Of a DNA stretch of 45,384 nucleotides, positions 1 through 45,384 are shown piece after piece. The first letter of the stretch is position 1. Every line of letters starts with the position of its first letter. The position numbers and the translations under genes are program-made. The notes under the pieces were generated by a model. The model was not told the DNA's origin. It saw nothing but the letters and a program-made list of their open reading frames with translations, and did no database searches. The DNA comes from a virus (taxonomy: Duplodnaviria; Heunggongvirae; Uroviricota; Caudoviricetes), in the IMG/VR virus record IMGVR_UViG_2537561934_000012, positions 1-45,384 of that record; one strand, 5' to 3'.

Positions 1-1131
1 TCAAATGACCAGTTTTTTCCACTCCTTGCCGCGTGCATCGTTGTAAATATCGGTCATTTTTTGATTCGAATGACCCAGCAAAATTTTGGTATCAATTCCC
101 TGTTCTCTGAACAATCTTTCTGATAAAGATCTCTGCTCATGGAAAGAGGGTGGGGTGCCATTAGCACGCCAGTTGTAATCCACAGAATCCCGCGCTTTTT
201 TAAATGCAACAGTTAACGTTGCTGGCTTAACCATCCCGCCGCGCTTAGCTGTCCCTTTCGCGTGATGATGGTGCAATAGCCACGGACTAAGAACGCAATC
301 GCGACAGGATGACACCACATCATCCAGGGTGAGATTTAATTTATCGCAACGCAGAGCCAGAGGGATGGCAATCCGAGTTCCTGTTTTTTGCTGTTCGACA
401 TGAAGATAACCATCCCGGATATCCGAAAACTGCATTTTGCAAATATCTGAAAGGCGCTGGCCTGTCACCAGTGCCAGCAGCATGCCGCGCTGTAAAAAGT
501 AACCATCCTTTTCCGCTGCGTTATAAATCATCATCCACTCATCAAAAGTCAGTCGCTGTCTTGATATCCGCACCTGCGGTTTTTTTGCCGATTCTGCAGG
601 GTTAAAGCCTGGCGGGACATCGCCCGTTTGCTGAGCTTCCCGGAAAACATCGATCAGTACCTTCCTGAAAATTTGTCCCATTCTGTTATGTCCTCTGGCC
701 TTGTACTCTTCCAGCACCGATACCACATCTTTTACGGTGATGGCATCTAACGGTCTGGTGCCAAAACGTTCATCAAATACTCTGAGAGGGGCCGCTTTTT
801 GTTTCAGCGTGTTGAGTTTGATTTCTCCGTTTTCATATCTTTCCTGTTGAATTTTTCTGTAATTATTCAGAAAAATGGAAACAGTTGATGAACCGCCGGT
901 ATCATTAATAATTTTCTCCTGCAGACTGAGCATTTGTTCCATTTGCTGCCTGGCAAGACGGCTGTTCGCTTCTGCTGCAATAGTTTCTGCCAGTTTCTGG
1001 TCAATACTGCCGAGACCGTGATTTTTGCCTGTTATGGGATGCCTGTAACGCCAGTAAACTTTGTTATTTCTTTTGTCAAAATATGGAGACAATCCCGGAA
1101 CATCGGTTTTATATTTTCGCGGGCGCGCCAT
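1..1131 (-). CDS. int: Tyrosine-type site-specific integrase, lambda Int family
   Basis: 376-aa ORF with stop at window positions 1-3. C-terminal half reads like lambda Int (TGQRLSDI..., FHEQRSLSERL..., LLGHSNQKMTDIYNDARGKEWKKL), giving the R...HxxR...H...Y catalytic pattern. Sits at the prophage edge next to an excisionase-like gene. Confidence 0.88.
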   Translation of the reverse strand: MARPRKYKTDVPGLSPYFDKRNNKVYWRYRHPITGKNHGLGSIDQKLAETIAAEANSRLARQQMEQMLSLQEKIINDTGGSSTVSIFLNNYRKIQQERYENGEIKLNTLKQKAAPLRVFDERFGTRPLDAITVKDVVSVLEEYKARGHNRMGQIFRKVLIDVFREAQQTGDVPPGFNPAESAKKPQVRISRQRLTFDEWMMIYNAAEKDGYFLQRGMLLALVTGQRLSDICKMQFSDIRDGYLHVEQQKTGTRIAIPLALRCDKLNLTLDDVVSSCRDCVLSPWLLHHHHAKGTAKRGGMVKPATLTVAFKKARDSVDYNWRANGTPPSFHEQRSLSERLFREQGIDTKILLGHSNQKMTDIYNDARGKEWKKLVI

Positions 1132-1357
1132 CTTCCAGTATCCTCTTCAAAGCAGGGTGATCTGTGGCGATCACCTCCGGCTTGTTTACCATTCCGACAA
1201 AGCGAGCTCGCGGATCCACTCGCCAGTGTCTTCCAACTTTTTTGGGGAGAGGAAATATCATTCCGGCTTTAGCGTATTTACTTAACGTGCCTGGAGTAGG
1301 GACCGGATCGCTGAATTCCTCTTTTGCCCACTCAGTGAGCAGAATAAGTCTTGCCAT
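1109..1357 (-). CDS. xis: Excisionase-like DNA-binding protein
   Basis: 82-aa ORF immediately upstream of int and overlapping its start by 23 bp. Small basic protein in the lambda Xis position. Confidence 0.6.
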   Translation of the reverse strand: MARLILLTEWAKEEFSDPVPTPGTLSKYAKAGMIFPLPKKVGRHWRVDPRARFVGMVNKPEVIATDHPALKRILEDGAPAKI

Positions 1358-1421
1358 GAGCGTCGTTCGCTAATCATGGTCGCCGCCACTATAGCTGGTG
1401 GGCGACGACCGGGGTTGAACA

Positions 1422-3905
1422 TTAAAAATCAGCCTGACTCGGGATCAGTTTTTGTATCGTAGCTGTAACGTATTTTGCCTGGTGACGGGCGTCATCCAGC
1501 GCATTGTGGCGCACGCCTTCGAATGGAATAACGGTTCTGGCATCAAAGTCGATTGTTTTTCCCAGCTCAACGATTGTGCGTACATCGCGATCGTTGTAGT
1601 AGCGCCACGGGCAGGGGATGTCCAGGCGTTCGTATGAGGTGCGCAAAATTGCGTTATCGAAAGTTGCACCATTACCCCATACCTGAACTAATTTTTCATC
1701 TGAGTATTCGTTGATGAACTCCCGAAACCGCGAAAGGGCATCCTTCAGTTTTACCTGGTCTGTTAAAATGGCAGCTCTGGCTTCACTGGACTGCTTCAGC
1801 CACCATTCGATGGTTCCACCGTCAGGAACAGCCCCTGTATTCATTGCGTCAGTCAGACTGATAACGATATAAAATACTGGCCCGATTTCCCCTGTTTGTG
1901 GGTCGAAGAAAACCGCACCAATAACCACGATGGGCGCATTGGTGTTGGTTCCCATTGTTTCAAGGTCGATCATCAGGTGGTACCACACTCTGCTGGTGGA
2001 TGTGATAACGTGATGACCGTTCACCGCAATTAAGGGATCTGCCGTCTCGCCAGTTTCATTATCGCTGGCGTGGTCCTGAGCGCTGCCAGCATTCTCCTTT
2101 TGTGGATGTTCAGCGCCTTCCATTTCCTCCGGATCATTTTCCTGAACTTCAACCTGATTCTCTTCATCGAATGTTTCCTGGTATGTTGCGTCGCCCATCA
2201 CCGCACTACAATCAGGGCAGTTGCCGCCACCGATCTGACCGCAGGCTGTGCAGACTTTTTCCGCTTCCTGTTGCGCTACCGGTTCGGATTGTTTCGTTTC
2301 TGGCTCGTTTTGTAACGCATTTTGGCTGTTTTGTTCCGCTTTCTGGTTGTTCTGTTCCGTTTCTTGCTGGTTCTGGTTCACAGAATCGCGGGTTTCAATC
2401 CCCTTCACCCATTTCGGATCATTCGGGTCGCTAATCCCTGCAACAAATTCTCCGCGAGAGGCAGCAAGCAGTTCATTAGCGTCAGGCTGGCTGATATTGG
2501 CTGCCTGCATAATTTTGTTTACTTCGTCAGCGGTAACTTTTACCGGCTCTGGTTGTGCGGTCGTGTCAGATGCACCAGTATTTTGTTGTGAGCCTGAGTA
2601 TGTACCGTTTTTGCGGGCAAAATATTCTTCTTTCGTGATTTCAGTAGCCCCTGCAGCCAGCGCCTTATTCAGACCAGAAAGTTTGTTTGCACGACCATAT
2701 TTTTCGCCATCCTTATCGGTGAAAAGGAAGTAGAACGGCCCCTCACGCTCTACAGATGGTTCAGTTTCCAGCGTGCTTTCATTTTTTTGGGTATCAGATA
2801 CTTCAGTTTCCACTGCATCAGTTTGTGCTGCTGACGGCTGGAGAATATCAGCAGTGTTCTGGTCTGTTTCTTCATCCTCAAACACGCCCTTTGTCGCCAG
2901 GTATTCAGTGATGTATTTGTTCAGTGCTACGGGATCTTTGTGAATGTCGATCGGACGCTCACGGACAAGGCCAAAAATAGTCTGACGGTCGTAGCGAACG
3001 GCATCGGGTTGTTTGCGCATTGATGCGGAAATGCGCTTCCAGTCTTCGCGATCTTTGTCGATAACTTCATTTTTTGCCCAGCGATGGATGCTGCCGTCAA
3101 TGTTTCCGGCATCAATATCACCAGGCCAGAGATAGTAGGCCAGCTCCCTGTCCAGGGTTTTCCATGTCTGCTTGTATTCACGACGAATGGCGGCAGTGAC
3201 AGGAGGGATTTTTTCTGCTGGGTTTTCAGTGTCCTGCCGGTTAACTTTGGCGCGGGCGAGATCAACAACAGAAGTATATGCATCACCTTCTTTGCGCTCC
3301 TTTTCCTGGCGTTTTTTACGGTCGAGAAAATATGCCTGAACGTCGGGCCATTTGGCGGTTGGTTTTAAATCACGTCTGGCATCGTTGATGTATTCAATCT
3401 GACGTTCCGGATACATGGCGTTAATTTCTTTAGTCCGGATAATTGCCTCTGCGAGGTGTCCGTCAAAGGTCATCATGTCGTCATCGCCAAGAAGCCCGCT
3501 TGCGTTGATGACCATATCCACGGTGATGTTTTCATGTGTGCCAAACTTAACGAGGACAGCAGCCTGCTTGTCGTCAGATAACTGATTAAAGTTAACAATT
3601 TCTGTATTCGGCTCAGGTTCGACCGGGACAAAGGAAGCGGATTCCTCATCCCAGAGGTTTTCCTGCATATAATCAGTATCCCAGGAATCAAGGGCAGGGC
3701 GGGCCATGCCGGGTTTATCCTCGCAGACAAGAAATTTATAAGCGCAGTCCTGAGCTGCCGGATATTGTTCCAGGAATTGCCAGGTAAATTTGGCACGGGC
3801 GCGGCGTTCGTCGCCAGCTTCAATGGCAGTGGCAACAGCAACTGCACCTTCTTCCTTTATTGCCTGTTCGTCCGGAATGGCGGCGCAAATAAAGACTTTA
3901 CTCAT
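1422..3905 (-). CDS. RecE-like (exonuclease VIII family) protein with C-terminal DnaQ-like 3'-5' exonuclease domain
   Basis: 827-aa ORF. Central segment LLAASRGEFVAGISDPNDPKWVKGIETRD closely matches the remembered Rac RecE middle region. C-terminal about 190 aa (HLMIDLETMGT...GNGATFDNAIL...HNALDDARHQAKY) reads as a DEDDh-type exonuclease fold. Confidence 0.65.
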   Translation of the reverse strand: MSKVFICAAIPDEQAIKEEGAVAVATAIEAGDERRARAKFTWQFLEQYPAAQDCAYKFLVCEDKPGMARPALDSWDTDYMQENLWDEESASFVPVEPEPNTEIVNFNQLSDDKQAAVLVKFGTHENITVDMVINASGLLGDDDMMTFDGHLAEAIIRTKEINAMYPERQIEYINDARRDLKPTAKWPDVQAYFLDRKKRQEKERKEGDAYTSVVDLARAKVNRQDTENPAEKIPPVTAAIRREYKQTWKTLDRELAYYLWPGDIDAGNIDGSIHRWAKNEVIDKDREDWKRISASMRKQPDAVRYDRQTIFGLVRERPIDIHKDPVALNKYITEYLATKGVFEDEETDQNTADILQPSAAQTDAVETEVSDTQKNESTLETEPSVEREGPFYFLFTDKDGEKYGRANKLSGLNKALAAGATEITKEEYFARKNGTYSGSQQNTGASDTTAQPEPVKVTADEVNKIMQAANISQPDANELLAASRGEFVAGISDPNDPKWVKGIETRDSVNQNQQETEQNNQKAEQNSQNALQNEPETKQSEPVAQQEAEKVCTACGQIGGGNCPDCSAVMGDATYQETFDEENQVEVQENDPEEMEGAEHPQKENAGSAQDHASDNETGETADPLIAVNGHHVITSTSRVWYHLMIDLETMGTNTNAPIVVIGAVFFDPQTGEIGPVFYIVISLTDAMNTGAVPDGGTIEWWLKQSSEARAAILTDQVKLKDALSRFREFINEYSDEKLVQVWGNGATFDNAILRTSYERLDIPCPWRYYNDRDVRTIVELGKTIDFDARTVIPFEGVRHNALDDARHQAKYVTATIQKLIPSQADF

Positions 3906-3985
3906 TTTGTTTTAACCTCATTACAGATTTAAGGGTGAACAAATCCCTGCCATTGCTGGCATATAAAAATGAAACCGGATATTAA

Positions 3986-4189
3986 TTACGGTGCTGTATT
4001 AAATCCTGCCGGGATTTCGGTATTATCCATGCGAATAACTTTCTCGACCGGATAACAGTTACCAGGAATTTTCTGTTCTGCTGCGGCAGCCATACATTCT
4101 TTCATTGAACCATATATACCAGTAACCACATCAACAGGTTCGCCAGTATTGAGAAAAACAGTCAGAGTGAGGGCAACAGCAGTATTCAT
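3986..4189 (-). CDS. Hypothetical early-left-operon protein
   Basis: Likely start at internal ATG (MNTAVALTL...), which overlaps the stop of the upstream gene in an ATGA arrangement suggesting translational coupling. The ORF track extends it to 4243. Confidence 0.4.
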   Translation of the reverse strand: MNTAVALTLTVFLNTGEPVDVVTGIYGSMKECMAAAAEQKIPGNCYPVEKVIRMDNTEIPAGFNTAP

Positions 4190-4374
4190 TGCCAGTATCC
4201 TTTTTGCATCAGACGTAAACGGGCCAGCATTGAAACAATGCAAATTTGATTTAATAACTCCCGTTCGTGTTTTCTCTTATTAATGGCATCTTCAGTAAAT
4301 ACAGGGTTACTGATTCTGACTCCAATTTCAAAACAACCTTCAGACGTATTAACGTTTGGTAATAACGTTTCCAT
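4186..4374 (-). CDS. Hypothetical early-left-operon protein
   Basis: Likely start METLLPNV... preceded by a GAGGA Shine-Dalgarno on the minus strand. The ORF track extends it to 4470. Confidence 0.4.
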   Translation of the reverse strand: METLLPNVNTSEGCFEIGVRISNPVFTEDAINKRKHERELLNQICIVSMLARLRLMQKGYWQ

Positions 4375-4939
4375 TATCGCGTCCTCAACAATGAACTTTG
4401 TGATGCGGTGCCTGGTGCCTCCAGGTGACGTTAACCAGTTAACAATTAACGCCGGATACAGAGAACCCACCCATAAGAACCAATACGGAAGTCAACTGGC
4501 CTTTTTAACTGTTCCGCGTGCGCTGAGCCGCATTCACCGCATCACAAAATTCACTTTAAAAAAGGGCGGACATCAGCCAGCAATGAAAACTGATGCCGCC
4601 AAAAGGTAATCAACATGGGTTGTTGCAGCGGGGTTGTCACTCAGGCGTATGGTCAACCTGACAACCCGGTGTTATCTCGAGGAAAGGATAGCCTCGCCAT
4701 ACTTACCGCCGCGCCATTTCGCGGGTTGCCACAACCGGAAGCGCACGGTCGAATTAAATTTAACGACACCGTACAGTGAGACGAACTTCGCCGTGCGCTT
4801 TCGTGTTGTGCCCTGACTTTTCAGGGATATATCCTTTCAGTAAACTGTCAGTGCCGGATGCTCACCCGTGTCCGGCGCACGCACTCCACCTGACCCGTGG
4901 AGAACTCCTTAATTACCAACCATCAGGAGGGTGAAATTT

Positions 4940-5131
4940 ATGACACAAGAAGAAAAAGTAATGTTTCTTATGCGCCTGGCTGTGGAAACCTTTAACGCCC
5001 ATTGCCAGGTGTCCATTTCACCATCTCACGCCATTTCTCTTGCTACCGAGCAAATGGGGGAGATTGACGTCATTTACGATAAATTTGAAGCATTCCTGGA
5101 TAAGAAGCTTATGGCAGAGAAGCGTCAATAA
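4940..5131 (+). CDS. Hypothetical small protein (63 aa) on opposite strand to the early-left operon
   Basis: ATG at 4940 preceded by AGGAGG at 9-nt spacing (track start 4931 is an in-frame GTG). Convergent with and overlapping the 3' end of the 5109..5714 gene. Confidence 0.45.
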   Translation: MTQEEKVMFLMRLAVETFNAHCQVSISPSHAISLATEQMGEIDVIYDKFEAFLDKKLMAEKRQ

Positions 5132-5714
5132 TCCTCATTACCCATCGTAAATATACAGGAGTGGGCTTGACGTTGTGTTTTTCAAGCTCGCTCTTCATTA
5201 CTTCCTGCAACTTTGAGCTGATAATAAACAAATCAGGTTTATCGTTATTATTTTTATCAGCATCGTCTTTTTTTGTTTTCGACTCTTGTGGTGAATGTTC
5301 GAAAGTAACTTGCAGGGTATTATTTTTAGCGTCCGCAGAGCCTAAAGTATGTGCATATGGATGTGCTATTGTGCGCCCTCGCAGATTTGCATCATTTTCT
5401 AAATTCACTGAACGAAACAGGGCATCAACAAGGCTCTGTACAATGCAAAGGCAATCGAAGACTGTCGCTGTTTCTGTTTTGATTGATGAAAGAACATGGC
5501 CATTCAGGCAAACAGAAATTACCCGTTCATTAACATCGCTTTCCCGCTTTTGATTATCAGAACCATATAGCCCGGTAAACGCATCGCGCACATTACGAAC
5601 CATATTATCGATGGTTTCTTTTTTTGCGGATCCCGGTTTAATTTCCACCAGGCTATCGCTAAGTGTCGTTGCAGCAATTGTCTGGATTTCTTTTGGTAAA
5701 TCTTTAAATTCCAT
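5109..5714 (-). CDS. Hypothetical protein (201 aa), AT-rich accessory gene in early-left region
   Basis: Long ORF in visibly AT-rich DNA. No transmembrane segment or recognisable motif. C-terminal acidic/Lys/Asn-rich stretch. Confidence 0.5.
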   Translation of the reverse strand: MEFKDLPKEIQTIAATTLSDSLVEIKPGSAKKETIDNMVRNVRDAFTGLYGSDNQKRESDVNERVISVCLNGHVLSSIKTETATVFDCLCIVQSLVDALFRSVNLENDANLRGRTIAHPYAHTLGSADAKNNTLQVTFEHSPQESKTKKDDADKNNNDKPDLFIISSKLQEVMKSELEKHNVKPTPVYLRWVMRIIDASLP

Positions 5715-5736
5715 TATTAGCCTCGTTGGTCAGCTA

Positions 5737-5955
5737 TTAACGTGGGTATGTAACCATTCTGGCAATGCTTAATGCCGCTGCTTTTTCCAGCCTGGTGATA
5801 TCCTGCTCCAGAGCGGACAGATTTTCAGCCTGCTTAGCCCTGGCTTCATTGGCCCATTTCAGGTCCTGCGCTGCCATAATTTTCTGGCGCATCCACTCAT
5901 AAAGCTCATCATCGGTATAGTCTGGCGCGATGATGACGGGTTCTCGTTTCTGCAT
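5737..5955 (-). CDS. Hypothetical small protein (72 aa), coiled-coil-like
   Basis: ORF with GAGG Shine-Dalgarno upstream on the minus strand, in the early-left operon. Confidence 0.45.
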   Translation of the reverse strand: MQKREPVIIAPDYTDDELYEWMRQKIMAAQDLKWANEARAKQAENLSALEQDITRLEKAAALSIARMVTYPR

Positions 5956-5985
5956 ACTGAATTCCTCGCGGTGATGTTTCGCTTA

Positions 5986-6114
5986 TCAGCCGTTATATTT
6001 TGCCGAACTGGAAAGCGCCTGTTTAAACTCACTGAAGCTGAGAGCTTCTTCGCCTTCGGCAAGGCCTTCGAAGTATTCTTCGTAAGCCTTTTCCATGATT
6101 GCGTCGAAATCCAT
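5986..6114 (-). CDS. Hypothetical small protein (42 aa), below ORF-track threshold
   Basis: ATG preceded by a GGTGAG Shine-Dalgarno-like sequence on the minus strand. Tightly packed between the flanking genes. Acidic product MDFDAIMEKAYEEYFEGLAEGEEALSFSEFKQALSSSAKYNG. Confidence 0.3.
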   Translation of the reverse strand: MDFDAIMEKAYEEYFEGLAEGEEALSFSEFKQALSSSAKYNG

Positions 6115-6115
6115 A

Positions 6116-6271
6116 TCACTCACCTGAGTTTCTTTCCAGCCAGCGACGAGCGCCAGTTTCGGTTTTAAACGTTTTGCTTTTGGTATACGTCATCGCGGTG
6201 AATGTGCCGTCCTGGTTGGGAAACACGCCGTATACCAGAGATTCGTTGTTGCCAAGATCGATAGTATCCAT
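6116..6271 (-). CDS. Small early-left protein (51 aa), Rac YdaF-like
   Basis: Likely start MDTIDLGNNESL... with a GAGG Shine-Dalgarno upstream. Resembles the remembered 51-aa Rac YdaF. The track ORF extends to 6349. Confidence 0.45.
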   Translation of the reverse strand: MDTIDLGNNESLVYGVFPNQDGTFTAMTYTKSKTFKTETGARRWLERNSGE

Positions 6272-6439
6272 GCTGACCTCATTTCCCCTTAACGCCGGGG
6301 TAGCGGAACAAAAACCTGCTGCATAGTTAAAGTTGAACCCTGCCGTCATGTTCTTACGCCTCGGGCTGGCTACTTACCCCCTGACCACTGCCTGGTAACT
6401 CGAAGTATTGCCCTGCGTTCTGTGGGGTGGGGTGGGTTG

Positions 6440-6500
6440 GTATGCAATAAATCTAAAAGTATTTAGTTTTATAGTCAAGGGGAATCTAAATTAATTTAAA
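6440..6500 (-). promoter_or_regulatory. PL-like leftward promoter with OL-like operator half-sites
   Basis: On the minus strand: TTGACT (plus-strand 6473-6478), 17-nt spacer, TAGATT (plus-strand 6450-6455). Repeated AATCTAAA half-site motif also found in the OR region. Confidence 0.4.
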
Positions 6501-6524
6501 AAAAAGGTCGGTATAACCGACCTT
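6498..6524 (-). terminator. Rho-independent terminator downstream of the repressor gene
   Basis: On the minus strand: GGTCGG stem, 5-nt loop, CCGACC, followed by a run of 8 T. Confidence 0.55.
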
Positions 6525-6545
6525 AAGTTCAAGGACATGGCAGTG

Positions 6546-7193
6546 TTATAGGTTGAACTGTACACCTTTTGCTACGGCAACAATTTTACACTCTGGCGTA
6601 AGCAAGGATGATTGATAGCGCGGATTGAGAGGGCTTAAATACACAAGTTTTCCATCAATAACTAATTTTTTTATAGTCATAGACGGTTCATTTGTAAGTG
6701 GATCTGGAACTATTACAGCGACAATACTGCCATTTTTATAACTTTCTCCTGGTCTTAGGATCACAGTGGCACCAACCGGGATACTCGGCGACCCTGAGGG
6801 GTTATGCATAGTGTCATCAGGCATTGAAACGGCAAAATCACCTTCCACTACATCAAAGAATGTGGTGATCCTATCGACATTTCCCATTGTTTTCTCTCCT
6901 TCTAAGATTAGGAAAGAAATCGCGTCACCCCACGAAAAGTAGGGGATCTTGGTGCCTGGATTGCTCTGCACAAAAGATAGTTCAGGAGACGATACTCCAT
7001 ACAGGAGATAGGACTCAGTAGTTCCTAATGCTTGAGCTAACTTACTTAGAGCTTTGCTGCCGGGTTCGTTTAGATCTTTCTCCCAGTACCCTATAGTAAC
7101 CCCAGTCACGCCTGAAAGCTTACCCAGTTCTACTTGGGTGAGTCCCTTATCTTTTCTGAGTTTCTTAAGCCTGATGCCAAGGCTTTCCATCAT
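6546..7193 (-). CDS. cI: CI-type phage repressor (HTH plus LexA/S24-like autocleavage domain)
   Basis: 215 aa. N-terminal HTH (LKKLRKDKGLTQVELGKLSGVTGVTIGYWEKD) and C-terminal S24-peptidase-like region. Divergent from the cro-like gene across an operator region. Confidence 0.85.
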   Translation of the reverse strand: MMESLGIRLKKLRKDKGLTQVELGKLSGVTGVTIGYWEKDLNEPGSKALSKLAQALGTTESYLLYGVSSPELSFVQSNPGTKIPYFSWGDAISFLILEGEKTMGNVDRITTFFDVVEGDFAVSMPDDTMHNPSGSPSIPVGATVILRPGESYKNGSIVAVIVPDPLTNEPSMTIKKLVIDGKLVYLSPLNPRYQSSLLTPECKIVAVAKGVQFNL

Positions 7194-7289
7194 TTTCTCC
7201 CGCGAGTTGAATATAAATTATTTTAGATTGCATTGACCTAAAAAAAATTATCCTGTAATCTAAAAATACTTAGATTTTAGGAGAGTGAA
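7194..7289. promoter_or_regulatory. OR-like operator region with PR-like rightward promoter and presumptive PRM
   Basis: TTGACC (7233-7238), 17-nt spacer, TAATCT (7256-7261) upstream of cro. Three copies of the TTTTAGATT / AATCTAAAA half-site motif, including a palindrome CTAAAAATACTTAGATTTTAG. Confidence 0.5.
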
Positions 7290-7517
7290 ATGCGAGTTGA
7301 TGAACTTGTTCAGTTTTTTGGCTCTGTTCAGAGGGTCGCTGATTTTTATGGGATAACCCGCGAAGCTATTTACATGTGGCGTAAGCGCCCCGGTGAAATA
7401 GTTCCGAAAGGGAGAGCTGCGGAAGCTGCCGCATACTCCAAGGGAAAATTATCTTTGAACCCAGAGCTTTACAAAAAGAAGGATACCACTCAGAGCGAAA
7501 GGAAGAGTGATTCATGA
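7290..7517 (+). CDS. cro: Cro-like regulator (Rac YdaS-like HTH protein)
   Basis: 75 aa, divergent from cI, AGGAG Shine-Dalgarno upstream. Stop overlaps the next start (ATGA). Confidence 0.65.
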   Translation: MRVDELVQFFGSVQRVADFYGITREAIYMWRKRPGEIVPKGRAAEAAAYSKGKLSLNPELYKKKDTTQSERKSDS

Positions 7518-7939
7518 AAATCAAGCATGAACACATCCGCATGGCGATGAATGCCTGGGCGCATCCGGATGGTGAAAAAGTTCCGGCAGCTGAAATAACC
7601 CGGGCTTATTTTGAGCTGGGTATGACGTTCCCGGAACTGTATGACGACAGCCATCCGGAAGCCCTGGCTCGCAATACTCAGAAAATTTTCCGCTGGGTGG
7701 AGAAAGACACCCCTGATGCAGTTAAAAAAATTCAGGCGCTCTTACCAGCGATCGAAAAGGCAATGCCACCTCTGCTGGTGGCCCGAATGCGCAGCCACAG
7801 TTCAGCCTATTTTCGGGAGCTGGTGGAGACACGGGAGCGACTGGTGAGAGACGCTGATGATTTTGTCGCAGTGGCAATCGCCGGTTTCAATCAGATGAAC
7901 CGCGGTGGCCCGGCAGGAAATGCTGTGGCAGTGCATTGA
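7514..7939 (+). CDS. cII-position regulatory protein, Rac YdaT-like
   Basis: 141 aa, translationally coupled to cro, in the position of lambda cII. Resemblance to YdaT is from memory. Confidence 0.4.
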   Translation: MKIKHEHIRMAMNAWAHPDGEKVPAAEITRAYFELGMTFPELYDDSHPEALARNTQKIFRWVEKDTPDAVKKIQALLPAIEKAMPPLLVARMRSHSSAYFRELVETRERLVRDADDFVAVAIAGFNQMNRGGPAGNAVAVH

Positions 7940-8004
7940 CTGACAATAGCCATATCGAATCGCTTCCGGCAACTCGTGAGTAAAAAGATTCGGTATCAGA
8001 AGAG

Positions 8005-9081
8005 GTGAGTATGGCTAACGCCTGGCTCAGATTATGGCATGACATGCCAAATGACCCTAAGTGGCGAACAATTGCCAGGGTGTCAGGGCAGCCAATTGCA
8101 ACAGTGATGGCAGTGTATATCCACCTCCTGGTGAGCGCGTCACGAAATGTCACGCGAGGTCACATTGATGTCACGACAGAAGATTTGGCAAGTGCGCTCG
8201 ACGTGACAGAAGAGGTAATTGATTCAATTTTGCAGACGATGCAGGGGCGGGTACTTGACGGTGATTTAATCACTGGATGGGAAAAACGCCAGGTGCTGAA
8301 AGAGGACAACGGCAATATTTCGCAAACCGCAAAATCTCCTGCAGAGCGCAAGAGGGCGCAGCGAGAGAGGGAAAGAAAGCGGGAACAAAATGGCAATTGT
8401 CACGGCGCGTCACGAAATGTCACGCACATGTCACGACGAGTCACGACAGATAAAGATACAGATAAAGATACAGATCAAGAAGATCAAAACACTATGGTCC
8501 ATGGCGTAAAAAACGCCACGAACCAGGCAGGGGATGTTCAGACCGTCAATCCTGGTCAGCCAGCAGGCACGACACCGGAAGCCGATTCAGCGTATGCGCT
8601 GAAAGCCGATTCGGGCGCTGTGCAGCAGGTGATGACCGCAAGGCCGGAGCAATCACACCAACTGCAGCAGCCTGAAGCCGATTCCGCCATTCAGCGGGAA
8701 GCCGATCGGGTAGTCCCGGAAAACACCGGGCAGCCTGTGAGACGAGTGGATTATCCGGATGTGTTCGAACAGGTCTGGCGGGAATACCCGCTGCGTGCTG
8801 GGGCAAACCCGAAGAAATCCGCTTTCAGTGCCTGGAAGGCCAGATTACGCGAGGGGGTGTCACCAGAGGCCATGCTGGATGGCGTGAGGCGTTACGCAAG
8901 ATACCTTGCGGCTACCGGGAAAACGGGAACGGAATTTGTTCAGCGAGCGACGACGTTTTTTGGACCGGACCGGAATTTTGAAAACCCCTGGCTGCTCCCG
9001 GTAAGCGGCACGAACAACCAGCGTTGTGTGAATCATATTTCTGAACCGGATACCGAAATTCCACCGGGCTTCAGGGGGTAA
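8005..9081 (+). CDS. Replication initiator (O-like / replisome-organiser-type) with internal origin iterons
   Basis: 358 aa, in the lambda O position. Contains two clusters of four GTCACG repeats at roughly 10-bp spacing inside the ORF. Track start is GTG at 8005; ATG at 8011. Confidence 0.6.
   Translation: MSMANAWLRLWHDMPNDPKWRTIARVSGQPIATVMAVYIHLLVSASRNVTRGHIDVTTEDLASALDVTEEVIDSILQTMQGRVLDGDLITGWEKRQVLKEDNGNISQTAKSPAERKRAQRERERKREQNGNCHGASRNVTHMSRRVTTDKDTDKDTDQEDQNTMVHGVKNATNQAGDVQTVNPGQPAGTTPEADSAYALKADSGAVQQVMTARPEQSHQLQQPEADSAIQREADRVVPENTGQPVRRVDYPDVFEQVWREYPLRAGANPKKSAFSAWKARLREGVSPEAMLDGVRRYARYLAATGKTGTEFVQRATTFFGPDRNFENPWLLPVSGTNNQRCVNHISEPDTEIPPGFRG
8135..8186. repeat. Iteron cluster 1 (4 x GTCACR at about 10-bp phasing)
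   Basis: GTCACG at 8139, 8149, 8170 and GTCACA at 8159. The 21-bp stretch GCGCGTCACGAAATGTCACGC recurs exactly at about 8405. Confidence 0.55.
8405..8490. repeat. Iteron cluster 2 plus adjacent AT-rich GATAAAGATACA tandem repeat (putative origin)
   Basis: GTCACG at 8409, 8419, 8430, 8440, followed by GATAAAGATACA x2 and GATCAAGAAGATCAA. Confidence 0.55.
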
Positions 9082-9121
9082 GTGTTGATTTCTGGTCATG
9101 AGGTAATTTTCAGGAGGACTT

Positions 9122-9544
9122 GTGGCAAAAGTTTTTACACAAGAAGAGCGAGAAAAAATTAAAGGGCAGGTTGTTGAACTCGTACGCCAGAGTGGGCGCG
9201 AGACGTTACGACAACTGGAAGCTAAGACAGGTGCGACAAGATATCTGATGAGCATTCTTGCCAGAGAGTTGGTTGCCAGTGGTGATGTATACAACTCTGG
9301 CTATGGGTTATTTCCCTCTGAACAGGCTCGTAAGGATTGGCAAAACGCCCGCAAAAAACTATCCAGGGCAAAGGTGAAAAAAACGGTTGTGGTTGATCCT
9401 GACCTTATCTGGTCGTTACCAGACGGCGAAATACGCCGCTACGACAGGCGCCTAAACATAATCTGTCGCGAGTGCCGGAAGAGTGAAGCTATGCAGCGCG
9501 TACTGGCGTTTTATCAGGGGAATTTTGAGGAGGAGGTGCGGTGA
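9122..9544 (+). CDS. Hypothetical replication-module protein (140 aa)
   Basis: ORF following the initiator. Its stop lies 4 bp before the IS left end. No helicase-loader motif recognised. Confidence 0.4.
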   Translation: MAKVFTQEEREKIKGQVVELVRQSGRETLRQLEAKTGATRYLMSILARELVASGDVYNSGYGLFPSEQARKDWQNARKKLSRAKVKKTVVVDPDLIWSLPDGEIRRYDRRLNIICRECRKSEAMQRVLAFYQGNFEEEVR

Positions 9545-9619
9545 GTGATGACCTGCTCCCCGTTGATTAGTACACCCCGATGTTAGTAATGTCTTCATAA
9601 GCCACATGAGGACATCCCC

Positions 9620-9883
9620 ATGAAGAAGCGTTTTTCCGACGAACAGATCATCAGTATTCTCCGCGAAGCCGAAGCTGGGGTACCCGCCCGTGAACTCTGC
9701 CGCAAGCATGCCATTTCCGATGCCACGTTTTACACCTGGCGTAAGAAGTATGGCGGTATGGAGGTGCCTGAAGTTAAGCGCCTGAAGTCGCTTGAGGAAG
9801 AGAACACCAGACTCAAGAAGCTGCTTGCCGAAGCCATGCTGGATAAAGAGGCGCTTCAGGTGGCTCTTGGGCGAAAGTACTGA
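9620..9883 (+). CDS. IS3-family transposase OrfA (HTH and leucine-zipper-like region)
   Basis: 87 aa [20 protein letters not shown]..., typical of IS3-family OrfA proteins. Confidence 0.85.
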
Positions 9884-9906
9884 CGACAGACCAGAAGCGG
9901 GAAGCC

Positions 9907-10740
9907 GTGATGTTGATGTGTGATGCGACCGGTCTGTCGCAACGTCGTGCCTGCAGGCTTACAGGTTTATCCCTGTCGACCTGCCGCTATGAGGCTCACC
10001 GTCCGGCTGCTGATGCGCATTTATCAGGGCGCATCACTGAGCTGGCACTGGAGCGCAGGCGTTTTGGCTACCGTCGTATTTGGCAGTTGCTGCGCCGTGA
10101 AGGGCTTCATGTTAATCATAAGCGCGTGTACCGGCTTTATCACCTCAGTGGCCTGGGCGTAAAACGCAGAAGACGTCGTAAAGGGCTGGCAACAGAACGT
10201 CTGCCGCTGCTCCGTCCGGCGGCGCCCAATCTGACCTGGTCGATGGATTTCGTCATGGACGCACTTTCCACCGGTCGCAGGATCAAGTGTCTTACCTGCG
10301 TCGATGATTTCACAAAGGAATGCCTGACGGTCACTGTTGCCTTTGGGATTTCAGGCGTTCAGGTCACGCGTATTCTGGACAGCATTGCACTGTTTCGAGG
10401 CTATCCGGCGACGATAAGAACTGACCAGGGGCCGGAGTTCACTTGCCGTGCACTGGATCAATGGGCCTTTGAGCATGGTGTTGAGTTGCGCTTAATCCAG
10501 CCGGGCAAGCCAACGCAGAACGGATTTATTGAGAGCTTTAACGGACGATTTCGCGATGAATGTTTGAATGAGCACTGGTTCAGCGATATCGTTCATGCCA
10601 GGAAAATTATTAATGACTGGCGGCAGGATTATAACGAATGCCGCCCGCACTCCACGCTGAATTATCAGACACCGTCTGAATTTGCAGCGGGCTGGAGAAA
10701 GGGTCATTCTGAGAATGAAGATTCCGACGTTACTAACTGA
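9907..10740 (+). CDS. IS3-family transposase OrfB (DDE integrase core); expected to be made as an OrfAB -1 frameshift fusion
   Basis: DDE/rve-like core (...TDQGPEFTC...[32 protein letters not shown]...). Reading frame is -1 relative to OrfA. Confidence 0.85.
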
Positions 10741-10855
10741 GTGTTGTATCTAATCGTGGGGGCAGGTCAGTGAATCAAAATGCCAGGTTAATGGCAACAA
10801 GATAGAACCATGCGCAGCACTGGCAAAGTCCCTTGAGCATGATGCTGAATACACG

Positions 10856-11020
10856 ATGCGAAAAGGTCTGCTGATATACAAAATCTGGAATGAGAGTTTA
10901 ACTCGCGGTCCTGATTTTGTGATGTTGCGTTCCGGTGAATTTTCTAAATTACCAGTTCGGGTTTCATTTTGTCCGTTCTGTGGTGAAAGTCTGAAAACGT
11001 GGGAGAACAGAAATGAATGA
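10856..11020 (+). CDS. Hypothetical small protein (54 aa) with a CPFCG motif, below ORF-track threshold
   Basis: ATG ORF ending 8 bp into the next gene; product ...VSFCPFCGESLKTWENRNE. No clear Shine-Dalgarno. Confidence 0.2.
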   Translation: MRKGLLIYKIWNESLTRGPDFVMLRSGEFSKLPVRVSFCPFCGESLKTWENRNE

Positions 11021-11324
11021 AATTAAAGAAATACCAGTAGAACGTGATGAATATGGCTGCTGGGCACATCCTGAATATGAGAAATTCTGTGACGGTCGGG
11101 AATATATTTCAACGGAAGAGTTTAACGCCTGGATGGAGGAAAATAATCTTCAATACGTCCTCTGCTTCAGAGATGAAGGATGTGCTGACCTTGATGCGTG
11201 TGATGCTGATATTTCTGCATGGGAACCGGAACGACCAGAGGGCAATGGATGGTTTATTGGTTCAATACATGACACCGAAGATGGCCCGATTTGTGTATGG
11301 CTGAGAAATAAGGCCGAAGCATAA
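11013..11324 (+). CDS. Hypothetical acidic Cys-containing protein (103 aa)
   Basis: ORF downstream of the IS. Several Cys and His residues (CWAHPEYEKFCDG...CFRDEGCADLDAC). Confidence 0.45.
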   Translation: MNEIKEIPVERDEYGCWAHPEYEKFCDGREYISTEEFNAWMEENNLQYVLCFRDEGCADLDACDADISAWEPERPEGNGWFIGSIHDTEDGPICVWLRNKAEA

Positions 11325-11629
11325 AGGCTATAAACCGACTAACAACTAAATACTGAAGATTTAAATCAGAAACGATTTTTATTAAATCCTTAACCGGAGG
11401 GATTCTGCACCCTCAGAACATCAGGAGGCCGTCTGAAAGGGCGGAACAGATAATGCTTACGTTGAAAAATTTTATCGACATACCAACATGGTTAGCCGTC
11501 ATTGCTTTTGTTAAAATACACATCCACTTTTCTGTGCAATGTTTAACCACTGGTCATATCAAATGGCATTCATGCGAACCATGATATAGAATCATGGCTT
11601 GAGAGAGTCGATGAAAGCGCAACTATGGT

Positions 11630-12208
11630 ATGAGAGACATTGATGTAAGAAAGGCTGTGCATGCCAAGATTCTGAGAGATCATCATAAAGATCCTGACAC
11701 CCTAATCATTGATGAGTTTACGATGAATCTAGGGGCTAGCAGAGCTGATATAGCAGTGATCAATGGGCTTATACATGGTTATGAGTTGAAGAGCAAGAGT
11801 GATAACTTGCTCAGATTACCAGCGCAGGTGCAACATTACTCATCAGTGATGGATAAAGTAACTTTGGTTGTCTCTGATTGCCATCTTTATGATGCTTTAA
11901 GCATAGTTCCATCATGGTGGGGGATAAAGCAAGTTACGCAAGGTGCACGGCAAGGTATCCATTTAAAAACAATTCGAACTAGCAAGTTGAATCCACAAGT
12001 GGACAAACTTTCCTTAACAATGCTTCTTTGGAAAGATGAATTGCTTTCCCTATTAAGTGATGTAGGGGAGCTACAGAATTTGAAAAATAAACCTAAACGC
12101 GTCTTATGGTCAAAACTCGCCAATAGTATGGATGTTGGCGAGCTTCGTGAAGCTGTTCGAGTTAAACTTAAAGCCCGTAAAGAGTGGCGAGTTGCTCAAC
12201 AACCTTAG
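11630..12208 (+). CDS. PD-(D/E)xK-type predicted nuclease (192 aa), candidate defence component A
   Basis: Motif arrangement IIDEF ... RADIAVINGLIHGYELKSK (D, then E-x-K about 12 residues later) typical of restriction-endonuclease-fold proteins. AT-rich gene. Recalls the database family label sce7726 (from memory). Confidence 0.55.
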   Translation: MRDIDVRKAVHAKILRDHHKDPDTLIIDEFTMNLGASRADIAVINGLIHGYELKSKSDNLLRLPAQVQHYSSVMDKVTLVVSDCHLYDALSIVPSWWGIKQVTQGARQGIHLKTIRTSKLNPQVDKLSLTMLLWKDELLSLLSDVGELQNLKNKPKRVLWSKLANSMDVGELREAVRVKLKARKEWRVAQQP

Positions 12209-13265
12209 TTATGTGATGGTTTTGCCCAATCCTACGCCATACCTCTGGGCTACCAAATTTATAGTTACCAGAGGGATTGGCTTTGTAGGCTTGATACTCG
12301 TTTGCATAATATTCTATGTCTCTATCTCCCGCACAGAATGTAGGCCCTGAATATTCTCGATGAGCAAGAATATCCTCACTATGTTTACCATATTGTTCAT
12401 AACCAAAGCGATTAGCTACTCTTCCTCGAAATACCCAAAAGTCATTATCTCCAGAGTATCTGACGCTGGCAGATACGCTAGGGAATCGCGTCGAAAGCCT
12501 ATTAAAGTCGGGGTGCTGTACTCCATAATCACTATAAATCACATTTCTGGCAAGTTCTTTTCTATTCATTAAACTCTGCCATAAAATCCACTCGATTCGA
12601 GGTTGAGAATATAGACCAACAGAAATATCACTGAGATCTGTAGGAAATGAACCCCCAGAAAGAATCACTTTTCTGTATTCATTGAGGTGCGCCAGATTGT
12701 TTATCAATCCCATTGCCAAAGTATATAGTTCGCCGGAATTAAGTTTATCCTCGGTTAACTCATCTCTTAAGTCAATAATTATATCAATATTTGATAAAGG
12801 AATTCCCAGATGATTAATGTAATGCGTTATTAATTGTGGGTTAACCAGATCTAACGTGGTTAATCTCAAGCATATTTCATTCTGCATTAATTCATCAATC
12901 GCTCTTTTATAGTTAGATGGGCGAGTTGGTGAACTGACAGGAATAACTCTTATCCCCATATCTCTAACTTGATTAACCGCATTTATTATAGGGTAATGAT
13001 CTTCAGGAGAAATAAAATGCTCTTCAATTAATAATCCATCAATATAAACACCTTGCATATCTGAGCAAGATTTTGAGACTTTCTTTCCGAACTCTATAAG
13101 AGTCTCGTTATAACTCTTTAAGGCAATACCTGAATCAGGGTCAATTGGCACTGGTTCAATTTCGAGTAATGGCAAAATTTTTGATTTCTTTTCAATGGAT
13201 AGCTGCGATAAAGCTGATAACTCAGAACGTTTCGCTTTCAGAATAGGAATATATGAAATTGTCAT
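12168..13265 (-). CDS. Hypothetical protein (365 aa), candidate defence component B, convergent partner of the PD-(D/E)xK gene
   Basis: Long ORF in AT-rich DNA with an AAGG Shine-Dalgarno. Its 3' end overlaps the partner's 3' end by 41 bp on the opposite strand. Recalls the sce7725-type partner family (from memory). Confidence 0.55.
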   Translation of the reverse strand: MTISYIPILKAKRSELSALSQLSIEKKSKILPLLEIEPVPIDPDSGIALKSYNETLIEFGKKVSKSCSDMQGVYIDGLLIEEHFISPEDHYPIINAVNQVRDMGIRVIPVSSPTRPSNYKRAIDELMQNEICLRLTTLDLVNPQLITHYINHLGIPLSNIDIIIDLRDELTEDKLNSGELYTLAMGLINNLAHLNEYRKVILSGGSFPTDLSDISVGLYSQPRIEWILWQSLMNRKELARNVIYSDYGVQHPDFNRLSTRFPSVSASVRYSGDNDFWVFRGRVANRFGYEQYGKHSEDILAHREYSGPTFCAGDRDIEYYANEYQAYKANPSGNYKFGSPEVWRRIGQNHHITKVVEQLATLYGL

Positions 13266-13822
13266 GTTAATACCTTATACAGAATCAATTAACAATTAAT
13301 GGTTCTTCGGACATTGAAATTTATATCGCAAAAATTGGCAAACTCTCCTCGACTACTCACTTGTGGGTATCCTGGCGTAAAAGGAATGACTTGGCAATAC
13401 CCGGTGTGATCATAAGTCATTGAAAATGATCATTTTTATCAGTCTTTCTTCCATGATGAATGCTAATGCCATTTGATTTGTTGAGGTAAAAAGTGTTAAA
13501 AATCAAAACGATGTAATTGAAATGAACGTTCGGTAGCATTCACGCTTTAAATGTTTCTTTTGTGCTGATTGGATGAATTTTGGTCACTTATGATGAGAGA
13601 TGTTGCAGGAAAAGAAGTTGGCATTGATCTATTGGATAGTTAGAATTGCTGCGGGTGCTTGAGGCTATCTGCCTCAGGCATGAACACCAAAAGGCAGATA
13701 GAGAAAAGCCCCAGTTAACATTACGCGTCCTGCAAGACGCTTAACATTAATCTGAGGCCCAATCTATGTCTCACAAATGTAGGTTAGCCTCTTACGTGCC
13801 GAAAGGCAAGGAGAAGCAGGCT

Positions 13823-13978
13823 ATGAAGCAGCAAAAGGCGATGTTAATCGCCCTTATCGTCATCTGTTTAACCGTCATAGTGACGGCACTGGTAACGAGG
13901 AAAGACCTCTGCGAGGTACGAATCCGAACCGGCCAGACGGAGGTCGCTGTCTTCACAGCTTACGAACCTGAGGAGTAA
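13823..13978 (+). CDS. hokD: Hok/Gef-family type I toxin (51 aa), HokD/RelF-like
   Basis: Product MKQQKAMLIALIVICLTVIVTALVTRKDLCEVRIRTGQTEVAVFTAYEPEE matches the remembered HokD sequence. Single transmembrane helix. An in-frame upstream extension starts at 13766. Confidence 0.8.
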   Translation: MKQQKAMLIALIVICLTVIVTALVTRKDLCEVRIRTGQTEVAVFTAYEPEE

Positions 13979-14046
13979 GAGACCAGGCGAGGGAGAAATC
14001 CCTCGCCACCTCTTATGTGGCAGGCATCCTCAACGCACCCGCACGT

Positions 14047-14073
14047 AACCCGCTTCGGCGGGTTTTGTTTTTT
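14047..14073 (+). terminator. Rho-independent terminator downstream of hok
   Basis: AACCCGC, ttcg loop, GCGGGTT, followed by a T-run. Confidence 0.55.
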
Positions 14074-14145
14074 CCTGGCATTCTGGTTTACAATTCGCAC
14101 GCCAGCCTGAACAACTGGCACCTGCTGCGCCAGCAGAGACAACCG

Positions 14146-14424
14146 ATGGCGCACGATACCAAATTACACAATTCTAATGATTCTGCCGTCTTTGCCAGTA
14201 GGTGCGGACGGCGTTTTCACGCATTCAAATCAGACTGGTTCCAGCATCCTCCATGCACTGAAGAGCAGGCGGAATGGATAATTCAGTGTTACCGCAGGCG
14301 CGGATACGAGGTTAAGAAAGCTCTTAGCCTCGACTACCGTCACTGGATAATCTCAGTCAGACTCCCTTACTCCGAACGCCCACCGCGTTCATCCCGCACA
14401 TACCAGCAACGCATCTGGAGGTAA
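14146..14424 (+). CDS. Hypothetical protein (92 aa)
   Basis: ATG after the hok terminator. The track ORF from 14017 would overlap the terminator, so the internal start is preferred. Confidence 0.4.
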   Translation: MAHDTKLHNSNDSAVFASRCGRRFHAFKSDWFQHPPCTEEQAEWIIQCYRRRGYEVKKALSLDYRHWIISVRLPYSERPPRSSRTYQQRIWR

Positions 14425-14425
14425 C

Positions 14426-15475
14426 GTGCGGGTGTTACTTCGACCTGTTCCGGTACCGGAACTTGGGCTGGTGGTGCTAAAACCGGGCCGTGAATCCATG
14501 CAGGTATTTCATAACCCTCGAGTTCTGGTGGAGCCGGAACCGAAAAGCATGCGCGGTCTGCCGTCCGGAGTCGTTCCTGCTGTTCGCCAGCCGCTGGCGG
14601 AGGATAAATCATTACTGCCATTTTTCAGCGATGAGCGGGTGATTCGTGCTGCTGGTGGTGCTGGGGCACTGTCTGACTGGCTGTTGCGTCATGTCAAATC
14701 CTGCCAGTGGCCACACGGCGATTATCATCACAGCGAAACCGTTATTCACCGATATGGTACCGGCGCAATGGTGTTGTGCTGGCACTGCGACAACCAGCTG
14801 CGTGACCAGACATCCGAATCACTCGGGCAACTTGCTCATCAAAACCTGTCAGCATGGATGATTGACGTCATCGGTCACGCAATAAGCGGTACGCAGGAGC
14901 GTGAATTATCTCTGGCTGAATTATCCTGGTGGGCGGTCCGCAATCAGGTGGCGGACGCGCTACCGGAAGCGGTATTACGTCGTTCGCTGGGCTTGCGTGC
15001 GGAAAAAATCCGCTCGGTGTACCGCGAAAGCGACATCGTACCGGGAGAGCAGACCGCCACCAGCATACTGAAACAGCGCACAAAAAATCTTGCGCCGCTG
15101 CCTCACGTCCACCAGCAACAGAACGCACCACAGGAAAAGACGGTGGTCAGCATTGCCGTAGATCCGGAGTCTCCGGAATCTTTCATGAAACGACCTAAAC
15201 GTCGCCGTTGGATAAATGAGAAATACACACGCTGGGTAAAGACACAGCCGTGTGCGTGTTGTGGTCAGCCAGCCGACGATCCCCATCACCTGATTGGTCA
15301 CGGTCAGGGAGGGATAGGAACAAAATCCCACGATATTTTCACGCTACCGCTGTGTCGGGAGCATCACAACGAGCTTCATGCGGATCCGCTGGCGTTTGAA
15401 GAAAAATATGGTTCTCAGATTGATTTAATTTTTCGTTTTCTTGATCACGCCTTTGCAACCGGCGTGCTCGGGTAA
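14426..15475 (+). CDS. DUF968-like protein with C-terminal HNH-like Cys/His motif (Qin YdfU-like)
   Basis: 349 aa. C-terminal CACCGQPADDPHHLIGHGQGG...LPLCREHHNELH. Confidence 0.55.
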   Translation: MRVLLRPVPVPELGLVVLKPGRESMQVFHNPRVLVEPEPKSMRGLPSGVVPAVRQPLAEDKSLLPFFSDERVIRAAGGAGALSDWLLRHVKSCQWPHGDYHHSETVIHRYGTGAMVLCWHCDNQLRDQTSESLGQLAHQNLSAWMIDVIGHAISGTQERELSLAELSWWAVRNQVADALPEAVLRRSLGLRAEKIRSVYRESDIVPGEQTATSILKQRTKNLAPLPHVHQQQNAPQEKTVVSIAVDPESPESFMKRPKRRRWINEKYTRWVKTQPCACCGQPADDPHHLIGHGQGGIGTKSHDIFTLPLCREHHNELHADPLAFEEKYGSQIDLIFRFLDHAFATGVLG

Positions 15476-15487
15476 AAGAGGTTACTG

Positions 15488-15859
15488 ATGCGTATAGAGT
15501 TTGTTTTGTCTTACCCGCCGACGGTGAACACCTACTGGCGACGCCGTGGCAGCACATATTTTATCTCTGAGGAGGGAAAGCGTTATCGCCGGGCTGTGGC
15601 GCTTATTGTTCGCCAGCAGCGGCTGAAATTAAGGCTGTCCGGAAGGCTGGCGATAAAGGTGATTGCAGAGCCACCGGATAAGCGTCGTCGCGACCTGGAC
15701 AATATCCTGAAAGCACCGCTGGATGCGCTGACGCATGCGGGAGTGTTAATGGACGATGAGCAGTTTGATGAAATCAATATTGTGCGCGGTCAGCTCGTTC
15801 CTGGTGGTCGGCTGGGCGTGAAGATTTACGAAATTACAGGTGATAACGATGGCGCGTGA
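15488..15859 (+). CDS. rusA: RusA-type Holliday junction resolvase
   Basis: 123 aa. [12 protein letters not shown]...[29 protein letters not shown] matches the RusA pattern, including the conserved DxD and DD acidic residues. Confidence 0.8.
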
Positions 15860-16235
15860 TATTCAGCAGGTTATGGAGCGGTGGGGAGCATGGGCTGCAA
15901 ACAATCACGAAGATGTGTCATGGGAGTCAATAGCTGCTGGTTTTAAAGGATTAATCCCGCCGAAAGTGAAATCACGCCCTCAGTGTTCTGATGATGATGC
16001 AATGATAATTTGTGGCTGCATGGCCCGGTTGAACAAGAAAAATCAGGATTTGCACGATTTGTTGGTGGATTATTACGTAGGTGGAATGACTTTTATGGGG
16101 CTGGCACGAAAGCATGGGTGTTCGGATACCTGTATTGGCAAGCGCCTGCAGAAAGCGGAAGGGGTTATTGATGGCATGTTGATGATGCTTGATATCCGAC
16201 TGGAGATGGACAGATACGTAGAACGAATCATGTAG
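15840..16235 (+). CDS. quuD: Late-gene antiterminator Q (phage-82 / QuuD-like)
   Basis: 131 aa. [23 protein letters not shown]...[19 protein letters not shown]...[26 protein letters not shown] closely matches the remembered DLP12 QuuD. Confidence 0.8.
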
Positions 16236-16239
16236 GAGC

Positions 16240-16356
16240 TTGACCAGACACATTGTCCGGGGCTATATTTCCGACGCAACCGCAAAATCGGTTGTCGGGA
16301 TTAGCACCCCGGATGTTTACGGAGCGATATGAGGCGCGCCCGCGTCTTTTTTCATA
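16240..16356 (+). promoter_or_regulatory. Putative late promoter (PR-prime-like) with downstream Q-responsive terminator-like hairpin
   Basis: TTGACC (16240-16245), 18-nt spacer, TATATT (16264-16269) just after Q. GC-rich element followed by T6 at about 16331-16352. Confidence 0.35.
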
Positions 16357-16516
16357 TCGTTTGCACAGTCATATTCGCGATTTATGGCGGGCTGTGTGGG
16401 GGAGCCGAAAGGCTCGCCGGTTTCCGTACCCGGTAGTGCTAACCCCGCACAGTTCGCCACCACGATGATTAGCACCTGACGGTGGCGATAATGTCCAAAT
16501 GTACGGAGTTATCGTT

Positions 16517-17104
16517 ATGACCACTCAGATTTCTGTCGAAACTCTTTCCCCAATTACACACAACCAAATTCCCGTTATCACTACCGAGTTACTGGCACAG
16601 CTTTACTGTACCGATATCAACAACATCAAAGTAAATTACACCCGTAATTCCGAGCGTTTTGTTGAGGGTAAACACTTTTTCAAGGTTGTTGGTGATGAGT
16701 TGAAAAATTTGCGGGTTACTTTAAGTAACTCACAAAATTTGCAACCATCTTTAAGAGGGTTACAAATTCCCCCGAAAACCCGCTCCCTTATCCTCTGGAC
16801 AGAACGCGGAGCAGCCCGTCATGCCAAAATGCTGGAAACCGATCAGGCGTGGGATGTGTTCGAAAAACTGGAAGACTGTTATTTCAGCCAGAAACAGCCA
16901 CCAGCAGCACAAAACTCCCCAACACCAAATGATGGATGCGCATTGCTGATCCACTTCGATAAACATGGTCAGGTCGAATTCACGGAAAAAGTCCCCGCCG
17001 ATGCGATGGTATGCACTCTGGAACGGTTTAAATTTTATCTGGAGCAATACGGCTGGATCGTTGCCCGTAAAGAGCAACTGGTGGAACGACTGATGAGGCT
17101 TTAA
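16517..17104 (+). CDS. ORF6N-domain-like protein (antirepressor/DNA-binding family), copy 1
   Basis: Start MTTQISVETL preceded by GGAG. N-terminal region (ITTELLAQLY...NIKVNYTRNSERFVEGKHFFKV) resembles the ORF6N pattern. An inverted paralogue lies at 44689..45252. Confidence 0.55.
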   Translation: MTTQISVETLSPITHNQIPVITTELLAQLYCTDINNIKVNYTRNSERFVEGKHFFKVVGDELKNLRVTLSNSQNLQPSLRGLQIPPKTRSLILWTERGAARHAKMLETDQAWDVFEKLEDCYFSQKQPPAAQNSPTPNDGCALLIHFDKHGQVEFTEKVPADAMVCTLERFKFYLEQYGWIVARKEQLVERLMRL

Positions 17105-17180
17105 AAATTTCCCCCGAACGCTTTACGATCGTAAAAAGTTGAATATCCTGTTAAGAGTGGTTACTACGCCACACAGCTTA

Positions 17181-17206
17181 AACCCGCCGCCGAGCGGGTT
17201 TTTTTG
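17181..17206 (+). terminator. Rho-independent terminator
   Basis: AACCCGC, 6-nt loop, GCGGGTT, followed by a run of 7 T. Confidence 0.55.
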
Positions 17207-17401
17207 TGTCCGGAAAGTGGTGCAGTACGTTAAATGCGCATGTTATTTTTCTAAAATTCATGAATAATAAAAATACATACATATATTTACGAATATTGAC
17301 ATGATTTTCTATTGAAAAAAGAGCCGGCATTATTAATATCCATCTTCGGTTCCGAATGGGATATAAAGCGCGGTCATTTTTATTTCTCTTGAGGAACCAA
17401 T

Positions 17402-17477
<76 letters not shown>

Positions 17478-17480
17478 TAT

Positions 17481-17555
<75 letters not shown>

Positions 17556-17920
17556 GCATTTGCAACAAGCCTTATTGTATTGCGTCACTGGTGTATTTTT
17601 TATTACGTGGGAGCAGGTTGTTTTGAAAAAGCATTCTGTTCTCTGGCTATAATTTGAGGCCAGGTGTAGCCTCAGTGCTGATTTTTTTACGACAGCAGAA
17701 TGGTGCATTATCGGTGGAGATTTTGTATTTCCTGGCAGGGTCGGTGATGCATCATTCTGGTGTTGTAAATCGCACCAAAGAGGCGCACCTCAGTGCGAGT
17801 GTGGTTTAAAGAGTCGGTTTAGCTGGAAATCACAGTATCCATACAGCACGGAATACTTCGGGAGGCGCCAGACGCCTCGGTTTAATAACAATTAAAAAAT
17901 TCATCCCTTGCATTGACCAA

Positions 17921-17943
17921 CCGCCATATCTGGCGGTTTTTTT
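17921..17943 (+). terminator. Rho-independent terminator
   Basis: CCGCCA, tatc loop, TGGCGG, followed by a run of 7 T. Confidence 0.5.
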
Positions 17944-18270
17944 ATTCCTTTCTCATGACGAAAAAAGACACGAGCATCCAGGAATACTCGTGGGACAACG
18001 TCCTTTGGATAGCAATTTGCGAGAGGGTGAAAAGTAGCGCGGTCGTCGGATTAAGACCGCGGGACAAAGTCCATGAAGAATAATAAGTATTGGCCCCCTT
18101 CCGGGGACATGTTCATACTACTAAGATTCAGAAGTGGTTTAAATCCTCAAATTAACATTAATTTCCGATAAGTCTTATTTCATTTCTTTGCGCCACATCT
18201 GGCGCGCATCAAATAACGCCACGCAAAGGGCATCTGCGGATGCCGGTGCTTTTGACGGGGTGTTTTTTAC

Positions 18271-18292
18271 GGGCCGCTGGTGGCCCTTTTTT
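18271..18292 (+). terminator. Terminator-like hairpin immediately upstream of the lysis genes
   Basis: GGGCC, gctggt loop, GGCCC, followed by a run of 6 T, about 20 bp before the holin-like gene's ribosome-binding site. Confidence 0.5.
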
Positions 18293-18311
18293 ATTTACAG
18301 GAGAAAAAAGT

Positions 18312-18704
18312 ATGTCTGAACCCTTATCCGGTTCCGGCACGGCTGCGGCGCTCGGCGGGGCGACGGTGTACGGGCTGTTTACCGGGACGGATTTCGGGAT
18401 TGTGTTTGGTGCGTTCGCCGGTGCGTTATTTGTGGCAACGATGCCGCAGGCGCTTTCAGCCTGGCGTGTGGCGGCGCATTTTCTGGTGTCGTTCATTATC
18501 GGCGTGCTGGGGGCAGAGGTTCTGGCGTCCTGGCTGGTAAAGCATACAGGGTTTGACGGTGCACCTGTCGACGCACTGTGTGCAGTGCTGGTGTCAGTGG
18601 TGTCGGTGAAGATTCTGTCGTTCATCCACCAGCAGGATATTGCATCACTGGTGTCCGGTGTGTTCTCCCGCCTGCGGGGCGGAGGAGGCGGCAATGTTAA
18701 GTAA
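18312..18704 (+). CDS. Putative holin (130 aa, multi-pass membrane protein)
   Basis: AGGAG Shine-Dalgarno. Gly/Ala-rich hydrophobic segments. First gene of the lysis cluster. Confidence 0.5.
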   Translation: MSEPLSGSGTAAALGGATVYGLFTGTDFGIVFGAFAGALFVATMPQALSAWRVAAHFLVSFIIGVLGAEVLASWLVKHTGFDGAPVDALCAVLVSVVSVKILSFIHQQDIASLVSGVFSRLRGGGGGNVK

Positions 18705-18972
18705 CCTTCCCGGATTGCTGAATGTGGCGTTATGCACGGTTATCGTGCTGACGCTCTTTTTTTATCGTCGTCGTGACTCCAGACACAAACCGCTGATGTC
18801 ATGGCTGGCCTGGCTGCTGATGCTGCTGTATGCCTTTGCGCCCCTCAGCTATCTGTGCGGTCGCCCGTTAGCGGTGAACTGGCTGGCGGTGGGGCTTAAT
18901 CTGCTGTTCTGCGTGTTGGTGATTCGCGCACGCGGGAACGTTTCAAAAATCTTTGTATTACGAAGGCGCTGA
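18694..18972 (+). CDS. Putative holin or antiholin-like membrane protein (93 aa)
   Basis: Three hydrophobic segments with a basic C-terminus. Overlaps the upstream gene's end and precedes the endolysin. Confidence 0.45.
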   Translation: MLSNLPGLLNVALCTVIVLTLFFYRRRDSRHKPLMSWLAWLLMLLYAFAPLSYLCGRPLAVNWLAVGLNLLFCVLVIRARGNVSKIFVLRRR

Positions 18973-18973
18973 T

Positions 18974-19519
18974 ATGAAGTCGAAAGATGAAATTTTTGAC
19001 GAAGTTCTGGGAAAAGAGGGCGGTTACGTCAATCACCAGGATGATAAAGGCGGACCGACAAAATGGGGTATTACTGAAAAAGTTGCCCGTGCGCACGGAT
19101 ACCAGGGCGATATGCGTGATCTGACGCGCGGACAGGCGCTGGAAATACTCGAGGCGGACTACTGGTATGGACCACGTTTTGACCAGGTGGCAGCGTTATC
19201 CCCTGATATTGCCGCAGAGTTGTGTGATACGGGCGTCAACATGGGGCCAGCCGTGGCGTCAAAAATGCTTCAACGCTGGCTGAACGTTTTCAACCTGCGC
19301 GGGAAACTGTATCCGGATATGGATGCAGACGGACGTATCGGGCCGCGTACTCTTAATGCATTACGGGTATATCTGAAAAATCGTGGCAGGGATGGAGAGC
19401 TGGTAATGCTGACCGCACTGAACTGTACGCAGGGTGACCGCTATCTGGAGCTGGCAGAGAAACGGGAGGCTAACGAGTCGTTTGTTTACGGCTGGATGAA
19501 AGAGCGCGTAGCAGTTTAA
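18974..19519 (+). CDS. Endolysin, glycoside hydrolase family 108-type muramidase with C-terminal peptidoglycan-binding domain
   Basis: N-terminal EGGYVNHQDDKGGPTKWGIT motif typical of GH108. C-terminal region resembles PG_binding_3. Confidence 0.7.
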   Translation: MKSKDEIFDEVLGKEGGYVNHQDDKGGPTKWGITEKVARAHGYQGDMRDLTRGQALEILEADYWYGPRFDQVAALSPDIAAELCDTGVNMGPAVASKMLQRWLNVFNLRGKLYPDMDADGRIGPRTLNALRVYLKNRGRDGELVMLTALNCTQGDRYLELAEKREANESFVYGWMKERVAV

Positions 19520-19615
19520 AAACTGACACTGAAGTGCTGAACACCCTCAACTCATGCAGGCTCTTTTCTGGGGCTACGATGAGCAAAAGTAAGGGGCATA
19601 GCATTAGATAGCAAA

Positions 19616-19650
19616 AACCCCGGCTGCGGTAACAGTCCGGGGTTTTCTGT
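19616..19650 (+). terminator. Rho-independent terminator after the endolysin
   Basis: AACCCCGG, 13-nt loop, CCGGGGTT, followed by a T-rich tract. Confidence 0.5.
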
Positions 19651-19679
19651 TTCTGGCCTTGGGTAAGGCAAAGGAGAAC

Positions 19680-19862
19680 ATGAGGAAGTATAAACTAATT
19701 CTGTTGAGGTTGACTATGAAAAACGGCCTTGAATTGAAAGCGCCCGTAACTGATGACATCAGCAGAGCGGTGGCTTTTGCCATTAAGTGGGTGGCTGTCG
19801 GTATCGCTGTGTCTCCGATGCTGTATGGGATGGCAAAATTGATCATTGCTGTGAAATCGTAA
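19680..19862 (+). CDS. Hypothetical small membrane protein (60 aa)
   Basis: AAGGAG Shine-Dalgarno and a C-terminal hydrophobic segment. Confidence 0.3.
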   Translation: MRKYKLILLRLTMKNGLELKAPVTDDISRAVAFAIKWVAVGIAVSPMLYGMAKLIIAVKS

Positions 19863-19879
19863 GTGGGGCAGGGGTAAAT

Positions 19880-20014
19880 ATGTCAGATAGCATTATAAAA
19901 CTGGCGCGAATTCTCTGTGTGGTTGTTGGCCTTTCATTTTCAGCAATGTTGGTTGCCATTTTCATTTCCACCACCTGGCGAGTATTGAGCTTATCCGGAT
20001 TGATTGGTGGATAG
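19880..20014 (+). CDS. Hypothetical small membrane protein (44 aa)
   Basis: Single transmembrane segment (ILCVVVGLSFSAMLVAIFI). Confidence 0.3.
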   Translation: MSDSIIKLARILCVVVGLSFSAMLVAIFISTTWRVLSLSGLIGG

Positions 20015-20018
20015 TGAG

Positions 20019-20201
20019 ATGAAGCGAAAACACTGGACACACAGAATGCCGCGAACGGCGGCGAAATGGGCACTGGTAGCGATACTGGTGCCTTTTTTAT
20101 TGGTGGGATGCGTCAGCCTGGATAAGGCGCGCCAGCTTTTCGATACAGCTTCTCAGGTCTGCAAAATTGTCGACGGTGTCCGGCATTGCATGCAGAACTG
20201 A
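20019..20201 (+). CDS. Putative lipoprotein (60 aa) with lipobox LLVGC
   Basis: Signal-peptide-like N-terminus with a lipobox cysteine. Could be a spanin-like component, but no canonical partner is seen. Confidence 0.35.
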   Translation: MKRKHWTHRMPRTAAKWALVAILVPFLLVGCVSLDKARQLFDTASQVCKIVDGVRHCMQN

Positions 20202-20372
20202 TCGCCTGTAAGAGCAGAATATTTTGCTGAAAAATGAAGGATGCGTCAGCGTCCGGAAAGCATGAAATTCTGTGTTTGTGGCTACTCAATAAAATAAATT
20301 CTTTCTTTCGCCGCGAATACTCAAATGTTGATCAGTGCCCGGTGCGGCGACGGGCTTCGATATCAGGAGACG

Positions 20373-20723
20373 ATGATGGAAACAACAGAAAACAAACCGA
20401 TTGTAATTGGTGCCGCTACTGTCCCGTTTAAGTTTGAGTTGTCTCAACTGGTGGAGATGCGCATCAGTGATGAATGGGGTGAGGTTAAAGCTCGCGCGCA
20501 GTATGCGGATGGCGAAAACCAGTACTTGATCCACTACAAGGCTGCTGATGGTCGCGCCACAACGGCGTGGTTTGGTGAGTCAATGCTGGGAGCAACAGAA
20601 GATGATCGCCATCCGGGCTGTCCGGTATTTGCCGGTATGAAATTACCGGAAGGTGCAGTTGAACTGCAGCCGGGTGAGGTGTTCGTAATGACAGACATCA
20701 TTGATGGTAAACCGCAGTATTAG
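20373..20723 (+). CDS. Hypothetical protein (116 aa)
   Basis: AGGAG Shine-Dalgarno. Lies between the lysis genes and cos. Confidence 0.4.
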   Translation: MMETTENKPIVIGAATVPFKFELSQLVEMRISDEWGEVKARAQYADGENQYLIHYKAADGRATTAWFGESMLGATEDDRHPGCPVFAGMKLPEGAVELQPGEVFVMTDIIDGKPQY

Positions 20724-21139
20724 CGTATTGAAATGAATAGTAAGAGTGCTCGCCTGATTCGTGAGTAACAGGCATTACAGCAGCCCTTCACTCTAAGGGG
20801 TTGCTGTAATGTGAGAAATAAAAAACCGGTCACAGGGAGCAGCTACACAGAAGCGGCCGGCGAAGACCGCCAATACCACCCATGCATTGATGTAACATAC
20901 TAATGACAATAGCCGCTATTGATGTAAATGCAATGTTATGCATCGACGAAAATAAAAAACCGGCAGGGGAAATCCATTGAAGATTTGCCGGTGGCAAAAG
21001 AGGGCCATGTTTTTAACCTTAGTCGCAGAGTTACGGAGTGCAACTACGAATGCTGCCGGTATATGGCTGAATGGCGTTTCAATGATGTACGTCATCTTAT
21101 CTGTAAATGTTAATGACAAACGCTCTCATTTGTGCGGGT

Positions 21140-21260
21140 CCTTCCGGTGGGGTGGCCTGCCACGGGGCGGCAGCGGCGCGGATTTTCGCTATTTATGAAA
21201 ATTTTTCGGGAAAAAGCGTGTCGGTACTTCTCGTGTATAACTCATTGTTTTTTCATAAAT
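21140..21260 (+). promoter_or_regulatory. cos site (cosQ, cosN, cosB), lambda-like
   Basis: GCGGGTCCTTCCGGTG...CACG GGGCGGCAGCGG...GATTTTCGCTATTTATGAAAATTTT closely matches the remembered lambda right-end / left-end junction, directly upstream of Nu1. Confidence 0.65.
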
Positions 21261-21352
21261 CACATCCGTAAAAGGTACGACATGAAAGTGCCCGAAAAAG
21301 ACGTTTTTGAGCACTTCCATGTCGGACCCTGCATTTGATATGGAAATGTTTT

Positions 21353-21901
21353 ATGAAGGTTAACAAAAAGAAGCTCGCGGAAATTTTCAACGTGGATCCA
21401 CGAACGATTGAACGCTGGCAGTCTCAGGGGCTCTCTTGTGTCTCTGGTGGTAGTAAGGGGGTTGAATCTGTATTTGATACCGCCATGGCAATTCAGTGGT
21501 ATGCGCAGCGCGAAGCCGATATTGAAAACGAAAAACTCCGCAAAGAGACCGAGGATTTGCGTGCGGCTGCGGAATCATATTTACAACCCGGCACCATTGA
21601 CTATGAGCGCTACCGACTCACAAAAGCACAGGCTGATGCACAGGAACTGAAAAATGCCCGCGAAGAAGGGCTGGTACTGGAAACGGAATTGTTTACCTTC
21701 ATTCTGCAACGTGTGGCACAGGAGATTTCGGGGATACTTGTACGTGTGCCGCTGACATTACAGCGTAAATATCCGGATATTTCACCGTCACACCTTGATG
21801 TGGTGAAAACTGAAATCGCAAAAGCCTCCAACGTTGCAGCTAAAGCTGGTGAGAGCGTAGGCGGGTGGATTGATGATTTCAGACGCACAGAAGGCAGCTA
21901 A
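21353..21901 (+). CDS. nu1: Terminase small subunit Nu1
   Basis: [27 protein letters not shown]... and ...[23 protein letters not shown]... match remembered lambda Nu1. Confidence 0.85.
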
Positions 21902-23789
21902 TGCAGCCGGTGCGATAGCAACAGGGCTTGTATCTCTCAATATTCCGGTACCACTGACGACAGTTCAGTGGGCTGATCAGTATTATTATCTGCCAAAAGA
22001 GTCTTCATATACTCCCGGGCAATGGGAAACACTGCCGTTTCAGGTTGCCATCATGAACAGCATGGGGAATGACCGGATCCGCACCGTTAATCTGATTAAA
22101 TCGGCGCGTGTTGGTTACACCAAAATGCTGTTGGGGGTGGAGGCTTATTTTATTGAACACAAATCCCGTAACAGCCTGCTTTTTCAGCCGACAGATTCTG
22201 CGGCAGAAGATTTTATGAAATCCCATGTCGAACCAACGATAAGAGACGTTCCTGTATTACTGGAGCTGGCTCCGTGGTTTGGCAGAAAACATCGGGACAA
22301 CACGCTTACCCTGAAACGTTTCTCCTCCGGTGTGGGATTCTGGTGTCTGGGCGGAGCTGCTGCCAAAAACTACCGTGAAAAATCTGTGGATGTGGTCTGC
22401 TATGACGAACTCTCCTCGTTTGAACCGGATGTGGAAAAAGAAGGTTCACCAACCCTGCTTGGCGATAAGCGTATCGAAGGTTCGGTATGGCCTAAATCCA
22501 TACGCGGCTCAACGCCCAAAATTAAAGGTTTTTGCCAGATTGAAAAAGCCGCGAATGAATCTGCGCATTTCATGCGATTTTATGTCCCTTGCCCTCATTG
22601 TGGTGAAGCCCAGTATCTGAAGTTTGGCGATGATGCGACGCCGTTTGGCCTGAAATGGGAGAAGGGTAAACCGGAGACGGTGTATTACCTGTGTGAACAT
22701 AATGGCTGTGTGATCCGGCAGTCGGAACTTGACCAGACCGACGGGCGGTGGATTTGTGACAATACCGGGATGTGGACGCGTGACGGTCTGACATTTTACA
22801 GCGCCGGTGATGAGGAAATCCCGCCACCGCGCTCAATCTCGTACCACATCTGGACGGCATACAGCCCGTTCACCACCTGGGTACAGATTGTTTATGACTG
22901 GCTTGATGCACTGAAGGATCCGAATGGCGTCAAGACGTTCATTAACACCACGCTGGGGGAGCCTTATGAAGAGGCTGTGGCAGAAAAACTGAGCTTTGAG
23001 TTGTTGCTGGAAAAAGTCTGCCACTATGATGCGCAGGTTCCCCTGCGGGTGGTTTACCTGACCGCAGGGATCGACTCTCAGAAAAACCGTTATGAGATTT
23101 ATGTCTGGGGCTGGGCTCCTGGCGAAGAAGCTTTTCTGATTGACAAGCAGATCATCATGGGGAGACCGGAAGATGAGGACACCCTTAAACGCGTTGATGC
23201 CGTGATCCGGAAAAAATACCGTCATGCAGATGGCACTGAAATTTCCATTTCCCGCGTCTGCTGGGATACCGGTGGTATTGACCAGGACATTGTGTATCAG
23301 CGATCCAGAAAACACGGCACTTTTTTTGTGCTCCCCATCAAAGGGGCGTCGGTGTACGGCAAGCCGGTGATCACCATGCCAAAAAAGCGAAACCAGCGTG
23401 GGGTGTTTTTGTGTGAGGTGGGTTCCGATACCGTCAAGGAAATGCTGTATGCGCGTTTTGCCCTGCCGGTGGTATCTCCCAGTGAAGTCGCACCGTATAC
23501 CTTCCGTTTTCCGGATAACCCGGACATTTTTTCTGATGTTGAAGCTAAACAACTCGTGGCAGAAGAGCTGGTTGAAAAAGTTGTGAACGGGCGGGTGAAA
23601 CTCCAGTGGGATGCCAGAAAACGGCGTAATGAAGCTCTGGACTGTCTGGTGTATGCCTATGCAGCGCTGCGCATTTCCGTTCAGCGGTGGCAACTGGATC
23701 TGGATGCACTGGCCCGCGCCAGAAGAGATGAACAGGACGACGATGAAATGACTATTGAAGAAATCGCAGCTGCTCTGAGTGGAGGATAA
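21870..23789 (+). CDS. A: Terminase large subunit A
   Basis: 639 aa. ...[34 protein letters not shown]... matches lambda gpA. Confidence 0.9.
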
Positions 23790-24002
23790 GTGATGATTTA
23801 TACGCATGAAATGCTATGCGATGCCCGCCGGGCGTTACATGAACTGATGATCGGACGTGCTGTGGTTTCCGTCAGCAAGGACGGGCGTCAGGTTCAGTAT
23901 TCGCGGGCGACAATTGGTGAACTGCGTCAGTATATTGAAGAGCTGGAAAGTGCGCTGGGTGTATCCGGACGGCGTCGTGGCCCGGCAGGAGTGGGGCTGT
24001 GA
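23790..24002 (+). CDS. W: Head-tail joining protein W
   Basis: Small ORF between A and B. ...ARRALHELMIGR...QRRRGPAG resembles lambda gpW. Confidence 0.7.
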   Translation: MMIYTHEMLCDARRALHELMIGRAVVSVSKDGRQVQYSRATIGELRQYIEELESALGVSGRRRGPAGVGL

Positions 24003-25570
24003 ACGGGGAACTGGTGGATATTCATGGGCAGCCTTTACGGCAAAGCATGGGATATTCTGGTGGTGGTTCCGGGTTCGGTGGGCAAATGGCAGAATGGCTG
24101 CCTGCACCGGAAAGTGCCGACGTGGCGCTCTTACCTTCCATTCATCTGGGTAACGCCCGCGCGGATGATCTGGTCCGTAACAACGGTATTGCATCGAATG
24201 CAGTGGAAATTCATAAGGATCATATTGTCGGGCACATGTTTCGTCTGAGTTACCGTCCCAACTGGCGCTGGCTGGGGATGTCGGAAGCAGATTCACATGC
24301 TTTTATTGAAGATGTTGAGGCGGCGTGGATGGAATACTGCGATCCGGTGTTTGGTATGATGGATGTGGAAGGGCGTCGTTCGTTTACCGAATTCATTCGT
24401 GAAGGGGTGGGGGTCCATACGTTTAACGGTGAAATTTTTGTCCAGCCCGTATGGGATGCGGAATCCACGTCATTATTCCGGACGAAATTCAAAACCATCA
24501 GCCCGAAGCGTGTCAGTACACCCGGTTATGGTACCAGCGATCGTTTTATGCGTGCCGGGGTGGAAATAAACCGACACGGAAAAGCGCTGGCCTACCATGT
24601 TCAGGATGATGACTGGCCCGGCTACGGTGTCAGTAAATGGACACGAATTACGGCAACACTGCCTTCCGGACGACCGGGAATGATCCATGTGTTTCAGCCA
24701 CAGGAAGACGGGCAGACCCGCGGGGCCAACCAGTTTTATTCTGTAATGGAGCGTCTCAAGATGCTCGACACACTGCAGGCCACGCAACTGCAGTCGGCGG
24801 TGGTTCGCGCCATGTATGCCGCCACGATTGAATCCACACTGGATTCGGAAAAAGCGTTTGAATATATCGCCGGGGTGGGAGATGGAGGTAAAAATCCCCT
24901 GAACACCATCATGAAAGGCTACGCGCGTTATTACGCCACCAATACGGTAAAACTGGGCGGGGTCCGTATTCCGCATCTTTACCCGGGAGATTCACTGAAT
25001 CTGCAGACAGCCCAGAATGCGGATAATGGTTTTTCTGAACTGGAAAAGGCGCTGTTACGTTACATTGCTGCCGGACTGGGTGTGTCGTATGAGCAGCTTT
25101 CCCGTGATTATTCACAGGTCAGTTATTCCAGTGCCAGGGCATCCGCCAATGAGTCGTGGCGGTATTTTATGGGAAAACGAAAATTTGTGGCCAGTCGCCT
25201 GGCGTCACAGATGTTTGCCTGCTGGCTGGAGGAAGCCCTTATTCGTGGTGTGATCCGTCCGCCGAAATCCCGTTTCTCATTCTGGGAGGCCCGTTCCGGG
25301 TGGTGCCGTGCCGAGTGGATTGGTGCCGGTCGCATGGCGATTGATGGCCTTAAGGAAGTGCAGGAAGCGGTGATGCGCATTGAAGGCGGCCTGAGTACAT
25401 ACGAGAAAGAGCTGGCCCTGATGGGGGATGACTATCAGGAGATTTTCCGCCAGCAGCTACGGGAAACTCAGGAGCGACAGGCTGCCGGTCTTCCGCGTCC
25501 GGTCTGGATAAAGGACGCGTTTCAACAGCAGATCCGACAGACAACGGGAGAAAAAGGCGATGCGCTGTAA
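23999..25570 (+). CDS. B: Portal protein B
   Basis: 523 aa. ...GNARADDLVRNNG..., ...DGQTRGANQFYSVMERLKMLDTLQ..., ...GLGVSYEQLSR... match lambda gpB. Confidence 0.9.
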   Translation: MNGELVDIHGQPLRQSMGYSGGGSGFGGQMAEWLPAPESADVALLPSIHLGNARADDLVRNNGIASNAVEIHKDHIVGHMFRLSYRPNWRWLGMSEADSHAFIEDVEAAWMEYCDPVFGMMDVEGRRSFTEFIREGVGVHTFNGEIFVQPVWDAESTSLFRTKFKTISPKRVSTPGYGTSDRFMRAGVEINRHGKALAYHVQDDDWPGYGVSKWTRITATLPSGRPGMIHVFQPQEDGQTRGANQFYSVMERLKMLDTLQATQLQSAVVRAMYAATIESTLDSEKAFEYIAGVGDGGKNPLNTIMKGYARYYATNTVKLGGVRIPHLYPGDSLNLQTAQNADNGFSELEKALLRYIAAGLGVSYEQLSRDYSQVSYSSARASANESWRYFMGKRKFVASRLASQMFACWLEEALIRGVIRPPKSRFSFWEARSGWCRAEWIGAGRMAIDGLKEVQEAVMRIEGGLSTYEKELALMGDDYQEIFRQQLRETQERQAAGLPRPVWIKDAFQQQIRQTTGEKGDAL

Positions 25571-27176
25571 TTTATCACATATTGCCGCGATGGCATTTAA
25601 TGAGCCGCTTTTACTGGAACCCGCCTATGCGCGGGTTTTCTTTTGCGCACTGGGTAAGGAGATGGGGGCGGGCAGCCTTGCCGTTCCGCAGCAGGCCGTT
25701 CAGCTTGATGCCGATGGTATGCAGCTGGAGGTTACCGATTATATGACTGGTGGTCCGCGTCCGGTAAAGAGTTACCAGGTGAAAAATGGTATTGCCATTC
25801 TGCCGGTGAGCGGCACGCTGGTACATAAAATGGGTACCCTGCAGCCATATTCCGGTATGACCAGTTATGACGGTCTGACTGCCCGTCTTAAGTCAGCGGT
25901 GAACGACCCGGATGTACGCGGCATTTTACTGGATATCGACAGTCCGGGCGGTCAGGCTGCCGGGGCGTTTGACTGTGCTGACATGATTTACCGTCTGCGG
26001 GAACAGAAGCCCGTGTGGGCGCTGTGTAATGACATGGCCTGTTCAGCCGCCATGTTGCTGGCGGCGGCCTGTACGCGTCGGCTGGTCACGCAGACGGCAA
26101 AAATTGGTTCGATTGGTGTGATGATGGCGCACACCAGTTACGAGAAACAACTGGCACAGGAAGGCGTGGATATCACGCTGATTTACTCCGGGCAGCACAA
26201 GGTTGACGGCAACAGTATTCAGGCGTTGCCGACAGGTGTGCGTGCGGATTTTCAGCGCCGTATTGATGATGCCCGCCGGATGTTTGTCGACAAGGTGGCA
26301 CTTTATACGGGGCTGAGTTCAGAGGTGGTGATGAATACCGAGGCTGCCGTTTATGACGGTCAGGCAGGCATTGATACAGGCCTGGCTGATCAACTGATTA
26401 ATGCTGCAGATGCCGTTGATGTAATGGTTTCTGCTCTGAACGACTCTGTTACACAGGAGAATACGATGACACCAAAAAATCTCACCGTTGCTGAAGCGGT
26501 GTCCCAGGAAAATCAGCGCGTGATGGGGATCCTGAATTGTCAGGAGGCGAAAGGACGCGAAAAACTGGCGCAGATGCTGGCAGGTCAGCAGGGAATGTCA
26601 GTTGAGCAGGCAAAAACATTACTGGCAGCGGCACCGGCAACCGGCACGGCAAGTTCCGGCGATCAAATTATTGCGTTGCCGGAAGCAAAAGGACGTGAAC
26701 AACTGGCACGGACGCTGGCTGAACAGCCGGGAATGACGGTGGAGCAGGCGAAAACGTTACTGGCAGCGGCACCGGCAACCGGCACGGCAAGTTCCGGCGA
26801 TCAAATTATTGCGTTGCCGGAAGCAAAAGGACGTGAACAACTGGCACGGACGCTGGCTGAACAGCCGGGAATGACGGTGGAGCAGGCGAAAACGTTACTG
26901 GCAGCGGCACCGGCAACCGGCACGGCAAGTTCCGGCGATCAAATTATTGCGTTGCCGGAAGCAAAAGGACGCGAAAAACTGGCACAGGCGCTGGCTGAAC
27001 AACCGGGAATGACAGTGGAGCAGGCGAAAACGCTGCTGGCAGCTGCGCCATCAGTATCGCAACCGTCACAGGTAACACTTTTTGAGCGCTTCATGGCACA
27101 GCATGCCGCCAGTGCCGTTTCCGGTGGCGGAACTGCCGGGAACGGGGAAAAAGAACTGCTGATGAGTATGCCGTAA
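25560..27176 (+). CDS. C: Head protease / scaffold C (S49-type) with expanded C-terminal Nu3-like scaffold repeats
   Basis: 538 aa. N-terminal S49 ClpP-like region matches lambda gpC. C-terminal region carries four tandem 46-aa repeats. Confidence 0.85.
   Translation: MRCNLSHIAAMAFNEPLLLEPAYARVFFCALGKEMGAGSLAVPQQAVQLDADGMQLEVTDYMTGGPRPVKSYQVKNGIAILPVSGTLVHKMGTLQPYSGMTSYDGLTARLKSAVNDPDVRGILLDIDSPGGQAAGAFDCADMIYRLREQKPVWALCNDMACSAAMLLAAACTRRLVTQTAKIGSIGVMMAHTSYEKQLAQEGVDITLIYSGQHKVDGNSIQALPTGVRADFQRRIDDARRMFVDKVALYTGLSSEVVMNTEAAVYDGQAGIDTGLADQLINAADAVDVMVSALNDSVTQENTMTPKNLTVAEAVSQENQRVMGILNCQEAKGREKLAQMLAGQQGMSVEQAKTLLAAAPATGTASSGDQIIALPEAKGREQLARTLAEQPGMTVEQAKTLLAAAPATGTASSGDQIIALPEAKGREQLARTLAEQPGMTVEQAKTLLAAAPATGTASSGDQIIALPEAKGREKLAQALAEQPGMTVEQAKTLLAAAPSVSQPSQVTLFERFMAQHAASAVSGGGTAGNGEKELLMSMP
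26544..27060 (+). repeat. In-frame tandem repeat, 138-bp unit, about 4 copies (two central copies identical)
   Basis: Unit starts at about 26544, 26681, 26819 and 26957. Encodes EAKGRE(Q/K)LA..LAEQPGMTVEQAKTLLAAAPATGTASSGDQIIALP. Confidence 0.85.
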
Positions 27177-27186
27177 GCGTGGATCC

Positions 27187-27552
27187 GTGATTCAGATAAA
27201 TCAGGAGACTGAGAAAATGATTAAAACCACCACAGAAAAGCGCGCGGACGGGCGCATTTTTGCCGGAAGCGATCCGGTATATACCGCAACAGGTACCAGT
27301 GGTATCAGTGTTGCCACGCCTTCACTGACGCCACTGATGCTGGATGACGCCAGCGGAAAACTGGTGGCATGGGATGGTCAGAAAGCCGGAACGGCTGTGG
27401 GGGTGCTGGTACTGGCGCTGGCCGGGACCGAGCCCACACTGACGTACTACAAAAGTGGTACGTTTGCCACCGAATCGCTGGTCTGGCCGGATTCGGTGGA
27501 TGCGGTGAAAAAAGCCAACGCGTTTGTGGGAAGTGCCATCAGCCACGCCTGA
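27187..27552 (+). CDS. D: Head decoration protein D
   Basis: ...TPLMLDDASGKLVAWDG...YKSGTF... matches lambda gpD. Confidence 0.8.
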   Translation: MIQINQETEKMIKTTTEKRADGRIFAGSDPVYTATGTSGISVATPSLTPLMLDDASGKLVAWDGQKAGTAVGVLVLALAGTEPTLTYYKSGTFATESLVWPDSVDAVKKANAFVGSAISHA

Positions 27553-27621
27553 TGGTGAAATGATTAACTGAAAAAACGGGTCGTGATGCGGCCCGTTTGT
27601 GTTTTTAAAGGAAAGTCAATT

Positions 27622-28650
27622 ATGGGGTTATTTACCACGCGTCAGTTGCTCGGCTACACCGAGCAGAAAGTGAAATTCCGTGCGCTGTTTCTGGAGCTGT
27701 TTTTTCGTCGTACGGTCACTTTCCATACTCAGGAAGTGATGCTGGATAAAATCACTGGAAAAACACCGGTTGCGGCATATGTGTCTCCGGTTGTGTCAGG
27801 TAAGGTACTGCGCAGTCGTGGTGGTGAAACCCGCGTGTTACGCCCCGGCTATGTTAAACCAAAACACCGGCTGGATTATCAGCAGGCGGTGGAGCGTCTT
27901 CCGGGGGAAGATCCGGCCCGTCTTAATGACCCGGCCTACCGTCGCCTGCGTATTCTGACTGACAACCTGAAACAGGAAGAGCAGGCGATTGTGCAGGTGG
28001 AAGAAATGCAGGCGGTCAGCGCTGTTCTGCAGGGTAAGTACACCATGAGCGGTGAACAGTTTGAGACGGTGGAAGTGGATTTTGGACGTTCTGCCGCCAA
28101 TAACATAACGCAGGCAGATGGACGCGAATGGTCAAAACAGAATGTTGACACCTTTGATCCGACGCATGATCTGGATGCGTACTGCGATTTTGCTTCCGGT
28201 ACCATCAATATTGCGATTATGGACGGTACTGTCTGGCGTATGCTGAACGGTTTTAAGCTGTTTCGTGAAAAACTGGATACCCGCCGTGGCTCAAAATCTG
28301 AACTGGAAACCGCGCTGAAAGATCTGGGTTCCGTGGTTTCTTTTAAAGGTTATTACGGTGATCTGGCCATCATGGTGGCGAAAACAACGTATGTTGATGA
28401 AAGCGGGGATGAGCAGCGCTATCTGCCGGAAGGCACACTGATTCTTGGAAACACTCAGGTGGATGGTGTCCGTTGTTATGGCGCAATCCAGGATAACCAG
28501 GCGTTGAGTGAAGGGATCACCTCTGCAATTCGTTATCCGAAACACTGGTTAGAGGTGGGGGACCCGGGGTGCGAATATACCATGACGCAATCTGCGCCGT
28601 TGATGGTGTTGCCGGATCCGGACGCGTTTGTGGTAGTTAAGGTGAAATAA
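27622..28650 (+). CDS. E: Major capsid protein E
   Basis: ...TTRQLLGYTEQKVKF...LFLELFF...PKHRLDY...QVEEMQAVSAVLQGKYTM...SAPLMVLPDPD... match lambda gpE. Confidence 0.9.
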   Translation: MGLFTTRQLLGYTEQKVKFRALFLELFFRRTVTFHTQEVMLDKITGKTPVAAYVSPVVSGKVLRSRGGETRVLRPGYVKPKHRLDYQQAVERLPGEDPARLNDPAYRRLRILTDNLKQEEQAIVQVEEMQAVSAVLQGKYTMSGEQFETVEVDFGRSAANNITQADGREWSKQNVDTFDPTHDLDAYCDFASGTINIAIMDGTVWRMLNGFKLFREKLDTRRGSKSELETALKDLGSVVSFKGYYGDLAIMVAKTTYVDESGDEQRYLPEGTLILGNTQVDGVRCYGAIQDNQALSEGITSAIRYPKHWLEVGDPGCEYTMTQSAPLMVLPDPDAFVVVKVK

Positions 28651-28697
28651 GGTCAGGTGGGATATTCCCGCCTTTTTCTTTATCGCACAGGAGAGAT

Positions 28698-29081
28698 GTG
28701 ATGACAAAAGAAGAAATAACAGCGCGTCTTCAGGAGCTGGCGGTAGCACTCGGGCGCGATGCCGATATTTCAGGCTCTAAAGCTGATCTTGAACAACGTC
28801 TGGCGGAGTGGGAAGAAGAATTAAGTGATGGTTCAGACGGCCTGTATAAGGATGATGAAGAACCACAACAAAAAAACGAAACACGATCCGAACGTGGGGA
28901 GAGTGAGAACCGAAATTCTGTGGATATGGTCATGGTCAAAGCTGTGGTGATGTTACATGTCAATGCACTCCACGGCACACGGGATAACCCCGTGGAATTT
29001 GTACGTCCGGGAGAAGTGTTTCGTGTATCTGCTGTGGTGGCAGCCAGCATGGCAGAAAGTGGCCTCGTGAAAATGTGTTGA
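28698..29081 (+). CDS. FI: Head assembly/packaging protein FI
   Basis: MTKEEITARLQEL...HVNALHGTRDNPVEFVRPGEVFRVSA... resembles lambda FI. Confidence 0.7.
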   Translation: MMTKEEITARLQELAVALGRDADISGSKADLEQRLAEWEEELSDGSDGLYKDDEEPQQKNETRSERGESENRNSVDMVMVKAVVMLHVNALHGTRDNPVEFVRPGEVFRVSAVVAASMAESGLVKMC

Positions 29082-29094
29082 ATGTGGTGGAAAG

Positions 29095-29469
29095 GTGGCA
29101 GATTTCGATAATCCGTTTGATGCCGCCGTCGCCATGGCTGACGAGGTCATTCTTTGTCATATGGGGATTACGGCGGTAATTACGTCCGGTCAGCTTGAAG
29201 GAAAAACACTCAGGGGTGTTTTTGATGATCCTGAAAAAATTTCTTTCGTTGCCGGAGGAGTACGGTTTGAAGATTCTTCACCGTCTTTGTTTGTGAAAAC
29301 AGCAGATATTACGGGACTGCGCCGTCTGGATACGCTGGAGGTTGGTGGGGATCTTTTTCGGGTGGATCGCATTACTCCGGACGACGGGGGATGCTGTTAT
29401 ATCCGCCTGCAACGGTGTGACACTTCCCGGGGTGATATCAGTACTGGGCGATATTATGAAAGGTCTTGA
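29095..29469 (+). CDS. FII: Head-tail connector protein FII
   Basis: MADFDNPFDAAVAMADEVI...RGVFDDPE...SSPSLFV...PDDGG matches lambda FII. Confidence 0.75.
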   Translation: MADFDNPFDAAVAMADEVILCHMGITAVITSGQLEGKTLRGVFDDPEKISFVAGGVRFEDSSPSLFVKTADITGLRRLDTLEVGGDLFRVDRITPDDGGCCYIRLQRCDTSRGDISTGRYYERS

Positions 29470-30034
29470 AAACGCCATCCGTAATCTGAACAGCCTTGAT
29501 ACCCGTATGGTGCCACAGGCCAGCGCATGGGCGATAAACCGTGTAGCGCAGAAAGCGGTCTCGGTAGCTACCCGGCAGGTTGCGCAGAATACCGTTGCGG
29601 GTGACAACCACGTCAAAGGGATCCCCCTGAAAACGGTGCGTCAGCGCGTCCGGGTATTGAAGGCCAGCCCGTCAGGAAAAATGTATGCCCGTATCCGGAT
29701 TAACCGGGGCAACCTGCCAGCCATTAAGCTGGGGGCGGCTCAGGTCAGGCTGGCGCGGCGTGGCGGAAAGCTACGGTACCGGGGAAGTGTGCTGAAGGTG
29801 GGCAAATATCTTTTCCGGGATGCGTTTATTCAGCAACTGGCGAACGGTCGCTGGCATGTGATGCGGCGTATTGACGGCAAAAATCGTTACCCCATTGATG
29901 TGGTGAAAATCCCGTTGTCCGGACCGCTGACGCAGGCATTTACGGAAGCCAGTCGGCATATTGCTGAAACGGAGATGCCGAAACAACTGGGTTATGCACT
30001 GAAGCAGCAACTGAGGTTATTTCTGACACGATGA
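29456..30034 (+). CDS. Z: Tail completion protein Z
   Basis: ...NGRWHVMRRIDGKNRYPIDVVKIPL... matches lambda gpZ. Start overlaps the FII end. Confidence 0.8.
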   Translation: MKGLENAIRNLNSLDTRMVPQASAWAINRVAQKAVSVATRQVAQNTVAGDNHVKGIPLKTVRQRVRVLKASPSGKMYARIRINRGNLPAIKLGAAQVRLARRGGKLRYRGSVLKVGKYLFRDAFIQQLANGRWHVMRRIDGKNRYPIDVVKIPLSGPLTQAFTEASRHIAETEMPKQLGYALKQQLRLFLTR

Positions 30035-30432
30035 ACAGACATACAAAAATCCGTCAGGCGGTACTGGCACGTCTGTGTGAGGAGTGTGGCGAGTGCGCCA
30101 CATTTTTTGACGGGCTTCCGGCCTTTATTGATGCACAGGAGTTGCCCGCTGTGGCGGTCTGGCTGAGCGATGCCCGGTATACCGGAAAAATGACAGATGA
30201 GGACGACTGGCAGGCCGTTCTGCATATCGCTGTGTTTATCCGTGCGCAGGCACCGGATTCAGAGCTGGATGAGTGGATGGAAAATAGCATTTATCCGGCG
30301 CTGAGGCATATACCGGCGCTTTCCGGGCTGATCGACACCATGACACCGCAGGGGTTTAACTACCAGCGCGATGATGAGATGGCGACGTGGGCGATGGCGG
30401 AAATCACGTATCAGATCGCCTACACGAACTGA
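30031..30432 (+). CDS. U: Tail terminator protein U
   Basis: ...ATFFDG.PA...PAVAV.L...APDSELDEWME..IYPAL..IPALS.LI matches lambda gpU. Confidence 0.8.
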   Translation: MNRHTKIRQAVLARLCEECGECATFFDGLPAFIDAQELPAVAVWLSDARYTGKMTDEDDWQAVLHIAVFIRAQAPDSELDEWMENSIYPALRHIPALSGLIDTMTPQGFNYQRDDEMATWAMAEITYQIAYTN

Positions 30433-30451
30433 ATAAATAATGTAAGGAGGA

Positions 30452-31225
30452 GTGATGTCCACACCGAATCCACTGGAGAAAACGAAAGGCGCCGGGACAA
30501 CGTTCTGGATGTACACCGGGGCTGGGGATCCGTTTGCGTCTGCATTGTCAGACACGGACTGGCTGCGACTGGCAATGGTGAAGGATTTGCAGCCGGGCGA
30601 AATGACGGCTGATGCGGAAGACGACACATATCTTGATGATGAGAATGCGGACTGGAAGAGCACATCTCAGGGCCAGAAAACCGCTGGCGATACGTCTGCC
30701 ACACTGGCATGGCGTCCGGGCGACAGCGGACAGAAAAAACTGGTTGAGTTGTTTTATTCCGGCGAGGTTTGTGCGTTCCGCATTCTGTATCCCAACGGCA
30801 CAGTTGATGTTTTTCGTGGCTGGTTGAGTTCGCTGGGCAAAGCGGTGACGTCAACGGAAGTGATGACCCGGACCATCAAAATCACCGGGATTGGGCGTCC
30901 ACACCTGGCGGAAGAGTGTCAGGAGGTGGTCAGCGTCACCGGTGTGACGGTGACACCGATGGCGGTGACACTGCATCCTGGTGAAACGTCCAAACTGACG
31001 TTTGTGCTTGTACCGGAAAACGCCTCGGATAAAACGCTCACGGTGTTTTCCACGGATCCGCAGACAGCAACGGTAAGCCTGAGCGGCCTTGTGGCTACGG
31101 TATCTGCCCGCCAGGAAGGGACGGTCAGTATTGTGGGTATGAGCGGTGATGGCCGTACGGGGCAGGTGGTCAAGGTGACCGTGGCCCCTGCTGAGGAGAA
31201 GAGTACCGGACGTACCCGGGGATAA
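30452..31225 (+). CDS. V: Major tail tube protein V (with C-terminal Ig-like domain)
   Basis: ...KGAGTTFWMY...DDTYLDDENADW...GQKTAGDTS.TLAW...YPNGTVDVFRGW... matches lambda gpV. Confidence 0.85.
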   Translation: MMSTPNPLEKTKGAGTTFWMYTGAGDPFASALSDTDWLRLAMVKDLQPGEMTADAEDDTYLDDENADWKSTSQGQKTAGDTSATLAWRPGDSGQKKLVELFYSGEVCAFRILYPNGTVDVFRGWLSSLGKAVTSTEVMTRTIKITGIGRPHLAEECQEVVSVTGVTVTPMAVTLHPGETSKLTFVLVPENASDKTLTVFSTDPQTATVSLSGLVATVSARQEGTVSIVGMSGDGRTGQVVKVTVAPAEEKSTGRTRG

Positions 31226-31285
31226 CAGGGCCATGTTTATCATCAGCCCCGGTTCGCCGGGGTTTTTTATTCGGGGAGAAGAGAA

Positions 31286-31675
31286 ATGTTTCTGAAACAG
31301 GATACGTTTAATTACGGCAATCAGTCGGTGGTACTGAATGAACTGTCTGGTCTGCAGCGTGTGGAATACCTGGCTTATGCCCGTGAACGCGCGGCGCAGT
31401 TTGATGAGGCTTCTGCAGGAATGGAAGAAGGGGCCCGCCAGATTGCTTTTATGGAAATGGGGATGGACATCAACGCCTGGCTGGTTTCCCGTTCGCTGTG
31501 GAATGCCGACCAGTCTCAGAATGTGGCGGCGCTTTTTTCCTCCGTGCGCGTGACATGGTCCTGGGATGCGCTGGGGATGGCGGCGGAAAGCATTCTGGCG
31601 CTGAGCGGTATGGCACTGACAGTGGCGACAGAGGGGGATGACGTGAAGGAGGTGCTGACGCCGGAAAAGTCCTGA
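31286..31675 (+). CDS. G: Tail assembly chaperone G
   Basis: MFLKQDTF...LSGLQRVEYLA... resembles lambda gpG. Confidence 0.8.
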   Translation: MFLKQDTFNYGNQSVVLNELSGLQRVEYLAYARERAAQFDEASAGMEEGARQIAFMEMGMDINAWLVSRSLWNADQSQNVAALFSSVRVTWSWDALGMAAESILALSGMALTVATEGDDVKEVLTPEKS

Positions 31676-31998
31676 CGCAGGAAATGCAGTTTGTCATGCG
31701 GCTGGCCCGGGAGTTCCGGCGGGGCGACTGGCGGCGAATGCTGTCAGAAATGTCAGCCACAGAACTGGGAGAGTGGGGGGATTATTTCCGGCGGCAGAGT
31801 TTCAGTGATGTGTGGCTGGATGCGCAATTTGCCACACTGAAAACGCTGATTGTGCAGATGGTTTCCGGAAAAACCGTGGCGGCGGATATGTTCAGCCTGT
31901 TGCCTTCAGAGACAGAAGCGCCCGTCCGGACAGATGAAGAGCTGATGTTTCTGGGGGAAGGTATCGCGGGAGGAATAAGAATTGAGCCAGATAGCTGA
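31642..31998 (+). CDS. T: Tail assembly chaperone T portion of G-T (predicted -1 frameshift product)
   Basis: ORF in the -1 frame relative to G, open from about 31642 and overlapping the G 3' end. Candidate slip site GGAAAAG at about 31663-31669. Confidence 0.55.
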   Translation, partial: REGGADAGKVLTQEMQFVMRLAREFRRGDWRRMLSEMSATELGEWGDYFRRQSFSDVWLDAQFATLKTLIVQMVSGKTVAADMFSLLPSETEAPVRTDEELMFLGEGIAGGIRIEPDS

Positions 31999-34900
31999 CC
32001 TTGTTATTGATTTAAGTGTTGATACGGCTGATTTTAAGGAACAGCTTCCGCGTATTAAAGCGCAACTCAATGGTACCGCCAGCGAAGCGGCGCGCGCAGA
32101 AGCGCGGGTCAGACAGTTTGAAGCGAGTCAGAAGCAGGCGGCGACTACCGCGGTGAAACAGACTCAGGCACTGGCGGGGAATGCGCAGGCGCATGTTTCG
32201 TTGTCAGAGGATGTGGAACAGACCCGTCAGCGACTTGATGCCCTGAACCGGAAAATGCGTGAGGAGCAGGCGCAGGCGGCGGCACTGGCTGCTGCTCAGG
32301 ATAAAGCCGCTGCTGCATTTTATCGTCAGATTGACAGTGTGAAACAGGCGGGGGCCGGACTGCAGGAGCTGCAGCGTATTCAGCAGCAGGTCCGTCAGGC
32401 CAGAAACAATGGTGGCATCGCGCAGCAGGATTATCTGGCGTTAATCTCCGAAGTGACGGCAAAAACCCGCGTGCTGGCTCAGGCTGAAGAATCCGCCACC
32501 CGCCAGAAGACGGCCTTTATCCGGCGGCTGAAGGAGCAGGTATCCGCTCAGAATCTTTCATCCACGGAGCTGCTCAGGGCAAAAGCCGCGCAGCTGGGTG
32601 TCAGTAGTGCGGCTGAGGTGTATATCAGCAAAATGGAAAAAGCCGGGAAGGTCACGCATTCGCTGGGGCTGAAAAGTGCGGCGGCCCGCCAGGAGATAGG
32701 TGTTCTGATAGGTGAAATTGCCCGGGGTAATTTCGGTGCGCTTCGTGGCTCCGGGATCACCCTGGCTAACCGTGCCGGATGGATTGACGCGCTGATGTCC
32801 CCGAAAGGCATGGCTGTCGGCGGGGTTATCGGTGGACTCACTGCTGCTGTTGTCGGGCTGGGAAAGGCCTGGTATGACGGTCAGAAGGAGGGGGAGGTGT
32901 TTAATCGTCAGCTGGCGTTGACAGGGCATTATGCGGGCATCACTACCGGACAGCTGTGGACTCTCAGTCGCGCCATTTCCGGGAATGGTATCACGCAACA
33001 TGCTGCAGCCAGTGCGCTGGCTCAGGCGGTTGGCAGCGGTGCATTTCGTGGAGGTGATATCGCCATGGTGGCGAAAGCTGCCGCGCAAATGGAAAGTTCA
33101 GTGGGGCAGTCTGTCAGCGACACCATCAGTCAGTTTAAGCGACTGAAGGATGACCCGGTAAATGCAGCCAGGACGCTGGATAATGAACTGCATTTCCTGA
33201 CTGCCACCCAGCTTGAACAAATCCGTGTTCTCGGGGAACAGGGGCGTGCCAGTGATGCTGCCCGGATCGCCATGTCAGCGCTGGCAGAGGAAACCGGTAA
33301 ACGCACATCTGATATTGATAATAATCTCAATGCGCTGGGCAGTACGCTGCAAACCTTATCTGACTGGTGGAAGCAGTTCTGGGATGCCGCCATGAATATC
33401 GGGCGTAATGATTCCCTTGATGCGCAGATTGCGGCGCTGCAGGAAAAAATTCAGCGTGCGAAAAAATCGCCCTGGACAAATGCATCCACCACAGTGGAAT
33501 ACGACCAGCAGCGCCTTGATGAACTTCAGGAGAAAAAGCGCCAGAAAGATTTACAGGATGCAAAAGAGCAGGCAGAGCGGAATTATCAGGAGCAACAGAA
33601 ACGCCGGAATGCTGAAAATGCCGCGCTGAACCGGATGAACGAAACGGAAGCGGCACGACATCAGCGTGAAATTGCGCGTATTAATGCCATGCAGTACGCA
33701 GATCAGTCGGTCAGGGACGCAGCGATACAGCGTGAAAATAAACGTCACAAAAAAGCCATTAAGAAAGAAACGCCTGCCACCCGTAATGATGAGGCCACCC
33801 GGTTATTACTGCAGTACAGCCAGCAACAGGCGCAGGTGGAGGGGCAGATCGCCGCCGCCAGACAGTCCGCGGGACTGACCACGAAAAAAATGACGGAAGC
33901 GCATAAGCAGCTTCTGGCCCTGCAGCAGCGTATCAGTGATTTAGCCGGTAAAAAGCTGACGGCAGATGAAAAAAGCGTGCTGGCGCATAAGGATGAACTG
34001 ATTCAGGCGCTGACGCTGCTGGATGCAAAACAGCAGGAGCTGCAGAAGCAGACGGCGCTGAATGACCTTAAGAAAAAATCCATTCAGCTTGCCAGCCAGC
34101 TGGCGGAAGAGGAGCGGGTTCTGCGTCAGCAACATGACCTGGATATCGCCACGACAGGGATGGGGGATAAACAGCGTCAGCGATACCAGGCACAGTTCAG
34201 TCTGCAACAAAAATATCAGCAGCAGCGGGAACAGTTGGAGCGTGACAGTAAGCGGAAAGGAACATATGGCACAGATGAATACCGGAATGCTGAGCAGACG
34301 CTGACAGACAGTCTTAACCGGCAACTGAACGAAAACAGACGCTACTGGCAGGAGCAGGAACTGATGCAGGCAGACTGGAAAAACGGTGCCATGCGGGCGT
34401 TTCAGAATTTTACGGCAGATGCGGATAATGCGGCAGGAACTGCTGAGCAGATGTTTACAGCGGCATTTAACAGTGCAGGTAATGCACTGGCGACGTTCTG
34501 CACGACAGGTAAACTGAATTTCAAATCCTTTACCGCCTCGCTTCTTTCCGACCTGGCAAAAATCATGGCGCAGATGGCCATTATGCAGGCGGTGAAGGGG
34601 ATTGGTTCGGCGTTTGGCTGGGGGAGCGCATCCGCTGCCAGTGTGACGCCCAATGCGGATGGCGGTGTTTATCAGTCTGCGGATTTGAGCCGTTACAGTG
34701 GCTCAGTGGTTAACCGCCCGACGTTTTTTGCCTTTGCAAAAGGCGCGGGGGTGATGGGAGAAGCGGGGCCTGAAGCCATTCTGCCACTGCGTCGTGGTGC
34801 CGACGGTAAGCTGGGTGTTGTGGCGGATATTGGTGGTTCAGGCATGGTGATGTTTGCCCCGCAGTACAACATCGCGATCAATAACGATGGTACGAACGGG

Positions 34901-35014
34901 CAGATAGGTCCGGCTGCCCTGAAGGTGGTTTATGACCTCGGGAAAAAAGCTGCAGCGGACTTTATGCAACAGCAGTCCCGTGATGGCGGTCAGTTAAGCG
35001 GAGTGTATCGGTAA
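31982..35014 (+). CDS. H: Tail tape measure protein H
   Basis: 1010 aa. N-terminal ...DLVIDLSVDTADFKEQ... and C-terminal ...NNDGTNGQIGPAALKVVYD... match lambda gpH. Track start is a non-ATG codon. Confidence 0.85.
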   Translation: MSQIADLVIDLSVDTADFKEQLPRIKAQLNGTASEAARAEARVRQFEASQKQAATTAVKQTQALAGNAQAHVSLSEDVEQTRQRLDALNRKMREEQAQAAALAAAQDKAAAAFYRQIDSVKQAGAGLQELQRIQQQVRQARNNGGIAQQDYLALISEVTAKTRVLAQAEESATRQKTAFIRRLKEQVSAQNLSSTELLRAKAAQLGVSSAAEVYISKMEKAGKVTHSLGLKSAAARQEIGVLIGEIARGNFGALRGSGITLANRAGWIDALMSPKGMAVGGVIGGLTAAVVGLGKAWYDGQKEGEVFNRQLALTGHYAGITTGQLWTLSRAISGNGITQHAAASALAQAVGSGAFRGGDIAMVAKAAAQMESSVGQSVSDTISQFKRLKDDPVNAARTLDNELHFLTATQLEQIRVLGEQGRASDAARIAMSALAEETGKRTSDIDNNLNALGSTLQTLSDWWKQFWDAAMNIGRNDSLDAQIAALQEKIQRAKKSPWTNASTTVEYDQQRLDELQEKKRQKDLQDAKEQAERNYQEQQKRRNAENAALNRMNETEAARHQREIARINAMQYADQSVRDAAIQRENKRHKKAIKKETPATRNDEATRLLLQYSQQQAQVEGQIAAARQSAGLTTKKMTEAHKQLLALQQRISDLAGKKLTADEKSVLAHKDELIQALTLLDAKQQELQKQTALNDLKKKSIQLASQLAEEERVLRQQHDLDIATTGMGDKQRQRYQAQFSLQQKYQQQREQLERDSKRKGTYGTDEYRNAEQTLTDSLNRQLNENRRYWQEQELMQADWKNGAMRAFQNFTADADNAAGTAEQMFTAAFNSAGNALATFCTTGKLNFKSFTASLLSDLAKIMAQMAIMQAVKGIGSAFGWGSASAASVTPNADGGVYQSADLSRYSGSVVNRPTFFAFAKGAGVMGEAGPEAILPLRRGADGKLGVVADIGGSGMVMFAPQYNIAINNDGTNGQIGPAALKVVYDLGKKAAADFMQQQSRDGGQLSGVYR

Positions 35015-35343
35015 TGGAGACGTTTCACTGGAAAATTCGTCCTGATATGACAGTGGCATCGGAACCGAAGGTGTTGACGGTAAAGCTGGGGGATGGCTAT
35101 GAACAGCGGCGACCGGCAGGACTGAATAATTTATTGTCTGTTTACAGTGTGACTATCCGGATACGTAAAGGAGAACATCAGTCACTGGAGGATTTTCTGG
35201 CGCGGCATGGCGGTGTCAGGGCGTTTCAGTGGGTGCCGCCTTATGGCTGGAAACCAGTCAGGGTGGTTTGTCGTAAATGGTCGACACGCGTTGGGGCGTT
35301 ATGGGTGACTGTAACGGCAGATTTTGAGCAGGTGGTGAACTGA
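35014..35343 (+). CDS. M: Minor tail protein M
   Basis: 109 aa. ...GDGYEQRRPAGLN...YSVT...WVPPYGW...FEQVVN matches lambda gpM. Confidence 0.85.
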   Translation: METFHWKIRPDMTVASEPKVLTVKLGDGYEQRRPAGLNNLLSVYSVTIRIRKGEHQSLEDFLARHGGVRAFQWVPPYGWKPVRVVCRKWSTRVGALWVTVTADFEQVVN

Positions 35344-36041
35344 TGCAGGATATACAGCAGGAAACACTGAATGAATGCACCCGTGCGGAGCAGTCGGCCA
35401 GCGTGGTGCTCTGGGAAATCGATCTGACAGAGGTCGGTGGAGAACGTTATTTTTTCTGTAATGAGCAGAACGAAAAAGGTGAGCCGGTCACCTGGCAGGG
35501 GCGACAGTATCAGGCGTATCCCATTCAGGGGAGTGGTTTTGAACTGAATGGCAAGGGCAGTGCTGCCCGTCCGACACTGACGGTTTCTAACCTGCACGGC
35601 ATGGTCACCGGGATGGCGGAAGACCTGCAGAGTCTGGTCGGCGGAACGGTGGTCAGGCGTAAGGTTTACGCCCGTTTTCTGGATGCGGTGAACTTCGTCA
35701 ACGGAAACAGTGACGCCGATCCGGAGCAGGAGGTGATCAGCCGCTGGCGCATTGAGCAGTGCAGCGAACTGAGCGCGGTGAGTGCCTCTTTTGTACTGTC
35801 CACGCCGACGGAAACGGACGGCGCTGTTTTTCCGGGACGTATCATGCTGGCCAACACCTGCACCTGGACCTATCGCGGTGATGAGTGCGGTTATCACGGT
35901 CCGGCTGTCGCGGATGAATATGACCAGCCGACGTCCGATATCACGAAGGATAAATGCAGCAAATGCCTGAGTGGCTGTAAGTTTCGCAATAACGTCTGCA
36001 ACTTTGGCGGCTTCCTTTCCATTAACAAACTTTCGCAGTAA
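35343..36041 (+). CDS. L: Minor tail protein L
   Basis: 232 aa, same length as lambda gpL. Conserved Cys cluster near the C-terminus. Confidence 0.8.
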   Translation: MQDIQQETLNECTRAEQSASVVLWEIDLTEVGGERYFFCNEQNEKGEPVTWQGRQYQAYPIQGSGFELNGKGSAARPTLTVSNLHGMVTGMAEDLQSLVGGTVVRRKVYARFLDAVNFVNGNSDADPEQEVISRWRIEQCSELSAVSASFVLSTPTETDGAVFPGRIMLANTCTWTYRGDECGYHGPAVADEYDQPTSDITKDKCSKCLSGCKFRNNVCNFGGFLSINKLSQ

Positions 36042-36045
36042 TCCC

Positions 36046-36789
36046 ATGACAGAGACAGAATCAGCGATTCTGGCGCACGCCCGGCGATGTGCGCCAGCGG
36101 AGTCGTGCGGCTTCGTGGTGAGAACGCCGGAGGGGGAAAGATATTTTCCCTGCGTGAATATCTCCGGTGAGCCGGAGGATTATTTCCGGATGGCTCCGGA
36201 GGACTGGCTGCAGGCAGAAATGCAGGGTGAGATTGTGGCGCTGGTCCACAGTCATCCCGGTGGTCTGCCCTGGCTGAGTGATGCTGACCGGCGGCTGCAG
36301 GTGCAGAGTGATTTGCCGTGGTGGCTGGTCTGCCGGGGGGCGATTCATAAGTTCCGCTGTGTGCCGCATCTCACCGGGCGGCGCTTTGAGCACGGGTCGA
36401 CGGACTGTTACACGCTGTTCCGGGATGCTTATCATCTGGCGGGGATTGAGATGCCGGATTTTCATCGCGGGTATGACTGGTGGCGTAACGGTCAGAATCT
36501 CTATCTTGACAATATGGAGGCAACGGGTTTTTACCGTGTCGCACTGACAGAGGCGCAGCCGGGCGATGTGCTGCTGTGCTGTTTTGGTTCATCGGTGCCG
36601 AATCATGCCGCCATTTACTGTGGTGATGGCGAGCTGCTGCACCATATTCCTGAACAACTGAGCAAACGAGAGAGGTATACCGACAAATGGCAGCGACGCA
36701 CACACTCCCTCTGGCGTCACCGGGCATGGCGCGCATCTGCCTTTACGGGGATTTGCAACGATTTGGCCGCCGCATCGACCTTCGTGTGA
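36046..36789 (+). CDS. K: Tail assembly protein K (NlpC/P60-type peptidase fold)
   Basis: MTETESAILAHARRCAPAESCGFVV...HSHPGG...NHAAIYCGDGELLHH matches lambda gpK. Confidence 0.8.
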   Translation: MTETESAILAHARRCAPAESCGFVVRTPEGERYFPCVNISGEPEDYFRMAPEDWLQAEMQGEIVALVHSHPGGLPWLSDADRRLQVQSDLPWWLVCRGAIHKFRCVPHLTGRRFEHGSTDCYTLFRDAYHLAGIEMPDFHRGYDWWRNGQNLYLDNMEATGFYRVALTEAQPGDVLLCCFGSSVPNHAAIYCGDGELLHHIPEQLSKRERYTDKWQRRTHSLWRHRAWRASAFTGICNDLAAASTFV

Positions 36790-37328
36790 AAACGGGGGCT
36801 GAAGCCATCCGCGCACTGGCCACACAGCTCCCGGTGTTTCGTCAGAAACTGAGCGACGGCTGGTATCAGGTACGGATTGCCGGGCGTGATGCAGGTGAAA
36901 CCGAATTATCAGCCCGTCTTAATGAACCGCTGGCAAATGGTGCCGTGATCCACATCGTGCCGCGTCTGGCAGGAGCCAAAAGTGGCGGTGTGTTTCAGGC
37001 TGTGCTGGGGGCGGCTGTTATGGCGGTTGCTATATGGATGCCGGGGGTAGGAATTATGGCGAGTAATCTGCTGTTTTCTCTCGGTGCCAGTATGACGCTT
37101 GGCGGTGTTGCACAGATGCTGGCCCCTAAACCCAAAACCCCCCGCACACAGACAACGGATAACGGCAAACAGAACACCTATTTCTCCTCACTGGATAACA
37201 TGGTTGCCCAGGGCAATGTTCTGCCCGTTCTGTACGGTGAAATGCGCGTGGGGTCGCGGGTGGTCTCTCAGGAGATCAGCACGGCAGACGAAGGGGATGG
37301 TGGTCAGGTTGTGGTGATTGGTCGCTGA
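36687..37328 (+). CDS. I: Tail assembly protein I
   Basis: MAATHTLPLASPGMARICLYGDLQRFGRRIDLRVKTGAEAIRALATQLP... matches lambda gpI. Confidence 0.8.
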   Translation: MAATHTLPLASPGMARICLYGDLQRFGRRIDLRVKTGAEAIRALATQLPVFRQKLSDGWYQVRIAGRDAGETELSARLNEPLANGAVIHIVPRLAGAKSGGVFQAVLGAAVMAVAIWMPGVGIMASNLLFSLGASMTLGGVAQMLAPKPKTPRTQTTDNGKQNTYFSSLDNMVAQGNVLPVLYGEMRVGSRVVSQEISTADEGDGGQVVVIGR

Positions 37329-37388
37329 TGCAAAATGTTTTATGTGAAACCGCCTCCGGGCGGTTTTGTCGTTTATGGAGCGTGATGA

Positions 37389-40300
37389 ATGGGTAAAGGC
37401 AGCAGTAAGGGGCATACCCCGCGCGAAGCGAAGGACAACCTGAAGTCCACGCAGTTGCTGAGTGTGATCGATGCCATCAGCGAAGGGCCGGTTGAAGGTC
37501 CGGTGGATGGATTAAAAAGCGTGCTGCTGAACAGTACGCCAGTGCTGGACAGTGAGGGGAATACCAATATCTCCGGCGTCACGGTGGTGTTCCGGGCCGG
37601 TGAGCAGGAGCAGACACCGCCGGAGGGATTTGAATCCTCCGGCTCCGAGACGGTGCTGGGTACGGAAGTGAAATACGACACGCCGATCACCCGGACCATC
37701 ACGTCGGCAAACATTGACCGACTGCGTTTTACCTTCGGTGTGCAGGCACTGGTGGAAACCACCTCAAAGGGAGACCGGAATCCGTCGGAAGTCCGCCTGC
37801 TGGTTCAGATACAACGTAACGGTAGCTGGGTGACGGAAAAAGACATCACCATTAAGGGCAAAACCACCTCGCAGTATCTGGCCTCGGTGGTGGTGGATAA
37901 CCTGCCGCCGCGCCCGTTTAATATCCGGATGCGCAGGACGACGCCGGACAGCACCACAGACCAGCTGCAGAACAAAACGCTCTGGTCGTCATACACCGAA
38001 ATCATCGATGTGAAACAGTGCTACCCGAACACGGCACTGGTCGGCGTGCAGGTGGACTCGGAGCAGTTCGGCAGCCAGCAGGTGAGCCGTAATTATCATC
38101 TTCGCGGGCGTATTCTGCAGGTGCCGTCGAACTATAACCCGCAGACGCGGCAATACAGCGGTATCTGGGACGGAACGTTTAAGCCAGCATACAGCAATAA
38201 CATGGCCTGGTGTCTGTGGGATATGCTGACCCATCCACGCTACGGCATGGGGAAACGTCTTGGTGCGGCGGATGTGGACAAATGGGCGCTGTATGTCATC
38301 GGCCAGTACTGCGACCAGTCAGTGCCGGACGGCTTTGGCGGCACGGAGCCGCGCATCACCTGTAATGCGTACCTGACCACACAGCGCAAGGCGTGGGATG
38401 TGCTCAGTGATTTCTGCTCGGCGATGCGCTGTATGCCGGTATGGAACGGGCAGACGCTGACGTTCGTGCAGGACCGACCATCAGATAAGGTGTGGACCTA
38501 TAACCGCAGTAATGTGGTGATGCCGGATGATGGCGCGCCGTTCCGCTACAGCTTCAGCGCCCTCAAGGACCGCCATAATGCCGTTGAGGTGAACTGGATT
38601 GACCCGGATAACGGCTGGGAGACGGCGACAGAGCTTGTGGAGGACACGCAGGCCATTCTCCGTTACGGTCGTAACGTCACGAAGATGGATGCCTTTGGCT
38701 GTACCAGCCGGGGGCAGGCACACCGAGCCGGGCTGTGGCTGATTAAAACGGAGCTGCTGGAAACGCAGACCGTGGACTTCAGCGTGGGTGCTGAAGGGCT
38801 TCGCCATGTACCGGGCGATGTCATTGAAATCTGCGATGATGACTATGCCGGTATCAGCACCGGCGGGCGCGTGCTGGCGGTGAACAGCCAGACCCGGACG
38901 CTGACGCTCGACCGTGAAATCACGCTGCCATCCTCCGGTACCACGCTGATAAGCCTGGTTGACGGAAGTGGCAATCCGGTCAGCGTGGAGGTCCAGTCCG
39001 TCACCGACGGCGTGAAGGTAAAAGTGAGCCGTGTTCCTGACGGCGTTGCCGGATACAGCGTATGGGGGCTGAAGTTGCCGACGTTGCGCCAGCGCCTGTT
39101 CCGCTGTGTGAGTATTCGTGAGAACGATGACGGCACGCATGCCATCACTGCCGTGCAGCATGTACCGGAAAAAGAAGCCATCGTGGATAACGGGGCGCAC
39201 TTTGACGGCGACCAGAGCGGCACGGTGAATGGTGTCACGCCGCCAGCGGTGCAGCACCTGACTGCCGAAGTCACTGCAGACAGCGGGGAGTATCAGGTAC
39301 TGGCCCGCTGGGACACGCCGAAGGTGGTGAAGGGCGTGAGCTTCCTGCTTCGCCTGACTGTAACAGCGGATGACGGCAGTGAGCGGCTGGTCAGCACGGC
39401 CCGGACGACGGAAACCACTTACCGCTTCACACAACTGGCGCTGGGGAACTACAGGCTGACAGTCCGGGCGGTAAATGCGTGGGGACAGCAGGGCGATCCT
39501 GCCACCACCACCTTCCGGATTAACGCACCTGCAAAACCCGCCACCATTGAGCTGACGCCGGGGTATTTTCAGATAACGGCGGTCCCGCGTCTTGCGGTGT
39601 ATGACCCGACGGTACAGTTTGAATTCTGGTTCTCAGAAAAACGCATCACGAACACAGCACAGGTGGAAAAATCTGCCCGTTATCTGGGGACAGGCAGTCA
39701 GTGGACTGTCCAGGGGAGCCGGATTAAGCCGGGGACGGATTTCTGGTTTTACGTGCGAAGCGTCAACCTGGTGGGAAAATCTGCTTTTGTGGAAGCCAGC
39801 GGGCAGCCCAGCAATGATGGTGAAGGGTATCTGGAAATTTTCCGGGGGCTGATAGATGAGACGCTTCTTGGTCAGGCACTGAAAGAGCGCATTGATGCTT
39901 CAGCGCTGCGTACGGAGGTCACGCAACTGGAAGAAGACATCCGTCAGCGGATGGACACGGATATCGCAGAAGTGACCCGGAAAATCGGGAAGGCGGAAAA
40001 CACTCTCACGCAGCTGGTTGCGAAAAAGAATGAGGACCAGGCACTGGCCATCGCGCAGGTGAACCAGAAAGTGGACCGGGTGAGCAGTGAAATCTCACAG
40101 ACTGTCAGCCAGGGGCAGTCAGAAAACGCCCGACAGATAGCACAGGTCCGCCAGTACGTGGATAAAAAAGGGAGTGAAATTACCTCGACCACGGATAAAA
40201 AGCTGGGTGACCAGGCCGTGACCATACAGCAAATCCAGCGGGTTCAGTCAGACACGCGCAATGAGCTGAATGCCATGTATATGCTGAAGGTGCAGAAAAC

Positions 40301-41090
40301 AAAAAACGGTATTCCCTATGTGGCTGGGATTGGTGCAGGGATTGAGGATGTTGATGGTCAGACCCTGAGTAACATTCTGCTGCAGGCCGATCGCATTGCG
40401 ATGATTACCCCGGAGAACGGTAACACCACGCCGCTGTTTGTGGCGCAGGGGAATCAGCTGTTCATGAACGACGTGTTCCTGAAGCGACTGTTTGCGGTGA
40501 GCATCACGTCATCCGGTAATCCTCCGGCATTTTCCCTGACACCGGACGGGCGGCTGACGGCGAGAAATGCTGATATCAGCGGTAACGTGAATGCGAATTC
40601 CGGGACGCTCAACAACGTCACGATTAATCAGAACTGCCGGATCCTTGGAAAACTGTCAGCCAGCCATATTGAAGGCGATATTGTCAAAACGGTGGGTAAG
40701 GCTTTCCCGCGAAATGGAAGTTATGCCAGTGGCACGATAACCGTCACGGTTTATGATGATCAGGGATTCGACCGGCAGATTATCATTCCGCCGGTATTAT
40801 TTCGTGGTACGAAACACCAGAATTTCAACAGTCATAACCAACAGTCATACTGGTATTCCACCTGCAAGCTGCAGGTGTTTAAAAACGGGGCTGAGATTTT
40901 CCATGAACCGGCAACGGATGTCAGCCGGGTGTTCTCAACGGTGATAGATATGCCGGCAGGACGGGGTCATGTCACCCTGACGTTTAATGTGTCATCGACC
41001 GGCGCGAACAAATGGACGCCGACAACGTACATCAGCGATTTACTGGTGGTGGTCATGAAAAAATCCACGGCAGGAATCAGTATCAGCTGA
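37389..41090 (+). CDS. J: Tail tip / host specificity protein J
   Basis: 1233 aa, largest ORF, directly after I in the lambda J position. Identified by size and position. Confidence 0.85.
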
Positions 41091-41157
41091 CGATTTATTA
41101 ACCCGGAGGGGCACCCGAAGCGGTGCCTTTTTTATTGACTGAAAACGAGAGGTAATC

Positions 41158-41769
41158 ATGCGCCATATTTTATTTTTTGTCGCTTTTCTGGCAGGAATGG
41201 CCCTTCCTGCGCAGGCTGAAGTCGGACACGGTGCGTTTTCCGTGGGATATGCTCAGGTTCACCCGGGCGGCGTGCCGGCATTGTCCGGTACCGGTGCCCG
41301 TACAGGTGATTTAAAAGGGATTAACGTGAAATACCGTTATGAATTCACGGACCATGCGGGTGGTATTGTTTCGCTGAGTTATGCGTCGGCGAAAAAAAGC
41401 GACACGATGAAGACGGGTGAAAATACGTTCCATTATGAAAGCCTGCGCGGTCGTTATGTGAGTCTGATGGCCGGCCCTGTCTGGCAGGTCAGTGAGCAGG
41501 TCAGTCTCTATGGCACGGCTGGGATGGCTTACACCCGCTGGTCTGACAGTGTTCAGGATTACCGACGTGATGAATTGAAACCGGGGTATGTGAAGGAGAC
41601 GACCACCGCCAGTGATGGCTATACCGCACGACACCTGTCGCTGGCATGGGGTGCGGGTCTTCAGTTCAGCCCGGCAGAAACGGTGACTATTGACCTTGCT
41701 TATGAAGGCTCCGGCAGTGGTGACTGGCGCACTGACGGTTTCATCGTGGGTGTCGGTTATAAGTTCTGA
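41158..41769 (+). CDS. lom: Lom / Ail-family outer membrane beta-barrel protein
   Basis: Signal peptide (LAGMALPAQA). C-terminal ...GVGYKF. In the lambda lom position. Confidence 0.85.
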   Translation: MRHILFFVAFLAGMALPAQAEVGHGAFSVGYAQVHPGGVPALSGTGARTGDLKGINVKYRYEFTDHAGGIVSLSYASAKKSDTMKTGENTFHYESLRGRYVSLMAGPVWQVSEQVSLYGTAGMAYTRWSDSVQDYRRDELKPGYVKETTTASDGYTARHLSLAWGAGLQFSPAETVTIDLAYEGSGSGDWRTDGFIVGVGYKF

Positions 41770-41827
41770 TTAGCCAGGTAACACAGTGTTATGACAGCCC
41801 GCCGGTTCAGGCGGGCTTTTTTGTGGG

Positions 41828-43822
41828 GTGAATATGGCAGTAAAGATTTCAGGTGTGCTGAAAGACGGGGCGGGTAAGCCTGTCGTAAATTGTGCGATTG
41901 AACTGCGGGCCAGAAGAACCAGTCCGACCGTTGTGGCACACGTTGTCGCCACTTGCGTGACGGACAATAACGGTGCTTATGTGATTGAGGCTGAGCCGGG
42001 GTATTACGAGGTTGCGCTTAACCGTAACGGCTGGCAGCCAACCCGTGTCGGGGATATTTATGTGGCACCGACTGACACACCTGGGACACTGAACGCGTTT
42101 CTGGATGCACCAAAGGATGGTGATTTACGTCCGGAGGTGATGAAGCGTTTTGAGGAAATGGTGGATGTAGTTACCCGGCAGTCAGAGCAGGTCACTGATG
42201 ACCGTAAAAGAGCAGAGTCGGCAGCGGATACAGCAACAAACGCAGCGACCTCTGCTCTTGACAGTAAAAATAAGGCAGAAGAGCTGAAAAATCAGGCACA
42301 GCAGAGCGCCGAAGCGGCTGCCAAAAGCGAGAAGAACGCGAAAAGTCACGCCGATAATGCAGCCGGAAGCGCCAGCCAGTATAAGGAAGCAGCATCTTCG
42401 GCTGCGACCAGTGCAGAAAATGCGGCAAATGTTGCGCTGGGCCATGAAAATAACGCTGCCGAATACGCCCGGCAGGCGAAGGCCAGCCAGGATGCGAGCG
42501 CAGGCAATGCGCAGGAAGCGAAACAGCACAGGGACGAGGCGCAACGGATAGTTGATGACCTGAAGGGAAGCAATGCATCCACGACAGAAAAAGGCCTGGT
42601 GCAACTCTGTAGTGATACAGACAACGACAGTGAAGAACTGGCAGCCACACCAAAGGCTGTCAAAACCGTCATGGACGAGACGAAAACAAAAGCGCCGCTG
42701 GACAGCCCGGCATTCACCGGCACACCCACCACACCAACCCCACCGGACGATGCTGCCGGTCTGGAAACAGCGAACGCGGCATTTGTTCGCAAACTGCTTG
42801 CTGCGCTGGTTGACTCGTCACCGGAAGCCCTGGACACGCTGAACGAGCTGGCAGCAGCGCTGGGCAATGACCCGAACTTTGCGACAACGGTTACTAAAGC
42901 ACTGGCAGGTAAACAGCCGCTTAACAATACGTTAACCAATATCAGCAAGGCAGGGGTGGGACAAAACTCTCTCCTTTATTTTGGTGATAACTTTAAAGCA
43001 AAAGCAATTCCATGCAGCAACAAGGCTCGCTCATTACTGGCACGAAACACGCCTGAATCCATGCGCGCGGAGCTTGAACTGAAAGCGGCTGCGACGATGG
43101 AACCCCAGACCGATATCCGTGACCGCACACCCGGCAGGCTGTCGCTACCGGGCGCTTTTGGCTTTGGTAAGGCATTCAGTAACACAGAAGCCCTGACATT
43201 TAACGGGCAGGCTGATTTTGCTGAATGGCTGAAGGAAGCCATGCCGGGGCGTTATGCGGTCAGTATTGCGGACTCTTCCACGCTGCTGGCTGGCACAACG
43301 AAATTTAACGGCATCATTGATGTGATGTGGTCGCCCTTTGATAACGATGAGTCGGACACAATACGCAAATTCAAAACACTGCTGTGTTTTAACCAGTATT
43401 ACGAAGGTGAGCATAGTATTCATTTCCTGACTTACCGCTTTAGTGGAAACAACTGGAATGCAACAGTAAGCCCCATTATTTACGACGGCGATTCGCTGGC
43501 CTTCCTGCTGTCCAGGACGGCGGGCTCAGGCTCATATTTCAAATACCCGGCAGTGGGTGTTCCAGTGCTGGCTGTTTATCGCGGAACAACTTTCGGGGAT
43601 AAAGAAATCAATATTGGCCTGGGTGATGTGGTGCAGGGGTCACAACTGGGCGGAGTTAATCTTTCGTGCTTAATATCTTCTCCTGGGGTTGGCTCCTACA
43701 ATTCCGCACCGAGTGCAGGAGCTACAGGGTACACTTTCCCGGGGCGTTATATGGCGCTATCCGGGGTCAGGGACTCTAAAGGAATAACCGGTCGTATCTG
43801 CCTGTTTGTGCGCATCGAGTAA
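41828..43822 (+). CDS. stf: Side tail fibre protein Stf
   Basis: N-terminal MAVKISGVLKDGAGKPV... and ...EELAATPKAVKTVMDETK... match the lambda Stf conserved N-terminus. Ala/Ser-rich central region. Confidence 0.8.
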   Translation: MNMAVKISGVLKDGAGKPVVNCAIELRARRTSPTVVAHVVATCVTDNNGAYVIEAEPGYYEVALNRNGWQPTRVGDIYVAPTDTPGTLNAFLDAPKDGDLRPEVMKRFEEMVDVVTRQSEQVTDDRKRAESAADTATNAATSALDSKNKAEELKNQAQQSAEAAAKSEKNAKSHADNAAGSASQYKEAASSAATSAENAANVALGHENNAAEYARQAKASQDASAGNAQEAKQHRDEAQRIVDDLKGSNASTTEKGLVQLCSDTDNDSEELAATPKAVKTVMDETKTKAPLDSPAFTGTPTTPTPPDDAAGLETANAAFVRKLLAALVDSSPEALDTLNELAAALGNDPNFATTVTKALAGKQPLNNTLTNISKAGVGQNSLLYFGDNFKAKAIPCSNKARSLLARNTPESMRAELELKAAATMEPQTDIRDRTPGRLSLPGAFGFGKAFSNTEALTFNGQADFAEWLKEAMPGRYAVSIADSSTLLAGTTKFNGIIDVMWSPFDNDESDTIRKFKTLLCFNQYYEGEHSIHFLTYRFSGNNWNATVSPIIYDGDSLAFLLSRTAGSGSYFKYPAVGVPVLAVYRGTTFGDKEINIGLGDVVQGSQLGGVNLSCLISSPGVGSYNSAPSAGATGYTFPGRYMALSGVRDSKGITGRICLFVRIE

Positions 43823-43835
43823 CGGGGAATAAAAC

Positions 43836-44408
43836 ATGAAAATCAGAGCGGTAAAGGGCATCAGAAACGCCCATTATCTTGAAAATGGTGCGGTTGACTG
43901 CGAGGTGTTATTTGAAGGTGAAACGGAATTCGTCCCGTATACCGCCATGCAGGATGATACCGCACCGACAGGCCAGCGCATCTGGGAAGAGTTGCAGAAC
44001 GGCAAATGGGGCGAAATCGCCCCTTTCACTGTCACGCCGGAACTTATCGCCGCGGCGAAGGATGCCAAAAAGCAGGAAATCGAGGCATGGCGCACAGAAC
44101 AGGAAGCACTGCCGTTCACCTTTGAATGGAACGGTCGCACCTGGAACGCTGGCCCCGACTCAATGGCCCGTCTTTATCCGGTAGTAATGGCGGCGAAATC
44201 CGATACGGCACGAACCGCCCTTGCATGGGGTGATGCCGATAATCAACAGGTGAAACTGTCAATGCCGGAACTGGAAGAACTGGCGACAGCAATGGCGCAG
44301 GCGCAGGTCGATCGCAACGACGAGATTTATCAACGTCAGCGGGAGATGAAAGAGAGGTTGAGCAGTCTGGATGATTTGGTTTCAATCCGAGCGTTTGACG
44401 TTGAGTAA
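43836..44408 (+). CDS. Putative tail fibre assembly / chaperone-like protein (Tfa position)
   Basis: 190-aa ORF immediately after stf. Assigned by position only. Confidence 0.35.
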   Translation: MKIRAVKGIRNAHYLENGAVDCEVLFEGETEFVPYTAMQDDTAPTGQRIWEELQNGKWGEIAPFTVTPELIAAAKDAKKQEIEAWRTEQEALPFTFEWNGRTWNAGPDSMARLYPVVMAAKSDTARTALAWGDADNQQVKLSMPELEELATAMAQAQVDRNDEIYQRQREMKERLSSLDDLVSIRAFDVE

Positions 44409-44451
44409 TGAATAAGCCGCCATGAGCGGTTTTTTTGTATCTGAAAAATGA

Positions 44452-44482
44452 AAGCCCGGCTGTGTCAACAGTCGGGCTTTTA
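44452..44482. terminator. Bidirectional terminator-like hairpin between convergent genes
   Basis: AAGCCCGGCTG ... CAGTCGGGCTT inverted repeat with T-rich flanks on both strands. A weaker hairpin plus T7 lies at about 44414-44437. Confidence 0.45.
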
Positions 44483-44688
44483 GCTTTTGAGTATAGCAAG
44501 TTCTAATATGGAGGTCTTCCGTGATCAATTTTAGCGGAGGAGACTGGATTGTGAAAGTTCTAAAACTACTGGCAAGAAGCAGAAGGCTACGACAGATATT
44601 ATTCCACATTAGTTGCTGTGCTGATGTATGCTCTGATGCGTTCCCCGGTATTAGTTGAGCTAATAAAACAATACGGGAATTAATAAAA

Positions 44689-45252
44689 TCAGAGTCGCAT
44701 CAATCTTTCCACTAGTTGTTCTTTACGGGCAACGATCCACCCATGTTGCTCCAGATAAAATTTAAACCGTTCCAGAGTGCATACCATCGCATCGGCGGGG
44801 ACTTTTTCTGTTAACTCGACCTGACCGTGTTTATCGAAGTGGATCAGTAATGCGCATCCATCATTTTCGGTGGGGGAGTTTTGTGTTGCTGGTGGCTGTT
44901 TCTGGCTGAAATAACAGTCTTCCAGTTTTTCGAACACTTCCCACGCCTGATCGGTTTCGAGCATTTTGGCATGGCGGGCTGCGCCGCGTTCTGTCCAGAG
45001 GATGAGGGAGCGAGTTTTGGGAGAGATGGGATTTTGTGAGTGACTTAAAGTCACCCGCAAATTCTTTAGTTCATCGCCAATCACCTTGTAAAAGTGCTTA
45101 CCTTCACAAAAGCGATCTGCGTTGCGCGAATAATTCTTTTTGATGTTATCTGAGTCCGTGCCATAAAGCTGTGCCAGTAACTCGGTAGTGATAACGGGAA
45201 TTTGGTTGTGTGTAATTGGGGAAAGAGTTTCGACAGAAATCTGAGTGGTCAT
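44689..45252 (-). CDS. ORF6N-domain-like protein, copy 2 (inverted paralogue of 16517..17104)
   Basis: Product about 90% identical to copy 1 with a short internal deletion. Upstream non-coding sequence is also shared. The track ORF runs to the window edge at 45384. Confidence 0.55.
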   Translation of the reverse strand: MTTQISVETLSPITHNQIPVITTELLAQLYGTDSDNIKKNYSRNADRFCEGKHFYKVIGDELKNLRVTLSHSQNPISPKTRSLILWTERGAARHAKMLETDQAWEVFEKLEDCYFSQKQPPATQNSPTENDGCALLIHFDKHGQVELTEKVPADAMVCTLERFKFYLEQHGWIVARKEQLVERLMRL

Positions 45253-45384
45253 AACGATAACTCCGTACATTTGGAAATTATCGCCACCGACGACGCCAAT
45301 CGAACTGGTGGCGAACTGTGCAGGGTTGGCGTAACCGGGTACGGAAACCGGCGAGCCTTTCGGCTCCCCCACACAGCCCGCCAT

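Follow-up and report, generated by a model that had tools for sequence, protein, structure and literature searches.

In phages P1 and P7, the c4 RNA blocks translation of ant at the ribosome-binding site, and this control underlies their heteroimmunity (PMC12197685). In Gifsy-1, anrP is transcribed by read-through from PisrK and stays untranslated unless the short IsrK RNA is present in trans (139-fold with it); its product raises the mRNA of the antQ operon and induces the prophage (PMC4825925). C4 is unmentioned in the IsrK paper (PMC4825925), and a 2025 review handles IsrK and C4 as separate subjects. The CI RNA of P4, with its seqA and seqC targets, and the satellite 'immunity RNAs in Bro zones' (PMC10111431) represent a class that the Rfam C4 and isrK profiles detect. 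In Stx phages, the nin region holds an ant cassette (VT2-Sakai ant, 933W family), and mapping in the Sakai phages placed the late promoter pR' 258 nt ahead of tR' (PMC7547250).

We analysed a window of 45,384 nucleotides, i.e., positions 129530-174913 of its own contig, AQEW01000007.1 (L064; assembly GCA_000354735.2). The contig was recovered through its DUF4376 protein; the tail-fibre protein gave no exact match. An earlier note had described an inverted repeat at 16383-17104 and 44689-45384, with an ORF6N-like gene in each copy. Alignment confirmed it as three collinear blocks (16384-16473 with 45384-45295, 89% identity; 16480-16738 with 45289-45031, 86%; 16772-17100 with 45021-44693, 92%). 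Two checks that the note had proposed, extending the sequence rightwards and aligning the copies at the nucleotide level, showed that the homology runs 144 nt beyond the window end and defined arms of 865 nt (16240-17104) and 840 nt (window-equivalent 45528-44689). Over this full length, the arms are 87.7% identical with 25 gap columns (12% diverged); several blocks are 98-100% identical, and the longest identical runs are of 112, 63, 62, 51, and 37 bp. The homology starts at a -35 hexamer and ends precisely at both stop codons, with no relation between the 3' flanks. The figures given for the proteins (about 90% identity and an 8-codon indel) and for the bracketed region (about 27.6 kb) also hold: 169 of 187 aligned residues are identical (90.4%) with one 8-residue gap, and the intervening segment, 17105-44688, spans 27,584 bp and contains tRNA, lysis, terminase, head, tail, and tail-fibre genes. 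The two ORF6N genes show a dN/dS of 0.11 at an overall dS of 0.50, which indicates purifying selection on both; a single synonymous change separates their first 30 codons, and dS reaches saturation over codons 31-74. The leader that the note had reported as shared does recur in both copies, but its description missed that this leader holds known regulatory RNAs (C4 and IsrK/c4-a1b1) and that each arm starts with its own promoter. Read from the sequence, each arm is a complete transcription unit, a cassette with its own predicted promoter.

The left cassette (+ strand) directly follows the antiterminator gene Q (15840-16235, + strand; Q21/Q933W family; PF06530, E 7e-52), whose product is 80-83% identical to the Q proteins of 933W, VT2-Sakai, and BP-4795. 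The Q stop codon lies 4 nt upstream of the -35 hexamer of a sigma-70-like promoter (16240-16269; TTGACC, 18 nt, TATATT; 10 of 12 consensus matches), and the promoter architecture TTGAC-N12-CCGGGGCTATATT is common to all the cassettes surveyed. The promoter is followed by an IsrK-like short RNA (16276-16352; Rfam isrK, 71.2 bits for a gathering score of 50), which coincides with a c4-a1b1 target motif (16263-16315) that scores 45.6 bits, slightly below the Rfam gathering score of 46.7, and whose b1/a1 complementarity is exact. This RNA carries the sites b1 UUAGCAC (16301-16307) and a1 UACGGAG (16318-16324), and the terminator scan predicts an intrinsic terminator at its end (hairpin 16331-16348 and a T run). 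Then comes the C4 antisense RNA (16380-16464; 78 bits for a gathering score of 45), with the loops a' UCCGUAC (16423-16429) and b' GUGCUAA (16436-16442). Both are exactly complementary to a target region at 16469-16508 (+ strand), which comprises b2 UUAGCAC (16469-16475) and a2 GUACGGAG (16501-16508); the a2 site, GUACGGA(G), overlaps the Shine-Dalgarno sequence GGAG (16505-16508), 8 nt ahead of the ATG. The ORF6N-family antirepressor-like gene (16517-17104, 195 aa; PF10543 at residues 12-105) begins 53 nt past C4.

A 933W-type late promoter block (pR'; 17122-17215, + strand) stands after the left cassette and within the bracketed segment. It contains TTTACG (17122-17127), 16 nt, and TATCCT (17144-17149), followed by a hairpin terminator with a T run (hairpin 17180-17201, terminator scan). 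The block shares 81% identity over 94 nt (E 2e-21) with VT2-Sakai sequence that overlaps and follows the end of Q, and about 350 phage records have it at the end of Q, whereas here the left cassette intervenes and puts 886 nt between the two. In comparison with the pR'-StxS-tR' leader of 933W and Sakai (Sy et al. 2020, PMC7547250), the match covers the promoter and the first hairpin and stops past it, so that the StxS sRNA part is absent from this locus. The first genes of the segment past the block are tRNA-Thr(TGT) and tRNA-Gly(TCC) (17402-17555, + strand; ARAGORN and Rfam).

The right cassette (- strand) repeats this organisation, and the predicted promoters and terminator hairpins are in register in both cassettes. 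Its promoter (-35 TTGACA at window-equivalent 45523-45528, -10 at 45499-45504; 11 of 12 consensus matches) and its IsrK (window-equivalent 45416-45492) lie off the window; in L004, the isrK profile scores 75.2 bits and c4-a1b1 48.6 bits (gathering score 46.7). The window edge cuts the 5' end of the right C4 (45304-45384), which scores 68.5 bits as cut and 77.6 bits at full length in L004 (gathering score 45) and has the loops a' UCCGUAC (45339-45345) and b' ACGCCAA (45326-45332). The target region (45261-45299) comprises b2 UUGGCGU (45293-45299) and a2/Shine-Dalgarno UACGGAG (45261-45267), at coordinates converted from L004 9954-9960 and 9986-9992. An over-long ORF call of 231 aa has its ATG at position 45384 and swallows the C4 RNA; the corrected gene is an ORF6N-family antirepressor-like gene of 187 aa (44689-45252; PF10543), the last of the prophage. 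Two hairpin terminators (44414-44482, from L004 10771-10804 and 10821-10839; terminator scan) separate it from the convergent DUF4376 gene at the end of the late operon. The exact right protein is found in at least 15 contigs and adjoins yciE in all eight places listed; where the contigs reach, its gene is convergent with the DUF4376 and tail-fibre genes, except in one that has an IS1 fragment instead.

Beyond the right cassette, the source contig has a 3' remnant of ompW within about 330 bp, and then yciE, yciF, yciG, and trpA. A 33-bp att core, identical at attL and attR, lies at about window-equivalent 45713-45745, some 185 bp from the right -35 hexamer; its duplicate lies next to the integrase, which abuts full-length ompW at the other end of the prophage. 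The same right-end layout is present in at least 13 assemblies, and the right copy is 100% identical across several unrelated ones. Both cassettes belong to one lambdoid E. coli prophage, whose integration site is the 3' end of ompW.

The order of elements in these cassettes is that of antQ-isrK-orf45-anrP in Gifsy-1 (Hershko-Shalev et al. 2016, PMC4825925), with which they align base for base. There too, the promoter (TTGACA-N12-CCGGGGCTATATT) directly adjoins the stop codon of Q, as in the left cassette; IsrK ends at a terminator of its own; the place where the paper drew 'orf45' is taken by a C4-type RNA; and a tRNA and the lysis genes come after the cassette. The Gifsy-1 ORF6N protein, AnrP (STM2616), shares its first 29 residues with the window proteins and is 58% identical overall to the left one (104/178) and 59% to the right one (103/175). 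Its cassette has the b' class of the right copy. Gifsy-1 differs in having a single cassette, a Q82-type Q, and CGGUGAU as its a' loop, to which its a1 and a2 correspond. The Q-adjacent position is shared by the left copy, 4 nt past the Q stop codon, but not by the right one, which lies beside attR. The orf45 frame is not kept: in the left copy, the frame from 16384 stops at 16477-16479, and in the right copy it reads through, in frame, to ORF6N and so yields the 231-aa call. The comparison identifies the 'IsrK' of Gifsy-1 as the a1b1 target mimic of the P1-type C4 system and 'orf45' as the C4 RNA. We considered Gifsy gfoA as a precedent for the position at a prophage end and rejected it; its paper puts gfoA beside dinI, downstream of replication genes.

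The likeness to the immI operon of P1 and P7 (c4-icd-ant), whose type of C4 antisense module corresponds to Rfam RF01695 plus RF03163, lies in the C4 fold (78 and 77.6 bits), in the upstream a1b1 mimic, in the downstream target pair that covers the first ORF's ribosome-binding site, and in loop sequences that set specificity classes, as in the heteroimmunity of P1 and P7. Unlike immI, the window cassettes lack icd, encode a protein of the ORF6N type and not a P1-type Ant, and have an intrinsic terminator between a1b1 and C4; their host is a lambdoid prophage, with two heterospecific copies in one genome. With the P4-type systems they would share an RNA processed from a leader that pairs with repeated target sites beside Bro-network genes (PMC10111431), but P4 CI acts by premature transcription termination of its own operon and has no ORF6N antirepressor. 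The ant cassette of the Stx phages is the same promoter-IsrK-C4-ant module, its leader and the first (5') half of its gene being 72-79% identical to the window cassettes at the nucleotide level. It differs in its position, after ninE and upstream of Q, and in the C-terminal half of the protein, and the Stx phages checked have one cassette per genome. The module is thus an ordinary one, of a known portable phage type, and its arrangement in this prophage is somewhat unusual.

We think it likely that the arms are two alleles of one portable, RNA-gated, antirepressor-like cassette in one prophage, with no inversion device. Each would consist, in order, of a constitutive sigma-70 promoter, IsrK as a terminated a1b1 mimic, C4, the b2/a2 sites over the ribosome-binding site, and the ORF6N gene. 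The left allele separates Q from the 933W-type late promoter, and the right one, pointing inward, lies between the terminator of the late operon and attR. Each cassette stands at a module border and points into the late region, which would account for the inverted orientation. By analogy with P1/P7 immI and with IsrK-AnrP of Gifsy-1, read-through transcripts would supply C4, whose a' and b' loops would bind a2 and b2, respectively, and keep ORF6N from being translated; short IsrK in excess, which has a1 and b1, would compete for C4 and turn translation on; and the ORF6N protein would then counteract a phage repressor. Homology predicts RNA pairing, action in trans, and antirepressor activity in this prophage. 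A repeat that was unexplained can now be annotated as a regulatory unit.

The predicted specificity of the two RNAs differs. The a' loop is identical in the left and right copies, whereas the b' loops differ (GUGCUAA and ACGCCAA), and both target sites, b1 and b2, change to match, with b2 complementary to b' at 7 of 7 positions in each copy. The computed local b':b2 pairing energies are -9.0 and -10.3 kcal/mol for the cognate pairs and -4.9 and -3.3 kcal/mol for the cross pairs (left b2 has -9.0 with its own b' and -3.3 with that of the right copy). Duplex and cofold energies computed for the whole molecules discriminate only weakly, being dominated by the stems and by the a' loop that both copies have; local b' pairing alone tells cognate pairs from cross pairs. 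The shared a' and the different b', with matching b1 and b2, suggest that the alleles are largely separate switches. All three b' differences between the alleles are transitions, which predicts asymmetric pairing: the left C4 would wobble-pair with the right targets, and the right C4 would mismatch the left ones. Covariation across 21 unique leaders is consistent with the pairing: b':b1 is perfect in 20 and b':b2 in 19, against averages of 8.5 and 8.2 in shuffled leaders (none of 10,000 shuffles equalled the observed values, a test that overstates independence since the leaders are related sequences). Among relatives there are five classes of b' and three of a', and the targets match the loop in every class. 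A second lineage, represented by STEC308, has the same two-cassette layout, with a right copy that has different a' and b' loops. The cassettes of a prophage are of unlike classes in both independent lineages compared, by b' only in the window and by a' and b' in STEC308. L001 and L002 at first suggested a fusion of a P2-like prophage with a lambdoid remnant; STEC308 and C012 show each to be one ompW prophage that combines a lambda-like head with a contractile tail.

We regard it as improbable that the two heterospecific cassettes are a selected design linking one prophage to two separate RNA 'channels' with co-resident prophages. If they were, all cassettes of one class in co-resident prophages would be repressed by the C4 and derepressed by the IsrK of that class, and a prophage of two classes could sense or trigger two sets of neighbours. 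There would be a one-way hierarchy, with the left C4 reaching both cassettes and the right C4 only its own. The prophages of a polylysogen, including Stx phages with the same cassette, could in this way coordinate or insulate their induction.

An alternative for the protein is that the cassette is RNA-gated and that its product is not an antirepressor but possibly a DNA-binding regulator or a Bro/KilA-N-network factor of superinfection exclusion or defence. The ORF6N assignment made in the earlier note stands, PF10543 being matched in both copies and the only Pfam match, and ORF6N is a KilA-N-like DNA-binding domain. In the structure search, the C-terminal 90 residues were without a solved relative, and they have no Pfam family; a search of defence-system profiles gave weak matches to the candidate families PDC-S05. 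The CI-like repressor of the prophage (6546-7193) carries a LexA-like S24 cleavage domain and thus appears self-cleavable, so that an antirepressor is not obviously needed for the induction of the prophage itself, and proteins of the Bro network exchange domains and functions (PMC10111431). We nevertheless judge this alternative unlikely. Experiments exist for a single homologue, AnrP, which induces Gifsy-1 and increases transcription of the repressed antQ operon (PMC4825925), and each window protein aligns along its whole length with phrog_2379 'anti-repressor' (E 3e-90 for the left and 4e-90 for the right; an annotation, not an assay). Homology to AnrP and the PHROG annotation together suggest that the ORF6N proteins are antirepressor-like. 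The origin of the right copy was also in question. The earlier note had raised the possibility that it starts an adjacent prophage, and the window alone could not decide, as the arm ran off its edge; the cassettes of other phages are, moreover, normally beside Q or in the nin region. The chance that it comes from a separate prophage or remnant is now practically nil, given that the ompW remnant and the host genes from yciE to trpA lie directly beyond it with no neighbouring prophage, that the att core is this close to its promoter, and that at least 13 assemblies have this layout. There is little more to recommend a recent in-place inverted duplication without separate function, or a decaying right copy. 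The near-identical first 30 codons and the blocks of 98-100% identity would fit such an origin, but a dS of 0.50 that is saturated at codons 31-74 is that of a mosaic, not of a uniform young divergence. The low dN/dS, the 11/12 promoter, the intact IsrK and C4 with perfect three-way matches between loop and targets, and the identity of the right copy in unrelated assemblies argue against decay, and right-type coding sequence is also found at Q-proximal sites of other phages. We consider this explanation very improbable.

The same low standing applies to the idea that the repeat is a recombination switch, in which a RecA-dependent crossover would flip the 27.6-kb late region and alter late-gene control; we hold it to be quite improbable. 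Long inverted repeats are able to recombine, these have identical runs of up to 112 bp, and cassette alleles do recombine: in the right-end cassette of L008, about 55 nt from b' to b2 are of the left type and are bounded by identical blocks, i.e., one gene-conversion tract. The arms, of 840-865 nt and 12% diverged, are nonetheless unlike the short crossover sites of the Gin/Cin/Pin type, and no resolvase or invertase families were found among the genes called on L011, L003, and L064 (a screen of window 6517-27104 and 34854 to the end, outside the stretches 1-6516 and 27105-34853 with early-left and tail genes). Neither predicted inversion junction occurs in any of 5,426 complete E. coli genomes, a search of low power, as this exact right end is itself missing from all the complete genomes. 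No inversion isomers were found, every informative contig and STEC308 being in parental order. L036, L057, and L058, which have a left-class leader and right-type coding region after Q, were examined as inversion crossovers; the sequence downstream is the parental tRNA/lysis sequence, and they are mosaics. The earlier note proposed that recombination would invert the late region relative to Q and the late promoter, which the position of the pR' block does not support. Q is a diffusible protein, and the block is the DNA site at which it acts. Since the block is itself inside the segment, the promoter, the Q-loading site, and the late genes would all turn over together, with Q acting in trans, and inversion would not uncouple the late genes from their promoter. 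The flipped layout would mirror the present one, with one cassette upstream of pR' and one convergent with the operon end, which predicts no functional change. Nothing suggests that the cassettes work as an inversion switch.

The presence of a cassette between Q and the late promoter in this prophage family matters for predicting the control of late genes and toxins from gene order. It was tempting to take the promoter of the left cassette for pR', as it abuts Q, but the homology of the Q933W-linked block to 17122-17215 contradicts this. The 11-nt spacer patch AGACACATTGT is found only downstream of this Q (12 of 12 cassettes), but we set it aside since these 12 cassettes are close relatives. 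The same type of cassette promoter also occurs after DUF1133 Q-like genes, after ninE, and after DUF551 genes.

The inverted repeat that the earlier note placed at 16383-17104 and 44689-45384 is real. A repeat finder recovers three collinear inverted arm pairs with 86-92% complementarity (16384-16473 with 45295-45384, 16480-16738 with 45031-45289, and 16772-17100 with 44693-45021), and nucleotide alignment of the arms, a check proposed in that note, agrees and sets the edges of homology exactly at the two ORF6N stop codons (17104 and 44689), beyond which the 3' flanks of the genes are unrelated to each other. The description of the products as ORF6N proteins about 90% identical, with an indel of roughly 8 codons, was equally accurate: PF10543 is found in both ORFs, 169 of the 187 aligned residues are the same (90.4%), there is a single 8-residue gap, and the nucleotide alignment has a 24-nt insertion in the left copy. 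The exact left protein is found on contig AQEW01000007.1 (GCA_000354735.2) in a locus 100% identical to window 6517-27104, and a DUF4376 protein led to the other end of this contig, of which the window represents positions 129530-174913. Extending the sequence to the right, as also proposed, lengthens the right arm by 144 nt past the window end, over which homology to the left arm continues up to the -35 hexamer. The complete arms (left, 16240-17104, 865 nt; right, window-equivalent 45528-44689, 840 nt) share 87.7% identity and include unbroken matches of 112, 63, 62, 51 and 37 bp. The window ends, at 45384, on the ATG of a predicted ORF of 231 aa (44689-45384, reverse strand), which sets its right end. 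The first 44 codons of this ORF cross the C4 RNA and its target region, and in the left copy the same frame is broken by a 1-nt indel, with a stop at 16477-16479. The ORF is an over-call, and the true start is likely the ATG at 45252 (187 aa), matching the annotation of RefSeq relatives.

The right copy does not mark the start of an adjacent prophage, as had been suggested. Beyond it, the source contig continues into a 40-residue OmpW fragment, then yciE, yciF, yciG and trpA, a layout found in all contigs with the exact right protein among the matches listed and also in related complete genomes. The integrase gene occupies window 1-1131, with full-length ompW 45 bp beyond. Because the 3' end of ompW is duplicated at both junctions (129 bp, 79% identity, ending in an identical 33-bp core) and the -35 of the right cassette lies about 185 bp from this att core, both copies belong to a single prophage in ompW, whose last gene is the right copy. 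Outside the window, at the att junctions, the 11-mer AGTTTTGCAGA occurs twice beside the integrase end (5137-5160 of the integrase-end locus, L017) with a third copy lying between the att core and the promoter of the right cassette (9652-9662 of L004, which holds the full right cassette); these copies are candidate integrase arm-type sites.

Each arm contains, in register, three RNA families of Rfam: c4-a1b1 (RF03163; left 45.6 bits, just under the gathering score of 46.7, right 48.6 bits), isrK (RF01394; 71 and 75 bits) and the C4 antisense RNA (RF01695; 78 and 77.6 bits). They are served by a sigma-70-like promoter matching the consensus at 10/12 positions on the left (TTGACC-18-TATATT) and 11/12 on the right (TTGACA-18-TATATT). 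The IsrK terminator hairpin lies 3' of the promoter, and further hairpin terminators lie 3' of each ORF6N gene. Since the parts are complete from promoter to terminator, each arm is, judging by its sequence, a complete and separately bounded transcription unit. The C4 loop a' (UCCGUAC) is complementary to UACGGAG in IsrK (a1) and to GUACGGAG (a2), just 5' of the start codon and overlapping the Shine-Dalgarno GGAG, while loop b' is complementary to one 7-mer in IsrK (b1) and another just 3' of C4 (b2). The full length of both proteins is covered by matches to phrog_2379 ("anti-repressor"); their similarity to candidate defence families is weak and at the domain level, and a search of solved structures found no relative. 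This anatomy and these boundaries are observed directly. From two experimentally studied relatives and the covariation of loops and targets, we infer that C4 would block the ORF6N ribosome-binding site, IsrK would serve as a C4 decoy and the ORF6N protein would oppose a repressor.

The two cassettes differ in b' (GUGCUAA on the left vs ACGCCAA on the right), and in each both targets match their own loop (UUAGCAC and UUGGCGU, respectively). A survey of 40 viral contigs and other loci gave 21 unique leaders with all three sites; b' pairs 7/7 with b1 in 20 of them and with b2 in 19. When b' was shuffled among leaders, the means were 8.5 (b1) and 8.2 (b2), the maximum was 16, and the observed counts were reached in none of 10,000 shuffles, a result that is not a strict probability as the leaders are related to each other. 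Nearly identical leaders from the same genomic context change all three sites together. Four b' classes occur with the a' loop UCCGUAC, and a' itself varies, with matched a1 and a2, in Gifsy-1 and in the right-end cassette of STEC308. Local pairing is stronger for cognate than for cross combinations at b2 (-9.0 and -10.3 vs -4.9 and -3.3 kcal/mol) and at b1 (-16.2 and -18.4 vs -12.2 and -7.8 kcal/mol). As all three left/right differences in b' are transitions, cross-pairing is predicted to be asymmetric: the left C4 would form G-U pairs with the right targets, and the right C4 would meet A-C mismatches on the left targets. The att-proximal cassette of STEC308 (NZ_CP091020.1, locus positions 19026-19850) has the promoter and spacer of the window's right copy, a fifth b' class (AGACCAA/UUGGUCU) and a third a' class (CCUUUUU/AAAAAGG).

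This type of module is already known from Gifsy-1, from P1/P7 immI and from published associations of C4 and isrK with Bro genes. The antQ-isrK-orf45-anrP region of Gifsy-1 aligns with both cassettes element for element, including the promoter abutting the Q stop codon; "orf45" occupies the position where Rfam places C4, and AnrP (STM2616) is 58-59% identical to the two window proteins. In Gifsy-1, PisrK reads through the IsrK terminator to transcribe anrP, which is untranslated unless short IsrK is given in trans (139-fold activation), and AnrP raises antQ operon mRNA and induces the prophage; the paper does not mention C4 or P1 (PMC4825925). P1/P7 immI is built in the same way: there, c4 RNA stops ant translation at the ribosome-binding site, the basis of heteroimmunity (PMC12197685). 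C4 and isrK profiles pick up relatives of the P4 CI RNA and its seqA target beside Bro-network genes (PMC10111431), and both RNAs adjoin a Bro-family gene in APSE phages (PMC7313666). Some antirepressors act on other prophages (PMC3121763), and the ORF6N protein may do so too, because the repressor of this prophage carries an S24 domain for self-cleavage. What appears to be undescribed is a late unit bordered on both sides by cassettes of different specificity. In Stx phages, the IsrK-C4 cassette is closely followed by a further ant-like gene with an sRNA-Xcc1 family RNA in front of it (L072 23773-23856; L073 37214-37297), an arrangement that may form another RNA-gated antirepressor unit; in APSE phages, sRNA-Xcc1 is likewise associated with an ORF6N gene (PMC7313666).

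Recombination between the copies had been proposed to turn the late region relative to the late promoter. This is not supported, as a 933W-type pR' block lies inside the bracketed segment, after the left ORF6N gene. Q is 80-83% identical to that of 933W and VT2-Sakai, and window 17122-17215, just 3' of the left ORF6N stop codon, matches VT2-Sakai sequence that spans the end of Q and continues beyond it (81% identity over 94 nt, E 2e-21); about 350 phage records contain the block, at a position where it overlaps the end of Q as annotated. The pR' start of Sakai phages was mapped 258 nt upstream of tR' (Sy et al., PMC7547250). Because this distance fits, we infer that pR' is TTTACG-N16-TATCAT in VT2-Sakai and TTTACG (17122-17127)-N16-TATCCT (17144-17149) in the window; the Q-binding element of the Q21/Q933W family lies within -40 to -1 of pR' (10.1101/651190). 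Given the homology of 17122-17215 to the VT2-Sakai block, the left cassette is inserted between Q and the late promoter on which it acts, leaving the promoter within the bracketed segment. Inversion is predicted to flip promoter, Q-loading site and late genes as one unit, and because this would recreate the current layout in mirror image, no regulatory effect is expected. The promoter's position is more decisive against the inversion idea than our search for isomers, in which none of the records from 5,426 complete Escherichia coli genomes covered at least 80% of either predicted junction; the highest coverages (63% and 58%) come from parental pieces, and the power of the search is limited by the absence of the exact right end from all these genomes. 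All informative contigs have the parental order, and the gene calls for window 6517-27104 and 34854 to the end show no invertase. Three apparent hybrids were rejected as inversion products, their downstream sequence being parental.

The origin of the copies can be weighed from their divergence. The whole-gene dN/dS of the ORF6N genes is 0.11 (dS 0.50), with one synonymous difference in codons 1-30 and saturated synonymous sites in codons 31-74. Such a mosaic is what two different alleles of a mobile module, homogenised in patches, would show; a recent duplication in place does not fit it. Cassettes follow this Q (PF06530), ninE (in Stx phages), a DUF551 gene or, at a distance of 4 nt, a DUF1133 Q-like gene, or they lie at the att-proximal end; each setting comes with its own patch in the promoter spacer, and other phages carry right-type coding sequence next to Q as well. 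Three reference phages were examined over their whole length and have a single cassette apiece. The att-proximal copy is an accessory module, because a related prophage (C012) lacks the right-end cassette. In the complete genome of STEC308, a related prophage in ompW, which has a contractile-tail module, repeats the inverted layout of two cassettes; these differ from each other at both a' and b', so that copies are heterospecific in both two-copy lineages (2/2). The two-copy layout may also simply reflect a mobile module inserted at two module boundaries. Recombination between alleles does occur: the right-end cassette of L008 (GCA_003577555.1) carries a left-type tract of ~55 nt, from b' to b2, between identical blocks of 62 and 112 bp, while b1 stays of the old class; the donor may be another prophage. 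In this natural recombinant (9900-9990), C4 still fits the RBS-proximal target and pairs with its own IsrK only via three G-U wobbles, which makes it of use for probing the role of b1.

Several other features accompany these loci. A perfect 14-bp palindrome, TTTACGATCGTAAA (17122-17135), overlaps the -35 of the pR' block, is kept in VT2-Sakai and is a candidate Q-binding element or other operator. In phage ev017 (NC_049948.1/LR597643.1, about 45068-46732), ~1.66 kb separate the Q gene from the pR' block, which suggests that accessory modules have entered repeatedly at this junction. A promoter-like TTGAAA-16-TAATAT just 5' of tRNA-Thr and tRNA-Gly (17312-17555) has a parallel in a Sakai phage, whose tRNAs were mapped to a promoter of their own between tR' and stx2 (PMC7547250). 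An IS3-family element (9620-10740) with an IS1222-type frameshift element (9850-9967, 156 bits, Rfam) lies in the early/replication region, where a related prophage (L012) has different genes; the insertion may have disabled the prophage. In the nin region (11630-13265), a P4 cII-like gene (PF26915) and a "Beta_protein" gene on the reverse strand (PF14350, 365 aa) overlap tail-to-tail; the pair may be accessory or defence genes. A hok/sok toxin-antitoxin pair occupies 13653-13978 (sok RNA 13653-13828, 121.7 bits, with an adjoining Hok/Gef ORF). Finally, a 231-nt unit is repeated in three overlapping copies (26543-27049; 138-nt period, 89-93% identity) within the S49 peptidase/scaffold gene (25560-27176), whose length varies among relatives.

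Follow-up and report, generated by a model that had tools for sequence, protein, structure and literature searches.

A lineage-typical four-module scaffold repeat in a phage 21-type head protease gene, with probable recent homogenisation of its central units

The 45,384-nucleotide stretch analysed here (IMG/VR record IMGVR_UViG_2537561934_000012, a virus of the Caudoviricetes), which as a whole is called the window in the following, holds a tandem array of 138-bp units within a gpC-like head protease gene. It belongs to the phage 21-type scaffold repeats as an ordinary representative with four modules, and four copies are the normal number for the lineage of the window. By far the best explanation, and one we hold with considerable confidence, is an old, selectively maintained four-module scaffold array which has recently undergone recombination between its own units. 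As judged from sequence comparison, the only recent feature is the homogenisation of the array centre, not the copy number. The initial annotation of this DNA had recognised an in-frame repeat of about four copies, which was borne out, and had regarded it as a recent amplification or possibly an artefact of assembly, two readings that fared poorly once related genomes were compared.

The gene carrying the array is an open reading frame of 538 aa on the plus strand (25560-27176), assigned as a head maturation protease/scaffold fusion by Pfam, PHROG, homology and gene position. Its N-terminal S49 (SppA-like) serine protease domain is present: residues 146-290 correspond to Pfam Peptidase_S49 (PF01343, E=7.7e-33), PDB SppA chains match at E=3e-16, and the protein matches phrog_53 'head maturation protease' at E=1e-217. 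The length difference noticed earlier, 538 aa compared with about 439 aa in lambda, was confirmed from the ORF and from lambda gpC (439 aa). The gene is flanked by the portal gene (23999-25570) on one side and by a D-like gene (27187-27552) and an E-like major capsid gene (27583-28650) on the other, as identified by Pfam; TerL is located at 21870-23789, and the gene order terminase - W - portal - C - D - E is found in the window as well as in relatives. The early region of the prophage also holds an ORF for an IS3-family transposase. Identity of the protease part amounts to 72% with phage 21 gp5 and 61% with lambda gpC, that of the capsid protein to 84% with phage 21 and 58% with lambda gpE, while the scaffold part shares 43% with the C-terminal part of phage 21 gp5/gp6 and 47% with the Gifsy-1 homologue. 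On these sequence identities the head module is classified as phage 21 type, not lambda type.

Nested in the same frame is a Nu3/gp6-like scaffold reading frame of 236 aa (26466-27176, plus strand), recognised by phrog_8399 and homology. A putative Shine-Dalgarno sequence, AGGAG (26455-26459), was read 6 nt 5' of an internal in-frame ATG at 26466, both elements together occupying 26455-26468 on the plus strand. The methionine of this internal start does not vary among 14 homologues, and in alignments it falls on the start annotated for phage 21 gene 6, with analogues in lambda Nu3 and N15 gene 6; the scaffold is probably also made separately from this ATG. Four stretches of the scaffold frame match phrog_8399 'head scaffolding protein' (E=1e-52), and all four repeat units match one and the same part of that profile. 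The repeat array is located 3' of ATG 26466, and its placement in the Nu3-like scaffold part of the gene, already proposed in the initial annotation, is sound.

Tandem Repeats Finder reported a single array at 26543-27043 with a period of 138, 3.6 copies, 93% matches, 0 indels and a score of 834, the sole long-period array anywhere in the 45-kb window, and a unit-by-unit comparison agreed with it. The units begin at 26544, 26682, 26820 and 26958, in the frame of ORF 25560-27176 (+). Units 2 and 3 are identical over 138/138 nt, as had been noticed before for the two central copies, and unit 1 shares 122/138 nt with both, all 16 mismatches falling within its first 75 nt. Homology of unit 4 to the others is confined to its first ~93 nt, which encode a 31-aa core; since unit 4 is devoid of a linker, the array consists of four cores (31-aa consensus EAKGRExLAxxLAxQxGMxVEQAKTLLAAAP) and three linker segments of 15 aa each (ATGTASSGDQIIALP). 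Within the array, an exactly periodic, homogenised tract of 353 nt extends from 26619 to 26971 on the plus strand, in which a 215-nt block occurs twice at an offset of 138. On the opposite (minus) strand the array region is free of ORFs of 60 aa or more, and Rfam gave no match between 25000 and 28000.

When the conserved residues 5' of the core are included, the repeat is delimited as a module of ~40 aa with the consensus xDxI(M/L)AL-EAKGRExLAxxLAxxPGMTVEQAKxLLAAAP, and the modules are separated by ~7-aa linkers of Ala, Gly, Ser and Thr. In the window protein a module HMM recovered four modules at 74-77 bits each, all on the plus strand: module 1 (aa 321-359, VMGILNCQEAKGREKLAQMLAGQQGMSVEQAKTLLAAAP; 26520-26636; 74.0 bits), for which AlphaFold2 (AF2) predicts helices with pLDDT ~82-85; module 2 (aa 367-405; 26658-26774; 76.6 bits); module 3 (aa 413-451; 26796-26912; 76.6 bits), identical to module 2; and module 4 (aa 459-497; 26934-27050; 76.8 bits). 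They are followed by a single-copy C-terminal tail (SVSQPSQVTLFERFMAQHAASAVSGGG...ELLMSMP; 27051-27173, plus strand), which is conserved in the phage 21, Gifsy-1 and lambda homologues and in which F508, M512 and P538 are invariant in an alignment of 56 sequences. The same HMM counted one module in lambda gpC (439 aa), as the initial annotation had stated, and one in N15 gp5 (447 aa), three in phage 21 gp5 (501 aa), in the phage 4A7 homologue (501 aa) and in the Gifsy-1 homologue (498 aa), and five in P0004 and P0002 (568 and 578 aa).

No other part of the scaffold is conserved as widely as the module, which turned up in 869 clusters (50% identity) of a library of 1.84 billion representative proteins; most of the best-scoring matches listed have a single copy, and distant S49-scaffold fusions are among them. 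Neither Pfam nor NCBIfam, both of which were searched, holds a family for it; matches of T2SSK, HTH_15, Bac_DNA_binding and EncD to the repeat region stayed below threshold and were treated as noise from Ala-rich helices. Among solved structures, the full-length search matched the SppA protease domain and nothing over the module, and the module profile gave nothing but chance matches, such as the 24-residue chain 9hqv_Un of the Toxoplasma mitoribosome, in which AKGREALAEK occurs. The full-length AF2 model predicts three short helices per module (pLDDT 70-85) joined by linkers below 50. Modelled alone, the scaffold part reached a mean pLDDT of 44, which is poor for fold searching; this low score fits a largely disordered scaffold, and the module fold is a predicted one. 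In the literature on repeats in Nu3 and other scaffolds, no paper addressing the function of the module was found.

Among the closest known systems is phage 21 gp5/gp6, which shares with the window the place of the gene between those for portal and decoration/capsid, the S49 protease with a nested scaffold frame, for which the internal start in the window is a putative one, and the tandem ~40-aa module in the scaffold part. The phage 21 record M81255 (also OL657228) annotates three repeat_region features in gene 6, 'Tri1 box', 'Tri box' and 'Tri3 box', with the note 'function unknown; putative'. These boxes (aa ~324-358, 371-407 and 418-455) coincide with the matches of the module HMM (318-356, 368-406 and 415-452). 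However, phage 21 possesses three strongly diverged copies and the window four, of which the central two are identical; the window protein has the tandem Tri-box pattern EAxGRE...GMTVExA...LAAAP, but not in exactly three copies, and in relatives the number varies from 3 to 5. The gpC homologue of Gifsy-1, an inducible and functional phage of Salmonella, and the ~500-aa Salmonella/Escherichia family likewise display three tandem modules at the same spacing, all of them diverged, whereas the window has four. All three of these phages, 21, 4A7 and Gifsy-1, are plaque-forming with three diverged copies each.

Lambda gpC/gpNu3 and N15 gp5/gp6 share with the window the homologous protease and a scaffold frame nested in the protease gene, whose in-frame internal start is putative in the window. 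In lambda gpC the same module is present once (aa 361-399, IMGILNCEEAHGREEQARVLAETPGMTVKTARRILAAAP), together with a related C-terminal tail, and is preceded by a segment of ~50 aa rich in Thr, Ser, Ala and Asp that the window protein does not have. The lambda Nu3 protein is described at ~131 aa. Its annotation in J02459 gives 201 aa, in comparison with 236 aa for the scaffold of the window.

Copy number in relatives shows that the array of the window is the usual one. Full-length matches to the 1617-nt gene are present in 105 complete E. coli genomes, and the array region was covered to at least 80% in 99. Within a spread sample of 60 rows, the array spanned 989-1001 nt, equivalent to four units, in 55, and 862 nt, equivalent to three units, in one. 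At 85-95% identity, 538-aa proteins bearing four EAxGR motifs are found in E. coli, E. marmotae, E. albertii, Citrobacter and Salmonella, and their conservation suggests that the four-copy form is fit for assembly. Among isolated phages in INPHARED no four-copy record was found by megablast with the C gene or by tblastn with the scaffold part. The initial annotation had let its reading depend on what related phages carry, and their arrays essentially count against it, with three copies in phages 21, 4A7 and Gifsy-1 and four in most relatives.

The copies themselves are old. In three relatives with gene identities of 97% (L001), 91% (L003) and 89% (L004) the units differ among themselves; any two of units 1-3 agree at 101-123/138 nt, and unit 4, being without a linker, agrees with them at fewer. 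Paralogous cores of L003 and L004 are close to synonymous saturation (dS 0.63-1.76) at a dN/dS of 0.02-0.15, so that the duplication must be ancient and each copy under purifying selection. Signatures specific to linkers 1, 2 and 3 are kept by position across genomes, which means positional orthology of units. Even in the window, unit pairs other than 2/3 have dS values of 0.42-1.06.

In order to retrace what happened in the centre of the array, L001 was taken as reference, being the closest non-homogenised relative among complete genomes with a 97% identical gene. Core 1 of the window corresponds to core 1 of L001 with 2 nt difference, core 2 to core 2 with 0 nt, and core 4 to core 4 with 1 nt. 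Core 3 of the window, in contrast, is 0 nt apart from core 2 of L001 and 8 nt from its core 3; as it matches core 2 rather than core 3, it appears to have been converted. The linkers tell a similar story, as all three in the window are nearest to linker 3 of L001, at 2 nt, as opposed to 16 nt for linker 1 and 9 nt for linker 2. With c for the unit core and l for the linker, the layout is thus [c1-l3][c2-l3][c2-l3][c4] in the window versus [c1-l1][c2-l2][c3-l3][c4] in L001. Differences between the two genes are concentrated in the array (38 of 47), with 7.5% divergence there and 0.8% outside. At the 11% divergence observed between units 2 and 3 of L001, 138 identical positions would arise by chance with a probability of ~0.89^138, roughly 1e-7. 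The mosaic pattern, as read from these comparisons, is what gene conversion and/or unequal exchange among the units leaves behind.

Comparable events can be seen elsewhere in the gene family. Independently homogenised units are present in P0032, P0039, P0040, P0042 and P0027; in P0003, both unit 2 and unit 3 carry core 2, yet the linkers are distinct; P0001 (492 aa, 196 member sequences) has three units, one of them a core2-linker3 hybrid; L002 carries a 492-aa three-unit allele in which the linker is a hybrid of linker 3 and linker 2; and the five-unit alleles measure 568 and 578 aa. Copy variants of 3, 4 and 5, mosaic units and repeated independent homogenisation are features shared with concerted evolution by conversion or unequal crossover in general, and homogenisation appears from the allele sequences to recur in this family in the same manner. 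Since most alleles retain diverged, position-specific units, it is occasional rather than continuous. In the window, the homogenisation would be functionally near-neutral.

A more complicated route to the same array would begin with an unequal crossover yielding a three-unit allele with a core2-linker3 hybrid, which was then re-duplicated, with linker 1 converted later. The identical central units would in that case be a genuinely recent one-unit tandem duplication restoring the number of four. Speaking for this, a common three-unit allele with the hybrid of core 2 and linker 3 does exist (P0001; a three-unit allele also in L002), and alleles of 3, 4 and 5 copies are all known. However, at least three events are needed, and the replacement of core 3 by core 2 next to distinct linkers, as in P0003, fits patchy conversion at constant copy number. 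The end product of both histories is the same, and we consider re-duplication an unlikely origin of the present allele.

Under the preferred reading of an ancient array with recent internal recombination, a helical scaffold module of ~40 aa would have been duplicated long ago to four copies joined by short, flexible linkers rich in Ala, Gly, Ser and Thr. Later, recombination between the 138-bp units would have placed core 2 over core 3 and linker 3 over linkers 1 and 2, and this overwriting would have produced the perfectly periodic tract of 353 nt. Either conversion alone or a 4-to-3-to-4 course of deletion and re-duplication followed by conversion is possible as the detailed history. The modules may act as protein-protein interaction units, by self-association and/or by binding to the major capsid protein or the portal, and could target protease and scaffold into the growing procapsid; tandem copies on flexible linkers would then offer a higher valency per chain than the single-module Nu3 of lambda. 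Lambda Nu3 has been reported to have E (capsid protein), C (protease), B (portal) and itself as partners (PMC3224144). We infer that the module has a role in procapsid assembly, and by analogy with other scaffolds the conserved single-copy tail (27051-27173) may be the capsid-binding end.

The one-copy phages lambda and N15 and the three-copy phages 21, 4A7 and Gifsy-1 are all viable, and thus copy number is evidently tolerated. One could go further and regard the range from 1 to 5 copies as an evolvable dial of scaffold valency, reset by recombination of 138-bp units, with the homogenised allele as a mark of recent selection instead of neutral conversion; we regard this as rather improbable. 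If it were true, copy number would adjust the nucleation of procapsids and the loading of protease, or alternatively it would alter the recognition of scaffold and protease by host defences that sense head-assembly proteins.

It is very improbable that the identity of the central units or the copy number is unreal, as the product of mis-threading or collapse of variant units in short-read assembly. Such an error is conceivable in itself, as the periodic tract of 353 nt exceeds typical short reads and k-mers and makes copy number hard to resolve, and an 81-aa protein composed of repeat units only (P0143) indicates that arrays of this kind can become isolated short contigs. Partial proteins of the 90% cluster, which has ~470 members, were considered as possible contig breaks in the array and dropped, as their truncation is N-terminal. 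However, the copy number equals that of ~100 closed genomes, and the distinctive linkers 1 and 2 of the relatives would have survived mis-threading. Furthermore, the exact 538-aa protein occurs on at least 16-18 contigs, and array DNA identical to that of the window was recovered in 8 of 9 retrieved loci, from several NCBI assemblies and one ENA metagenome; the ninth (L013) separates units 2 and 3 by one substitution in unit 3. Across a 7.6-kb region, 6 of the 8 loci with the identical array differ from the window by 4-18 SNPs, the positional SNP counts of L007 and L009 being too high owing to an offset close to where the locus begins. As the same array DNA is found in at least eight independent assemblies on flanks differing in SNPs, an artefact is unlikely; the homogenised allele is inherited and has spread among strains.

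Equally implausible is a recent in-frame amplification of a single lambda-like segment to ~4 copies, with a longer scaffold and possibly an altered assembly as its consequence. In its favour, units 2 and 3 are indeed identical, unit 1 agrees fully with both over its 3' half, and lambda has one copy. However, the four-copy gene is the norm of the lineage, in ~100 complete E. coli genomes and in other genera; units in relatives are near synonymous saturation (dS 0.6-1.7); cores 1 and 4 of the window are themselves diverged from units 2/3 (dS 0.42-0.56), and identity is confined to units 2 and 3; and the head genes belong to the type of phage 21, which already has three diverged copies.

With regard to the old four-module array and its recent internal recombination, the locus itself is of little importance; four modules are usual in this lineage, and few residues are altered by the homogenisation. 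The broader point is a widely conserved scaffold module without a family name, and the natural alleles with 1, 3, 4 and 5 copies constitute a ready-made series for studies on scaffold valency in lambda-type procapsid assembly. Where identical units are met within a conserved array, gene conversion should be considered before amplification or misassembly.

Rearrangement of the C gene, which encodes the fused S49 head protease and scaffold, was found not to be limited to the 138-bp unit. In P0044, an E. coli homologue of 657 aa, a block of approximately 156 aa spanning the end of the protease part together with the scaffold modules is repeated, and both this protein and P0092/P0093 (551 aa), all homologues of the phage-21-type, i.e., from head genes resembling those of phage 21, display internal duplications of larger size. 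Recombination in the C gene region therefore exceeds single units. The C allele of the window, with its homogenised array, was also present in the prophage at locus L013 (GCA_038737065.1). This prophage copy is degraded: in the region 5063-5820 of that locus, the capsid gene has been reduced by a deletion to a 70-aa remnant, which adjoins a Z-like tail gene.

Tandem repeats of other kinds were detected elsewhere in the window. The O-like replication initiation gene (ORF 8005-9081, plus strand) contains short repeats with periods of 10 (five copies) and 12 (2.9 copies) at 8398-8480, which are probably origin iterons and the counterpart of those likewise present in lambda ori, and a 21-nt repeat in about four copies lies at 2289-2375 within the RecE-like exonuclease gene (phrog_2082; ORF 1422-3905, minus strand). 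On the 3' side of the O-like gene, the early/replication region holds an IS3-family transposase ORF (9907-10740, plus strand; Pfam rve, rve_3 and HTH_21), for which a simple scan revealed no terminal inverted repeats; given this ORF, the prophage may no longer be fully functional. A gene for a 365-aa 'Beta protein' (12168-13265, minus strand; PF14350, E=2.4e-52) is located in the early/late junction region with its neighbours on the other strand, and may represent a moron or accessory gene. The adjoining genes for tRNA-Thr(tgt) (17402-17477) and tRNA-Gly(tcc) (17481-17555), both on the plus strand, are flanked by an anti-repressor-like gene and the lysis genes.

As regards the scaffold module itself, the distant S49-scaffold fusions P0200 and P0241 (534-547 aa) possess one copy close to the C-terminus, and on its N-terminal side lie long low-complexity repeats of acidic character (EDEDDAESN...), a layout suggesting that across distant phage groups the module is conserved and the spacer variable.
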